Virus record (IMG/VR): IMGVR_UViG_3300026026_000070
Coordinates: 1-42,418 of that record
Strand: one strand, 5' to 3'
Source of the DNA: a virus
DNA length: 42,418 bases
Shown: positions 1 to 42,418 of the stretch, piece by piece
Numbering within the stretch: position 1 is the first letter of the stretch
How the letters are laid out: every line of letters begins with the position of its first letter
The notes under the pieces: generated by a model
The model's input: only the letters and a program-made list of their open reading frames with translations
The model's database searches: none
What the model was told of the DNA's origin: nothing
Translations under genes and position numbers: made by a program

Positions 1-99
1 TTCCATCGCTATGATGGCTGCGAATTCAGCAAGTTGTCTTTGCAGGTGTCCAACAATCAGCTTGTGGCTGCCAATTTCGAGGGCTTGTGCCGTGACGTC
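1..99. repeat. Terminal direct repeat, identical to 42320..42418 (circular-assembly overlap)
   Basis: Base-by-base comparison of the first 99 nt with the last 99 nt shows identity. The reading frame of the tail tube gene is continuous across the junction. Confidence 0.95.
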
Positions 100-573
100 G
101 TTCGCGACGATGCGATTGTCACAGGTGCGACGTATGCGGCAGCCTCGACCAATCAGCCGCTTGCTTTCAAGGATGCGGCGTTTACTGTCGGAGGATCTTC
201 GATCGGCATCGTGACTTCTTTGCAGCTGGCAATTGATCGCCAATTGCAGGCGCGCTACGTGGCCAATTCGGCCGTAACGTTGCAGCCGGATTCACGCATC
301 ATCAAAACGAGTGGCACGCTGGAAGTGTGGCTTGACACAGGTGCGGGTGCCTTGATCGATGCTTTCCTTGCCGAAACAGAGAAGGCACTTGGTGTCACCT
401 TCACCGATCCTGCGGGCAATGTTCTTGTCTTCGCAGTACCTTCACTCAAATTTGTGGGCGGTATGCCTGATGTGAAAGGCGATACGTCCATTCCCGTGTC
501 GCTGGCCTTCGAGGCTTACTACAACTCTGTAGCAGCTGCGCAGCTCACGCTGACACGCACACCACACGTGTAG
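1..573 (+). CDS. Major tail tube protein, C-terminal part (continues from 41963..42418 across the circular junction)
   Basis: Frame 1 is open from base 1 (FHRYDGCEFSKLSLQV...) and this text also ends the partial ORF at the window end. It sits directly upstream of the tail chaperone pair and tape measure. Confidence 0.85.
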   Translation, partial: FHRYDGCEFSKLSLQVSNNQLVAANFEGLCRDVVRDDAIVTGATYAAASTNQPLAFKDAAFTVGGSSIGIVTSLQLAIDRQLQARYVANSAVTLQPDSRIIKTSGTLEVWLDTGAGALIDAFLAETEKALGVTFTDPAGNVLVFAVPSLKFVGGMPDVKGDTSIPVSLAFEAYYNSVAAAQLTLTRTPHV

Positions 574-605
574 ACTGTTCTTTCACTGCAAAGGAGTCAG
601 CTACT

Positions 606-1079
606 ATGAAGCCACAAGATCTCTATACGCGCAAGCAAGCCAACGATGGCATTATTGTGCCATTGCTCGACAAGCAAGGCAATCCACTCGCAGATGAATG
701 GATTCTTGTGCGTGGTGTTGACTCCGACGCTTATCGGGCCGCGCATGATGGATTCAATCGCACTATGGTTAGGCTCGCAGGTGTCGTGCGTGACAAAGGA
801 TCTGCGGCAGTCTTGACTGCTGAAACAGCAGCTGAGAAAGAAGCCGCTTCACTTGCAGAGCGTGTCGCACTTGTGGCTGATTGGAGCTTGGAAGCTCCTT
901 GTACGCCAGAAGCTGCTGCCGAATTACTGCGAGAAGCGCCTTATGTGGGCGATCAAGTCTACGCAGCAGCACACGATCGTGATCGTTTTTTCGGCAGCAG
1001 CTCGGCGACTTCTACCGCTGGGCCGAATACAAGTTCAGTCTTGGAAAGCCCGCAACAGCAGGGGCAGCACACACGCTAG
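606..1079 (+). CDS. Tail assembly chaperone (G-like, zero-frame product)
   Basis: 157-aa ORF between the tube and tape measure genes. SD AAAGGAG lies upstream of the ATG. A slippery heptamer sits near its 3' end. Confidence 0.85.
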   Translation: MKPQDLYTRKQANDGIIVPLLDKQGNPLADEWILVRGVDSDAYRAAHDGFNRTMVRLAGVVRDKGSAAVLTAETAAEKEAASLAERVALVADWSLEAPCTPEAAAELLREAPYVGDQVYAAAHDRDRFFGSSSATSTAGPNTSSVLESPQQQGQHTR

Positions 1080-1339
1080 CGGAGTCAGTCGAGGCATATC
1101 GTGCGCGCACGGGCAAGCTTCCGCCGGGTCATGCAGAAGCGCCCGTCGCACCATCAGAGCTGCTGTATCTGTGGACACTGTTCTGTGAGATTGCAACAGG
1201 CGAGGATCTCTCATTTGTCGAAATTGCTGCTTGGCTGCAACTCACAGGACATCACTTGGCAAGTTGGGAAGTTGAAGTATTGAGAGGACTCGATCGCTTA
1301 AGGAGAAAGGTAGCCGATGGCCAACAAAGCGCGCCTTGA
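606..1339 (+). CDS. Tail assembly chaperone -1 frameshift fusion product (G-T-like)
   Basis: Hand translation of the -1 frame from 992 gives RQQLGDFYRWAEYKFSLGK...ELLYLWTLFCEIATGEDLSFVEIAAWLQLTGHHLASWEVEVLRGLDRLRRKVADGQQSAP with no stop until 1337. This frame has no ATG, so it is missing from the ORF track. The position is the canonical one before the tape measure gene. Confidence 0.7.
986..992 (+). promoter_or_regulatory. -1 programmed ribosomal frameshift slippery heptamer T_TTT_TTC
   Basis: Zero-frame codons are CGT TTT TTC (R F F), which gives an X_XXY_YYZ heptamer. The -1 frame stays open from 992 to a TGA at 1337..1339. Confidence 0.75.
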
Positions 1340-3935
1340 AGTAGTCGTAACCAGCACTGGCGTTGTAAGCGCTGACAAGGATCTTAAGGCACTTACGGCT
1401 ACATCTAAGGAAACTGAAAAGCAAAACGAACGCTTAGCCGCTGCAGCCGAGAAGGCGGCCGATCGCCAGGCACGTGCTGCCGAACGCGTGGCAGAGAAGG
1501 CAACCGCGCAAGCAGAGAAGGCAATACAGGCTGCAGAGCGCGAAGCTTCTCGTAGAGAAACGGCGGCATCTAAGCGACAGCAAGCGCTTGACCGTCAGCT
1601 AGCTCGCGAGAATGAGCAATGGAATGACGCTGTCCAAAAAGCAATTGCTCGTGACGAGCGGCGTGTCCGTTCTGCCGAGAAGGCTGCCGCACGCGAAGCC
1701 GAAGTGTGGAACAATGCCATACAGCGAGCAAAGGCAGGACTAGACGGAGTGCTGCCCATAAGGCCGTCACTGCAACGCATCGAAGCTCAGTTGAGCAAGT
1801 CTGCTACGCCGGCTATTGGCGGGCAAATAGCTGAAGGTGCACAATCTGGCGCAATGAACGCGCTAGGCATTGGCTTTGCTGCAGGAGGCGCCGCCGCTAT
1901 TGCAGCAAAAGCAATGGAGACACTGGCCGAGGGTGTCAAGCATGTAACATCGGCAGTTGTCGAGAATTTAGTAGAAGACAATAACATGATTGCACGCCTA
2001 GGCGGCGTGACAGACAGTGCTGAGCAAGCAGACGAAGCATTCTCAAATCTGCAAAAGTTAACGTTTGGCAAACTGCCAAGCACGCTGCAAGAGGTTTCTA
2101 ATGCGTTTGTGCAATTGGGTAACGTTGGGCTGTCTAACTCAAACGCAGCGTTGAAGTCGTATAGCAACATTGCCGCGCAAACCGGAGCTAGTCTAGCCAA
2201 TGTTACGAGTGCTGTGCAGTCGGCAACGCTGGGCAACTTCAAGGCACTGCGCGAATTCGGCGTTAAGGTGAAGGATGAAGGCGACGATCTCAAGATAACA
2301 TTTCGTGGGCAAACTGAGACTATTCGCAACAACGCAACTGAGATCGAGTCCTATTTGCTTAGTCTCGGCAACGTACAGTTTGCAGGTGCAGTTGAACGGC
2401 AAATGGACACTATTGGCGGCTCAATAAAGAAAACAGATGATGCCTGGGAAAGGCTTGTCAATGCCGTCGGTGACTCTCGTTTAGGCGCAGGAATTGAAGC
2501 TGTTGTCGGATCTTCAGTCACTATAATCGACGCTATGACTGCGGCAGTTGAAGCGCTATTTGGTAAGATTGAGAAGGGCCAACGTGAACTTGAATCGGCA
2601 AAACTTGCCCGTGCAGAGTCGGACAAGCTAGATGCTACAATGCGGTCATGGGCAGATCCCTCTGCAAGTCGCGCTGAAATCAAAGCGTTAGCGGATGAAT
2701 TGGAGCGCAATGCACAGTCTTCTTCAGACAAAGCACTTGCACACTTTGCGCGCAATGAAGCTCTGATTGCTAAGCTGCGATCGCTGGGCGAGGAACGCGT
2801 TGGCGATTTGACGATCGATCAAGCTGCAAAAGAAAATGAGCGTCAGTACCGCCGTGCGGCTGGCGAAACCAAAGCGCCAGACAAGCCTGTCGAATATCAC
2901 CTGCGCAACCCTGAACAAGACGCCGAAGATACCTATTTTGCTAAAGTGCGTGAGAATGAGTACCACGAGCTGACAGCTATCCGCGAAAGTTTGGCCGCAA
3001 AAGAAGATGCGGAACACGCGAGCTTTGTTAAGCGCCGCGAATTCTTAGCAGACTATCTAGGTCCTGACTCAGAAGAGTTGTGGCAACGCAACGAAGATCT
3101 ATATGCGAAGCACATTGACGCTCTAGCCGAGAAAGGCGCTAAGGAGCAACTGGCGCTACAGAAGCGACTTCGCAGCATTGGCGTAGGTCCTCAGTTCCAA
3201 CTGCAGTCTGTGGATACTAAGTATGCAGGTCAACGCTTTGAGCTCGACGATGCTCTCAGTGAGAATCTCAGTGGCAAGAAAGGCGAGGTTCTTCGACTTC
3301 AAGCCGAGAAAACCTACAAAGAAAAGTCGATTGCAATTGAGCGCGCACGCGCAGAAGAAATTAAGAAGATCAACACAGAGCTAGCAGCACAATCATTGCA
3401 AAACGCCGAGTTGATGTTTGGCGGACTAGCTGCTGTAATGAAGAACGCGCATGGTGAGCAAAGCAAGGAATACGCGGTGATGTTCTCTGTTCAACGTGGC
3501 TTTGCAATTGCTAGCGCTGGACTAGCTATGTACCAGTCAATGGCCGAAGCGACAAAGGCAGGCTGGCCGGCAAGCATACCATTGTATATCAAAGCTGCAG
3601 CGCAAGGCGCGCAGCTCATAGGGCAGCTAACATCGCAGTCCTACAGTGGTGGCTACGATTCAGGCGGGAACATTGCCGGAGGCTCTTATGGCGACGTAGG
3701 GGAGCGTGGCAATCTCGAATTGGTTAGCCGCCCAACGCGCGTGAATGGTCCAGCAACAGTGATCGGAAGCCGCGACACTGCTGCTTTGCTTGGCGGTGGA
3801 CGTTCGCTCCGCATTGTCAATGCCTTTGAGGGAGGCGAAGCTATACGTGGTTTCCTGGGCTCGACTGCAGGCGAACAGGTGATCGTAAACGTAATTCGAC
3901 GCAATAGCGCCGTAATTCAGTCATTGCTACAGTAG
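1317..3935 (+). CDS. Tail tape measure protein
   Basis: 872 aa, immediately after the chaperone pair, with SD AAGGAG upstream. It has a coiled-coil A/E/R-rich N-terminus, a Gly/Ala hydrophobic core and a lambda-type C-terminus (GGYDSGGNIAGGSYGDVGERG). Confidence 0.9.
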   Translation: MANKARLEVVVTSTGVVSADKDLKALTATSKETEKQNERLAAAAEKAADRQARAAERVAEKATAQAEKAIQAAEREASRRETAASKRQQALDRQLARENEQWNDAVQKAIARDERRVRSAEKAAAREAEVWNNAIQRAKAGLDGVLPIRPSLQRIEAQLSKSATPAIGGQIAEGAQSGAMNALGIGFAAGGAAAIAAKAMETLAEGVKHVTSAVVENLVEDNNMIARLGGVTDSAEQADEAFSNLQKLTFGKLPSTLQEVSNAFVQLGNVGLSNSNAALKSYSNIAAQTGASLANVTSAVQSATLGNFKALREFGVKVKDEGDDLKITFRGQTETIRNNATEIESYLLSLGNVQFAGAVERQMDTIGGSIKKTDDAWERLVNAVGDSRLGAGIEAVVGSSVTIIDAMTAAVEALFGKIEKGQRELESAKLARAESDKLDATMRSWADPSASRAEIKALADELERNAQSSSDKALAHFARNEALIAKLRSLGEERVGDLTIDQAAKENERQYRRAAGETKAPDKPVEYHLRNPEQDAEDTYFAKVRENEYHELTAIRESLAAKEDAEHASFVKRREFLADYLGPDSEELWQRNEDLYAKHIDALAEKGAKEQLALQKRLRSIGVGPQFQLQSVDTKYAGQRFELDDALSENLSGKKGEVLRLQAEKTYKEKSIAIERARAEEIKKINTELAAQSLQNAELMFGGLAAVMKNAHGEQSKEYAVMFSVQRGFAIASAGLAMYQSMAEATKAGWPASIPLYIKAAAQGAQLIGQLTSQSYSGGYDSGGNIAGGSYGDVGERGNLELVSRPTRVNGPATVIGSRDTAALLGGGRSLRIVNAFEGGEAIRGFLGSTAGEQVIVNVIRRNSAVIQSLLQ

Positions 3936-3942
3936 TGACCAC

Positions 3943-5097
3943 ATGGAAGTCTGGCAATATCCACCGCAGAACAACGTCATTGAAAGCCTAGAATGGCTTA
4001 CCGACATCATTCACTGTCGCAATGGCGAGTTTCGCGCATGTACACGCCGCTTTCCTCGACAAGAGTTTTCGTTTCAGCATCAATTCGACGAAGGCACCTA
4101 TGGACTTGCTCGTGAAAAACGTCGCATTGTAGGCGGTTCACAGCTCTACGTACCTGATTGGCCGCGCATGGCCACGATTCCCGCCGTCAACGCGGGCACG
4201 GTAACCTTGCCCGTGGATACTGCGCACGCTTCGTCTTTCAAAGTTGGCGGTGCTGTGCTCGTAATCGAAAGCACAACGTTGTACGAAGTACACACAGTAA
4301 GCGATATCGGCGATGGTACAATCACAGTTAGTGCTTTGACCCATAGCTACAGCCGACCCTTAGTGGTTCCTTTGCGTGTCGGAACGTTTGTGCAACCATT
4401 AGCGGGTACAAGGTACGCAAGCCACTATGTCACTGCACACGCATTGTTCAAGATTACTGCAACAGAAGATATGATCGATGCGACTGCAACTGTGCTGCCT
4501 ACTTATCTCAACTGGCCAGTGATTTTGTCAGCTCGCGAATTGATCAATAGCAGTGAGGATAGCGTTGATCGCGTAGTTGAGACATTAGATTCAGCTACGG
4601 GTGGACTAGCAAATTATTCGTTGTATTCCTATGCACAGACAAGCATGAGTGTAGCATTGACGGCGCAGACTTCTCAGCAAGCTATTGATTTGCGATCGTT
4701 GTTGGCCACGCTGTGCGGAAGGTGGAAAGCGTTTTGGCTTCCGAGCAATAACGCCGACTTTACACTGACGAAAGACATTGCCGACGGTGAGGATTTTGTG
4801 CAGGTTGCTGCTGTTGGCTTTGCAGCAAGCTACGGGCTTGGAACTGACATAGGCATATTGACTAAAGTGGGAGGCATCATTGGCTTACGCATTACGAGCG
4901 TAACCACTGAGATCCCAGGAAACGAGCGATTGCACTTCACAAGCGGTGCGTTTGCTGGTAACTTGGCTATCTCACTTGTGGACAAGGTATGCACGCTAAC
5001 GCCGTCTCGCCTAGATGCTGATCGCATTGAATTGCAGTATAAGCCTGGACTTGTCTTGACTGTTGTAGTGCCCACACAAGAGGTACTTGCACCATGA
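3943..5097 (+). CDS. Distal tail protein (DUF2460 / GTA g12-like, by position)
   Basis: 384-aa ORF that begins 8 nt after the tape measure stop. The following genes have a GTA-like order. The family name is recalled from memory, not searched. Confidence 0.6.
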   Translation: MEVWQYPPQNNVIESLEWLTDIIHCRNGEFRACTRRFPRQEFSFQHQFDEGTYGLAREKRRIVGGSQLYVPDWPRMATIPAVNAGTVTLPVDTAHASSFKVGGAVLVIESTTLYEVHTVSDIGDGTITVSALTHSYSRPLVVPLRVGTFVQPLAGTRYASHYVTAHALFKITATEDMIDATATVLPTYLNWPVILSARELINSSEDSVDRVVETLDSATGGLANYSLYSYAQTSMSVALTAQTSQQAIDLRSLLATLCGRWKAFWLPSNNADFTLTKDIADGEDFVQVAAVGFAASYGLGTDIGILTKVGGIIGLRITSVTTEIPGNERLHFTSGAFAGNLAISLVDKVCTLTPSRLDADRIELQYKPGLVLTVVVPTQEVLAP

Positions 5098-5912
5098 GCT
5101 ATGCGAGCAAAGAATTGTCAGTCCAGGATTCAATGCCTGTATGGCTTGTGCGCTTTGTACAAGGTGCAGTTACGTATCAGTACAATACCAGCAACGAATC
5201 GTTGACGCGACTGGCTTCACTGTGGAATCCCGCTGTGCTTGTTCTAGGCGATATCGAGATCACGGGCGAAATTCCAAAGAGCACGCTTGCCCTAAAGTTG
5301 CCTTATGACAATCCGCTAGCCGCAACGTTCATTGGCTACTCACCCGATGTAATCACGACAGTAACTGTATGGCGAACGCACGCAGACGATACGGATGTGC
5401 GTGTGCTTTGGAAGGGTCGCGTATTGAGTGCACCTGTTGATGGTCACATAGTTACGCTTAATTGTGAGCCTGTGTTTTCATCGCTAAAACGTCGCGGATT
5501 GCGTCGAGTGTACCAGCGAACATGCTCTTTTGCGTTTTTCGAGCGAGGCTGCAATGTGGATCCTGATGACTACAAGCACACGCTTACTGTGACAGCTGTC
5601 AATGGCGCAGTTGTCACAGTGACGGGGGCGAGTGCTTACGATTTGGCAAGAGGAACGTTGCAAGCACCTGACGGGACGATTCGTATGATTGTCAAGCAAG
5701 CGTTGAATGTGCTAACGCTCATGCGTCCGATTCAGTCACTTGCACTTGAAATGGCCGCACATCCTGGCGGCTTTGCTGTCGATTTGTTTGAAGGATGCCA
5801 GCATACTCGTTCTGCGTGCACAGCCAAGGGTAACCTTGGAAACTATGGCGGCGAAGAGCGCATTCCTGCCACTAATCCTATGGCCAATCCAATTGCTATG
5901 AGGCGCGCATAA
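5094..5912 (+). CDS. Tail hub protein (DUF2163 / BR0599-like)
   Basis: It starts in an ATGA overlap with the upstream gene. The C-terminal Cys motif (FFERGCN...FEGCQHTRSACTAKGNLGNYGGEERIP) resembles the BR0599 C-terminal domain of GTA g13-type proteins. Confidence 0.6.
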   Translation: MSYASKELSVQDSMPVWLVRFVQGAVTYQYNTSNESLTRLASLWNPAVLVLGDIEITGEIPKSTLALKLPYDNPLAATFIGYSPDVITTVTVWRTHADDTDVRVLWKGRVLSAPVDGHIVTLNCEPVFSSLKRRGLRRVYQRTCSFAFFERGCNVDPDDYKHTLTVTAVNGAVVTVTGASAYDLARGTLQAPDGTIRMIVKQALNVLTLMRPIQSLALEMAAHPGGFAVDLFEGCQHTRSACTAKGNLGNYGGEERIPATNPMANPIAMRRA

Positions 5913-8900
5913 TGCTTCAATACGCACTGCTTGCTATTGCCGTCGCGGCCGCAGGTTATCAGTTTTACAAGATGGTAACCGCTCCATTTCCATATTCTGC
6001 GCAGGAATGGGGCGATTGTCCCAAAGCAGAGGAAGGGCTTCCGATTCCTGTAGTCTTTGGAACGGTCATGATCGCGTCGCCAAATATCACTGGATTTTCG
6101 GATCAATCAGACGAGCCCGATACGCAGTTTGATCCGCCTTCAATTCATTACTACGCCGCCGTACAGTTCTCGCTTTGTCATGGTTGCATTGACAAGCTAG
6201 TGAGCGTATCGGTAGGTGGCACTGAGATTTGGCGCGGACCTCACGAAGACGGCGCTAGCGTGTTTGATCCTTTGACGCAGTTTTACTTGAGTGCTGAGTG
6301 GTACTCTCCTAGTGATGGTGATGGCGTACAAGGTCAGTTCGTGCTCGAACGTGGCTACCTGCGCACGACTACCGACGACGGGACAATTGCAGATTTGGCG
6401 GACTCCTACCTACTTTCAAAGATCGGCGGCTCAAAGGTTCCAAAGAGTCATGGTGTGGCGACGCTCAAGCCGTGGACCCCTTGGTATTTAGGCAATGCTC
6501 CGGCGCTCAAGCCATGGGCCTTTCGTGTGCAACGCATCTTTCGCACTGATGGCGGGCAGGCTGCGCAGTGGTATCCTGCGAAAGCTGCGATCGTGCTTGG
6601 CCGCAATCTTGAAGATAAGTGGAAGTGGAAGGTGCAGGCAACAGTTGATACAACTGACTACAGCGCCGTGGCCTACGATGATTCGGAGTGGGACGAAGGC
6701 CCGGGTGGTTTTGGCAATGAAGCCGTAGGCGCCTATGGCCAAGGTCGAGATCCGTCGTGGGCGTCACGCGTGCCCAAAGTTGGAACATGCATTGCTGACA
6801 ACAGTAATGCATGGTCGTGGAATGGACAGCAAAGCCCACCGCACGTAGTGGCTGGTACAAAGCTTTGGCTTCGCCAAGATCTCGGGCCTTTGCCCGATAT
6901 CGGTTTGTACGTGCGTTGCTATCATGACGATAGCGCTACGCTATGGTTCAATGGCACAGAAGTTGCACTCGCGCCTGTTGTCTCGAAGGATTTGCAATCT
7001 AATGTGTTCAATTCCATTGGCAGCATTGCCAGGAATTTGATTGTGCCCAATGGTCCGAATGTGATTGCATATCGAGTAAAGGACAGTGTTCCGACGGGTA
7101 CTCCGAAGTACATCTATGCAGGTGTATCGGTTGGCATCGATCCTACAAGCTACGCTGCCACGTGGGATATGAATTTTGCGCATATCATTCGCGAGATCTT
7201 GACGGACACAATTTGGGGCATGGGCTATGCGACTGCCGATATCAACGATACTTCGTTTACTGCTGCAGCGGACACTCTGTACAACGAAGCTCTTGGCGGA
7301 TCTATTCTATGGGATGCACAGTCTACGTATGAGGAGCTTTTACAGGCAATTCTTCGTCACATTGATGGTGTTTTGTATGTTGATCGGATTACCGGTCAAT
7401 GGACACTGAAACTTTTGCGTGACGACTACGATATCGACGATTTGCTTGTGCTTGACTACGACAATGTGGGTAGCGTGCAGAACGCTATTCGTAAAAGCAC
7501 TGCAGAATTGTGTAATGTTGTTACGGTCAAGTACAAGCGTGCTCCACTTGGCGACACCGCATCTGCTACATTCCACGATTACGGGCTTATGCAAGAGCAA
7601 GGCGGATGGGTTAGCGAGACAGTTGAGTTTCCGTTTTTGACCAATGCTCATTCGGCGAACCTTGTCGCCCAGCGTGCTCTCAAGGCGAAGTCCACACCCG
7701 TACAGACTTGCACACTTGAAAATTGTAGTCGCGAGGCTGCTGATCTCAATTGGGGAGACGCATTTGTGCTCAACTGGCCAGTGCTTGGCATCAATATGCA
7801 AGTTATGCGCGTATTGTCTATCAAGCTTGGCAATGGAACGTCAAGCTCCGTTACAATTGAGTGCGTAGAAGACGTGTTTTTTACGCCTACAGAGCCCCTT
7901 GTTATTCCAGGGGGAATTGCATGGCCGCCGCAAGTGCTAGGCCCGATGCCTGGCACGACTTCGCAAACTACCTACAAGACTGTGCGGAAGTACGATCCTT
8001 TGGATCGCGGCAGTGTTAAGTGCGTCTTTGCAACTCCTTCTGAGGGTGCTTTGTTTGACGGATGGACAGAGACTCCGGCGGGATCTGGCATCATGGTTCG
8101 CGACTACACAGGACCGTTAACTAGCGCTTTCTTTGACGGCGTTGACCCCGACACGAGTAACCACGCAGGTTCGGCTCTGGTTGGCTTGACGGTGCTCGCA
8201 GAAAAGGCAACTGACAACTATGATCGCGCTTTGTCTGGCCCTTATGTGGTGAAGGATATCGGTCAGTATTGGACTGAAGGACCTCCTGGGGTTTGGGTAC
8301 CAACATCGACGCATGCGACACTCACGCGCCACGCTGACTATGCTGTGGCATCTGCTTTTGTGCCGAGCATGACGTTCTATGTACTTGAAGGCAACGTATA
8401 CGCGCATGCGTATGCGACGCTAGCTAATCCGTGCACCGATCTAGGCAGTGACGATTTGCTTTGGTCCTATTCTGCTGGCGAGACATTCGACGATGGCGCG
8501 GAGTTGCTCACCGAGGCTGAAATCGCGCAGTCAAGCGTGAGCAACGAAGTCATTGACATCACTGTCACAATGGCCAGCGGCACAGCTGATTTTGACATCG
8601 CGTTTCTTTCACGAGTGCTCGGCGTAGCAAGCATTCCGGCTGGCCCGTGGACATTCATTGCTGAGGCCGCTTGGCTCACGACAGATGATCTTGATGCTAC
8701 AATTGCACTTGGCTGGAAAGTGTACAGACACAATGATAGTGGATCGGTTTTGCTTTTTGAAGCGCTTACTGCTGCAATTCACAATACCGTGCCTGAGCCT
8801 AAGCGAGTGCTCTACGATGCTGCTGCGTTTTCGATACGTGAAGACGAGTGGCTTGTATTGATACCTTGTCTTCACACAACATCGAGCAGCGCAGTGACGC

Positions 8901-9355
8901 TACACTTGCGCTACAATAGTCCATCACGAGGAACTGGCGTCACTATTCCAGTTGAAGCATACAAGAAAGACATCACTCGGCGAATTCTTGCAGGATCGCC
9001 AGTGCAGCCTACAACCTTTGTCGGCGGTGTGATCATTGTTCGTGATCTCGCTAAGCCTGTTACAGTAACAATTCCAGCAGGCTCGACAGTTGTTGGCATT
9101 GCAGCGCCTGTGCCTGCCGATGGATTCTTGATGCCGGTCACGATCTACGGCGCCACGAATGAATCACCTATCACACTTGCTCACATGAGCGCCGCATGCC
9201 CCAATTCTGCGAAGCCTGTCTATCTGTCGAGCGAGGCGGGCATGGGCGTAACGTTCCCAGGCGAAACATTTTATGCTACAAGGGCGCGTTTGCTCTTGTG
9301 CTACAACGCCACAGAAGGTAATTGGCAATTGATGCCAGGAGGATCACTAGCATGA
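5912..9355 (+). CDS. Central tail fibre / host-specificity protein (gpJ / GTA g15-like)
   Basis: 1147 aa, starting in a TAATG overlap. The N-terminal EEGLPIPVVFGT motif is typical of gpJ-like proteins. It is the largest gene in the distal tail module. Confidence 0.75.
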   Translation: MLQYALLAIAVAAAGYQFYKMVTAPFPYSAQEWGDCPKAEEGLPIPVVFGTVMIASPNITGFSDQSDEPDTQFDPPSIHYYAAVQFSLCHGCIDKLVSVSVGGTEIWRGPHEDGASVFDPLTQFYLSAEWYSPSDGDGVQGQFVLERGYLRTTTDDGTIADLADSYLLSKIGGSKVPKSHGVATLKPWTPWYLGNAPALKPWAFRVQRIFRTDGGQAAQWYPAKAAIVLGRNLEDKWKWKVQATVDTTDYSAVAYDDSEWDEGPGGFGNEAVGAYGQGRDPSWASRVPKVGTCIADNSNAWSWNGQQSPPHVVAGTKLWLRQDLGPLPDIGLYVRCYHDDSATLWFNGTEVALAPVVSKDLQSNVFNSIGSIARNLIVPNGPNVIAYRVKDSVPTGTPKYIYAGVSVGIDPTSYAATWDMNFAHIIREILTDTIWGMGYATADINDTSFTAAADTLYNEALGGSILWDAQSTYEELLQAILRHIDGVLYVDRITGQWTLKLLRDDYDIDDLLVLDYDNVGSVQNAIRKSTAELCNVVTVKYKRAPLGDTASATFHDYGLMQEQGGWVSETVEFPFLTNAHSANLVAQRALKAKSTPVQTCTLENCSREAADLNWGDAFVLNWPVLGINMQVMRVLSIKLGNGTSSSVTIECVEDVFFTPTEPLVIPGGIAWPPQVLGPMPGTTSQTTYKTVRKYDPLDRGSVKCVFATPSEGALFDGWTETPAGSGIMVRDYTGPLTSAFFDGVDPDTSNHAGSALVGLTVLAEKATDNYDRALSGPYVVKDIGQYWTEGPPGVWVPTSTHATLTRHADYAVASAFVPSMTFYVLEGNVYAHAYATLANPCTDLGSDDLLWSYSAGETFDDGAELLTEAEIAQSSVSNEVIDITVTMASGTADFDIAFLSRVLGVASIPAGPWTFIAEAAWLTTDDLDATIALGWKVYRHNDSGSVLLFEALTAAIHNTVPEPKRVLYDAAAFSIREDEWLVLIPCLHTTSSSAVTLHLRYNSPSRGTGVTIPVEAYKKDITRRILAGSPVQPTTFVGGVIIVRDLAKPVTVTIPAGSTVVGIAAPVPADGFLMPVTIYGATNESPITLAHMSAACPNSAKPVYLSSEAGMGVTFPGETFYATRARLLLCYNATEGNWQLMPGGSLA

Positions 9356-11679
9356 GAACCAATCGCATACGGTGGACTTCGCCCGCAGCACTCGGCGTGT
9401 ACGTCGCACTACTTGTGGCCGTTGTCTATGCACCACAATTATGGGCACTCTGCGGATATGCCGAGCTTGACTGTACGACTACTAGCCGCAAAGTGAAGGT
9501 GAGCCAGAGTCCAGATCATGTTGTTGACTTGAATGGCTCGCTTTGCACTATCACGGGAAGTGGGACTAGTACGTGCACAAGCACCGCTGCGGGAGGAATG
9601 ACAGACACTGGCACTACAAACTACCTACCAAAGTGGACCGGAGCGAACTCACTCGGAAACTCCACCATCTCCGACAACGGGACGTCTGTCTCAATTGGCC
9701 TTCGTGCATCCATTCTCAATGCGTCCCCAACCACAACGCCATCGCTGTCGCTTGGTTCCCTGTATTTGCAGCCATACTCGCTCAACAACGTATTCCTCGT
9801 CGACAACACTTACTTTGACGGCGTTTCGTTCAAATACAGCCAGGCCGGTGCGGCAGGCATGTTCTATTTCCTCGGAAGTGAGGGGCAATTTCGGTTTGCG
9901 CCAGCAGGCTCAGCAGGGGCCACGTTGCCGAACACCTACGGCTACACTCAATTCAAGGTCAATGCCGACGGTACTGTGGCGATGGGCTCGAATAGTTGTC
10001 ACGGAAGCGCCGGGAACTACGCCGGATGCGTGTTGAAGGTCGGTTCAGGCAATACGGTAAGTGTCGGCGGCACGCTATCTGCGACTGGTCCGGTCGTGGC
10101 GTCTAATCCGGTCACAATTGCCGGTGGATTCTTCGGCCCGGCGACAGGAACTGGCACACAGACTTCGACTACTACTTCGCTTCTATCAACGTCGACGCTG
10201 GCCTTGAACGTGACGGGTGGAAATACGAGCACACTACACGCGATCGCTCCGGTGGCATTCGCGGTTGGGGAGTCGTACAACGTGACTGACACGGTATACG
10301 CGACAGCAACAGCAAGTGGCTCGAAGACGTCCAGCTTTGTTATGCCCGGCACAAGGACTAACACCTTCAGCTCGAACGTGGTGTATTCACTTCCCGCAAC
10401 TGGCACGTACACCACGACTGTAACGGCCACCGGAACGGCTACAGTTTTTGGAACGGGTGTGGCTTATCACACCGAAACAGCAGCGGCAGGAGTTAGGACA
10501 TACACCTATGCGGGAACACAGACAGAAACAGTAACTGTCACAGCGACTGCGTCTGTGACAGAGCAAGGTGGGGGCACTGGCACGGTCAGCGCTACAAAGA
10601 CTAGCACTGTTGCCGGTGTTGGCGGAACTGCGACCTTCAGCGAGATAGTGACGCTGACTACAACAACAACAGGCACGTGCTGGGCGTATCCCAAAACGTT
10701 CACGGGATCGGGTACATTCACGGGTAGCCTGTACATGGCAGACGCTTTCTACGAAGCTGGCACAAAGACGTCTACGACGATCAAGACCGACGCTGGCACT
10801 GAAACGCTAACCCACACTGCGACCGCGACCGGAACGGGATCATGGACCTATAGCATGACCCACATTGACAGCACCAACACCGCCCTCGTGAGTGACAACC
10901 CTACTGTGGTCATGAACGGGACTGTCACAACCACTGTGCTCGGCACGCATACCCATACTTCAGCGGACATCTACGGCACTTTCACAGTGACCCAGGTCAG
11001 CGGGGCTGTAGCCGATACGGACACGCGCCTCACCAATGGGCGCGACTCTACGAACCACATGCATATCAGTGGTGGCTACATGGACGTTGGCACTGAGACC
11101 CGAGTGTGGGCGTATATCAGCGAGAACGCCACGGCTGTCGTCACCAACGCAGTCACGGGGGTCGTGGTATTGCCGAATTCGACGAAGACGCTCACAGGGA
11201 CTGCGACGATCACAGAAACAGACTTGGCGACTGCTACGCCGACCGCGAATAAGAGCCCAATCGCAAACAGTTCGGGGAAGCTCGACATAGGCTGGCTGCC
11301 GATTGTTACGCACGCTGTGACTCAAACTGGCACGATATCATCCACAGCTACAAAAGTGAGCATCGGTGCAGTAGTCGGTCCTGGCGTTGCCGGAACTTAC
11401 AGAGTTAGCTATGAAGCTACGGGAAACGTGGGAGGTAGCGCGAATTCTTGCAGCTTTGGCGTAGAGACTGACTGCACATACAACCCGCCGCTACACTATA
11501 CAAGTGCAGCAGGAGGAGCAGCCTACTATTTCACAGTGTCGGGGTCACATTTGCACACTCTTAGCTCAGCTACTACCTGCACCTATACACTGTACATGCG
11601 CACAGTCTCAAATGGTCTTTATTGTCTTGTGGACAATGCAGGATCTGGAGACTTGTGGCTTGAGAGGGTAGCACAGTGA
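9352..11679 (+). CDS. Tail fibre protein (Thr/Gly/Ser-rich)
   Basis: The ATG at 9352 has AGGAGG 9 nt upstream and forms an ATGA overlap with the gpJ-like stop. Fibre-type motifs are NYLPKWTGANSLGNSTISDNGTSVSIG and SSGKLDIGWLP. A long T/G/S-rich middle separates them. Confidence 0.75.
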   Translation: MRTNRIRWTSPAALGVYVALLVAVVYAPQLWALCGYAELDCTTTSRKVKVSQSPDHVVDLNGSLCTITGSGTSTCTSTAAGGMTDTGTTNYLPKWTGANSLGNSTISDNGTSVSIGLRASILNASPTTTPSLSLGSLYLQPYSLNNVFLVDNTYFDGVSFKYSQAGAAGMFYFLGSEGQFRFAPAGSAGATLPNTYGYTQFKVNADGTVAMGSNSCHGSAGNYAGCVLKVGSGNTVSVGGTLSATGPVVASNPVTIAGGFFGPATGTGTQTSTTTSLLSTSTLALNVTGGNTSTLHAIAPVAFAVGESYNVTDTVYATATASGSKTSSFVMPGTRTNTFSSNVVYSLPATGTYTTTVTATGTATVFGTGVAYHTETAAAGVRTYTYAGTQTETVTVTATASVTEQGGGTGTVSATKTSTVAGVGGTATFSEIVTLTTTTTGTCWAYPKTFTGSGTFTGSLYMADAFYEAGTKTSTTIKTDAGTETLTHTATATGTGSWTYSMTHIDSTNTALVSDNPTVVMNGTVTTTVLGTHTHTSADIYGTFTVTQVSGAVADTDTRLTNGRDSTNHMHISGGYMDVGTETRVWAYISENATAVVTNAVTGVVVLPNSTKTLTGTATITETDLATATPTANKSPIANSSGKLDIGWLPIVTHAVTQTGTISSTATKVSIGAVVGPGVAGTYRVSYEATGNVGGSANSCSFGVETDCTYNPPLHYTSAAGGAAYYFTVSGSHLHTLSSATTCTYTLYMRTVSNGLYCLVDNAGSGDLWLERVAQ

Positions 11680-11705
11680 TTACTTCACGCTCGGAGGTAC
11701 CGGAC

Positions 11706-12077
11706 ATGAACACGAAGTGGATCACCCTAGCAATCGCGATTCTCTCGACTATCGCGACTGGCTTATTTGCCGTCGAGGGAACCTTGCCACCGGCCTGGGC
11801 TGCGCTGATCGCGGCGCTTGGAGCAGGAGCCTACGGCATCGTGCGGGCGCTCCAGAAACGAGCAGCAGGGGCGGACTGGAAGTCCTTGCTTTTGACTACT
11901 GAGGCATGGGGCGCAGCGCTTGCCATCGTGGCGCCGATCATGTTGGCTGCGGCCGGGCTCATGAGCGGCACGCGTGCAGCTCAAGTTGCGGTGGTCGCGG
12001 CAGCTCTACTCAAGGGGGCGCGCATGTTGCAGGCGGGATTGCCAGGCTCGCCTGCAAAGACTGCTGACAAGCCATGA
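11706..12077 (+). CDS. Multi-pass membrane protein, holin-like
   Basis: The ATG at 11706 has GGAGGT 7 nt upstream; an alternative GTG at 11676 overlaps the fibre stop. By eye there are three or four hydrophobic helices. It sits at the end of the late operon. Confidence 0.55.
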   Translation: MNTKWITLAIAILSTIATGLFAVEGTLPPAWAALIAALGAGAYGIVRALQKRAAGADWKSLLLTTEAWGAALAIVAPIMLAAAGLMSGTRAAQVAVVAAALLKGARMLQAGLPGSPAKTADKP

Positions 12078-12214
12078 GGCTCGTTATTCTCGCAGCCTTG
12101 CTGCTGTCAAGTTGCGCAACTGCTATTCCCATTGTAGTCTCCTCGGCGTATACAGCGATACAGACAGCTTGTGCCTATCTACCGGATTCGCTAGAAAACA
12201 CAAAGCAACAGTAG
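12074..12214 (+). CDS. Small lipoprotein (46 aa; o-spanin-like or exclusion lipoprotein)
   Basis: Not in the ORF track because it is under 60 aa. It starts in an ATGA overlap with the upstream gene. Hand translation gives MRLVILAALLLSSCATAIPIVVSSAYTAIQTACAYLPDSLENTKQQ, with lipobox L-S-S-C. Confidence 0.6.
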   Translation: MRLVILAALLLSSCATAIPIVVSSAYTAIQTACAYLPDSLENTKQQ

Positions 12215-12244
12215 CACGGCTTCGCACAGAGGAGTATTTGACAA

Positions 12245-12550
12245 ATGAGCGAGCACGAAAAAACACCGATCCCAGATGCATTCAAATTGGCGATGATCGA
12301 GAATTGCCAGGAGTGCCCAATACGAAAGCAAATGGAAGAGGTGGTCAAAGTGCTTGCAGAACGCAAAGGAGAGAAAGCCGTGTGGTCAAAAGTCTCGACA
12401 GTAGCAACTGCAATTGTGGGCATTCTTCTAGCAGCATTTTTAAACTACAAGTTTGCACAGTTTCGTCAATTGCAGGAAGACGTGGCGAAGCGCCTGAAGG
12501 AGTCGCAGGACAGCCATGCTTTGATACTCGAACGCTCTCAAAAGCACTAG
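12245..12550 (+). CDS. Single-pass membrane protein with a charged C-terminal tail
   Basis: 101 aa with a central hydrophobic helix (VSTVATAIVGILLAAFLNY) and a charged helical C-terminus. It is the last gene of the rightward arm. Confidence 0.55.
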   Translation: MSEHEKTPIPDAFKLAMIENCQECPIRKQMEEVVKVLAERKGEKAVWSKVSTVATAIVGILLAAFLNYKFAQFRQLQEDVAKRLKESQDSHALILERSQKH

Positions 12551-14544
12551 ACGTCCCGCAATTCGCCCCAGTTGGGGCCGCGTTCCTCATTCACGATCAA
12601 TGGCACTCGCAACCGTAGCGGTGTTTCCATGATGTGCTTCATTTCACGGAAGGCTTCGTTTGTGCTGTTGCCTGCATCGCTGAAATCCTTTTCATCGTGC
12701 ACAATCAAGCGAGGTACACCTGTTTGTGCATAGACTCCGCTTTGCCAGCACTTGAGCATTGCCACCTTGAACAAATCTGCTGCGCCACCCTGCAGGCGAC
12801 GATTGAGACTGCGGTAGGCATAGGCGCGCTTGATCTGCCCATACGTCAATAGTGCCTCATTGTAGGGCAACGGAGGATTGGCTAGCCTCGCGGCTGCGCA
12901 CTTCGCGCGGGTTACAGGTTCCCACAAATCGAATCGACTACGCCGACCAAGTAGCGTTGTGATGTAGCCGAGGCGCTCGACTTCGTCACAGCACGCAGCC
13001 ATTGTAGCGCGTACGAAAGGCACACCACGATGGTAGGCCGCAAGTATTGTCTTTGCCTCACGCAATGGCTTGTTGATCAACTCAGCTAGATGGCCTTCAC
13101 CCATGCCGTAGACGCAACCGAAATTGATGTTCTTCACTAGAAAACGCCAGAATTTAACAAGCTCTGGTGTGGACATGTCCCAACCTGCCTGTGGGCCTAC
13201 CACTTCATGTTGCACCCAAGAGTGGTAATCAGTGTTGGGATCTGTTGCATACTTACAGCGCGCTTCATCTGCGCCAGGACCTACAGCGTAATGGACGAGT
13301 AGGCGATATTCGATTTGTGACTCGTCAAACTTACGCCACTGCTTGTGACCACTGTCAGGAATGAATAGTCCACGAATTTTCTTCCCCCACACCTTGTCAC
13401 GCACCGGTATGTTTTGCAGATCCGGATCGTTGCTGCTAAAGCGTCCGCTGCGTGCTCCAGTCTCGTCTGCTCGCAATGGATTGAAGCTACAATAAACCTT
13501 GCCTTTGACGTGCGCGCCAAGTATGTAGTTTTCCACGAATGTGGTGCGTAGCTTGTCGAGCTTGCGGATTTCGTTGACTGCACCGGCAATGGGATTATGG
13601 CAAGCGACTAGGAAGTCTTTGTCGAAACTCGGCGCACCCTTCGGCGTTCTGTCGTAGGGATACCCGAATTTGTCAAAGGCTTTGGCGATGCTTGCAGCCG
13701 CATTGACGTTGACGTCGAAGCCAACTATTGATCGCAGCTTGGCTTGTTCGATTGTGGACGCTGCGAGCAAGTCGGAACGCACTTGCTCTGCACGCACTAG
13801 ATCAACTGACACGCCAGCAAACCGCATTTCAACTAGTAGCGGAATGAGTGCGCACTCCATGCGGAATAGGTCGACCAATTCTTCGCTTTGCAATCGTTGC
13901 CATTGCTTGTCGAGCACAGCGAAAGGCAAGTCAACGTCGCCTTCGGCGTAGGGTCCGACTAGCCGAGGTGGTGCGCGCCAGATGTTCATGCGTTGGTCAA
14001 CTCCCCCGCCATACCAAGCGCGGCACCAATCATAGAGCTGTGATGACGTCTTTCCTTTGTCGAGGTAGCGCTGTCCTAGATCGTCGAGATTGACGGTTGC
14101 AGCTTCGTCAAGTAGCGCTTCAGCGAATTCGACGTCGTATAGTTCGCCTTGCACGAGCACACCTTCGGCACGTAGTGAGCCAACATCGTACATGAGATTC
14201 GCGCCTAGTTTTGGTTGCTGTGGCCTAGCTAGCTCAACTGCTGCCCATGCGAGTACATGTTCAGGCTGAAGGTTGTAGCTTGCCTCGACAGTGTGACGAA
14301 TCGGGAAGTAACGTCGCCAGCCGTCGTCTGTGCCCACTGCAATGCCTACGAGGTGGCTGCGTCCGCGAGCCCAGCCTGGGCCATGTGCTGTCAGTTCAGG
14401 ATCGTAGGTTTCAACGTCAATTGCAAGAGCATGTGCGGCCGCAAGGCTAGGCAGATCGCGCGGCGTTTGCCAGCCTGTCTCGGGTATTGGCGGCATCAGT
14501 CGCCGCACTTCCGGGCGATCGTCGTGCCAGAAAAGCCCGGTCAT
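12547..14544 (-). CDS. Family A DNA polymerase with 3'-5' exonuclease domain
   Basis: Exonuclease motifs are AIDVETYD, NLMYD and YAEGD. Polymerase motifs are DESQIEYR (motif A), KNINFGCVYG (motif B), IVHDE (motif C) and QGGAADL. The chosen start, ATG at 14544, forms an ATGA overlap with the upstream stop; the ORF track begins at 14613. Confidence 0.9.
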   Translation of the reverse strand: MTGLFWHDDRPEVRRLMPPIPETGWQTPRDLPSLAAAHALAIDVETYDPELTAHGPGWARGRSHLVGIAVGTDDGWRRYFPIRHTVEASYNLQPEHVLAWAAVELARPQQPKLGANLMYDVGSLRAEGVLVQGELYDVEFAEALLDEAATVNLDDLGQRYLDKGKTSSQLYDWCRAWYGGGVDQRMNIWRAPPRLVGPYAEGDVDLPFAVLDKQWQRLQSEELVDLFRMECALIPLLVEMRFAGVSVDLVRAEQVRSDLLAASTIEQAKLRSIVGFDVNVNAAASIAKAFDKFGYPYDRTPKGAPSFDKDFLVACHNPIAGAVNEIRKLDKLRTTFVENYILGAHVKGKVYCSFNPLRADETGARSGRFSSNDPDLQNIPVRDKVWGKKIRGLFIPDSGHKQWRKFDESQIEYRLLVHYAVGPGADEARCKYATDPNTDYHSWVQHEVVGPQAGWDMSTPELVKFWRFLVKNINFGCVYGMGEGHLAELINKPLREAKTILAAYHRGVPFVRATMAACCDEVERLGYITTLLGRRSRFDLWEPVTRAKCAAARLANPPLPYNEALLTYGQIKRAYAYRSLNRRLQGGAADLFKVAMLKCWQSGVYAQTGVPRLIVHDEKDFSDAGNSTNEAFREMKHIMETPLRLRVPLIVNEERGPNWGELRDV

Positions 14545-15089
14545 GCCGCACGTGCAATGCGCTTGTGCGCGACTGCTAGCTGTCGAGGCGCAGCGGCCAG
14601 CACTTCGTACCATGCGCGACGCTCGACTGACACCCAGCTAGTGCTGAACAGTGGCCACACCTTCGGGCGAAGCATGCGTAGCAGATCGGGATTTGTCACG
14701 AACAATCGGAACAACTCAGCAAACCACTCATTGCTATTTGGGCAGTAGCCTGTCAAGGCTTCCGGATCTGTAGGTCGCCACAAATGCGAGAGTGTTCCGC
14801 CTTTTGCGCCGTGCTGCTTGTCAACATGATGGCCAAGCTCGTGTGCTAGAACGCCAAACGGCGTACGATCTACACTGTAACCTGGATAGCTCCAACATCT
14901 GCCAGCAGTGCCAATTGCTGCACAAGCATTTGGCCAAATGTCAATGGTTCCATTGCGGTAGTAGGCACAGACTCCGAAGTCACAGTGTCCTAGCCAGTGT
15001 TCGTTAATGACAGGTATTGCGACGCTATTAGCTCGGCACCATTCGTGCACGTGTTGTTTTCCTGCTGTGAGCAATTCTTGTTTTGTCAT
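14541..15089 (-). CDS. Zinc metallopeptidase, ImmA/IrrE-like (HExxH)
   Basis: HELGHH is followed about 40 aa later by NEWFAELFRLFVTNP, which matches the E..A..FA...L.P pattern of COG2856-type peptidases. It has ATGA overlaps at both ends. Confidence 0.5.
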   Translation of the reverse strand: MTKQELLTAGKQHVHEWCRANSVAIPVINEHWLGHCDFGVCAYYRNGTIDIWPNACAAIGTAGRCWSYPGYSVDRTPFGVLAHELGHHVDKQHGAKGGTLSHLWRPTDPEALTGYCPNSNEWFAELFRLFVTNPDLLRMLRPKVWPLFSTSWVSVERRAWYEVLAAAPRQLAVAHKRIARAA

Positions 15090-16012
15090 ATTCGCCCCAA
15101 GATCACACCGCGCGTACGTTCGCCCGTGAACCTGCATGGCTGTGGGTAGTCCGCGAAAGCTATTGCGGTTGCGATATCTTCTAGGCTCGCCAATTGACGA
15201 AGCGAGAAGCGTGCACCTGCAGGAATACCAGGAACCTCATAGGCTGCCGCCTCTGTGACGAGCTTGCTTTCGAGCAAGCGAACATCCTCGCCGAAGGGGG
15301 CGAGTCGCGCAAGTGCCTCGAAGAAGCCATCAGGCAACGCAGGTGCAGTCGCATGCGATAGCAGTGCCGTCAACGAAGGTGGCCACACTGTAGGGTGTAG
15401 TACGGTGCGAAGCCATCGCCCGTCGGCATAGTGGAACGTTGCCGATCGATCACACAGTTGTGCGTGCGAGGGAGTGTCACCCATGCGCAATAGCTCTCGC
15501 ACAGCTACTAGCGGAATGTTGATATCCACTGGTAATTTACTGCCACACCAATACTCGACTAGAATGGTATTATTTGTGGCGTATGCCGAGGAGTCGCGGA
15601 AGAGTACACCATTGAACGCTTGCCTAGTTGTGTCTGTGGATACGTAAGGTGCTAGGGTCTGGAGCGCCTGCAGGAAGGTAGCGTCTATGGGGCAGGTGAA
15701 GCCTTCGGGTACGACACGCGGAAACGTGTTGGCAGTGCACGGCACTGTTACTTGAAGTGGACCACTTTTGACTACTAGACCGTGTTCTGTTAGGTGCAGC
15801 TGCGCAGGTTCTACGCATGCTTCGATGGCCTTGACAAACAGATCGGCATTGGGACAAGCGGCCAAGTCGAGCACAACAGGCGCACAGATTGCAACAGTTC
15901 CGTTGAAGCTGACAGCGTAGCCACCGCCAATTGCAATATGCTGCAATGCTGGCATGTAGTCGCTTTTAGCGACTGCGCCTGCTACACACTTTAGCGCTTG
16001 CAGTAGCTCCAT
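15086..16012 (-). CDS. DNA sliding clamp-like protein (DnaN-like)
   Basis: The ATG at 16012 has GAAGGA 6 nt upstream. The N-terminus MELLQALKCVAGAVAKSDYMPALQHIAI resembles beta-clamp N-termini. At 308 aa it is co-operonic with the polymerase. Confidence 0.5.
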   Translation of the reverse strand: MELLQALKCVAGAVAKSDYMPALQHIAIGGGYAVSFNGTVAICAPVVLDLAACPNADLFVKAIEACVEPAQLHLTEHGLVVKSGPLQVTVPCTANTFPRVVPEGFTCPIDATFLQALQTLAPYVSTDTTRQAFNGVLFRDSSAYATNNTILVEYWCGSKLPVDINIPLVAVRELLRMGDTPSHAQLCDRSATFHYADGRWLRTVLHPTVWPPSLTALLSHATAPALPDGFFEALARLAPFGEDVRLLESKLVTEAAAYEVPGIPAGARFSLRQLASLEDIATAIAFADYPQPCRFTGERTRGVILGRI

Positions 16013-16032
16013 GCAGATCCTTCGTGATAGTG

Positions 16033-16078
16033 AAAAAACGTGGGAGGCTGCGCCCGGCATCGGATCGTAGCCTCCCAC
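16033..16078 (-). terminator. Intrinsic terminator: 10-bp perfect GC-rich stem followed by G and T6
   Basis: GTGGGAGGCT (16040..16049) pairs with AGCCTCCCAC (16069..16078). On the minus strand the hairpin is followed by GTTTTTT (16039..16033). The T-tract ends 21 nt before the clamp ATG. Confidence 0.75.
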
Positions 16079-16371
16079 TTGGTTCTAGGGAAGTATGTAC
16101 AATACTGTGCTTTTGTTCTCTTCTCTTTCCGGTCTATTACGACCGGGGAACCATGGCGCCACCTCCTTTCCGTAGGCTCAAGTTGACGGCTCGAACGTCG
16201 GTACACCGTAAGCCGCAATGGCTAGTCAGGCGATTGGGCCATGCCTGACACTGGCGTGCTATCCTGCACATTATGTACACTTGAGTTTCCTTGTAGTCTC
16301 GGTTTCGATTGTGCGCATAGCCTCGACTACGTTAAGCCTGTAGGCTTCACACATAAGCCGAATCCGGCAAT
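16033..16371 (-). ncRNA. Candidate noncoding RNA or leader bounded by a promoter and a terminator
   Basis: There is no sense ORF of 60 aa or more. Several hairpins and a 7-bp long-range helix are visible. A strong SD precedes a 5-codon mini-ORF (16154..16137). No known RNA family was recognised. Confidence 0.35.
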
Positions 16372-16377
16372 TTTAAT

Positions 16378-16406
16378 ATTATAGTGCGCCTGCCACTTGC
16401 TCAACA
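16378..16406 (-). promoter_or_regulatory. Sigma70-like promoter candidate
   Basis: The minus strand carries a perfect TATAAT at 16383..16378. The -35 region contains TTGTTGAGC, so the spacer is 15-18 nt depending on register. Confidence 0.45.
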
Positions 16407-16551
16407 AAAGTGTGCAGGCTAGGTGCTGGTTGCGGCTAGCTACGCGATCACAATCTATCGCTAGCAAGCCGACACAGCACAATATCCACATTGGCATTTG
16501 CTTGTGCCTCCCAAGGTGCCCGCGTCCGTCGACGCGAGCACGAGCGAGGCG

Positions 16552-17373
16552 CTAGCCTACGCTCGGCGAGTTTGCGCGCAGCCACGGGGGCAGATTCGCT
16601 GCACCTGCGACGGTGGGCACAGGCTGCTGCACAGGCGCAGTCGGAGCGATTACCGATGGCACTTGCGCGGCAGGGATCGGCATCTGTGTCTGCACAGGCT
16701 GCGACGGCGCAAAGGACGGCACTGCGCCGGGGGGCAGGTTGCTCGCAGCAGCGGGGGCAGGCTGCGCAGCGACGGCGGCGGGGGTGGGCTTATTGGCTGC
16801 GAAACCGCGCGGCAAGCGCGGCAGCCCAGTGGCGCTACGCCACTTGCTGTACTGAGTAGCTGCCGTTAACTCGTTGACAGGCTGCCCGTTGAGCGTCGGG
16901 GAGAATTGCTTGATCGCCGCGATCAGCTCATCCTTGCTTGGAGCTCGACCAAGTTGCTGCGAAAGCCCGTCGCAGTAGCTCCACACGAGCCCGCCGACAG
17001 TGCTGGCGCCAGGACGCGAGGGCACGGCAGGGGTTGCCGGCTGCTGTGCAGGTGCCGTGACGGCGGGGATCGAGGGTTGTTGCACGGGGGGAGCGGAGAT
17101 GGGTGCAGTCGGAACGCTTATCGTCTTGCTGGCTTCGAGCGCCTTGTTTGCGAGGTAGGTTTCGATCTGCACAAGCTCGCCAAGCTTGGCGTCGATGCTA
17201 GCGAGCAGGGTTGCGACGGCGGAAGTGGTGACGATGGATTGCGTGTTCTCGGTCATGGTCTGTCCTTCTTTCGTGGTTTTGTTGCTGTGTGACTTGTTGT
17301 TTGACTTCTTCGCTGGCTTGTGTGCCGGCTTCGAGGGCTGCGGCTTCTTAGCCGACTTCTTCTTTGTGGCCAT
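16552..17373 (-). CDS. Pro/Ala/Gln-rich protein with a Lys-rich histone-H1-like N-terminus
   Basis: 273 aa. The N-terminus is MATKKKSAKKPQPSKPAHKPAKKSNNKSHSNK, and SD GGAG lies 6 nt upstream of the ATG. An alternative internal start, MTENTQ, also has a GAAGGA SD. Confidence 0.6.
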   Translation of the reverse strand: MATKKKSAKKPQPSKPAHKPAKKSNNKSHSNKTTKEGQTMTENTQSIVTTSAVATLLASIDAKLGELVQIETYLANKALEASKTISVPTAPISAPPVQQPSIPAVTAPAQQPATPAVPSRPGASTVGGLVWSYCDGLSQQLGRAPSKDELIAAIKQFSPTLNGQPVNELTAATQYSKWRSATGLPRLPRGFAANKPTPAAVAAQPAPAAASNLPPGAVPSFAPSQPVQTQMPIPAAQVPSVIAPTAPVQQPVPTVAGAANLPPWLRANSPSVG

Positions 17374-17566
17374 ATTGTCTCCTCTGGAGTTGTACTGTCA
17401 ACTGTAGAATGTCGCGCTTGACCTTGCGGATGGTAGAAGATAGCGCGGTAACGTTTGCCTTTGTGCCTGCAGCGCGTGCAGTAACAAAACGTTCTTTTAC
17501 CATGCTTTGCAGGCCGCGCAATCGATCACGCAATAGGTACAGTTGGGCGTTAAATGATTCTTGCAT
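17348..17566 (-). CDS. Hypothetical protein (72 aa, helical)
   Basis: The ATG at 17566 has AGGAG 7 nt upstream. The ORF track starts at 17581. Confidence 0.5.
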   Translation of the reverse strand: MQESFNAQLYLLRDRLRGLQSMVKERFVTARAAGTKANVTALSSTIRKVKRDILQLTVQLQRRQYGHKEEVG

Positions 17567-17813
17567 CGTTACGCTCCTCATTGGTTGCTGTCAATAGTCG
17601 AATTGCGAGATACTTGCACGCTTGCAGGGTGGCGTTGTAGTCGTCACACTCGACTGTGTAGCCAGTGGTGTTGTAGTAGAGTCTGCGTAACTGCTCTATC
17701 GTCAATGCGCTGTAGGTTCGGCTAACGCACGCATCGCCTTCGATCGTGCCTGGCGTGCGAGGATTTAGGTGCAGCGCAAATCTACAGTCTGCTGTGTCGA
17801 TCACAATGCGCAT
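17550..17813 (-). CDS. Hypothetical protein (87 aa)
   Basis: The ORF lies in the operon orientation and packs tightly against its neighbours. Confidence 0.5.
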   Translation of the reverse strand: MRIVIDTADCRFALHLNPRTPGTIEGDACVSRTYSALTIEQLRRLYYNTTGYTVECDDYNATLQACKYLAIRLLTATNEERNDARII

Positions 17814-17844
17814 TGCTGTGCTCTATCAGGTGTTGGCTTCGCGG

Positions 17845-18054
17845 TCAAGTCTCGATTGCTTGCAGCTCAGGGATCCCATTCTTGCCGTGCGTGGCGCGCA
17901 ATCTGCGCAGTAACGCTGCTTGCCGCTCTGCAAGTGCTCTATTGACGATTACGTCTGCGTCTGCACGATAGTAGCCTGTGCCGAGGCACTGTTCACACAA
18001 GCCATCGGGCCTTTGCGTGCCGTGCCCGGTGCCCTTGCAGATATTGCAGATCAT
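17845..18054 (-). CDS. DnaJ-type zinc-finger protein (two CxxCxGxG motifs)
   Basis: The motifs are CNICKGTG and CEQCLGTG. SD AGGTG lies 5 nt upstream of the ATG. Confidence 0.6.
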   Translation of the reverse strand: MICNICKGTGHGTQRPDGLCEQCLGTGYYRADADVIVNRALAERQAALLRRLRATHGKNGIPELQAIET

Positions 18055-18144
18055 GTGAGCACCTGGAAGCCTTGCGCCGTTGCGTAGCTTCGCAGTACTT
18101 TGATGCGCGCGCTGCCTGTGTCGCTGGCACTGAGCGGTGTACGA

Positions 18145-18372
18145 TCATCGACGGGCATTGGCTAGCGACTCCACAATTGTTAGCTTGCAAGGCTGGCTAG
18201 CGTCGGCTTCCTGATATATGAGCACAGCAGTGCAGTAATTGCATTGCCACACAGTTACACTTCCGTTGCCGCGCACAGTCTTAACGATTGCGTCGCGTCC
18301 CCATGCATGCGCATTATTGAGCGATTCGTTGCGTACTAAGCAATTGCCTGACGGTGCGGGTGTTGCGTTCAT
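18145..18372 (-). CDS. Hypothetical protein (75 aa)
   Basis: The ORF lies in the operon orientation and starts 6 nt after the upstream stop. Confidence 0.5.
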   Translation of the reverse strand: MNATPAPSGNCLVRNESLNNAHAWGRDAIVKTVRGNGSVTVWQCNYCTAVLIYQEADASQPCKLTIVESLANARR

Positions 18373-18377
18373 TGTGG

Positions 18378-18626
18378 TTACTCCTCATCTTTGCGCTTGC
18401 CATTTTCGTCGACTAGTCCTGCGATGCACTCCAGGTGATCGAGTAGTGCGTCGGCTTCGCTGTACTTGTCCGCAATCTGGTCTAGTGCACTACGCAACTT
18501 GAGTGTCAGTGCTGCTACGTCACCATTCCCGGAATGCATACCTTTTGCAGCTTGGATTATGTCTTGGCACGCAGCAATGATGACTATTGCGCGTCCGGCG
18601 ATGCCGAGAGTTAGATCTAGGATCAT
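18378..18626 (-). CDS. Hypothetical protein (82 aa)
   Basis: It starts in an ATGA overlap with the upstream gene at 18623..18626. Confidence 0.55.
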   Translation of the reverse strand: MILDLTLGIAGRAIVIIAACQDIIQAAKGMHSGNGDVAALTLKLRSALDQIADKYSEADALLDHLECIAGLVDENGKRKDEE

Positions 18627-18883
18627 GGCTCAAATGGTCCAATGTAGACTGTGGTAGCGTCGAATGGACCGACATTGACTAGGCGCTCAATCGCACCTTC
18701 AACTGCGGCCGAGTCCAGCTCAGCGAGAAACGTATCGACGGGCAAGCTCGGCTCGTCACTTGTGCGCTCAGCAGGGACTGCAAACGCCCATGCGGGCAGG
18801 TCGAGGGCGAGGGCAGGACTGTCAGCTCGTGCTGCGCTCGTCAGGCCGCAGACCAGGATCGCGGTGCAGATGCAATTACGCAT
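18623..18883 (-). CDS. Exported acidic small protein (86 aa, Sec-type signal peptide)
   Basis: The internal ATG at 18883 gives MRNCICTAILVCGLTSAARA/DSPALALDL..., with an AxA cleavage-type site. The mature part is acidic. It lies inside the GC-rich insert. Confidence 0.5.
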   Translation of the reverse strand: MRNCICTAILVCGLTSAARADSPALALDLPAWAFAVPAERTSDEPSLPVDTFLAELDSAAVEGAIERLVNVGPFDATTVYIGPFEP

Positions 18884-19871
18884 GTTGCACGCGCGCCGCG
18901 ATCGCCTCTTGCGCCGCCACCTCGATCGCCCGGAGTGCGCGATCGTCTCCCGTCGCACGCACGATCGCAGCCGGCGCGCCAGTCTCGACTGACAGACCAT
19001 GGCGCACGCAGTAGGCGCGGATCCCACCGTCGCAGAGACCGGCACTCCGGGCATGCTGATACGTGACCTGGAGGCGCGGGCACATGATCGTCACGAGGTG
19101 GACGCGCCTCGCTTGCTTGTGAGTCTCATGCTCGCGTGCCTGCTCGGCTTCGACCATCACACACTTGCGCATGATTTCTGCGCGACACGCAGCGTAGGTC
19201 ACGCCGTGCTCCCACTTGCCGAATCGCGCCGCGAGGGCTGTTGGTATCGGGACCGACACGCCAGTGCGGCGCAGATCGATGCCATATCTCACGACCACGC
19301 GCGTCTCGCGGAGGCCCAGGACGTCACCGTCGAGTAGACAGCTCTGCTCGACTCGACCGCGCCAGTCGCGCGGCAGCCGGGCGAGGGAGATTGTCGCGAC
19401 CTTGTGCGCGAGGTGGGACCACAGGGTGACAGTCCGGGTGTCCGTCGTCGCGCCGTAGTTTTTCCAACGGCGCGGTCCGTAGCTGCGATGCCAGCTCTTA
19501 GAGTAGCTATCTCGTGATTCGTCATCCTGGCCACCAGTGCCGTAGGTGCACGTCGCCTCCGAGCTCGCGGCGAGGGAGTGCACGTGTAGGTGATACGCAC
19601 GACCAATCTTGCACGCGAGAGTCTCCCATCCGGCTTTGCGGCGACGCTGCTCGACTGTCCAGCGCTTCGCGCGAGGGATCCACTCCTCGCGCGTCGTCGG
19701 GCGCAGTGACGGATCGAGTCTCTCGGCTCGTGCTCTCAGGACCGCGGACGCGCGCACGTAGCGAGCATAGCGCTTGGTACTCGTGCCGCGTTTGCGCGTA
19801 CTGTACGCGAGTGCGTTACACGCTTTGACGATCTGCTCTACGTTTTCCGTGACATTCTGTGTTGTAGTCAT
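18876..19871 (-). CDS. Arg-rich protein of unknown function (331 aa) in the GC-rich insert
   Basis: It is the longest ORF in a stretch where every frame is open, which is a high-GC effect. It follows the operon orientation. I recognised no family motif. Confidence 0.55.
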   Translation of the reverse strand: MTTTQNVTENVEQIVKACNALAYSTRKRGTSTKRYARYVRASAVLRARAERLDPSLRPTTREEWIPRAKRWTVEQRRRKAGWETLACKIGRAYHLHVHSLAASSEATCTYGTGGQDDESRDSYSKSWHRSYGPRRWKNYGATTDTRTVTLWSHLAHKVATISLARLPRDWRGRVEQSCLLDGDVLGLRETRVVVRYGIDLRRTGVSVPIPTALAARFGKWEHGVTYAACRAEIMRKCVMVEAEQAREHETHKQARRVHLVTIMCPRLQVTYQHARSAGLCDGGIRAYCVRHGLSVETGAPAAIVRATGDDRALRAIEVAAQEAIAARVQHA

Positions 19872-19898
19872 GATGACGTCTTTCTATGGATGCCGGGG

Positions 19899-20051
19899 TT
19901 AGACCATCTTGATTCCGAGTTTGCGCAGTGCACGCTTCGCTGAGGAGTCGGCAGGCGGTGCTGCCATGCGGGCTTGCCACTCCTTGTAGCTTTGTGCGGC
20001 AAGTTGCTCAAATGTAAGAGCAGGTTTTGCGATCTTTTGTGACTTTGACAT
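19899..20051 (-). CDS. Hypothetical small protein (50 aa)
   Basis: Hand translation gives MSKSQKIAKPALTFEQLAAQSYKEWQARMAAPPADSSAKRALRKLGIKMV. It is below the ORF-track cutoff. Confidence 0.4.
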   Translation of the reverse strand: MSKSQKIAKPALTFEQLAAQSYKEWQARMAAPPADSSAKRALRKLGIKMV

Positions 20052-20059
20052 GATGTTTC

Positions 20060-20230
20060 CTACTCGTACAGATCGTCAAATGCATCGGACACAGTATCGT
20101 ACACTGACTTGGCGCTACGTGCACGAATGTAAAGCGTCATTTGCTCGACGTTCGAAAGCTCGGAATGATGCTTCGCAATGTAGCGATCGAGCACTACGCT
20201 GCTTGCCATGTCTGCCGTACAGATGAGCAT
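20060..20230 (-). CDS. Hypothetical small protein (56 aa, acidic C-terminus)
   Basis: Hand translation gives MLICTADMASSVVLDRYIAKHHSELSNVEQMTLYIRARSAKSVYDTVSDAFDDLYE. SD AAGGAG lies 7 nt upstream. It is the first gene after the repeat-rich intergenic region. Confidence 0.5.
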   Translation of the reverse strand: MLICTADMASSVVLDRYIAKHHSELSNVEQMTLYIRARSAKSVYDTVSDAFDDLYE

Positions 20231-20355
20231 ATCTGGACTCCTTTGTAGGTTTCGGCCGCGGTGCTATCGGCTAGGTCCCTTGCAGCAATGTGCTTGGCCT
20301 TACCTAGCGCGATGTCACATCTTGCCACCAGTGTCGACTTGCTAGCTGCGAGACG

Positions 20356-20384
20356 ATTCTACGCTATTGCAAATAGTCGGCCAA
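20356..20384 (-). promoter_or_regulatory. Sigma70-like promoter candidate flanked by operator-like repeats
   Basis: On the minus strand TTGGCC (20384..20379) is followed by a 17-nt spacer and then TAGAAT (20361..20356). TGCAAATAGT direct repeats lie at 20368..20377 and 20388..20397. Confidence 0.4.
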
Positions 20385-20531
20385 GTCTGCAAATAGTGCA
20401 AAATGCTGAAATCATTGATGTCGCTTAGCAGCATGTTACTTAAAGTGCGTAGTCGGCTACGCTATTTAGCCGCTAACTGCGAAGTAGTTTGCGCAGTTAG
20501 TGTGTAGCCAGTTACGCGCATGTAAGCTACG

Positions 20532-20738
20532 TTACAAAGTTGGTTGCGCAGTACGGCATTTCTTGCATAGCGTGTCATATTGCACAAAGCGGTGTGGAGT
20601 GCCCAGCCACGTGCCCGCGACTTGACGCGAATAGTCGCATCCTGGACACATTATGCAGCTATAGTGTACCTGATAGCCGAGTAGCTTTGGATCAAGTATT
20701 GATCGACAACTGGCCAAAAGTATGCGCGCGGCGATCAT
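20532..20738 (-). CDS. Zinc-ribbon small protein (68 aa)
   Basis: This uses an internal ATG of the 157-aa track ORF and gives MIAARILL...CIMCPGC...CKKC. It avoids overlapping the upstream 73-aa gene. Confidence 0.45.
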   Translation of the reverse strand: MIAARILLASCRSILDPKLLGYQVHYSCIMCPGCDYSRQVAGTWLGTPHRFVQYDTLCKKCRTAQPTL

Positions 20739-20748
20739 CGACACTCGC

Positions 20749-20970
20749 TCAGAACGGTATCTGTGTGTAGTCGATCCAATCCTCGCAGCCGACGAGCAGT
20801 ACACGATGCGGCGGGGTCTCGCCAAAGTGAATGCATCCACGCGCGTGCGGCGACAAGTCCAATGGTGCTTGCCACCACGTGCAATTGTAGCAGCAGTGCC
20901 ACAGTCCTTTGTCGATATACGATTGCTGGGCAACAATTGCGGCCAGATTGGTTTCTTTCTCAGAAGGCAT
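20749..20970 (-). CDS. Cys/Trp-rich small protein (73 aa)
   Basis: The ATG at 20970 overlaps the helicase stop by 11 nt. The protein contains HCCYNCTWW...C...C. Confidence 0.5.
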   Translation of the reverse strand: MPSEKETNLAAIVAQQSYIDKGLWHCCYNCTWWQAPLDLSPHARGCIHFGETPPHRVLLVGCEDWIDYTQIPF

Positions 20971-22594
20971 ATCCCCTCACTTCCGGGTATTGCTTGTTGA
21001 TCCACACCGCTATTGTCTTTGGTGTTCGCAGTTCGGGCAAGCGCTTGACAGCTTCCACAACTGTAGCTGGCGGTTGTGTGTTCGTATGCTCATGCCACCA
21101 CGTCTTAGCTCTGTGCTTTGGATAGCCATCGTGCTCAAAGCAAAGCCATTCGTGGAAGATGCGCAGTCCACAGTGGTAGCTCACTTTCAAGCTCTCTTTA
21201 GAGCCCGGCTTGGTGTGGACATTGTATGTCACTCGATCAACGGGCATATCCACAATCGCAGGAACCTCACTGCGCTTTAGTATGTCGTCGCCTGCTGCGC
21301 GTGCCTTGAAGCGTACCTTGATCTGGAAGGGTGCTTTACAATAGGGGCACACTCGCGCGCTAGCATGACAATAGCTGTTGCACGCTTCACAGACTTTGAC
21401 GGGCGCTTCTCCGTGCCCCTTGCCTTTCTTCTTTGGCGTAACAGGATCATTGATGGGGCCTAGTCGCCGCACATTGCCCGCAAAGTCAAGCACAAGACAG
21501 TTGGGCTTTTGTGATGCTTGTATAGCGTCCAGTCGCCCCCTGGTTGTGGATATGTCGAAGCCTGGCGCGTACACTGCGCGTGCTCCTCGGCCCAACGTCT
21601 GCACGTGCAAGCCTGGCGAGATTGTAGGCCGTAGCATGAGTATCAGATCGATCAACGGGAAGTCAAAGCCTGTAGTCAAGACTCCGTTGTTGAAGCATGC
21701 GCGAAACTCGCCAGCCCGATAAGCAGCTAACCGCGAGTCTCGCTCGCTGTCTGGCATCTTGCTGTGCACTACTGTAGCAGACACACCTAGTTCATTGCAG
21801 AATTGCGCGCAGTGTTCTGCGTGCTCGACACCTGCCGCGAATCCAAGCCAGTGTGCGCGATTACCACCAAGGCGCAGTGCCTCGGCAAGCGCAGCGCGGG
21901 TTACCTCGGCTTTGTCGACTGCGCCCTGTAGCTGCTTTTGGTTATACTCTCCTTGTCGAATTTGCACACCGTCAACCTGTAACTTTGTAGATGTCGGGCG
22001 CGCAATGAGGGGGCACAGGTAGCCTTCATCCACGAACCAGTTGAACACGGCGAATTCTGTCATATCTACTGCAACATCTGTAAATAGTCCGCCGTCTACA
22101 AGGTCACCTTGCCCTAGCCGATAGTGCGTGGCTGTCAAGCCAATTGTCTTGAGTTGCGGATTGGTCTTGCGCAGTTCTCGCAGGAACGCTTGATACATGG
22201 TGTCCTCTTTCGGGGAAACCAAGTGGCACTCGTCAATGATTACGAAGTCGATGAAGCCGAAGGCTTGCGGGCAAGCCACGGCAGAGCCGATGCCCGCAAC
22301 TGTGATGGCTGCATAGGTTTCTTTGCGGCCAAGTCCTGCTGAGTACACGCCGATAGGCGCTGTTGGCCACAGTCGCAGTATCCAAGTCAGGTCTTGCTGC
22401 AAGATTTCTTTGACGTGTGACAAGAGCATGCAACGTGTTCCGGGATAGCGCTGGAAAGCCTCAACCAAGAACTGCGCAATCACAACTGACTTGCCCGTGC
22501 CTGTGGGCATGGCAATGATCGGGTTTCCTGTGCCTTCGGCAAAGAATTGCCAGAGGCAATCAACGCCGTACTGCTGATAATCGCGCGGCTGCAT
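20960..22594 (-). CDS. SF2 DEAH-box helicase with a C-terminal zinc ribbon
   Basis: Walker A is MPTGTGKS and the DEAH box is IIDECH. The C-terminus carries CEACNSYCHASARVCPYC. Confidence 0.85.
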   Translation of the reverse strand: MQPRDYQQYGVDCLWQFFAEGTGNPIIAMPTGTGKSVVIAQFLVEAFQRYPGTRCMLLSHVKEILQQDLTWILRLWPTAPIGVYSAGLGRKETYAAITVAGIGSAVACPQAFGFIDFVIIDECHLVSPKEDTMYQAFLRELRKTNPQLKTIGLTATHYRLGQGDLVDGGLFTDVAVDMTEFAVFNWFVDEGYLCPLIARPTSTKLQVDGVQIRQGEYNQKQLQGAVDKAEVTRAALAEALRLGGNRAHWLGFAAGVEHAEHCAQFCNELGVSATVVHSKMPDSERDSRLAAYRAGEFRACFNNGVLTTGFDFPLIDLILMLRPTISPGLHVQTLGRGARAVYAPGFDISTTRGRLDAIQASQKPNCLVLDFAGNVRRLGPINDPVTPKKKGKGHGEAPVKVCEACNSYCHASARVCPYCKAPFQIKVRFKARAAGDDILKRSEVPAIVDMPVDRVTYNVHTKPGSKESLKVSYHCGLRIFHEWLCFEHDGYPKHRAKTWWHEHTNTQPPATVVEAVKRLPELRTPKTIAVWINKQYPEVRGYAF

Positions 22595-22597
22595 CTG

Positions 22598-22783
22598 TTA
22601 GCTAGTCCACGGTCGGCATGCCATGCAATCGCAGTCTTCATGCCGATCCACGCGCAGTTTCAAGCTGTCGCGCTTCACGTTCTGCGGGCTCATCCAATGC
22701 AGTAGTAGCTCATATTCGCGGCGATCAATCATTCGCATCTTGCCTGTAGCGAGCATATGCAACAGAATCGCCACGGGTGTCAT
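22598..22783 (-). CDS. Hypothetical protein (61 aa)
   Basis: It starts in an ATGA overlap with the nuclease stop at 22780..22783. Confidence 0.5.
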   Translation of the reverse strand: MTPVAILLHMLATGKMRMIDRREYELLLHWMSPQNVKRDSLKLRVDRHEDCDCMACRPWTS

Positions 22784-23736
22784 AGCTTGCGCACCTCGTA
22801 TTGTGGACAGCCTAGTAACTGGTCTTGCTTAGTCAGTGTTATGCCGTGGTTGCTACACTTCCACCATTCGCTGTGCTCCATGGGTGTCCCTGCGGCGCAC
22901 GTTCGACAGTTGCGTGCAGGTGCTGTTTTGCCATAGCATACTGGCGCTTGCTTGCAGAATTTGCATTGCCACCATGAAGGATCGTTCTTGATTCTGGAAG
23001 GTGGCTCAGTTGCGAAGATAATCTCGCGTGCTCTGTTGCTGAAGGCATCGCTGATTGCTTCGTCCAGTCCAATCAGCTCGCCATACAGTGAATCATCGTC
23101 TTTGCATACTGCTAGGTATAGTCCAGTGCTCAACTGGTAGGCTCGCATATACATTTGCATCTGTACATAGTGCACAAACTTGCTAGTGCGAACACCTTCG
23201 CCTGTGAAGGTTGCTCCGTCTTTGACTGCTACGTAGTCGTTCCAATTGCGTCCTGCAAGCTTGGCAAAACTGTCGCGTGAGTGTGTTTTGAATTCACACA
23301 GCACAGGACCATCGCAGTCGGGAATCTTTGTAGCTACGCCGTCGAGTGATCCGCCGAAGTGCCCTCCGTGCATTGTGATCTGGTATTGCTTGCCAGGCTG
23401 CGCGTATTGGTGCACTTCGATGTCCGCAGCGCCTAGCATGGCCACAAAGCGAGGCTCTTCAAGGTGTCCACGATTGAACAGTCGCAGGATGCGCCAATCA
23501 AGTGCAGGCTTGTTAGCCCAGTGGAAGTCGTACCAAAGTTCTCGTGAGCAATCATTGCCAATGCGAGAAGCACCTAGGTGCGATCGAAAGGGCGGCTCTT
23601 CACCACGATAGGCGTCTTCGGCAAGAGGCATCAATCCGCGCAGTAACTCGCGAAAGTGAGCACCTTGATCACGCTCGATGGCTTGCTTGATTGCGGCTAG
23701 GGTCTTGTGTGCAATGCAGATTAATGGATTGTGCAA
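22780..23736 (-). CDS. PD-(D/E)xK exonuclease, Cas4/RecB-like, with a C-terminal Cys cluster
   Basis: The D...E-x-K core is SLDGV...CEFKTHS, and the C-terminus carries CKFCKQAPVC...CRTC. The start is uncertain: a TTG at 23736 has GGAAGG 6 nt upstream, while the ORF-track start at 23754 lies inside the terminator T-tract. Confidence 0.7.
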   Translation of the reverse strand: MHNPLICIAHKTLAAIKQAIERDQGAHFRELLRGLMPLAEDAYRGEEPPFRSHLGASRIGNDCSRELWYDFHWANKPALDWRILRLFNRGHLEEPRFVAMLGAADIEVHQYAQPGKQYQITMHGGHFGGSLDGVATKIPDCDGPVLCEFKTHSRDSFAKLAGRNWNDYVAVKDGATFTGEGVRTSKFVHYVQMQMYMRAYQLSTGLYLAVCKDDDSLYGELIGLDEAISDAFSNRAREIIFATEPPSRIKNDPSWWQCKFCKQAPVCYGKTAPARNCRTCAAGTPMEHSEWWKCSNHGITLTKQDQLLGCPQYEVRKL

Positions 23737-23752
23737 TTGACACCTTCCTTGC

Positions 23753-23817
23753 AAAAAAAGCCCGTGTCCTCTGTGCGTTGGCTAGCTACCCCAGCATAGC
23801 TCTGCACAGAGGACACG
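23753..23817 (-). terminator. Intrinsic terminator: 14-bp perfect stem followed by GGC and T7
   Basis: CGTGTCCTCTGTGC (23763..23776) pairs with GCACAGAGGACACG (23804..23817). The minus-strand T7 run is at 23759..23753. It begins 11 nt after the DUF669 stop. Confidence 0.8.
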
Positions 23818-23828
23818 AGCAACCTAGT

Positions 23829-24491
23829 CTACCGACGCCAGGGGGGAACTGGCGCGCCCGTCGGCGCTGTGGGAACGGCAACAGGCCCCTGTGGCGCCCA
23901 GGGTGGCGACTGGGCAGGCCAGGGTGGCGACTGGGCAGGCGCCTGCTGCGTCGGTTGCTGCGCAAAAACAGCAGGTCCCTGAACAGAGGGAACAAACGCT
24001 CCACCTTGCGGATTGGGCGGCGGCACAGGCATTGCAGGCAGCGCGGGATTTTGGCCAAAGGGCGCTGCAGTCGGCGCTGTGTTGGCGGTGCTATCCTGCA
24101 CGTGCTTGACAGCTTTGATCACATTGCGAGGCTCGTAGCCTGCATCAGACTTTGTCCCGATCTTCGCCTTGACCGGAATGCCGTGCAATTGCGTGCTGTC
24201 GTTGAGCACAAGCACGCCAGTCGCGTGGCAGTACGCTGACAGCTGACGTTGGGCGATCTCGCTTGCCTGCACACTCTTATTCCACAGATTCAAGTTGTCG
24301 AACACCTTGCGGCCCTTGTGCTCACCGTCGATCACTTCTAACTCGAAGGACAGATAGCCGGATTCGTTGTCCTTCGTGGGCTTTGCCTCGCTGTTGCGAA
24401 TGGCCAGTATATACCAGCCGTCGGGCAATGGATCAAAAGCCTCTTGCGGCTTTACAGTGTTGGCGTCGAATGGTTGCGAAAACAGTTGCAT
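23829..24491 (-). CDS. DUF669-type SSB-like protein with a Pro-rich C-terminal tail
   Basis: The N-terminal pattern (FDPLPDGWY...SGYLSFELEVIDGEHKGRKVF) resembles DUF669. It sits next to a Sak4-like ATPase, which is the usual arrangement. Confidence 0.65.
   Translation of the reverse strand: MQLFSQPFDANTVKPQEAFDPLPDGWYILAIRNSEAKPTKDNESGYLSFELEVIDGEHKGRKVFDNLNLWNKSVQASEIAQRQLSAYCHATGVLVLNDSTQLHGIPVKAKIGTKSDAGYEPRNVIKAVKHVQDSTANTAPTAAPFGQNPALPAMPVPPPNPQGGAFVPSVQGPAVFAQQPTQQAPAQSPPWPAQSPPWAPQGPVAVPTAPTGAPVPPWRR
23898..23939. repeat. Perfect 21-bp tandem duplication (two copies) inside the DUF669 gene
   Basis: CCAGGGTGGCGACTGGGCAGG occurs twice in tandem and encodes PAQSPPW twice. Confidence 0.9.
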
Positions 24492-24493
24492 TG

Positions 24494-25171
24494 CTAGATT
24501 CCTCCTGTGATTTTGTTGATGATTGCGGATAGGTTCGGTTGTTCGAAGGGGTCGAGTCTGCCAGATCTGTCTTTGCCTTCGTACTGAAAATCAGCTTGCG
24601 TAGCCACTACGTGCTGTTTTTGCCCTTGTTGATTGCGGGCAACAAATAGCCGAAACACTTCGTCAAACAGGTAAGGAAGCTGCTGACCGAGTTTTTGCCC
24701 TGGCATCATAGGTTGAAAGCGCATGCCTCCTGTAGCTTCGTCTTTCGCCCACTCCTCCTTTGCAGTGATGTATACGTGCTTGCCGGCAAGGTCGCGGAAG
24801 GCACGTAGTAATTGCATCATTTGGTCAAGCATTTCCCCGTAAGCCTTGCGCGGATCTTTGTTGGTTGTCTTGAGTGCTTGCAAGAATACTTCTGCTAGCT
24901 CAGTTGAGGAGTCCACGCAGATTGTAGCAAACTGCCGTGCTTCCGCAGAGTCTGATACCCATCTCCACATCTCGCCCAGCTCGCCAATTGTGGATACAGC
25001 GGCACCGGGAATTTTATACCGTGCGAGTGACAGTAGTCCTGCCTCTGCGGATACGACAAATGGGCTAGGTGCTGTTGCGCACAAGGTTGTCTTGCCCGTG
25101 CCTGCAGTGCCGTAGCACAGTAGTTTAACGCCATTGCGGACTACTTGATCTGTTGTGAGCCACTTGATCAT
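24494..25171 (-). CDS. Sak4-like (AAA_24) recombination ATPase
   Basis: Walker A is CYGTAGTGKTT. The protein is 225 aa and starts in an ATGA overlap with the upstream gene. Confidence 0.75.
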   Translation of the reverse strand: MIKWLTTDQVVRNGVKLLCYGTAGTGKTTLCATAPSPFVVSAEAGLLSLARYKIPGAAVSTIGELGEMWRWVSDSAEARQFATICVDSSTELAEVFLQALKTTNKDPRKAYGEMLDQMMQLLRAFRDLAGKHVYITAKEEWAKDEATGGMRFQPMMPGQKLGQQLPYLFDEVFRLFVARNQQGQKQHVVATQADFQYEGKDRSGRLDPFEQPNLSAIINKITGGI

Positions 25172-25440
25172 AGGCCGTCCTTGTCGGTTCTCGGCACAGC
25201 GGCGATTTCTGCGCGCAACTGCGACAATGACTGTGCCGACAGGTCCACTATTTTGCGCAAAAGCAACGTGAGCGCAGGATCTGCGCGCAAGTCGTCAACT
25301 GCTTTTGTCCATGCGCGCGCAAGGTCACAGCGCGCGCGGCAAGTCGCTGCCCTCACTATTGCTTCATTCGCTGCAATTTGGGCAGCTTCGACATGCATCT
25401 GTGCTAGTTGTGCGATCTTTCGCGCAATATCGTCAGGCAT
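25168..25440 (-). CDS. Hypothetical helical protein (90 aa)
   Basis: The internal ATG (MPDDIARK...) lies 2 nt after the upstream stop. The longer track ORF would overlap the upstream gene. Confidence 0.5.
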   Translation of the reverse strand: MPDDIARKIAQLAQMHVEAAQIAANEAIVRAATCRARCDLARAWTKAVDDLRADPALTLLLRKIVDLSAQSLSQLRAEIAAVPRTDKDGL

Positions 25441-25442
25441 GG

Positions 25443-25856
25443 CTAGTCTTCCTTTGGCGGAACAAGTTCGACTGCTGGCGCGCCTGGCGTTGTGGTTAAG
25501 CACGTGTCCAGCAGTGCGCGTGCTTCCGCTGTCAGTTCGCGGTAGGCGTCTGTATTGAGTCCAGGCTTCCATTCAATCACGCTATCGAGTGACACGCGTA
25601 GTGCTGCAAGCGGCGCGCGCAAGGACTCGACTACGCGCGCGTCCACCTTTCGGACATAGGGGGTCTTGTATTTGAGTTGCCAGCCATCGGGCAACTCCGC
25701 TTTGTGCGTGCCTTCGGCCGTGTCAAGGTGTAGCATGCCGAATAGGTTTGCGCGCAGTGCTTGCTCATGCGCGATTAGCTTCTTGGCCTTCTCGGCTGCT
25801 CGTGCTGCTTGGTACCAAGATGCAAGCGCGTCCTTTTGTGCTGGGGTGAGATCCAT
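25443..25856 (-). CDS. Hypothetical protein (137 aa), first gene of the leftward operon
   Basis: The ATG at 25856 (MDLTPAQKDAL...) has AGGA 9 nt upstream. Confidence 0.55.
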   Translation of the reverse strand: MDLTPAQKDALASWYQAARAAEKAKKLIAHEQALRANLFGMLHLDTAEGTHKAELPDGWQLKYKTPYVRKVDARVVESLRAPLAALRVSLDSVIEWKPGLNTDAYRELTAEARALLDTCLTTTPGAPAVELVPPKED

Positions 25857-25893
25857 CGTCGAGATCCTTTGCTGGGGTTGAGGGTCAGCGACG

Positions 25894-25922
25894 ATTCCAG
25901 CACGATTCGAATTACGTGTCAA
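25894..25922 (-). promoter_or_regulatory. Leftward early promoter candidate
   Basis: On the minus strand a perfect TTGACA (25922..25917) is followed by a 17-nt spacer and then TGGAAT (25899..25894). Confidence 0.5.
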
Positions 25923-25934
25923 GAAGATTCTCCA

Positions 25935-25948
25935 TGGAATATATTCCA
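25935..25948. promoter_or_regulatory. Perfect 14-bp palindrome TGGAATATATTCCA (operator candidate)
   Basis: It reads the same on both strands. It lies between the divergent operons, 13 nt upstream of the leftward -35, and overlaps a plus-strand TATATT hexamer. Confidence 0.5.
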
Positions 25949-25968
25949 CTTGCTTTTTTCCGTCGGAC

Positions 25969-26214
25969 GTGACGATACTTCGTGGCATGCCTCGAGGCAA
26001 GGATCTGACTCCCATCGGAAGTCTCCACAGTGTCACGCGCGAGCTATTGTGTGAGTGCGGGGAGACACCATTTGACGTTGCAGTCGCGACGGGTTTGTCG
26101 CATTCGTGGCTAGTAGCCTTTCGCTACGATCGCATGCATAGCCCTAGCGTTTCCAAAGTGCAGTTGCTCTATGAGTACCTAACAGGCAAGCCACTTTTGC
26201 GCGTAGTGAGGTAA
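25969..26214 (+). CDS. XRE/Cro-like helix-turn-helix regulator
   Basis: The HTH-like text is TPFDVAVATGLSHSWLVAFRYDR, followed by PSVSKVQLLYEYLTGKPL. The start is uncertain (GTG at 25969 or ATG at 25987) and neither has a clear SD. Confidence 0.6.
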   Translation: MTILRGMPRGKDLTPIGSLHSVTRELLCECGETPFDVAVATGLSHSWLVAFRYDRMHSPSVSKVQLLYEYLTGKPLLRVVR

Positions 26215-26219
26215 TAATT

Positions 26220-28397
26220 ATGCGTCGTCGCATTCCCGCCGAATTGCGCGAACGTGCACAGTGGGTATGTTGCTATCCAGGTCCCGAGAAAATACCCATC
26301 GACGCACGCACGGGCAAGCACGCGAGTGTAACAGATCCGTCGACATGGAGTACGTTTGACACTGCAATTGCAACTGGCTTGTGGGTAGGTTACGTGCTCT
26401 CTGCAGACGATCCTTACACAATCATAGACCTAGACGCCAAGGGTGAGCTTACTCGCGAACAGCAGGACGTGCACGCACGCATTCTTTCTGCATTTGACAC
26501 CTACACAGAGCGTTCAATATCGGGCAAGGGCTACCATATTATTTGCCGTGGCTCGTTGCCTGACGCTGTAAAGCGCGACGGCGTTGAGATATACACGCAC
26601 AGTCGCTACATGCTATGCACCGGCGACGTTGCTCGTGATCGACCCATTTCTGATTGTCAGCTGTTGCTTTCTCAGCTAGCTGGCGAAATGCGTCCGCGTC
26701 CAGTTGTTGACTTCCAAGAGCGGCCTGACATTGCAAATGATGATGACATCTGGCGAATGGCTGCAACTGCTGCCAACGCTGACAAGTTCATTGGCCTTTG
26801 CGAGGGTGATTGGGAGGCACTTGGCTACCCTAGCCAGTCGGAGGCAGATATGGCCCTCCTGTCGATCTTCGCCTTCTACAGCAAGAGCGATGCACAGTGC
26901 CGACGTATGTTCCGGCATACAGCACTAGGGCAGCGTGCGAAGGCAGCCAAGCGCGACGACTATCTAGATCGCAGTCTTGCAGCAGTACGCAGGACTGAGC
27001 TACCAACTATTGACGTATCAGTGCTCACGAGTCCGCTAAACGGTTCCTCTGCTGTCAACAAGACAACTGCCTTTGCACGTCCGCCTGGTCTAGTTGGCGA
27101 AGTTGCAGATTACATCTATAGCACTGCAATTAGACCCGTGCCTGAGATTGCCTTAGCGGGCGCTATTGCCTTCGTTGCTGGCATCGCAGGCCGCTGCTAC
27201 AACATTTCAGGCACAGGACTCAATCAGTATCTGATTGTGCTTGCACCAACAGGCACCGGCAAGGACGGCGCTATAGCAGGCATAGAGCGCCTTACATCTG
27301 CCGTTCGCCAGCAAGTGCCCTCTGTGGACAGCTTCATTGGGCCGGCGTCCTTTGCCTCGGGACAAGGGCTTGTGCGCATCCTCGATGAGAAGCCTTGCTT
27401 TCTCAGCTTGCTAGGTGAATTCGGGCTCACGCTACAGCAAATTTGTGATCCACGCGCGAGTCCTGCACAGGTGATGCTTCGCCGTGCATTGCTCGACTTA
27501 TATAATCGCAGTGGGTGGACAGCACTCTTACGCAGCTCAGTCTACAGCGACAAGGATAAGAACACCAAGACGATACAGGCTCCAGCTGTCACCATTCTTG
27601 GTGAATCCACTCCCGAGACATTCTTCGACGGTCTTTCTTCGTCTCACATAGCAGAGGGTCTTATTCCACGCTTCTCAATCATTGAGTATACTGGGCCACG
27701 TCCGCCTCGCAATCTCCACATGGATGTGTGTCCCCCTAAGCCTATTGTTGATGCTCTAGTGGCGCTTGCTGCTGTAGCGTTGGGCAGTCAACAGAACAAG
27801 ACGTGCACGCAAATACAGATTGCCGACTCCGAAGCTGCTGCACTACTCGATGCTTTCGACACCAAGGCGGACGCCGCAATCAATGCTACAGGTGCTGACA
27901 CTGACAAGCAGCTTTGGAATCGTGCACACTTGAAAGCACTCAAGCTATCTGCACTGCTAGCTGTTGGCGAGAATGTGTACCATCCGCAGATTCAGCATCA
28001 TCATGCAGAGTGGGCTATTGAATTTGTCGAACGCGACGTAAACGGAATGCTTGACCACTATGCTAATGGCACTGTTGGCTACGGTGACCACAGGCTCTCA
28101 CATGAAATAAGGGAAGCCTTCGCCGCATACCTTGCGCTATCGTCTAAGCAGCGTGCAGTTACGTACAAGGTGCCTACACACTTGCAGGATAAGCCCATCG
28201 CGCCCTACTCTTATTTCGTTCGTCGCTTGCAGCGCAAGGCTTGCTTTCAGCAAGATAGAAGAGGAGCAACCAAAGCTCTTACTGATACGCTTAGCAGCCT
28301 CGTTTCACAAGGTGCACTTATCCTCATTCCGCAACAGCAAGCAGTGCAACAGTTTGGCTCAAATGTGCCGCTATACTGTGCCGGGCAAGGATGGTAA
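26220..28397 (+). CDS. AEP primase-polymerase fused to a DUF3987-type NTPase
   Basis: N-terminal prim-pol motifs are IIDLD and SGKGYHI. Walker A in the C-terminal half is LAPTGTGKD. SD GAGGT lies upstream of the ATG. Confidence 0.8.
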   Translation: MRRRIPAELRERAQWVCCYPGPEKIPIDARTGKHASVTDPSTWSTFDTAIATGLWVGYVLSADDPYTIIDLDAKGELTREQQDVHARILSAFDTYTERSISGKGYHIICRGSLPDAVKRDGVEIYTHSRYMLCTGDVARDRPISDCQLLLSQLAGEMRPRPVVDFQERPDIANDDDIWRMAATAANADKFIGLCEGDWEALGYPSQSEADMALLSIFAFYSKSDAQCRRMFRHTALGQRAKAAKRDDYLDRSLAAVRRTELPTIDVSVLTSPLNGSSAVNKTTAFARPPGLVGEVADYIYSTAIRPVPEIALAGAIAFVAGIAGRCYNISGTGLNQYLIVLAPTGTGKDGAIAGIERLTSAVRQQVPSVDSFIGPASFASGQGLVRILDEKPCFLSLLGEFGLTLQQICDPRASPAQVMLRRALLDLYNRSGWTALLRSSVYSDKDKNTKTIQAPAVTILGESTPETFFDGLSSSHIAEGLIPRFSIIEYTGPRPPRNLHMDVCPPKPIVDALVALAAVALGSQQNKTCTQIQIADSEAAALLDAFDTKADAAINATGADTDKQLWNRAHLKALKLSALLAVGENVYHPQIQHHHAEWAIEFVERDVNGMLDHYANGTVGYGDHRLSHEIREAFAAYLALSSKQRAVTYKVPTHLQDKPIAPYSYFVRRLQRKACFQQDRRGATKALTDTLSSLVSQGALILIPQQQAVQQFGSNVPLYCAGQGW

Positions 28398-28408
28398 ATA
28401 GCACTACT

Positions 28409-28685
28409 ATGTAGGGGTTAATGTAGGGGTTGGACAATATTTATGAGCAAGTCTTTGAAATCATTGGTACTCTTGGGCCTTCGGTTGAGGGGTGCGAAAC
28501 CAGGGGGGGGGTCAAAGGTTGAGTCTCTGAGGAAATTTTCCAACCCCTCAATAGTCGACCACAAATGCAACTCAATTGCTTACATTTGATACTTATATAT
28601 ATAAATATACTACTATATATCATATATATAGGGGTTAATATAGGGGTTTATGTAGGGGTTTAAGTCAAAAGTAGTCAACCCCTGC
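28409..28685. repeat. Origin-like region: eight copies of an AGGGGT-core iteron around an AT-rich tract
   Basis: Forward copies are ATGTAGGGGTT at 28409..28419, 28421..28431 and 28650..28660, ATATAGGGGTT at 28626..28636 and 28638..28648, and TTGAGGGGT at 28485..28493. Inverted cores ACCCCT lie at 28543..28548 and 28678..28683. The AT-rich tract spans about 28585..28630. Confidence 0.65.
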
Positions 28686-28713
28686 ATAGTAGGAGCTAAG
28701 CAAGCTAAGTACA

Positions 28714-28980
28714 ATGGAGTGCAATGCAATGAACAAAGCACAGCAACAACGATTGAGCAACGACAAAGCAGAGCTATTACTGCGCCCACTGCACGCACGA
28801 CATATTATGTGCAATTGCGGAGACGCAGGTCAAATGCGAGAAGTGCTTGCAGAACGAGTGCGCTATCTAAGCACAGTGCTAAAGCATACAATGATGTATG
28901 CAAACAAGTGCTTGAACTGCGGCAAGCGTTGGCCGACTATCAAGCAGTGTGGACAACAAGAAAGGCGAAGGGCAATATGA
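28714..28980 (+). CDS. Cys-containing small protein (88 aa, or 83 aa from the ATG at 28729)
   Basis: Its stop forms an ATGA overlap with the next gene, which supports this frame over the overlapping 209-aa ORF. The protein contains CNCG...CLNCG. Confidence 0.5.
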   Translation: MECNAMNKAQQQRLSNDKAELLLRPLHARHIMCNCGDAGQMREVLAERVRYLSTVLKHTMMYANKCLNCGKRWPTIKQCGQQERRRAI

Positions 28981-29348
28981 GCGATCAAACGTATGTGAGT
29001 GACAAGGTATTGTGCAAGCTGTGCACCTGCGAAGGTGTCAAAGGAACGTTACTGTGCAATGAGCACCTAGAAGGCTACACCTACGCGTGCAGGTTATTGC
29101 ACCAAACAGGGCACAAAGCACTTGCAGGCTTGCTCGAAATAGCGATCAAGCGTGAGCCGTGTAAAGTCGAGCCTACTACTCTGTGTAACAACGTGTTTGG
29201 TTCGCCAGCTTGCGGAGTATCACTAACAGCATTGCTGGCAGATGCTACGTGCAGCAAGACTGAGGCGGCGTGCAAGTCATACGATAACTTCCACAACTTC
29301 AATCGTGGTCCCGTGTATGCGATGCTTGCAAAGCGAAAGGATCTGTAA
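28977..29348 (+). CDS. Cys-rich protein (123 aa)
   Basis: The start is an internal ATG of the 209-aa track ORF, at an ATGA junction. The N-terminus is MSDQTYVSDKVLCKLCTCEG... Confidence 0.5.
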   Translation: MSDQTYVSDKVLCKLCTCEGVKGTLLCNEHLEGYTYACRLLHQTGHKALAGLLEIAIKREPCKVEPTTLCNNVFGSPACGVSLTALLADATCSKTEAACKSYDNFHNFNRGPVYAMLAKRKDL

Positions 29349-29761
29349 TGGGCGCAATGGCACGAAGCAAAGGGGCTCGCGGGGAACGCGAGATCATCGA
29401 CTTGCTACAACCTATTGTCAATGCCGCTTACACTGCTGTTAACAAGCAACCACCGCAGCTCAAGCGTACATCTAGCATGCAGGCCGATGGGGGTGGCTGC
29501 GACGTGCACGGGCTGGATTGGCTAGCGATGGAGGTCAAGCGCTGCGAAACGCTGCATGTGGAAGTGTGGTGGCAACAGTGCGTGTCGCAAGCGAAGCCTG
29601 GGCAGCTGCCGGTGCTGGTCTATCGTCAGAACAAGCGACAGTGGCGAGTGCGACTTTATGTCGCGCTTTCTGTGCCGCGTATATGTGTGCTAGCAGAGTT
29701 GTCTATTGACGACTTTCTAGTCTACTTTGCGCGTGCACTTAGCTTGTCACTTAGACAGTAA
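29348..29761 (+). CDS. PD-(D/E)xK nuclease, Holliday-junction-resolvase-like (Hjc-type)
   Basis: The N-terminal SKGARGEREIIDLL is followed by CDVHG and then MEVK, giving a D...E-x-K arrangement. It starts in a TAATG overlap. Confidence 0.5.
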   Translation: MGAMARSKGARGEREIIDLLQPIVNAAYTAVNKQPPQLKRTSSMQADGGGCDVHGLDWLAMEVKRCETLHVEVWWQQCVSQAKPGQLPVLVYRQNKRQWRVRLYVALSVPRICVLAELSIDDFLVYFARALSLSLRQ

Positions 29762-29762
29762 C

Positions 29763-29957
29763 ATGAGCACAATTAATTATCGTCGCGGAGCACGTGTTCC
29801 GTTGTTTCTCGACACGGGAACTTGGGTAGCGTGGCTCGCATTCCGTCGCATAGTGCGGACTTGCGGCGATAGGACACATAGCGTGATCACACACAAGTTG
29901 CAGCGGCTAGTGTCTGTCGAGTCTGTTACTCGCAATGTGAAACGAATTCCGAAATGA
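29763..29957 (+). CDS. Hypothetical protein (64 aa)
   Basis: The ATG lies 2 nt after the upstream stop. The track ORF begins earlier, at 29727. Confidence 0.4.
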   Translation: MSTINYRRGARVPLFLDTGTWVAWLAFRRIVRTCGDRTHSVITHKLQRLVSVESVTRNVKRIPK

Positions 29958-29961
29958 AGGA

Positions 29962-29983
29962 GTAAGCACAATGTGTATTGCAA
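29962..29983. repeat. 22-bp repeat spanning a translation initiation region (copy 1)
   Basis: GTAAGCACAATGTGTATTGCAA is identical to 30318..30339. Confidence 0.9.
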
Positions 29984-30321
29984 TCAAAGAATGGAACGAT
30001 AGTACGTCAGTGAAAGAGATAGTTGCGCTGAGTGCGCAGTCAACTGCACGCATTGTGGTTGTTGTGCGAGAATGGCATATTTGGCTTTCATTGGCTTATT
30101 CAATTTGTACGCTGTCTAGAGATAGCGTGATTTGCCGTGTGCCGTGTAGCGTGCGTTTTGCCAATGGTGCTTACGTGCGCTTTACTATTGTGCGCAATGT
30201 ATGCGCCTGCCAGTTGCGAGGCGAAAGGCTAGACGCTGCGTATCTTGTGGATAGCTTTGCATGGTCGTTGATTGAGCAAGATACTGTTAGATGCGAGATT
30301 GCACCGCTGATTGGGAGGTAA
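29971..30321 (+). CDS. Hypothetical Cys-rich protein (116 aa, N-terminus MCIA)
   Basis: SD AAGGAG lies upstream. The ATG sits inside the 22-bp repeat. Confidence 0.5.
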   Translation: MCIAIKEWNDSTSVKEIVALSAQSTARIVVVVREWHIWLSLAYSICTLSRDSVICRVPCSVRFANGAYVRFTIVRNVCACQLRGERLDAAYLVDSFAWSLIEQDTVRCEIAPLIGR

Positions 30322-30339
30322 GCACAATGTGTATTGCAA
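30318..30339. repeat. 22-bp repeat spanning a translation initiation region (copy 2)
   Basis: It is identical to 29962..29983. It contains both the stop of the upstream gene and the ATG of the next gene. Confidence 0.9.
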
Positions 30340-30539
30340 ACAAGACAGTTGAATTGTACTCAATTGCAGAGGCGCTACTCAAGCTCACACGGGAGCGCTC
30401 TAGTGCTCGTGCCAGGCTGGCCTTTGCGCGAGTAGTGCTAGCACAAGCAGAGCGTGAGGCGGTCGATGCCGAGGTGCTAGTTGTGCGCGCGGAACAACAG
30501 CAGCGCGTGATACTTGCACAGTCGGAGGTAGCGCCATGA
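30327..30539 (+). CDS. Hypothetical coiled-coil protein (70 aa, N-terminus MCIA)
   Basis: The ATG at 30327 has GGGAGG upstream. It ends in an ATGA overlap with the next gene. Confidence 0.5.
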   Translation: MCIANKTVELYSIAEALLKLTRERSSARARLAFARVVLAQAEREAVDAEVLVVRAEQQQRVILAQSEVAP

Positions 30540-30796
30540 GACCGATCAAGACACCGGCTTGCAACGCTGTACTTGGTGCGCCTGCTGGTTGGGATATTGC
30601 CTTGGGCAAGTGTGTACCCTTGCACGTGCACAGCGACGACAGTTTGCTATTGGTTTATTCATGGTGGGCACTCACTTGGCGCGAACGCATCAGCCTGCTA
30701 TTTGGCAAGTCAGTGCGTGTTTGTGTTGTAGGCTGCACAATGCCGCCAACAGCGTTAGACGTTGACAGTGCGCGCGAGGTGTCGTCGTGCGAGTGA
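30536..30796 (+). CDS. Hypothetical protein (86 aa)
   Basis: It starts in an ATGA overlap at 30536..30539. Confidence 0.5.
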   Translation: MRPIKTPACNAVLGAPAGWDIALGKCVPLHVHSDDSLLLVYSWWALTWRERISLLFGKSVRVCVVGCTMPPTALDVDSAREVSSCE

Positions 30797-31095
30797 CAAA
30801 CTATATTGTTACCAAGCAGAGTATACGCAAGTGTGCTGCTTGCGGCACTCCTGCCCTGAAGTACGCGCACTATTGCATAAAGTGTGGTAGGCGCTTGCCT
30901 CCTGCTGTCGATGGTAGGTACGTGCGCACGGCCAGTGCCAATCTACGCGCGTCCGCAGCTGACCGGCTGCTCGCGGGCATGCGTGACAAGCAGTGTGTCT
31001 GTGGACTGCGAGGGCCGCATGAGTGCACGCGCACGCGTGAGTGGCAAGCGGATTGTCTGGCTAGGCTAGCTGCTAAGCGCCGCCCAATTATCTAG
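30787..31095 (+). CDS. Zinc-ribbon protein (102 aa)
   Basis: The GTG start has GAGGT 6 nt upstream. The protein contains CAACG...CIKCG. Confidence 0.5.
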   Translation: MRVTNYIVTKQSIRKCAACGTPALKYAHYCIKCGRRLPPAVDGRYVRTASANLRASAADRLLAGMRDKQCVCGLRGPHECTRTREWQADCLARLAAKRRPII

Positions 31096-31136
31096 ATTTG
31101 ACAGTAGCGTCAGACTAGCCGTAGCCTAAGCGTTGT

Positions 31137-31637
31137 ATGCCCCGACGGACAGTCAATCAGCGCATTCGCTTGCCACGCACAGAGAGTGCGCCGCCACAGG
31201 TACGCGCGCGAATGGATCGCTTTGTCGAGGGCTTGCTTATGGGACTTGGGAGCACGTCGGCGGCGGTCTTTGCGGGTTTGTCCTCACGATCTGCCGCACG
31301 CCAAGGGGCAAAGTGGCGTTGTGATCCATACGTGCGTGAGCGCTTTACAAAGCTGCGCGAGCAATTGACCAAAGATGAGATTTGCAGCTTTGCAGAGTTA
31401 GCGCTCAACGTAAAGTCAATTGCATTTGACGAGCAAAAGAATGCGCACGTTCGTGTTACAGCGTCTGCACTTATGGCGCGCATTATGGGCCACGAAGCGC
31501 CAGCCAAGTTTGCAGGTACAGTCAATGGCGGCGTGCTATTGATTCCAGTTGCTGAGAGCATGGAATTGTGGGAGCAACAAGCAATTGCAGCACAAGCTGC
31601 ACTTCAAGCAGAGGTAGAGCAAGATGCACAACTATAA
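31137..31637 (+). CDS. terS: Terminase small subunit
   Basis: 166 aa, immediately upstream of the large-terminase region. The Terminase_2-like layout (FVEGLLMG...AAVFAGLSSRSAARQGAKWRCDPYV) is recalled by pattern, not searched. Confidence 0.65.
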   Translation: MPRRTVNQRIRLPRTESAPPQVRARMDRFVEGLLMGLGSTSAAVFAGLSSRSAARQGAKWRCDPYVRERFTKLREQLTKDEICSFAELALNVKSIAFDEQKNAHVRVTASALMARIMGHEAPAKFAGTVNGGVLLIPVAESMELWEQQAIAAQAALQAEVEQDAQL

Positions 31638-31881
31638 GCCACCACTGCTTGAAGTTGTTGTGCGCAGTAAGCACCTTGCGCGTATGGCACGTGCGAAAGC
31701 GCGCATGGATGCAATAGTTGCTGTGCAGGTTCCTGACGAAGAAAACACTGCGAAGTTTGGCGCTTGGTTGGACGCTGCTATTGACTTCGATGCTGCTGCC
31801 GAGCACGTATATGGTGTGCAAGTGGGCAATCAAACGCGACCTATTGAAATGCTCGGAGACGGGCTATTTGTTGTGAAGTGA
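31624..31881 (+). CDS. Hypothetical protein (85 aa) between terS and terL
   Basis: The ORF overlaps both neighbours by a few nt. Confidence 0.45.
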   Translation: MHNYKPPLLEVVVRSKHLARMARAKARMDAIVAVQVPDEENTAKFGAWLDAAIDFDAAAEHVYGVQVGNQTRPIEMLGDGLFVVK

Positions 31882-33431
31882 GCATGCAACAAGTAGTCGC
31901 GTGGAAGCCGCTAGGTACTGTTGCTGTGCAAGACAGCGAAGGCGCTTGGCAGTTGCATGTTAAGCGCATCACAGGTCAATTGCTCGCAATACAGTGCCAG
32001 TGTAATCATGTGTTCTTTCATGGGGCGCGTGGTCGAGGTTCGACAGAAGCTCAGTTGATGGCTTATCGGCGTTATGTTGGTGCAGGCTACGGCTCGCACT
32101 GGCGCGGTGTTGTGTTTGATCGCGAATACAAGAACCTTGATGATCTAATAGCCAAGTCGCATCGATTGTTCAATGGTCGAGGCGATGGGGCCGAGTTTCT
32201 CGCTAGTCGCAGTGATTACAAGTGGCGCTGGCCAACTGGCGAAGAACTGCTTATTAGGCAGATCAAAAAAGAGTCCGACTATTGGCTCTATCACGGGCAA
32301 GAGTTTCCATACATCGGTTGGAACGAGCTGCCCAAATATCCGACACCAACGCTCTACGATGCAATTGGCTCGTGTAATCGGAGCGGCTTCACTTCGCAAG
32401 AGCACTTCGCACGCACTGGCGTGCTGTTGCCGCCGATTCCATTGCGCACGTTTTCAACAGGCAACCCTTATGGTCCTGGCCACACTTGGGTAAAGAAGCG
32501 CTTTATTGATGTAGCCGAATCTGGACGCATAGTAAAGACGACCACTTTAGTCTTTAATCCGCAGACACAGCAACGCGAGAATGTGACCACTACACAAGTG
32601 GCAATCTTCGGCAGTTGGCGTGAAAATGAGCACCTGGATATACAGTACCTCGCTGGCTTAGAGCGCATGACCGACAAGGACAAGCGGGCAGCGTGGCGAG
32701 ATGGCAACTGGAATATTCTGTCAGGCGGAAGCTATGCAGTTGGCGACTTGTGGGGACAGCACCTAGTCAAGCCGCGTTTTTGTGTGCCCGCTGGTTGTCG
32801 TGTGTATCGTGCATTAGACTGGGGTAGCACCGCGCCCTTTAGCGTTGGTTGGTGGCTCAAAGCGACGGGCGAAGATATCACAATGCCAGATGGCTCTGTG
32901 TGGTGCCCGCCTGCTAATAGTCTTGTGCGCATCAATGAGTGGTACGGCAGCAAAGAGATTGGCACTAATATAGGACTGCGCTTGTCTGGTACTACAGTTG
33001 CTCGCGGCATTGTTGCGCGCGAGCAAGCTATGCTAGCTGATGGCTGGTTGCAAGAACCAGTGTGGGCAGGTCCTGCAGACAATTCGATTTACGGTGTTGA
33101 CGATGTTGGCAAAGCGTCGACTGCTGCGCTTATGGAAGCCGAAGGCGTCACCTGGACGCGATCTAACAAGTCGCAAGGCTCGCGCAAGCTAGGTCTAGAG
33201 TTGATTCGTGCGCGCTTGGAAAACTCACGCAGCAACGAAGGTCCGGGGTTGTACTACACAGACAATTGTCGTGCAGCACTCGCGCTCAATCCGACTTTGC
33301 CGCGAGATGAAGCGAAGCCAGACGAAGTAGACACCGAGTGCGAGGATCACTTGCATGATGAAGAACGTTATATGGTGCTTGACAGCGGCAACTTGCTACT
33401 TGAACACGTTGACATCACATTTGCGAGGTAA
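31878..33431 (+). CDS. terL: Terminase large subunit
   Basis: 517 aa. The Walker A-like text is HGARGRGST and the Walker B-like text is YIGWNEL. The nuclease-half motif is RALDWGSTAPFSVGWW. The start is GTG at 31878 or ATG at 31884. Confidence 0.85.
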   Translation: MSMQQVVAWKPLGTVAVQDSEGAWQLHVKRITGQLLAIQCQCNHVFFHGARGRGSTEAQLMAYRRYVGAGYGSHWRGVVFDREYKNLDDLIAKSHRLFNGRGDGAEFLASRSDYKWRWPTGEELLIRQIKKESDYWLYHGQEFPYIGWNELPKYPTPTLYDAIGSCNRSGFTSQEHFARTGVLLPPIPLRTFSTGNPYGPGHTWVKKRFIDVAESGRIVKTTTLVFNPQTQQRENVTTTQVAIFGSWRENEHLDIQYLAGLERMTDKDKRAAWRDGNWNILSGGSYAVGDLWGQHLVKPRFCVPAGCRVYRALDWGSTAPFSVGWWLKATGEDITMPDGSVWCPPANSLVRINEWYGSKEIGTNIGLRLSGTTVARGIVAREQAMLADGWLQEPVWAGPADNSIYGVDDVGKASTAALMEAEGVTWTRSNKSQGSRKLGLELIRARLENSRSNEGPGLYYTDNCRAALALNPTLPRDEAKPDEVDTECEDHLHDEERYMVLDSGNLLLEHVDITFAR

Positions 33432-33434
33432 ACA

Positions 33435-34889
33435 ATGAGTTACGAACAGACAGGGGTTGCTTTTTTTCGTGAGGAAGTTTGTTCGCGGCTAGAAGATTGG
33501 CAGTTAATCAATGACTGCATTGCTGGCCAGCGTACAGTCAAGGCAGCAGGTACCACATACTTGCCAATGCCAAATGCGGACGATACTAGTCGAGAAAACG
33601 TTGCACGCTATGCACAGTACAAGCAACGTGCTGTGTTCTACAATGTAACTCGACGAACGCACAAGGGATTGACGGCGCTTGCTTTTGTTGATCCGCCTAC
33701 TATCGTGCTGCCTACAGGGCTCGACAGTTTGCGCCTCGACATTGATGGTGGTGGGGTGAGCTTGCAGCAGCAAATGCAAGCTACACTTGGTAAGGTAGCA
33801 GCGTTGGGTAGGTGCGGTTTGCTGACTGACTATCCAGTTGTCAATGCTCCCGTCAGTCGAGCCAGCTTAGTAGCAAATCTAGGCTTGCGTCCGATCATGC
33901 GTACTTATGACCCTCAAGACATTATCAATTGGCGAACAATGTCAATTGGCGCGCGTACAGTACCAAGTCTGATTGTGCTTGCAGAAAGTTGCCCAGTAAC
34001 CACTGATGACGGCTTTGGTATTGAGTACGTACAACAGTGGCGCGTATTGCGCCTTGTGGATACGCCTTCGGGTGGTCTAGCGTGCTCGACTACTATCTAT
34101 CGCGACACTGATGCCGGAAGGCAACCCGTGGAAACGCATGTTTTGCTTGACAGTGCAGGCAATCCGTTGCAGTCAATTCCGTTTGTTGCAATTGGCTCTG
34201 AGAACAATGATCTAGCTGTTGATGATCCGCCTATGCTTGATCTTGCAAACATGAACATAGCACATTACTGTGATAGCGCCGACTACCAAGAGTCAGTGTT
34301 CATTTGCGGGCAAGCTACCCCTGTACTAACCGGCATGACAAAGGATTGGTGGGAGGGTGTTATGCAAAAGAAGCTATCAATTGGTTCGCGCGCTGCTGTG
34401 GCGTTGCCGCAAGGCAGTGACTTGAAGCTAGTGCAGGCTCAAACAAATGGCATGGTTCGCGAGGCAATGCAGGACAAGGAACGCCAGATGGTAGCGCTTG
34501 GTGCGCGATTGATACAGTCGCGCGAAGTGCAGCGTACGGCAACTGAGGCTCGCATTGAGACTGCGAGCGAAATGTCAGTGCTTAGCACGTGCGCTAGTAA
34601 TGTCGCTGCGGCCTACGTGCAAGCCTTGACGTGGGCTGGCCAGTTTGTGGGTGTTAGCGGCACAGCTACAATTGATATTCATGCAAATGCCGAGCTTGAA
34701 CGCATGACACCTGCAGAACGTGCGCAGCTTATGAGCGAGGTGCAGAATGGGCTTTTGTCCTGGACAGAAGGCCGTCGAAAAATGCGGCAAAGCGGTCTTG
34801 CGACGGATGAAGACGAGAAGGCTGTAATTGAGATTGCAGCTAGAAAGCAATCACAAACTGTGGCAGTGCCACAGGTAGCGCAACAATAG
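33435..34889 (+). CDS. Portal protein
   Basis: 484 aa, directly after terL. The YAQYKQRAVFYNVTRRTHKGLTALAF motif is reminiscent of DUF4055-type portals. Confidence 0.8.
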   Translation: MSYEQTGVAFFREEVCSRLEDWQLINDCIAGQRTVKAAGTTYLPMPNADDTSRENVARYAQYKQRAVFYNVTRRTHKGLTALAFVDPPTIVLPTGLDSLRLDIDGGGVSLQQQMQATLGKVAALGRCGLLTDYPVVNAPVSRASLVANLGLRPIMRTYDPQDIINWRTMSIGARTVPSLIVLAESCPVTTDDGFGIEYVQQWRVLRLVDTPSGGLACSTTIYRDTDAGRQPVETHVLLDSAGNPLQSIPFVAIGSENNDLAVDDPPMLDLANMNIAHYCDSADYQESVFICGQATPVLTGMTKDWWEGVMQKKLSIGSRAAVALPQGSDLKLVQAQTNGMVREAMQDKERQMVALGARLIQSREVQRTATEARIETASEMSVLSTCASNVAAAYVQALTWAGQFVGVSGTATIDIHANAELERMTPAERAQLMSEVQNGLLSWTEGRRKMRQSGLATDEDEKAVIEIAARKQSQTVAVPQVAQQ

Positions 34890-34906
34890 AAAGGGGCAGT
34901 GCTCTA

Positions 34907-35644
34907 ATGATCAAGACGATGATTGAGAAACTAGAAGAAGTTCCCGAGGTTCTTCGTAGTGAGTACAAGCAGGGGTCGGATGGCAAGTTCTACGCCGATC
35001 TTGGCGACAGATTGCCGGACACGCATCCTGTTGTTGGAGCGCTTGTGCGCGCCAAGCAGCACGAAGCTGATGAGAAGCAACAGGTTGCTACGCTGCTTGC
35101 ACAGACAAAAGCGGAGCTTGAGAAAGCTAAGAATGATCTGCACGATCGCCTCAAGGGCAAGGTGTCGCAAGGTGATCTCGAAGCACTTGAGGCGAGCTAC
35201 AAGACAAAGATCACCGATGCAGAAACAGCAGGCAAGGCGACTGCCGATACGTTGCGATCAAGTCTGCGTGATGTGCTAGTCAACAACGTTGCCATGCGAA
35301 TAGCCGGAAAGCTAGCTGTGGACAGTGATGCTGCTGAGTTGCTAGCTGAATCGATTCAAAAGCGGCTCACTGTCGAGTATGGCAGCGACGGCAAGGCTGT
35401 CACTCGCGTGCTGGACAGCGCGGGCAAGCCTTCCGCAGCGACGATCGAAGATCTCGAAAAAGAAATAGTTGGCACAAAGAAGTATGCCGGGCTACTATCA
35501 GCCTCAAAGGCTTCAGGAGGCAGTGCCTCGGGAGTAATCATCGGCGCAAGCAGTGCTTCGCCAGGCAAAGTTGACTGGCTTCGAGGCAACCCCGCCGACT
35601 TGGCTGCGGCTGCTGTAAAAGCAAACCCAATTCTCGGAGGATAG
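34907..35644 (+). CDS. Scaffolding protein
   Basis: 245 aa, helical and charged, located between the portal and capsid genes. Confidence 0.7.
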   Translation: MIKTMIEKLEEVPEVLRSEYKQGSDGKFYADLGDRLPDTHPVVGALVRAKQHEADEKQQVATLLAQTKAELEKAKNDLHDRLKGKVSQGDLEALEASYKTKITDAETAGKATADTLRSSLRDVLVNNVAMRIAGKLAVDSDAAELLAESIQKRLTVEYGSDGKAVTRVLDSAGKPSAATIEDLEKEIVGTKKYAGLLSASKASGGSASGVIIGASSASPGKVDWLRGNPADLAAAAVKANPILGG

Positions 35645-35647
35645 TAC

Positions 35648-36613
35648 ATGGCCGCTAGCAATTTGACAAACTTGCAGGTATTTGAACGAACGCTCGAAAC
35701 TGCAATGATGCAAGGGATCGCTCAGATGGTCGATGTCTTGAACGGTGCAAGCCGCAACACAATTGTGTTGAAGGCAGGCAACAATCCAGGCGACTACAAC
35801 AGAGAAGCGATCTATGACATGGAGGATGCTGTTGTCCTTCGTGATGTCTACAGCGACGACGCTGTAGCTGAGGCGAATCTGTCACGTGACGTGGTAGGTG
35901 GTGTTCGGCTGTCTTACGGCACGAAGCCGATTCGCATCGATCAAGCGTTGTGGAACCATATTGGACGCGCGCCAGGAGAAGCGGCGATTGTGGTTGCACA
36001 GCGCCTCGGGCCAGCGTTCTTGCAGCAAAAGCTGAATCTGGCTATTGCTGCGGCTGCGGCTGCGTTGCAGACGATCGGATCTGATGTTGTGTACGACAGC
36101 ACGGATGACGTGATTTCGCTGGATGCACTCAACAGTGGCGCTGCGAAGTTCGGTGACCGGTCAGGTGCTATCGCGGCCTGGGTTATGCACAGCACTCCTT
36201 TCCATCAGTTGATCGCGGCAGGCTTGGCGAATGCCAAGTCACTGTTTACCTACGGCACGGTCAGCATCATGGCTGACATCGTGGGTCGACCCTTCATCGT
36301 GACTGATGCGCCGGATCTGATTGCCGAAGATGGCGACTATCTGACGATCGGACTCGTGCAAGGTGCTTTGACGATGGAGGAAAATCCGGGTTTCCGTGCT
36401 GTCACGCAGACGACTACCGGAAAGACGAACATCACTGACACCTACCAGGCGGAAGGCAGCTTTAACTTGACGCTGAAGGGGCTCAAGTGGGACGAAGCAC
36501 ATGGCGGCGCGAGTCCACTTGCCGATGCTGTTGCTGTCGGCACCAACTGGGATCAAGTGGTCAACTCGATCAAGGACGGCCCAGGCGTCGTTGTACGCAG
36601 CGACGACACCTAA
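35648..36613 (+). CDS. Major capsid protein
   Basis: 321 aa, directly after the scaffold gene and followed by a strong stem-loop. Confidence 0.8.
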   Translation: MAASNLTNLQVFERTLETAMMQGIAQMVDVLNGASRNTIVLKAGNNPGDYNREAIYDMEDAVVLRDVYSDDAVAEANLSRDVVGGVRLSYGTKPIRIDQALWNHIGRAPGEAAIVVAQRLGPAFLQQKLNLAIAAAAAALQTIGSDVVYDSTDDVISLDALNSGAAKFGDRSGAIAAWVMHSTPFHQLIAAGLANAKSLFTYGTVSIMADIVGRPFIVTDAPDLIAEDGDYLTIGLVQGALTMEENPGFRAVTQTTTGKTNITDTYQAEGSFNLTLKGLKWDEAHGGASPLADAVAVGTNWDQVVNSIKDGPGVVVRSDDT

Positions 36614-36622
36614 TTGCAGCTT

Positions 36623-36656
36623 GCAAGCTAGCACTGAGTAATTGGTGCTAGCTTGC
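36623..36656 (+). terminator. 12-bp perfect stem-loop after the capsid gene (weak terminator or mRNA-stabilising hairpin)
   Basis: GCAAGCTAGCAC (36623..36634) pairs with GTGCTAGCTTGC (36645..36656). The following U-tract is poor (TGTTG). Confidence 0.4.
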
Positions 36657-36694
36657 TGTTGCGCTACTGCAAACTCTATCGAAAGGATTGAACA

Positions 36695-37153
36695 ATGCGA
36701 TTTCACGTTTTCTTGCTAGCACTCTTGGCGCTTGTGCTTGGCGCTGGCGGCGCACTCGCTGCGAAGAAGATCATCTATTTCACCGGTGGTCCCGTGCCGA
36801 CATCCGGTGAGAAGTCGACTATCACGACTCTAAGCGGGCAGGCTGCTGCACCCTACACTGTGGTCGTACGCAATGGACTGAAGGCGCGACTGCGTACTAC
36901 GCCCGAAAGCGCCGACTACTACGCAGGGGCAATTCCGCCCAACTATCGCGACGGTGGCATTGACAGTGGCACTGCTTTTGCGACTGTCTACAGCGTGACC
37001 AATCCGCCCGTGAACCCTGCGTTGCCCAGCGGACAAGCTACGCTGTACAACGGGCAGGTAGTCGCCTTACCCGGAGGGGGTTCGTTGACAGTGACCATTT
37101 CGGCCAACGCGATCACTGCGGTTGTTCATGTGGCCAAGGACGGAGGCACTTAA
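36695..37153 (+). CDS. Signal-peptide-bearing protein in the head module (152 aa)
   Basis: The N-terminus is MRFHVFLLALLALVLGAGGALAAKK. It shares motifs with the next ORF. Confidence 0.55.
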   Translation: MRFHVFLLALLALVLGAGGALAAKKIIYFTGGPVPTSGEKSTITTLSGQAAAPYTVVVRNGLKARLRTTPESADYYAGAIPPNYRDGGIDSGTAFATVYSVTNPPVNPALPSGQATLYNGQVVALPGGGSLTVTISANAITAVVHVAKDGGT

Positions 37154-37154
37154 C

Positions 37155-37394
37155 ATGCGCGAATCAAAGCAACAGCAGATTCTCTTTTTCGTCAACGGTG
37201 CTGTGCCGACTGCAGCCGACTACGCCGCAGCCGAAGCACTGGGCACAAAGACCTTTCGCAATGCGCGCAAGTCAAGCTTGCCGCCCAAGGACGGTTGCCG
37301 TTGTGCCGGCTGCGTTCCGCCTGCCTATCTCAAGGCGAAGAACGTGACTGTGGTGCAGCCGCAGTTGCAACAGGCGAAGCCAAACAACAAGTAG
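37155..37394 (+). CDS. Small paralogue of the preceding gene (79 aa)
   Basis: The ATG lies 2 nt after the upstream stop. ILFFVNGAVPTAAD and CAGCVPPAY parallel IIYFTGGPVPTSGE and YAGAIPPNY in the preceding gene. Confidence 0.5.
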   Translation: MRESKQQQILFFVNGAVPTAADYAAAEALGTKTFRNARKSSLPPKDGCRCAGCVPPAYLKAKNVTVVQPQLQQAKPNNK

Positions 37395-37408
37395 CCAGGG
37401 GGTAAAGC

Positions 37409-37930
37409 GTGGCTATAACAGTTGAAGACGGGACAGTGGTAGCAAACGCAAATAGCTACACAACTGTTGCAGCCACGCAAGCCTTTGCAACTGCGCGAGG
37501 GTTGCTGCTGCCTACAGGCACAGGTGCAGACGCTGCAATTGAGAAATTGCTGATTACAGCAATGGACTACATCGAAGGCTTGCGCGCTGAATTTCAAGGC
37601 AGAAAGACCGACAAGGATAATCCCTTGCAGTGGCCGCGCGAGGGAGTATGGGTCGATAGCTTCGAGGTGGAAGAAGACGAGATTCCTACTTGCTTGGTGC
37701 AGGCACAGCAGCGCCTAGCTTGCTACGCATACGCCAATGATGGTGTGCTTAGCGCGACAAGCGAAGGGCGCGTTGTCGTAGAGGAGACTGTCGTGGGCGC
37801 GACTACTACGCGCTACGCGGATCATGGCGACAGTGCGCCGCAACCTCAATTTCCAGAGGCGGACACGCTGCTAGCGCCACTACTGCAAGTTTCTTTGTTT
37901 GGCGGTGTTGGCGTGACGATTCGAGTGTAA
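37409..37930 (+). CDS. Head-tail connector (gp6-like / DnaT-like family)
   Basis: It has a GTG start. The N-terminus MAITVEDGTVVANANSYTTVAATQAFATARG is typical of gp6-like adaptors. Confidence 0.65.
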   Translation: MAITVEDGTVVANANSYTTVAATQAFATARGLLLPTGTGADAAIEKLLITAMDYIEGLRAEFQGRKTDKDNPLQWPREGVWVDSFEVEEDEIPTCLVQAQQRLACYAYANDGVLSATSEGRVVVEETVVGATTTRYADHGDSAPQPQFPEADTLLAPLLQVSLFGGVGVTIRV

Positions 37931-37957
37931 ACACTTCAACAGAGGGAGAATTGTTCA

Positions 37958-38356
37958 ATGAAACTGTCAGTTGCCCGCAGAAATGCACAGCTTGATAACC
38001 TTTGCGCCGCGCTCAATACCGGCTATTTGCGTATCTATAGCGGCACAAAGCCCACCAACGCGGACACCGCTCTCAATAGCAATACGCTACTGGCGGAACT
38101 GCGCTTTGGCGCTACCGCGTTTGCTGCGGCCAATGCCGGATCGGCGGCAGCAAACGCGATTACACAGGATAGCTCGGCGGATGCGACGGGGACGCATACG
38201 TTTGCGCGGTTGTTCGCTTCTGACGGAACAACGGCGATTTGCGACGTCACTACGGGAACCAGTGGCGCGGAGTTGAATTTGTCGTCGGCGACAATTCAAA
38301 GCGGCGTAATCGTGCAAGTAACATCGCTTACGTTGTCGCAGCCGGATGGATCGTAA
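37958..38356 (+). CDS. Hypothetical virion-module protein (132 aa)
   Basis: The ORF lies in the neck module with GGGAGA upstream. I recognised no family. Confidence 0.5.
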   Translation: MKLSVARRNAQLDNLCAALNTGYLRIYSGTKPTNADTALNSNTLLAELRFGATAFAAANAGSAAANAITQDSSADATGTHTFARLFASDGTTAICDVTTGTSGAELNLSSATIQSGVIVQVTSLTLSQPDGS

Positions 38357-38367
38357 GCGGGGAATCG

Positions 38368-41142
38368 GTGTCCTGCCCGTCTTTCATTGACGCTTTCACT
38401 CGTGCAAACGGCACTCCTGGCAATGGCTGGGAGTGCCCTTCGGGCGGGTATCCGTCGGCGTGGACGATCAACGCCAATAAGCTGCGGTTGACCTCGGCAG
38501 GAAGCTACCTCACCAACGGCTTGTACAGGCCGGCCGCTGAGGACTTCGACAACGTTGAGGTGTCGGTCGACTTCACCACTGCCGACATTGGCAGTGCCCC
38601 TGAGATCTGGTTGCGCGAGCAGTCGTTTTCCACCTCGCCCACAGGATACATGTTTTTTGTGGGAGCGGACTACGTCTACATCTGGCTCATGCATGGAGGA
38701 TCAACCACAACCAACTGGAACACCTCTACTATCTCAACGCTGGTAGCGAACCACAATTATAGAATGGTCGCTTCTGCCGCCAACAACGGGTATGGCCAGG
38801 TCGACTTGTCAATACACGTTTACGACCTGGAAAACGGAAATGCCCTAGTGGCGCACTTGCATCAGTCGGATACCAGCGCCAGTCGTCATATGATGCATGG
38901 TCGTGTTGGGTTGAGCGGCAACAGCAGTGTGATCGACTATGACAATTTTACGGTGAGCAATCTGGACGCTGCCGCAGACGCAATCAGCGTCTCGAAGCCT
39001 TTTCGCAAGGTCGCGTCCGCCGCTACGACTGCCACGCTGACGATCTACGACTACGTCGAAACCTACGTGGGTATCGACCACGTGCCATACATTCAGACGT
39101 CCACGACGCTCAACGTGGCGGCGATCGTGCCAGCGTCACTTTTGCCGAGTGGCGGCGGCGTGAAGTTCGTGCTGGACGAGGGTCTTGGTGGAGAGACCGT
39201 GGCCTACTCCACCGGAGGGTCGGAGACCTTCGCGCACGCGTTTACAAGCGTGCCGAAGGGGGATCACACACTTGACGTGTATGTCGTCAACTCGTCCAAC
39301 GAAGTGCAGTCGGGAGCGGCCAACCACGATGAGGCGATCCACATTGGAGTGGGCGACATCTTCATGCTTTTCGGAGACTCGACGTCGGCGGGATACCCGT
39401 ACTACGATGCGAATACGGTCAACAACTGGACTCAGGCGACGAGCGGGAACGTTTCGACCGACAACCGCCAATTCCCGCAATATGACCACGCGGGCGGCTC
39501 GCAGTGGCGCAAGTCGTTCTTGGTGGACCTCCAGAACGCCATCGCAACGAACTATGGATACCCGGTCCTGATTTGGAACGAGTCCATCTCAGGGTATTCA
39601 ACGACTGAAGTAATCTCCCTGCTAGCCAACACCAATTGGATCAAGCGGGTCAGCATTCTCAATCCCAACTATTGGCTGCTCGACCTTGGGATCAACGACG
39701 GCATTTCGTCCGTGGCGGCGGCGACCTTCAACAGCCACGTGGACTCGATTTTGTCAGCACTCGCGACATACGGGAGTACGGCAGCTAACACGTTCTTGGC
39801 GAAGCCAGGCTACACGACAGACGCCACCCCGCAAGCGTATGAGCTGCTTTACTGCGACGAAATCGACGATATCGTGGCGGCGGAAGCCGCCAGCGCGGGG
39901 CCCGACTTCAACACGTATTTCCTGAACCATCAGAGCGAGCTTTCGGACTTCGCGCATCCGAATGCGACCGGATACGCGTCGAAGGCGACGCTGTGGTTTG
40001 CAGAGCTGGAGCAGATCGTAAATGTTACAGGCACAGGCACCATTAGTGCAGTAGCCGCGACTATAGCTAGTTCTGGCACCGTTAGCATTTCTGGCACCGC
40101 CTCACTGTCAGCCGAAGCCTCCACGGTCGCTAGCACAGGTACTGTTAGCGTTACAGGCACAGGTACTGTTATTGCGGTAGCCGCTGCGGTTGTAGCTAGT
40201 GGTGTGTTGACTGTTAATTGCGTTGGCACAGCACAGTCTGCAGCTTTAACAGCTAGCGGTGCAGGATCTGTTGGTGAAGCTTCTGTTACAGGTACAGCTG
40301 TTTTATCTTCAACAGCTACCACAATTGCGAGCAGCGGCACACTCACAGTCGATTGTAGCGGGGCGCTAGTAGCAGAAGCTGGCACTTGTGGCGCAACGGC
40401 AACTGTAACTGTGCAAGGTACTGCAACAGCACAGGCAGCCGCTAGCACAGTTAGCGGAGAAGGTTTCGTTTCAGCTGGCGATAGCGTCGTTGGCACAGGC
40501 ACTGTTAGCGCAGCGGCTACTACTGTAGATAGCAGTGGTACACTAACGGTTACAGGTAGTGGAACATCAGCAACGGCAGCTAGCGCTTGCAGTGGCGAAG
40601 GCTATATTCCTATCGTAGACGGCGTTTCCGCACTTGCTGTTGCGGCTACCGTTGCAGTAGCTAGTGGGCAACTTATTGTACAAGGTATGGCAGTTGCTAC
40701 TTGTGTGGCAACTAGCGTTTATGGTAGCGGCGTAGCGGGGGTAATTCTCGCATCCAATCCGCGCTATGAGCGCATAGCGCGCAATGCTGACAAGCAGCTA
40801 GCTAAGGCTGGCCAGTCGATAACGATTGCTCGCTACGCTCCGTCTCGCAATAGTTCCACAGGTGTGGTCACGAAGGGCGCGGCTACTGCGTCCGGCACTG
40901 CAAATGCAGTTGAGATACCCGTAACACAAGCGTTGATGGGAACCTTTGCTAGTCAGTGTGCACCGGGAACACTTGTAAGCAAGACAGTTCGTGCGCTCAA
41001 AGTGTCAGCGTTGCTTGGCTTCCTGCCGCAGTCGCGCGACGAAGTTACGCTAGCCGATGGCACTGTGTGGCCTGTCGTCGGCGTTACTCCAGTTAATCCT
41101 GCTGGCGTTCCAATTGTCTACACTGTTGGGGTTGCAAAGTGA
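38368..41142 (+). CDS. Large neck-module protein: LamG/DUF1080-like lectin domain, SGNH/GDSL esterase, degenerate Thr/Gly/Ala/Ser repeats and a head-closure-like C-terminus
   Basis: SGNH blocks are FGDSTSAG, LGINDG and DFAHPN. The N-terminal pattern FIDAFTR...W...INANKLRL...VGLSGNSSVIDYDNFTV looks like a concanavalin-type domain. The start is uncertain: GTG at 38368 is the first start codon after the upstream stop, whereas the track TTG at 38239 would overlap the upstream gene by 118 nt. Confidence 0.65.
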   Translation: MSCPSFIDAFTRANGTPGNGWECPSGGYPSAWTINANKLRLTSAGSYLTNGLYRPAAEDFDNVEVSVDFTTADIGSAPEIWLREQSFSTSPTGYMFFVGADYVYIWLMHGGSTTTNWNTSTISTLVANHNYRMVASAANNGYGQVDLSIHVYDLENGNALVAHLHQSDTSASRHMMHGRVGLSGNSSVIDYDNFTVSNLDAAADAISVSKPFRKVASAATTATLTIYDYVETYVGIDHVPYIQTSTTLNVAAIVPASLLPSGGGVKFVLDEGLGGETVAYSTGGSETFAHAFTSVPKGDHTLDVYVVNSSNEVQSGAANHDEAIHIGVGDIFMLFGDSTSAGYPYYDANTVNNWTQATSGNVSTDNRQFPQYDHAGGSQWRKSFLVDLQNAIATNYGYPVLIWNESISGYSTTEVISLLANTNWIKRVSILNPNYWLLDLGINDGISSVAAATFNSHVDSILSALATYGSTAANTFLAKPGYTTDATPQAYELLYCDEIDDIVAAEAASAGPDFNTYFLNHQSELSDFAHPNATGYASKATLWFAELEQIVNVTGTGTISAVAATIASSGTVSISGTASLSAEASTVASTGTVSVTGTGTVIAVAAAVVASGVLTVNCVGTAQSAALTASGAGSVGEASVTGTAVLSSTATTIASSGTLTVDCSGALVAEAGTCGATATVTVQGTATAQAAASTVSGEGFVSAGDSVVGTGTVSAAATTVDSSGTLTVTGSGTSATAASACSGEGYIPIVDGVSALAVAATVAVASGQLIVQGMAVATCVATSVYGSGVAGVILASNPRYERIARNADKQLAKAGQSITIARYAPSRNSSTGVVTKGAATASGTANAVEIPVTQALMGTFASQCAPGTLVSKTVRALKVSALLGFLPQSRDEVTLADGTVWPVVGVTPVNPAGVPIVYTVGVAK

Positions 41143-41543
41143 GTTTTGCAGCCGACATAGAACAGTTTGCAAAAGATGCGATCGACGAAGTCGAGCGTAT
41201 TCGACGCGTATTTATCGGCAAGCTGTGCGTTGCCATCATTGATCGTACACCCGTGCTTAGCGGGCATCTTAAAGGCAATTGGCAGCCGAGCACTGGAGCG
41301 CCTGAGTATGACGAAGTACCTCGCAAGTCGAAAGACGGTTCCTTCGTAAAATCGTTGCTCATGGACGTGCTGGCGAAGCTCAAAGGCGATGAGACGTTTT
41401 ACTTCAGCAACAACGCGCCCTATGTGCTCGTGATTGAGTACGAGGGCCACTCAAGCACCAAAGCGCCCGACGGTATGGTTCGCATAAGCCTTGCGGAAGT
41501 CGAGCAGTTGATCAATCAAGCTATCAGTGAGGGCGAACTGTGA
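41139..41543 (+). CDS. HK97 gp10-like neck / tail-completion protein
   Basis: It starts in a GTGA overlap. Motifs are DRTPVLSGHLKGNW and YFSNNAPYVLVIEYEGHS. Confidence 0.65.
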   Translation: MSFAADIEQFAKDAIDEVERIRRVFIGKLCVAIIDRTPVLSGHLKGNWQPSTGAPEYDEVPRKSKDGSFVKSLLMDVLAKLKGDETFYFSNNAPYVLVIEYEGHSSTKAPDGMVRISLAEVEQLINQAISEGEL

Positions 41544-41947
41544 GTTACGCAAATGCACAGCTAGCGATTGAAGTGCAGTTGGCAACACCACTTGCAAGCA
41601 AGCTAGTACAGTGGCCAAATGGTCCGAAAATTGCGCCCAATGGCGCTGCCTACGCGGAAGTCTTTCACATGCCCGCGCGCACGTTTGTGGATACGCTGGG
41701 TGAGCATGGGCAGGATTTGATTCCCGGTATTACGCAGATCAATGTTTATGATCCGCTGGAAACGGGCGATAACAACGCGTCAACTATAGTAGACACGTTT
41801 CGCGTTTCGTTCAAAGCTGGGCAATGGCTTACGAGTAATGGGCAAGCAGTGCTTGTGCGTGCTTGTGGTCCTGGTCCAGCAAGACGTGATGGAGACTACT
41901 TCAAGTCAATTGTAACAATTGAATGGGAAGCGCGCATTGCGCGCTAG
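41540..41947 (+). CDS. Tail terminator-like protein (DUF4128-like)
   Basis: It starts in a GTGA overlap, is 135 aa, and lies immediately upstream of the tail tube gene. Confidence 0.6.
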   Translation: MSYANAQLAIEVQLATPLASKLVQWPNGPKIAPNGAAYAEVFHMPARTFVDTLGEHGQDLIPGITQINVYDPLETGDNNASTIVDTFRVSFKAGQWLTSNGQAVLVRACGPGPARRDGDYFKSIVTIEWEARIAR

Positions 41948-41962
41948 AAAGCAGGAACGATC

Positions 41963-42418
41963 ATGGCAACAGGCGCAGCGCGACGACTAGCTCTCATAGC
42001 GGAAGCCACTTACGGTGCGGGTACGGGCGCAACTCCCGTGTTTGAGACGATGCTTGCTCGATCGGGTGGGCCGAAGATTGACGCTGATACTTTGGAAGAT
42101 GATACGATTCGTGGCGATTTTCATCGTACGGGTGTACGGCAAGGCAATCGCAAGGGCAGCTTTAGCTTGCAGGATTGGCTTCGCTATGGCGCTTATGATA
42201 CGTGGCTCCAAGCTGTGTTTGGCGGTACGTGGACTGACAACGTGCTCAAAACGGGAGCTACTCGGCGATCGTTCGTTATGGAAGAGTATTTCTCCGATCT
42301 GGGCACAGCGGACAATCCGTTCCATCGCTATGATGGCTGCGAATTCAGCAAGTTGTCTTTGCAGGTGTCCAACAATCAGCTTGTGGCTGCCAATTTCGAG
42401 GGCTTGTGCCGTGACGTC
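41963..42418 (+). CDS. Major tail tube protein, N-terminal part (open at the window end; continues at 1..573)
   Basis: The ATG at 41963 opens a frame with no stop to the end of the window. It is in phase with 1..573 once the 99-bp overlap is collapsed. It is absent from the ORF track because no stop occurs in the window. Confidence 0.85.
   Translation, partial: MATGAARRLALIAEATYGAGTGATPVFETMLARSGGPKIDADTLEDDTIRGDFHRTGVRQGNRKGSFSLQDWLRYGAYDTWLQAVFGGTWTDNVLKTGATRRSFVMEEYFSDLGTADNPFHRYDGCEFSKLSLQVSNNQLVAANFEGLCRDV
42320..42418. repeat. Terminal direct repeat, identical to 1..99
   Basis: Direct comparison shows the two stretches are identical. Confidence 0.95.

Follow-up and report, generated by a model that had tools for sequence, protein, structure and literature searches.

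The t-elements of plant mitochondria and the mascRNA of MALAT1 are tRNA mimics at which RNase P and RNase Z cleave, so defining the ends of the neighbouring RNAs. Co-transcripts of tRNA and tufB, like the mitochondrial t-elements, are further precedents for processing of this kind. In phage T4, maturation of the CCA-less tRNA precursors requires host RNase P and RNase BN, and the C4 RNA of P1 and the CI RNA of P4 are phage RNAs cut by RNase P from the leader of their own operon. In Haloferax, RNase P and tRNase Z cut at tRNA-like elements and free the flanking RNAs with exact ends (PMC4946936). YrlA, a bacterial Y RNA-like noncoding RNA that is in some cases phage-encoded, carries a mimic of the T-arm/D-arm elbow (PMC4201824). 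Here we describe a structured RNA from a dsDNA phage (IMG/VR record IMGVR_UViG_3300026026_000070; "the window" is the whole stretch of 42,418 nt that was analysed).

The region of interest (539 nt, 16551..16013, minus strand) precedes the clamp gene, which belongs to phrog_947 (DNA polymerase processivity factor, E = 3e-48). A first-pass annotation had read it as one noncoding promoter-to-terminator unit in the largest gap of the genome. Each sequence feature listed there was found at its coordinates on the minus strand, and the folding check that it called for showed that 16025..16380 is more stable than shuffled sequence (z = -3.18). By sequence comparison, the region consists of four modules, each conserved separately from the others (Table 1), and is not a single unit: the TATAAT of the proposed promoter is non-conserved coding sequence in a small gene, and the parts occur independently in relatives (the RNA without mini-ORF or hairpin in eight loci, the mini-ORF without the RNA in L040-42). 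Nor is the region all noncoding, since a 56-aa ORF with a GGGAGG SD and with termini conserved in six relatives spans the proposed promoter. It is the largest gap only when ORFs of less than 60 aa are ignored, and by the same criterion 19872..20531, also with small SD-led ORFs, is longer. The lesson for annotation is that a "largest noncoding gap" concealed three RNA modules, independent of one another, and a 56-aa gene that is conserved. The window sequence was assembled identically and independently in two other samples and is not an artefact.

Table 1. Features between the 273-aa gene and the clamp gene, with their positions in the window.
Feature	Position	Strand	Basis or remark
Segment 3' of the 273-aa gene stop	16501..16551	-	conserved motif CGCCUCGCUCGUG, covarying hairpin 16539..16518, SD GGGAGG 16512..16507
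Small protein gene, 56 aa, MPMWILCCVGLL...AHYNIKIAGFG...	16327..16497	-	ORF list and homologues
Structured RNA, ~175 nt (5' domain + tRNA-like domain)	16350..16175	-	comparative
5' domain, type A	16287..16350	-	7-sequence structural alignment A7
tRNA-like domain, 112 nt	16175..16286	-	11-sequence alignment A5
P1, acceptor-like, 7 bp	16285..16279 / 16183..16177	-	
P2	16278..16274 / 16205..16201	-	
D-loop-like hairpin GUGC-AGGAUA-GCAC	16269..16256	-	
P3 (CC/GG)	16254..16253 / 16207..16206	-	
Variable hairpin A	16249..16225	-	stem 16249..16243 / 16231..16225
Hairpin B	16223..16211	-	
T-arm GACG-UUCGAGC-CGUC	16199..16185	-	
Mini-gene module	16129..16170	-	sequence and homologous module in L040-42
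SD GGAAAGGAGGT	16170..16161	-	ATG at 16154
Long hairpin: 10-bp GC-rich outer stem and inner pairs, apical CCGAUGCC(G/U)GG	16033..16078	-	fold
Clamp SD GAAGGA	16023..16018	-	sequence
Clamp start codon	16012..16010	-	sequence

Comparison of 11 phage contigs leaves little doubt that the region encodes a real, conserved and strand-specific structured RNA. Alignment A5 (33 pairs) was assembled manually to fit the structure, but even in the raw sequences the helices are contiguous. In it, 98.8% of the cells are paired and 27 of the 33 pairs are changed on both sides; none of 500 shuffles matched this, and slid alignments were 28-36% paired. A5 is a structural alignment with N-padded rows that replaced a MAFFT alignment (A2) in which the helices were misplaced, and an eight-sequence version gave the same picture. 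RNAalifold on A5 recovered six of the seven helices, omitting the 2-bp P3 and adding one pair to P2, and the single-sequence MFE structure of L038 contains the consensus helices with the exception of P3. The strand is fixed by G-U pairs in P2 (5/11 at the last pair), which work only on the sense RNA. The long-range helix, T-loop hairpin and internal hairpin of the first-pass annotation are far beyond chance, and all three covary across the 11 homologous loci.

As judged from its helices and conserved loops, the 3' domain very probably resembles one half of a tRNA, namely acceptor and T-arm, together with the elbow. In the 11 sequences an acceptor stem is continued by a T-arm, in keeping with the tRNA T-loop pattern U54-N-C56-R57-A58; within the 7-nt loop U1, C3 and G4 are invariant and the A at position 5 is nearly so. 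The T-stem (4-5 bp) abuts the terminal helix P1 (5-7 bp), and both are fully covarying, in support of the acceptor/T-arm minihelix suggested earlier. The GG-containing D-like loop AGGAYA co-varies en bloc with the T-loop (AGAU accompanies UGCGA in L001, L036 and L045). Other conserved single-stranded nucleotides, besides the T-loop and the D-like loop, are J1 CAAA, GCCAG and ACGG. Hairpin A has a loop that differs among loci in both length and sequence, apart from GGCCCAAUC, conserved in four loci. Where the T-stem meets P1, an A bulge of 1-2 nt or a fifth pair that is not Watson-Crick is found in most copies. No CCA is encoded, and P2 stands in for the normal tRNA core. The fold is unusual in that the acceptor/T-arm/elbow half of a tRNA is joined to a different core.

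Upstream of this domain lies one of two large 5' domains. Type A consists of a hairpin hp1 (UACR loop), a helix Pa, a variable hairpin hp2 and an A-rich linker; Pa encloses hp2 and a conserved internal loop, which is GCGAA / UGAGAU in relatives. The window copy is degraded, with UCGAG / GAGA as internal loop and a decayed hp2. In A7 all cells are paired (100%) and 8 of 16 pairs are changed on both sides, a result reached by 0 of 500 shuffles. The GCGAA/UGAGAU loop was compared by eye with hammerhead, K-turn and loop-E motifs; strand order and sequence are unlike hammerhead and no confident assignment was made. In the window the type A domain overlaps the final eight codons of the small ORF. 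The two are strictly linked in seven loci; at type B loci the tRNA-like domain is present and the small protein is missing. Homologues of the small ORF (45-51 aa) were found in L029, L030, L037, L001 and L045, and also in L036, with a conserved N-terminus MPxWxLCCVGLL and C-terminus HYxxxxxGFG. No PHROG family was matched.

Searches for known families and for further members were carried out at several levels. That no known RNA family is recognisable here, as first noted by eye, was borne out by Rfam 15 and ARAGORN. Rfam searches of the window region and nine related loci (E <= 10) returned nothing relevant, with no match to RF00005, the tmRNA models or C4, and ARAGORN called 0 tRNA or tmRNA genes in the window and 10 relatives. 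BLASTN ("distant") with three versions of the region found no match in 50,697 GenBank phage records. A D-loop/junction/T-loop pattern gave 0 matches in IMG/VR and one in 185,579 genomes; this lone match, in Paraburkholderia, lies at the 3' end of an ORF, has no structure and was judged to be chance. The GAGATCYGCAACGAANNGAA pattern scan found the true L036 and four chance matches within coding regions. Covariance model R1 recovered only its 11 training members from 42 sources (233 kb), and its matches at window 20291..20386 (E = 0.2) and in L007 (E = 0.004, antisense in the clamp gene) were regarded as noise. If confirmed, the RNA would be a well-supported new class of structured RNA for dsDNA phages, with 11 members, 27 compensatory pairs and no Rfam 15 match.

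Like t-elements, including those of Haloferax and the mascRNA, the phage RNA has an acceptor/T-arm mimic in a longer transcript by gene boundaries (no promoter of its own; next to the clamp ATG in eight loci). It differs from them in belonging to a dsDNA phage of bacteria, with cleavage as a prediction, in a P2 that opens into a four-way junction instead of a cloverleaf, and in bearing a large 5' domain, between a captured SD and an SD-less start. The helix order of the tRNA-like domain of tmRNA (P1, P2, ..., P2', T-arm, P1') is reproduced, as is its three-way junction, at which the acceptor stem and a T-arm with canonical T-loop meet a long arm that replaces the anticodon stem. In the window and L037, the RNA is also followed by a short SD-led ORF. 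In contrast to tmRNA, there is no tag frame in P2, no pseudoknot, CCA or resume codon, the D-analogue is inside P2 rather than between P1 and P2, and the mini-ORF is outside the RNA and absent in 8/11 loci. An assignment as tmRNA was rejected (ARAGORN and Rfam negative, no ORF inside P2, no CCA). A canonical tRNA was also rejected: no cloverleaf was called by ARAGORN or Rfam, and between the acceptor and the D-like hairpin come P2 (5 bp) and a further 4-5 nt. The RNA shares with the CCA-less tRNAs of T4 that it is phage-borne, tRNA-shaped, located within an operon and would need host tRNA-maturation enzymes; unlike phage tRNAs it has no anticodon arm and so is not a decoder. C4 and CI differ in that here no Rfam C4 match and no antisense target were found (the hairpin A loop has no target beyond chance), and an antisense RNA of this type was discarded. 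In YrlA the acceptor-like stem is closed and the RNA ends form the Ro-binding helix, whereas the ends of the phage RNA form the acceptor-like helix. No Ro/Rsr or RtcB gene was found among 28 window ORFs (searched against PHROGs, eight of them also against Pfam); with Rfam negative and no Ro/Rsr in the scanned ORFs, YrlA / Y RNA was set aside.

The CGCCUCGCUCGUG segment with its hairpin and SD is shared by every relative and is present even at the empty sites L028, L046 and L050. These three are the closest relatives and do not have the cassette; the upstream GGGAGG SD serves the clamp gene directly, as an ordinary SD, and the cassette is therefore not needed for clamp expression. The site is an insertion hot spot, with presence/absence polymorphism among close relatives and other inserts at the same place. 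In this respect the cassette resembles phage morons and hyperplastic hot spots, in which presence or absence between two conserved genes and varied inserts at one site are seen. It is unlike morons in that its payload is mainly a structured RNA, in that the insertion separates precisely the SD of an essential replication gene from its start codon, and in having no conserved promoter or terminator of its own.

As for transcription, the TATAAT at 16383..16378 is indeed a perfect hexamer, but as a promoter it did not stand: it lies inside the small ORF as the codons His-Tyr-Asn-Ile, its counterparts are TATGCT in L029 and TCCGCC in L030, and the -35 matches at most 3/6 at the allowed spacing of 16-18 nt. 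A promoter scan of the minus strand called none at the window region, nor upstream of the RNA in three relatives. The nearest promoter-like site in the scan (TTGACA-16-GACAAT, 17401..17374) is upstream of the 273-aa gene, and the region is most likely transcribed from there. Co-transcription with the operon is thus more likely than the stand-alone sRNA gene proposed initially.

The clamp gene start varies with the cassette. In eight loci P1 is followed 3-6 nt later by the clamp ATG, for which a usable SD is lacking; this raises the question of how an essential replication gene is translated with a stable fold 3 nt before an SD-less start codon. A clamp SD at normal spacing is found in the cassette-free L028, L046 and L050 and in three loci with an extra module. 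The RNA-to-ATG distance is 163 nt in the window and 100-190 nt across the window, L029 and L037. The first-pass remark that there is room only for an RBS before the window clamp gene was right, and the RBS is present.

We tentatively favour the joint account in which the 539-nt "gap" is an accessory cassette region within a leftward replication operon and its RNA is excised. For the excision taken separately, the comparative evidence makes it plausible, and hardly more, that the tRNA-like domain is a processing element for host tRNA-maturation enzymes. These enzymes would recognise the domain within the polycistronic mRNA. RNase P would cut at the 5' edge of P1 (about 16286/16285), and an RNase Z/BN- or RNase E-type enzyme would cut just 3' of P1 (about 16176..16174). 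The two cuts would free a stable tRNA-like RNA of ~110 nt and punctuate the operon mRNA. For most relatives this would place the 3' cut 2-5 nt ahead of the clamp AUG, which has no SD, and would give a leaderless or near-leaderless clamp mRNA. On this account the window has gained a second cassette, made up of an SD, the mini-ORF, its hairpin, the terminator-like hairpin and a new SD, that separates the RNA from the clamp gene, so that the clamp relies on its own SD. Expression of clamp, peptidase and PolA in the window would then depend on read-through of the hairpin 16078..16033 as a partial intrinsic terminator. Against excision, the domain departs from canonical RNase P/Z substrates (CCA is lacking, most copies have the A bulge or non-Watson-Crick pair, and P2 is extra). 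Further points against it are that the cassette is dispensable, that 163 nt lie between the RNA and the clamp ATG in the window, and that the constant "CAA-ATG" distance could be a recombination scar at gene boundaries and not functional spacing.

A further step would be that the tRNA-shaped RNA functionally replaces the clamp SD, through a leaderless mRNA or tRNA-mimic ribosome loading, the cassette having landed between the clamp SD and its ATG. From the sequences compared we consider this exchange doubtful. If true, the exchange would mean that a bacterial virus uses tRNA-mimic initiation or processes its mRNA by tRNA punctuation; it would be an analogue of mitochondrial "tRNA punctuation" carried on a mobile RNA cassette.

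The strongest rival to excision is a trans-acting accessory RNA, possibly in an RNP with the small protein, encoded by a moron-like unit (small ORF, 5' domain and tRNA-like domain) whose proximity to the clamp gene is incidental. We regard it as rather unlikely, although it accommodates the presence/absence polymorphism and other inserts at the hot spot. The strict linkage of small ORF and type A domain in seven loci also hints at a trans-acting RNP role and is not explained by the processing model; type B loci have no small protein, which speaks against this reading. The conserved single-stranded nucleotides suggest a defined tertiary fold and not a mere cleavage signal, and the conservation of the hairpin A loop in four loci is in its favour. 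No target was found for that loop: its complement has 12 matches in the window (<=2 mismatches) versus 8.1 expected, with no non-self match beyond chance. Most loci have no promoter or terminator for such an RNA, and the loss of the clamp SD is left unexplained. The RNA might act on a host or defence factor that reads the acceptor, T-arm and elbow of tRNAs, for example by soaking up tRNA-binding enzymes or toxins that modify tRNA ends, and if it acts in trans it would be a candidate decoy for factors reading tRNA ends. Action in trans is compatible with excision by tRNA-processing enzymes and does not exclude it.

The RNA could also act in cis on translation without being cleaved, by recruiting or positioning ribosomes independently of an SD (tRNA mimicry) or as an operator to which a phage or host protein binds to control clamp translation. 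In T4, RNA operators located at the start site provide autoregulation of replication genes (gene 43, gene 32 and the RegA targets), which is a parallel. The helix end 3-6 nt before an SD-less ATG in eight loci fits such a role, as does the mini element of L002/L054 described below. A stable helix 3 nt before the AUG should, however, block the 30S subunit unless it is opened or removed, and no natural initiation element that mimics a tRNA is known to us from bacteria. The RNAs of the window, L029 and L037 are equally conserved, even though 100-190 nt separate them from the ATG. This cis-acting role is quite unlikely.

The first-pass model itself (a ~340-nt sRNA from 16383 to 16033, or an attenuator controlled by translation of MVPRS that gates clamp, peptidase and PolA) is very unlikely, in spite of the perfect -10, the strong SD-led mini-ORF and the strong hairpin with U6 in the window. 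The mini-ORF MVPRS ends with TAA (16139..16137) followed by TAG, and the hairpin CCGGTC/GACCGG (16146..16129) carries the stop codon in its GUAAUA loop. An A/G-rich tract and UUGUACAUA follow, to about 16094. The mini-ORF and hairpin are a conserved element and not a chance ORF: in L040-42 the module recurs as MVPRR* with the covarying stem CCGCCG/CGGCGG and an unchanged loop, 48/60 nt identical to the window versus 65% across the clamp gene. An IMG/VR scan for the mini-ORF/hairpin pattern gave 0 matches. In L040-42, as in the window, the SD-led mini-ORF has a terminator-like hairpin downstream of it, which favours the attenuator, and a CUUCCC/GGGAGG alternative pairing (16092..16087 with 16076..16071) can be drawn by eye. 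The peptide, however, is different in L037 (an SD and MWLQPN* at the same position) and the mini-ORF is absent in L029; no conserved antiterminator pairing was found, the modules separate in relatives, and the TATAAT lies within a conserved ORF, is not conserved itself and was not called as a promoter.

The "strong intrinsic terminator" stood in part. The outer stem (16078..16069 / 16049..16040) is followed by G and T6 (16038..16033), 21 nt before the clamp ATG, and the hairpin folds with a dG of -28.6 kcal/mol (z = -5.4); in the window, a GC-rich hairpin thus stands directly before a U-tract. A simple terminator scan was silent, only because the hairpin loop exceeds 8 nt. The U-tract is not conserved in homologues: the long hairpin with U6 behind it is found in this window only, and the hairpins of L029 and L037 have other stems, the same apical sequence CCGAUGCC(U/G)GG and poor U-tracts, with the tails ACUUUAACGG in L037 (U-tract absent) and UAUCUUUCU in L029 (U-tract weak). 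This window-specific U-tract also speaks against the leader-peptide attenuator.

A decayed or non-RNA feature, such as a tRNA pseudogene, an attP-like tRNA 3' fragment or a DNA structure (e.g., a replication origin), is highly improbable: T-arm and acceptor look like what is found at the 3' side of tRNA genes, and replication genes are adjacent, but the 27 compensatory pairs in seven helices reflect ongoing selection for the fold, the G-U pairs function on the sense strand only, the scan of 185,579 genomes gave one chance match, there is no anticodon arm, and the attP/integration idea was dropped because no integrase was found among the window ORFs scanned (28 against PHROGs, eight of them also against Pfam).

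A second, unrelated tRNA-like element was observed at the same gene start. In L002, L010 and L054, a mini element of 65 nt, composed of P1, one arm and the T-arm GUCGG-UUCAAGU-CCGAU, is located 3 nt before an SD-less ATG.

Comparison of the window with about 20 related loci (found by protein-guided searches of IMG/VR, JGI, ENA and Logan assemblies; clamp identity 62-86%) showed that the region 16013..16551 carries a conserved, strand-specific, multi-helix RNA that has a tRNA-type T-arm/acceptor module, lies inside an operon and behaves as a cassette. The sequence is not an assembly artefact, because the independent assemblies L055 and L056 carry an identical gap. Past the stop codon of the 273-aa gene, every relative carries the motif UCGCGCYUCGCUCGUG, a covarying hairpin and a Shine-Dalgarno sequence (SD, CCUGGGAGGCAC). 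The hairpin (8-11 bp) covaries in its stem, varies in its loop and is kept even in cassette-free relatives. Such a motif followed by a hairpin is reminiscent of a boxA/boxB (nut-like) site, which, if real, could account for read-through of the downstream terminator. At empty sites (L028, L046/L053 and L050) the shared SD leads straight into the clamp start codon. At occupied sites it serves a small ORF or mini-ORF, and the cassette lies between that SD and the clamp ATG. One relative, L031, has a different 295-nt insert (2206..2500) at the same site; its 3' end is formed by a 10-bp hairpin (z = -4.7) that lies 3 nt upstream of a clamp ATG without SD.

Features of the locus in the window and in related phage loci (L handles)
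Feature	Locus	Position	Strand	Remark
Motif, hairpin and CCUGGGAGGCAC segment	window	16501..16551	minus	also L001, L028-L031, L038-L040, L044-L047, L050
56-aa ORF	window	16497..16327	minus	
TATAAT	window	16383..16378	minus	sequence
P1	window	16285..16279 / 16183..16177	minus	7 bp
P2	window	16278..16274 / 16205..16201	minus	5 bp
Hairpin GYGC-AGGAYA-GCRC	window	16269..16256	minus	
P3	window		minus	2 bp, CC/GG
Variable hairpin A	window	16249..16225	minus	
Hairpin B	window	16223..16211	minus	
T-arm	window	16199..16185	minus	
SD and mini-ORF MVPRS	window	16170..16137	minus	sequence
CCGGTC/GACCGG hairpin; 7-bp long-range helix; internal 7-bp hairpin; GACG-TTCGAGC-CGTC hairpin	window		minus	sequence
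10-bp stem, then G and T6	window	16078..16033	minus	sequence
Type A cassette	window, L029, L030, L037, L001, L036, L045			45-56-aa ORF, 5' domain A, tRNA-like domain
Type B cassette	L038, L039, L044, L047			8-20-codon ORF, different 5' domain, same tRNA-like domain
Type B 5' domain	L038; L039; L044; L047	1830..1918; 1800..1890; 1290..1384; 1360..1441		
Mini element	L002/L010/L054	L002 3934..3998 (= L010, L051); L054 1134..1198		unrelated 65-nt tRNA-like element
Other inserts	L031, L040-42			

All of the sequence elements listed in the first-pass annotation were found on the minus strand where it had placed them, and the region folds more stably than shuffled sequence (z = -3.18). The stretch had been taken as wholly noncoding and transcribed from the TATAAT; the first point did not hold, and the promoter was not supported. 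The 56-aa ORF starts 9 nt past a GGGAGG SD, and its homologues have an N-terminal MPxWxLCCVGLL and a C-terminal (S/A)H(Y)xxxxx(A/S/T)GFG in common, with no PHROG family match. The TATAAT belongs to the codons of this C-terminal motif (CAC TAT AAT ATT) and reads TATGCT in L029 and TCCGCC in L030; a promoter scan upstream of the structured RNA made no call in L029, L030 or L037. The gap is the largest in the genome, as had been claimed, if ORFs below 60 aa are ignored, and is not otherwise.

Folding and covariation analysis on homologues, which the same annotation had suggested, found the helices conserved. Eleven copies of the 3' domain were hand-aligned and supplied to the tools as N-padded rows. 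Standard pairs occupy 98.8% of 320 informative cells, a value inflated by fitting the alignments to the structure by eye. Both sides have changed in 27 of the 33 pairs, and 0/500 shuffles matched any of five covariation measures. Pairing dropped to 28-36% when the 3' partners were slid by 1-3 columns; these controls and the contiguity of the helices in the raw sequences argue against an alignment artefact. An 8-sequence alignment left the picture unchanged. RNAalifold on the same alignment recovered every helix except the 2-bp P3, and the single-sequence MFE fold of L038 contains the consensus helices without P3. G-U pairs, such as the last P2 pair in 5/11 sequences, are compatible with the gene-sense strand only. 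A coding explanation is excluded because helix lengths differ by non-multiples of three. Judged by sequence comparison, the structure of this tRNA-like RNA family is solid.

The 5' domain A consists of a UACG-capped hairpin and then helix Pa around a conserved internal loop (GCGAA/UGAGAU) and a variable hairpin. Pairing is 100% (likewise inflated by eye-fitting), both partners have changed in 8/16 pairs, and none of 500 shuffles matched; the window has a degraded copy. In the type B 5' domain a CAAUCAACGAUAGCUCGCAAGAGCACUUAAUAACAUAGCU segment with a GCAA-capped hairpin is conserved in L039, L044 and L047 and more divergent in L038, and a TGGTAG motif is retained whatever the reading frame. The 8-20-codon ORFs upstream of it encode peptides such as MYRRAAIW* and MRRRAVVW*.

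The T-loop of the tRNA-like domain (7 nt in 10/11 copies; U1, C3 and G4 invariant, A5 nearly so) has the U54-N-C56-R57-A58 signature of tRNA. As in tRNA, a T-stem of 4-5 bp adjoins the terminal helix P1 to form a minihelix of about 11-12 bp, and the AGGAYA loop provides the GG expected in a D-loop. In the L001/L036/L045 lineage AGGAYA became AGAU and the T-loop became UGCGA; this one joint event is only suggestive of an elbow contact. Unlike tRNA, the domain has P2 between P1 and the D-like hairpin and lacks an anticodon arm and encoded CCA. Its helices follow one another as in the tRNA-like domain of tmRNA (P1, P2, ..., P2', T-arm, P1'), but a tag ORF and a pseudoknot are absent. As the first reading had said, no known RNA family was recognized: ARAGORN and all 4,227 Rfam models gave no match to the structured RNA at E <= 10. 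The covariance model R1, built from the 11 copies, found no further copy in the window or 41 loci. A single pattern match in 185,579 prokaryotic genomes, at the 3' end of a Paraburkholderia ORF, was judged to be chance. The mini element of L002 and L054 has a 6-bp terminal helix P1, one long hairpin arm and a 5-bp T-arm (GUCGG-UUCAAGU-CCGAU); it was undetected by ARAGORN and Rfam and, in L002 and L010, by R1. As a kind, tRNA-like elements within mRNAs are already known. The fold, the two alternative 5' domains and the phage context of this family are undescribed in Rfam 15 and the literature searched, and so is its position, with an SD on one side and an SD-less start codon on the other; a 10,006-candidate viral RNA catalogue lies outside this comparison.

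At eight loci no other element intervenes between the tRNA-like domain and the clamp gene; there the ATG stands 3-6 nt past the 3' strand of P1 (typically G-CAA-AUG) and no usable SD precedes it. Anti-SD duplex energies at these loci are -0.2 to -5.9 kcal/mol; the words that most resemble an SD lie within helices or are wrongly spaced. Empty sites and loci with extra modules (the window, L029 and L037) have SDs that are spaced normally or nearly so (-5.5 to -10.2 kcal/mol). The clamp SD is lost wherever the structured RNA abuts the clamp gene. In L002/L054 the distance from the end of the mini element to the clamp ATG is likewise 3 nt, and that ATG too lacks an SD. This recurring geometry is the main reason for preferring a role in processing or initiation. 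Alternatively, the spacing is a recombination scar, in favor of which CAA-ATG precedes the small ORF too.

We tentatively suggest that the tRNA-like domain may be excised by host RNase P and an RNase Z/BN- or RNase E-type activity. The products would be a stable RNA of about 110 nt and a downstream mRNA with a new 5' end. CCA-less tRNAs of T4 are matured by RNase P and RNase BN, and further precedents are tRNA-tufB co-transcripts, plant mitochondrial t-elements and mascRNA. In Haloferax, t-elements are cleaved by RNase P and tRNase Z, which frees the RNAs on either side with precisely defined ends (PMC4946936). A trans-acting accessory RNA or RNP, which is compatible with excision, is possible though rather unlikely. 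A translational element working without cleavage, to which the SD-less geometry also applies, is improbable. The stand-alone sRNA or attenuator of the first-pass annotation, whose terminator hairpin exists and whose proposed promoter coincides with codons, seems quite improbable. A decayed or DNA-level feature is hardly credible beside the two-sided pair changes and strand-specific G-U pairs.

Downstream of the tRNA-like domain, the window has a mini-gene module (SD, MVPRS mini-ORF and GUAAUA hairpin) that was found again in L040-42, where the tRNA-like RNA is absent upstream. The L040-42 module encodes MVPRR*, has a covarying stem (CCGCCG/CGGCGG) and is followed by the same A/G-rich tract and UUGUACAUA as in the window. 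Identity is 48/60 nt for the module vs 65% for the clamp gene. At this position L037 has an SD plus MWLQPN* and L029 an SD-like tract alone; the module pattern had no match in IMG/VR. Just upstream of the module in L040 (1664..1672), AATACGACT equals a 9-mer of the T7 promoter core, probably by chance because no phage RNA polymerase was seen. The terminal long hairpin of the window is very stable (-28.6 kcal/mol, z = -5.4). Its homologues in L029 and L037 differ in their stems and keep the apical CCGAUGCC(U/G)GG, and among the three only the window has the U6 tail, so that a generic terminator does not fully describe the hairpin. A terminator role seems confined to the window genome, and would imply partial read-through into clamp, peptidase and PolA. 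The window clamp has its own SD (GAAGGA) 5 nt ahead of its ATG. In L037 a GTGATT tandem repeat (4 copies, 1908..1935) separates the mini-ORF from the long hairpin whose tip is conserved.

The window genome is siphovirus-like, about 42 kb. Its replication operon, a minus-strand block (26036..12547), encodes a Sak4-like annealing protein, SSB, a Cas4-type exonuclease, a helicase, the 273-aa protein of unknown function, the clamp, a sliding-clamp-like processivity factor (phrog_947, E = 3e-48 in a PHROG search), a putative metallopeptidase and PolA. The nearest promoter-like site (TTGACA-16-GACAAT, 17401..17374) lies ahead of the 273-aa gene. The window ORFs scanned yielded neither an integrase nor an RNA-handling enzyme. 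GenBank phages gave no nucleotide-level match to the region, and the clamp protein shows <=44% identity to clamps of Pseudomonas, Stenotrophomonas and Variovorax siphophages. Among the annotated records that match best, most list a queuine-tRNA-ribosyltransferase-like gene beside the clamp gene. The peptidase (198 aa, 14541..15137, minus strand) has a HELGH zinc-metallopeptidase motif and no significant Pfam or PHROG family match; its gene and the clamp gene overlap by 52 nt. A second long stretch without large ORFs (19872..20531, minus strand) gave a noise-level R1 match alone (E = 0.2). It contains SD-led small ORFs at 20230..20060 (56 aa) and 20051..19899 (50 aa), and the about 300 nt at 20531..20231 carry a promoter-like TTGGCC-17-TAGAAT (20384..20356).

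What the first reader, a model, noticed from the sequence alone, without database searches (positions are those of the whole stretch)
18623..19871. GC-rich two-gene insert in the early operon: Arg-rich 331-aa unknown protein plus an exported acidic 86-aa protein
From about 18.65 to 19.87 kb the sequence is visibly more GC-rich than its surroundings. Every reading frame on both strands is open for 60-110 codons here, as the cluster of overlapping track ORFs shows, and this happens nowhere else in the genome except the Pro/Ala-rich gene at 16.5-17.4 kb. That suggests foreign origin (a moron).

The operon-sense reading gives two proteins. The first is a very basic 331-aa protein with no motif I can place; it contains HLHVH and a C-terminal GLCDGGIRAYCVRHGL segment. 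The second overlaps its stop by 8 nt and is an 86-aa protein with a Sec-type signal peptide (MRNCICTAILVCGLTSAARA/DSP) and an acidic mature part.

A cytoplasmic protein paired with an exported protein, expressed early from a compositionally foreign cassette, is a typical candidate for superinfection exclusion, host takeover or anti-defence. It appears uncharacterised.
Basis: partly seen in the sequence, partly recalled or inferred. Interest (0 to 1): 0.62.

Follow-up and report, generated by a model that had tools for sequence, protein, structure and literature searches.

The report
Foreign GC-rich accessory gene in phage
A phage's replication operon carries a recently imported, GC-rich gene for a 331-aa protein of an undescribed family, followed by a small orphan gene for a possibly secreted protein. 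The import is well supported, but the two are not a conserved pair and their function is unknown.

Summary
Window 18.7-19.8 kb is the GC maximum of this complete 42.4-kb siphovirus genome and has its lowest six-frame stop density.

**The 331-aa gene (18876-19871, minus strand)**
- It is real and belongs to a metagenome-only family of about 258 clusters.
- Its GC3 (0.74, z=3.5) and synonymous codon choice are foreign to this genome.
- Close relatives of the phage lack it. Its nearest homologues lie in about 63%-GC phage contigs, where the gene has the same composition. Horizontal acquisition into a hypervariable slot is therefore well supported.
- The protein has Arg-rich N-terminal helices and a confidently modelled beta-rich domain with no structural match.
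- It also has invariant E221-H222, K236 and G278-x-C280-x-x-G283.
- The C-terminal ~65 aa are homologous to Pseudomonas phage YuA gp75 (phrog_1196), a small non-virion protein encoded among tail-tip genes.

**The 86-aa ORF (18623-18883)**
- It is translationally coupled on both sides, scores best of the six frames, and has a Sec-like signal peptide.
- It has no homologue anywhere, and homologues of the 331-aa gene have unrelated downstream genes.

The "cytoplasmic plus exported pair" is therefore not a conserved cassette. No evidence links either gene to exclusion or anti-defence. Function remains inferred only.

The parts
18876..19871 (-). 331-aa gene ('g331'): basic (pI 10.15, 44 Arg), horizontally acquired accessory protein of an unnamed metagenomic phage family
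   Evidence: Open frame with GC1/2/3 of 0.66/0.55/0.74. Homologues at 46-67% identity. 258 clusters at E<=1e-3. AF2 model pLDDT 90.8.
19584..19871 (-). Residues 1-96: Arg-rich N-terminal helices (5-51, 61-80, 82-96). Poorly conserved and modelled with lower confidence.
   Evidence: pLDDT 58-82 over the first 80 residues. Alignments.
19197..19583 (-). Residues 97-225: beta-rich domain carrying YGxGG...SYSKSW, LLDGD, R195-Y196, TGV and W-E221-H222-G. No structural match.
   Evidence: Foldseek found nothing below E 0.25 in PDB, and in BFVD its only confident matches were to the C-terminal domain.
19083..19196 (-). Residues 226-263: one 38-residue helix with near-invariant E232 and invariant K236. 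It links the beta domain to the C-terminal domain.
   Evidence: The WEHG to GxCxxG spacing is 58 residues in most members that carry both motifs.
18900..19112 (-). C-terminal phrog_1196 / YuA gp75-like domain (about residues 258-323) with invariant G278, C280 and G283
   Evidence: PHROG E 1.3e-10 and 9.4e-13. 30 of 56 family members hit it. tblastn to YuA-like phages at 45-47% identity, E 3e-4. BFVD small phage proteins match with prob 1.0 and TMt 0.7-0.82.
18623..18883 (-). 86-aa orphan ORF ('g86'): Sec-like signal peptide MRNCICTAILVCGLTSAARA followed by an acidic 66-aa part (pI 4.05). Start overlaps the g331 stop by 8 nt; stop overlaps the next start (ATGA).
   Evidence: Sequence. Best of six frames under a native 3-periodic Markov model, +0.044. 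No homologue. Called as an 86-aa gene by the source pipelines. No Rfam hit and no fold signal, z -0.88.
18700..19800 (.). GC-rich block (0.61-0.71 in 150-bp windows): the compositional footprint of the acquired DNA
17743..20960 (-). Hypervariable accessory slot between the helicase gene and the conserved 87-aa/273-aa genes. It has no DNA similarity to relatives whose flanking genes are 72-76% identical.
18378..18626 (-). Next gene downstream (82 aa), translationally coupled to g86. Unknown function, genome-typical composition.

Best explanation
**What is shown**

The 331-aa gene is a genuine, non-essential accessory gene. It was recently brought by recombination from a higher-GC phage lineage into the hypervariable slot of the leftward replication arm, between the helicase gene and the clamp/PolA genes. 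It has no promoter or terminator of its own. It is read as part of the operon, chained to its neighbours by overlapping stops and starts.

The product is a basic cytoplasmic protein in three parts:
- Arg-rich N-terminal helices.
- A beta-rich domain with no detectable structural relative, carrying invariant E221-H222 and K236.
- A C-terminal ~65-aa domain homologous to YuA gp75. In other siphoviruses gp75 is a stand-alone, non-virion protein encoded exactly between the two pieces of the tail-tip gene.

**What is inferred**

The conserved unit is the beta domain, the long helix and the gp75-like domain at fixed spacing. I infer that it acts as a binding or adaptor module (protein-protein through the slightly acidic gp75-like fold), with the Arg-rich helices contacting nucleic acid. 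This would modulate a host or co-infecting-phage process and give a conditional advantage rather than a core function.

**The 86-aa ORF**

It is most likely a real, translationally coupled, lineage-specific small secreted acidic protein. It is not a conserved partner of the 331-aa protein.
For: **The gene is real**
- Homologues at 46-67% identity share a conserved core.
- A profile search finds 258 clusters.
- The AF2 model has pLDDT 90.8.

**It is foreign**
- GC 0.648 and GC3 0.741 (z=3.5), with synonymous usage unlike the rest of the genome.
- The native coding model scores its frame best of six but negative, at -0.039.
- Homologues lie in 0.63-GC contigs with gene GC 0.667 and GC3 0.75.
- Nucleotide similarity to L006 (69%) ends at the stop of the gene.

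**It is accessory**
- It is absent from five related records, including two complete genomes. The positive control on the window's own genome is.
- The whole 20960-17743 stretch lacks DNA similarity to relatives whose helicase is 84-86% identical in protein.
- Homologues in other phages also sit among small unknown genes.

**The C-terminal domain**
-.
- Its tail-module position in YuA, Bhz54 and Vibrio AQKL99 is shown.

**Operon embedding**
-.

**The 86-aa ORF**
- Best frame score, coupling on both sides, and no RNA alternative.
Against: - No function is demonstrated. The binding/adaptor role is inference from architecture only.
- Invariant E-H, K and C residues could equally mark a catalytic or metal site.
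- The GC3 of the family gene is about 0.75 in both low-GC and high-GC genomes. Part of the bias could therefore be gene-intrinsic.
- The 86-aa ORF has no homologue and no Shine-Dalgarno sequence, and only a modest coding score. It could be a non-functional open frame at a recombination joint.
Confidence: 0.6

Rival explanations
1. One reading: the 331-aa and 86-aa genes form a functional two-gene cassette (a cytoplasmic plus an exported protein) for superinfection exclusion, host takeover or anti-defence.
For: - The two genes are adjacent and translationally coupled.
- They sit in an accessory slot where such genes typically reside.
- The 86-aa ORF has a Sec-like signal peptide and an acidic mature part.
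- A relative carries a different signal-peptide-like ORF in the same slot.
Against: - The pair is not conserved. Downstream genes of homologues are unrelated: 70 aa, 49 aa, 112 aa and 74 aa.
- g86 has no homologue at all.
- The GC-rich block ends inside g86, and g86's GC3 is near genome-typical at z=0.9.
- PADLOC, Pfam and NCBIfam gave nothing.
Confidence: 0.12
2. The 86-aa ORF is not a gene. It is a chance open frame in GC-rich DNA left at the recombination joint, and serves only as a spacer between g331 and the 82-aa gene.
For: - It has no homologue among 5.8 billion clusters or in IMG/VR.
- There is no Shine-Dalgarno sequence before its ATG.
- All frames are unusually open here.
- The coding score is only +0.044.
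Against: - It is the best-scoring of six frames, and its score is comparable with other small genes of the phage (0.04-0.17).
- It fills the 250-nt gap exactly, with an overlapping start and stop on both sides.
- It has a well-formed n-h-c signal peptide with A-x-A.
- The region has no RNA family or structure signal.
Confidence: 0.3
3. The 331-aa protein is an enzyme. One option is a circularly permuted papain-like/NlpC-P60-type hydrolase (His on a strand, Cys at a helix N-terminus). Another is a His-Me-finger nuclease, acting on host or competitor macromolecules.
For: - E221, H222, K236 and C280 are invariant across 56 diverse members, with fixed 58-residue spacing.
- C280 sits just before helix 281-290 and H222 sits in a strand.
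- The motif C-x-G-x-I...G-L-S resembles the NlpC/P60 Cys-helix. This is recalled from knowledge of the family, not tested.
- In lambda- and GTA-type tail modules an NlpC/P60 gene occupies the position where stand-alone gp75 sits. This too is recalled knowledge.
Against: - No member matched an NlpC/P60, LRAT, C92 or HNH-type Pfam model. The closest thing was one weak Tox-GHH2 hit in a single member.
- There is no PDB sequence hit and no Foldseek hit for the whole model or the C-domain.
- The Cys-bearing domain exists alone as a 68-aa protein without the His part.
- The single weak Tox-GHH2 and PADLOC endonuclease hits are in one member each. The only GHH motif found is at residue 24 of P0095, outside the shared core.
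Confidence: 0.12
4. The GC-richness is not due to import but to amino-acid content (13% Arg, 13% Ala) and gene-specific selection, as for the Pro/Ala-rich 273-aa gene.
For: - The other GC-rich gene (16552-17373) is conserved in relatives, so high GC can be native.
- The family gene keeps GC3 at about 0.75 in genomes of different GC.
Against: - The shift is at synonymous sites within codon families (Leu, Val, Ala).
- The gene is missing from close relatives.
- The native coding model scores it negatively.
Confidence: 0.08
5. g331 is a selfish, mobile gene (homing-type free-standing element) that spreads between unrelated phages without benefit to them.
For: - Its distribution is sporadic, across a 42-kb PolA siphovirus, an 81-kb phage and a 133-kb phage.
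- It shows a recent-transfer signature.
- It is basic and modular.
- The related small domain sits as an insert between two halves of a tail gene in other phages.
Against: - No nuclease motif or fold was detected.
- It lies in a variable slot rather than next to or inside a conserved target gene.
Confidence: 0.08

Closest known systems
Pseudomonas phage YuA gp75 and its PHROG family phrog_1196 (annotated 'tail assembly chaperone')
   Same: The C-terminal ~65 residues of the 331-aa protein share the motif V..HAR..G.C..G.RA[FY]..RHGL...G.P...L.ATGD..A..V. Supporting scores are HMM E 1e-10 to 1e-12, 45-47% identity by tblastn, and BFVD models with TMt 0.7-0.8.
   Different: gp75-type proteins are 63-111 aa, stand alone, and lie in the tail module between a 77-aa protein and the Phage-tail_3 tip protein. 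Here the domain ends a 331-aa protein in the replication arm, always preceded by a WEHG beta domain and a long helix. The name 'chaperone' appears to rest on position only; no experiment is known to me.
Phage morons / accessory genes in hypervariable slots (lambdoid moron concept)
   Same: Compositionally deviant, absent from close relatives, and inserted between conserved genes.
   Different: No promoter or terminator of its own was detected. It is expressed by coupling within the operon.
Small exported or lipoprotein exclusion factors of siphoviruses (T5 Llp, phi80/N15 Cor, T4 Imm/Sp type)
   Same: The 86-aa ORF is small, has an N-terminal export signal, and lies in an accessory region.
   Different: There is no sequence similarity and no canonical lipobox (the nearest, I-L-V-C, has Val at -1). 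No homologue exists at all, and no functional data.
NlpC/P60 superfamily, circularly permuted branch (LRAT / YiiX type)
   Same: The order His (strand) then Cys (helix N-terminus), and a local motif around the Cys.
   Different: No profile, sequence or fold match. The Cys domain folds and occurs on its own.

Membership tests
phrog_1196 / YuA gp75-like domain | Significant match to the family profile | tested here: met
   E 1.3e-10 over residues 258-323. E 9.4e-13 in the six-frame search. 30 of 56 relatives match, best 1.8e-12.
phrog_1196 / YuA gp75-like domain | Same small fold as stand-alone members | tested here: met
   BFVD hits to the 63-111-aa proteins of phages Phobos, LAh_7 and phiAxp-2, with prob 0.96-1.0, TMt 0.52-0.82 and rmsd 1.5-2.0.
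phrog_1196 / YuA gp75-like domain | Stand-alone small protein encoded in the tail-tip module | tested here: not met
   Here it is the C-terminus of a 331-aa protein in the replication arm. The window's tail module has no copy. For the usual position.
Tail assembly chaperone (function) | Demonstrated role in tail assembly, or the G/GT-type frameshift architecture upstream of the tape measure | tested here: not met
   The gene is 9 kb from the tail genes on the opposite strand. No frameshift partner is evident from the sequence and ORF list, though none was searched for. The PHROG label is positional. YuA gp75 carries no 'particle protein' note, unlike gp74 and gp76.
Moron (strict sense) | Own promoter and terminator flanking the inserted gene | tested here: not met
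   The consensus scan finds none on the minus strand within 18.6-19.9 kb. The nearest promoter-like sites are at 20079-20050 and 20384-20356. Stops and starts overlap.
Moron (strict sense) | Deviant composition and absence from related phages | tested here: met
Sec-type (SPase I) signal peptide, 86-aa ORF | Positive n-region, 7-15-residue hydrophobic core, small residues at -3/-1 | tested here: met
   The sequence reads M-R-N, then CICTAILVCGL, then TSA-A-R-A before DSP. This is by inspection only; SignalP is not available.
Sec-type (SPase I) signal peptide, 86-aa ORF | Actual export and cleavage | not testable with these tools
   Needs a PhoA/BlaM fusion or mass spectrometry.
Helix-turn-helix DNA-binding domain (considered for the C-terminal domain) | HTH fold recognisable by structure comparison | tested here: not met
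   The A274/G278/I284 spacing fits the classical A5-G9-I15 pattern. However, the domain-only model (pLDDT 91) gives only 4 PDB hits, all at E>4 and none an HTH. Stand-alone members are slightly acidic (by inspection).
NlpC/P60 (permuted) | Profile or fold match to papain-like Cys-His hydrolases | tested here: not met
Known anti-phage defence / exclusion proteins (PADLOC) | Match to a defence-system model | tested here: not met
   No hit for g331, g86 or g82. One of 56 relatives has a weak hit at E 8.7e-4.

The most novel reading that the evidence does not exclude
The 331-aa family may be a structurally new class of phage conflict protein that has captured a tail-tip-module domain (gp75-like). 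Expressed early from the replication arm, it would bind the tail-tip machinery of co-infecting phages or host tailocins, or a host defence sensor that watches such parts, and so bias the outcome of mixed infections. The orphan 86-aa secreted protein would be a newly born gene at the recombination joint.
Probability: 0.1. Interest if true: 0.7.

Novelty: new variant of a known kind. Interest (0 to 1): 0.35.

Why it matters
- It gives a clean example of a recent import into the variable slot of a phage replication operon. Three independent lines agree: synonymous codon usage, absence from close relatives, and composition matching a donor-like lineage.
- It defines an unnamed protein family of about 258 clusters, seen only in metagenomes. 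The family has a confidently predicted fold without a structural relative and a short list of invariant residues to mutate.
- It shows that the small "tail assembly chaperone" domain of YuA-like phages is a portable unit that also occurs fused in early-operon proteins. This calls its positional annotation into question.
- It warns against reading adjacent, coupled ORFs as a functional pair without checking conservation.

Tried and rejected
**Database searches for g331 and neighbouring ORFs**
- Pfam, NCBIfam and PADLOC on g331, g86 and neighbours gave nothing usable.
- Pfam and PADLOC on 56 family members gave only single weak hits, consistent with noise. The Tox-GHH2 hit is probably explained by a GHH at residue 24 of one member, outside the shared core.
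- PDB sequence profile search: no hit.
- Foldseek of the full model against PDB: nothing below E 0.25.
- Foldseek of the C-domain model against PDB: 4 hits at E>4. The HTH idea was dropped.

**Searches for relatives and more contexts**
- megablast and tblastn of the region and of the full protein against 50,697 phage records: no match.
- With the 4-sequence alignment it returned one known locus in IMG/VR, none in genome contigs, and three short contigs in metagenomes.
- The second word-based protein search with the broad alignment returned only 6 proteins.
- Cluster look-up of 10 members: all are unnamed metagenomic singletons.
- PHROG scan of neighbours of homologues gave only a terminase fragment.

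**Checks on the 86-aa region**
- RNA alternatives: no Rfam family, no tRNA, fold z -0.88.

Full report
**Setting**

The window is a complete IMG/VR virus record of 42,418 bp with direct terminal repeats. PHROG matches show a siphovirus. The tail genes (tape measure, hub, tip) lie at 1.3-11.7 kb, and the head and packaging genes at 31.9-41 kb.

A leftward replication arm runs from about 26 kb to 12.5 kb. It encodes a Sak4-like annealing protein, SSB, a Cas4-type exonuclease, a helicase, a clamp-like processivity factor and PolA. The portal is 46-50% identical to those of ~42-kb phages of Variovorax, Stenotrophomonas and Pseudomonas, so a proteobacterial host is likely. The finding lies on the minus strand of this arm, between the helicase gene (20960-22594) and the clamp gene.

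**Observation**

- The genome mean GC is 0.540.
- The 1-kb window with the highest GC in the whole genome is 18751-19750, at 0.662. That is about 4 sd above the mean.
- Only this region and the 16.05-17.6 kb region exceed mean+2sd.
- At 150-bp resolution the rich block spans about 18700-19800.
- Six-frame stop-codon density is the genome minimum here: 50-52 per 1250 bp against 82 +/- 12. This explains the crowd of overlapping ORFs on both strands.
- The operon-sense reading is right. Minus frame 0 of 18879-19871 has no stop and GC1/GC2/GC3 of 0.66/0.55/0.74. The other five frames have 5-11 stops.
- The 86-aa ORF starts at 18883 inside ATGCGTAA, an 8-nt overlap with the first gene. It ends in an ATGA overlap with the next gene.

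**The 331-aa gene is real and belongs to an unnamed family**

A word-based search found three homologues at 46-67% identity. They share a long conserved core.

A profile search of 1.84 billion cluster representatives found 258 clusters at E<=1e-3 and 139 at E<=1e-10. Ten members that I looked up are all unnamed metagenomic proteins, mostly singletons.

The family is modular:
- An N-module (YH..., YGxGG..., SYxKSW) can occur alone.
- A C-module can follow other N-termini. It carries LLDGD, RY, TGV, W-E-H-G, a long helix with E and K, then G-x-C-x-x-G-I.
- Within the C-module the WEHG to GxCxxG spacing is 58 residues in most members that carry both motifs.
- In 56 diverse members, E221, H222, K236, G278, C280 and G283 are invariant.

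Pfam, NCBIfam, PADLOC and PDB sequence searches gave nothing.

An AlphaFold2 model built on the 56-sequence alignment is confident (pLDDT 90.8, pTM 0.72). It shows N-terminal helices, a beta-rich domain (108-223), one 38-residue helix (226-263) and a small C-terminal domain.

Foldseek found no PDB match below E 0.25. In BFVD it matched only small uncharacterised phage proteins, and only over the C-terminal domain.

**The C-terminal domain**

- PHROG phrog_1196 matches residues 258-323 (E 1.3e-10). It also matches 30 of 56 family members.
- tblastn of residues 255-331 hits YuA-like Pseudomonas phages at 45-47% identity. It also hits Xanthomonas, Stenotrophomonas, Aeromonas, Vibrio and other phages.
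- YuA gp75 (68 aa) shows the shared motif plainly.
- In YuA, Stenotrophomonas phage Bhz54 and Vibrio phage AQKL99, this small gene lies in the tail module. It sits between a 77-aa protein and the Phage-tail_3 tip protein.
- In YuA the neighbours gp74 and gp76 are marked as particle proteins but gp75 is not.
- The label 'tail assembly chaperone' therefore looks positional.
- The window genome has no other copy, and its relatives have none.

I tested two ideas for this domain. The first was a helix-turn-helix, because the A274/G278/I284 spacing fits the classical pattern. A domain-only model (pLDDT 91) found no HTH in the PDB, and indeed nothing below E 4. Stand-alone members are also slightly acidic. 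I dropped this idea.

The second was a permuted papain-like/NlpC-P60 site, with His on a strand and Cys at a helix start. No profile or fold search supports it. The Cys-bearing domain also exists on its own.

**Foreign origin**

Three independent lines agree.

1. Synonymous usage.
   - GC3 is 0.741, against 0.545 +/- 0.057 for 38 other genes (z=3.5).
   - Leu CTC is 59% against 16%, with no TTG or CTT against 45% elsewhere.
   - Ala GCG is 60% against 25%, and Val GTC is 52% against 21%.
   - A 3-periodic Markov model trained on the phage's own genes ranks the true frame first, but with a negative score. Native small genes score positive.
2. Distribution.
   - Five related phage records were recovered through the helicase gene. 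Its protein is 82-86% identical in four of them and 55% in the fifth.
   - None has a match to the family profile, and two of them are complete genomes.
   - The whole stretch from 20960 down to 17743 has no DNA similarity to relatives whose flanks are 72-76% identical. This is a hypervariable slot that carries other small ORFs in the relatives.
3. Donor-like composition.
   - The nearest homologues lie in contigs of GC 0.63, and the gene there has GC 0.667 and GC3 0.75. These are the same values as in the window.
   - Nucleotide similarity to the closest homologue (69%) stops at the stop codon of the gene.

GC alone would not have sufficed.

The gene is not a strict moron. No promoter-like or terminator-like site lies on the coding strand within 18.6-19.9 kb, and the genes are chained by overlaps.

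Two other datasets hold 100% identical copies of this stretch, so the arrangement is stable in nature. They offer no variation to analyse.

**The 86-aa ORF**

In favour of a gene:
- It is the best of six frames under the native model, at +0.044. Other small genes score 0.04-0.17.
- It fills the 250-nt gap exactly, with coupled start and stop.
- The source pipelines called it as a gene.
- The region shows no RNA family and no unusual fold.
- Its N-terminus has a positive n-region, an 11-residue hydrophobic core and A-R-A before the predicted cut. The remaining 66 residues are acidic (pI 4.05).

Against:
- It has no homologue in 5.8 billion clusters or in IMG/VR.
- There is no Shine-Dalgarno sequence.
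- All frames are unusually open here.

The GC-rich block ends inside it, and its GC3 (0.60, z=0.9) is near native.

Downstream genes of g331 homologues are unrelated to it and to each other. The pair is therefore not a conserved cassette.

**Mechanism**

Shown:
- The gene is an imported, dispensable gene embedded in the operon.
- It encodes a basic protein (pI 10.15, 44 Arg) in three parts.
- It has a conserved C-module ending in a gp75-like domain.

Inferred:
- The fixed-geometry C-module acts as a binding unit, and the Arg-rich helices contact nucleic acid.
- This gives a conditional advantage in host or inter-phage interactions.

I put about 0.6 on the descriptive account. No more than about 0.25 of that rests on the adaptor idea specifically. 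An enzymatic role for E221/H222/K236/C280 remains open.

Contexts of homologues in an 81-kb phage and a 133-kb phage are likewise islands of small unknown genes, and add no functional clue.

**Verdict**

The paired-cassette and exclusion/anti-defence parts are not. This is a new variant of a known kind: an accessory gene whose product fuses an unmatched fold to a portable tail-module domain. Interest is moderate to low until a phenotype is found.

Noticed in passing
window 5912-9355 (+); L019 (YuA NC_010116) 3753-4300: The window's 1147-aa tail-tip protein covers both YuA gp74 (residues 4-69, 38% identity, E 2e-12) and the N-terminus of YuA gp76 (residues 80-185, E 3e-6). In YuA, Bhz54 and Vibrio AQKL99 the 68-81-aa gp75-like gene sits exactly between these two pieces, with overlapping stops and starts. 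The small gene therefore looks like an insert that splits a tail gene, or its loss fused the two pieces.
   Followed up: partly
L019 4173-4272 (YuA record 56007-56106): The annotated GTG start of YuA gp76 seems too far downstream. The frame is open from an upstream GTG and encodes GYKYYLGAHLVICHGPVD, which is conserved in the Vibrio and window proteins.
   Followed up: partly
L008 7534-7935 (+): A close relative carries a different 133-aa ORF with a signal-peptide-like N-terminus (MRTISKIALVLAVAGWTFATC...) in the same variable slot. It is not homologous to the window's 86-aa ORF.
   Followed up: no
L002 8813-9586 and 17332-19041: In the 81-kb contig that holds a g331 homologue, a 257-aa product matches only the C-terminal part of a large terminase (phrog_38 positions 485-627 of 760). 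It lies about 8 kb of small genes away from the SPP1-type portal gene.
   Followed up: no
window 17845-18054 (-): A 69-aa protein with a DnaJ-type CxxCxGxG zinc-finger pattern (MICNICKGTGHG...CEQCLGTG). NCBIfam hits to the DnaJ zinc-finger region and to anti-TRAP are weak, at E 0.002-0.03.
   Followed up: no
window 16552-17373 (-): The other GC-rich gene (GC3 0.73, Pro/Ala-rich, Lys-rich N-terminus) is conserved in relatives at 49-62% identity. Its composition is therefore native rather than imported.
   Followed up: partly
window 14549-20678: Two other public assemblies (Logan SRR10450295, JGI 3300005219) hold fragments that are 100% identical to this part of the window.
   Followed up: yes
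window 20749-20970 (-): A 73-aa Cys-rich ORF just downstream of the helicase gene is the only gene of the variable slot with weak homologues in relatives, at 35-42% identity.
   Followed up: no
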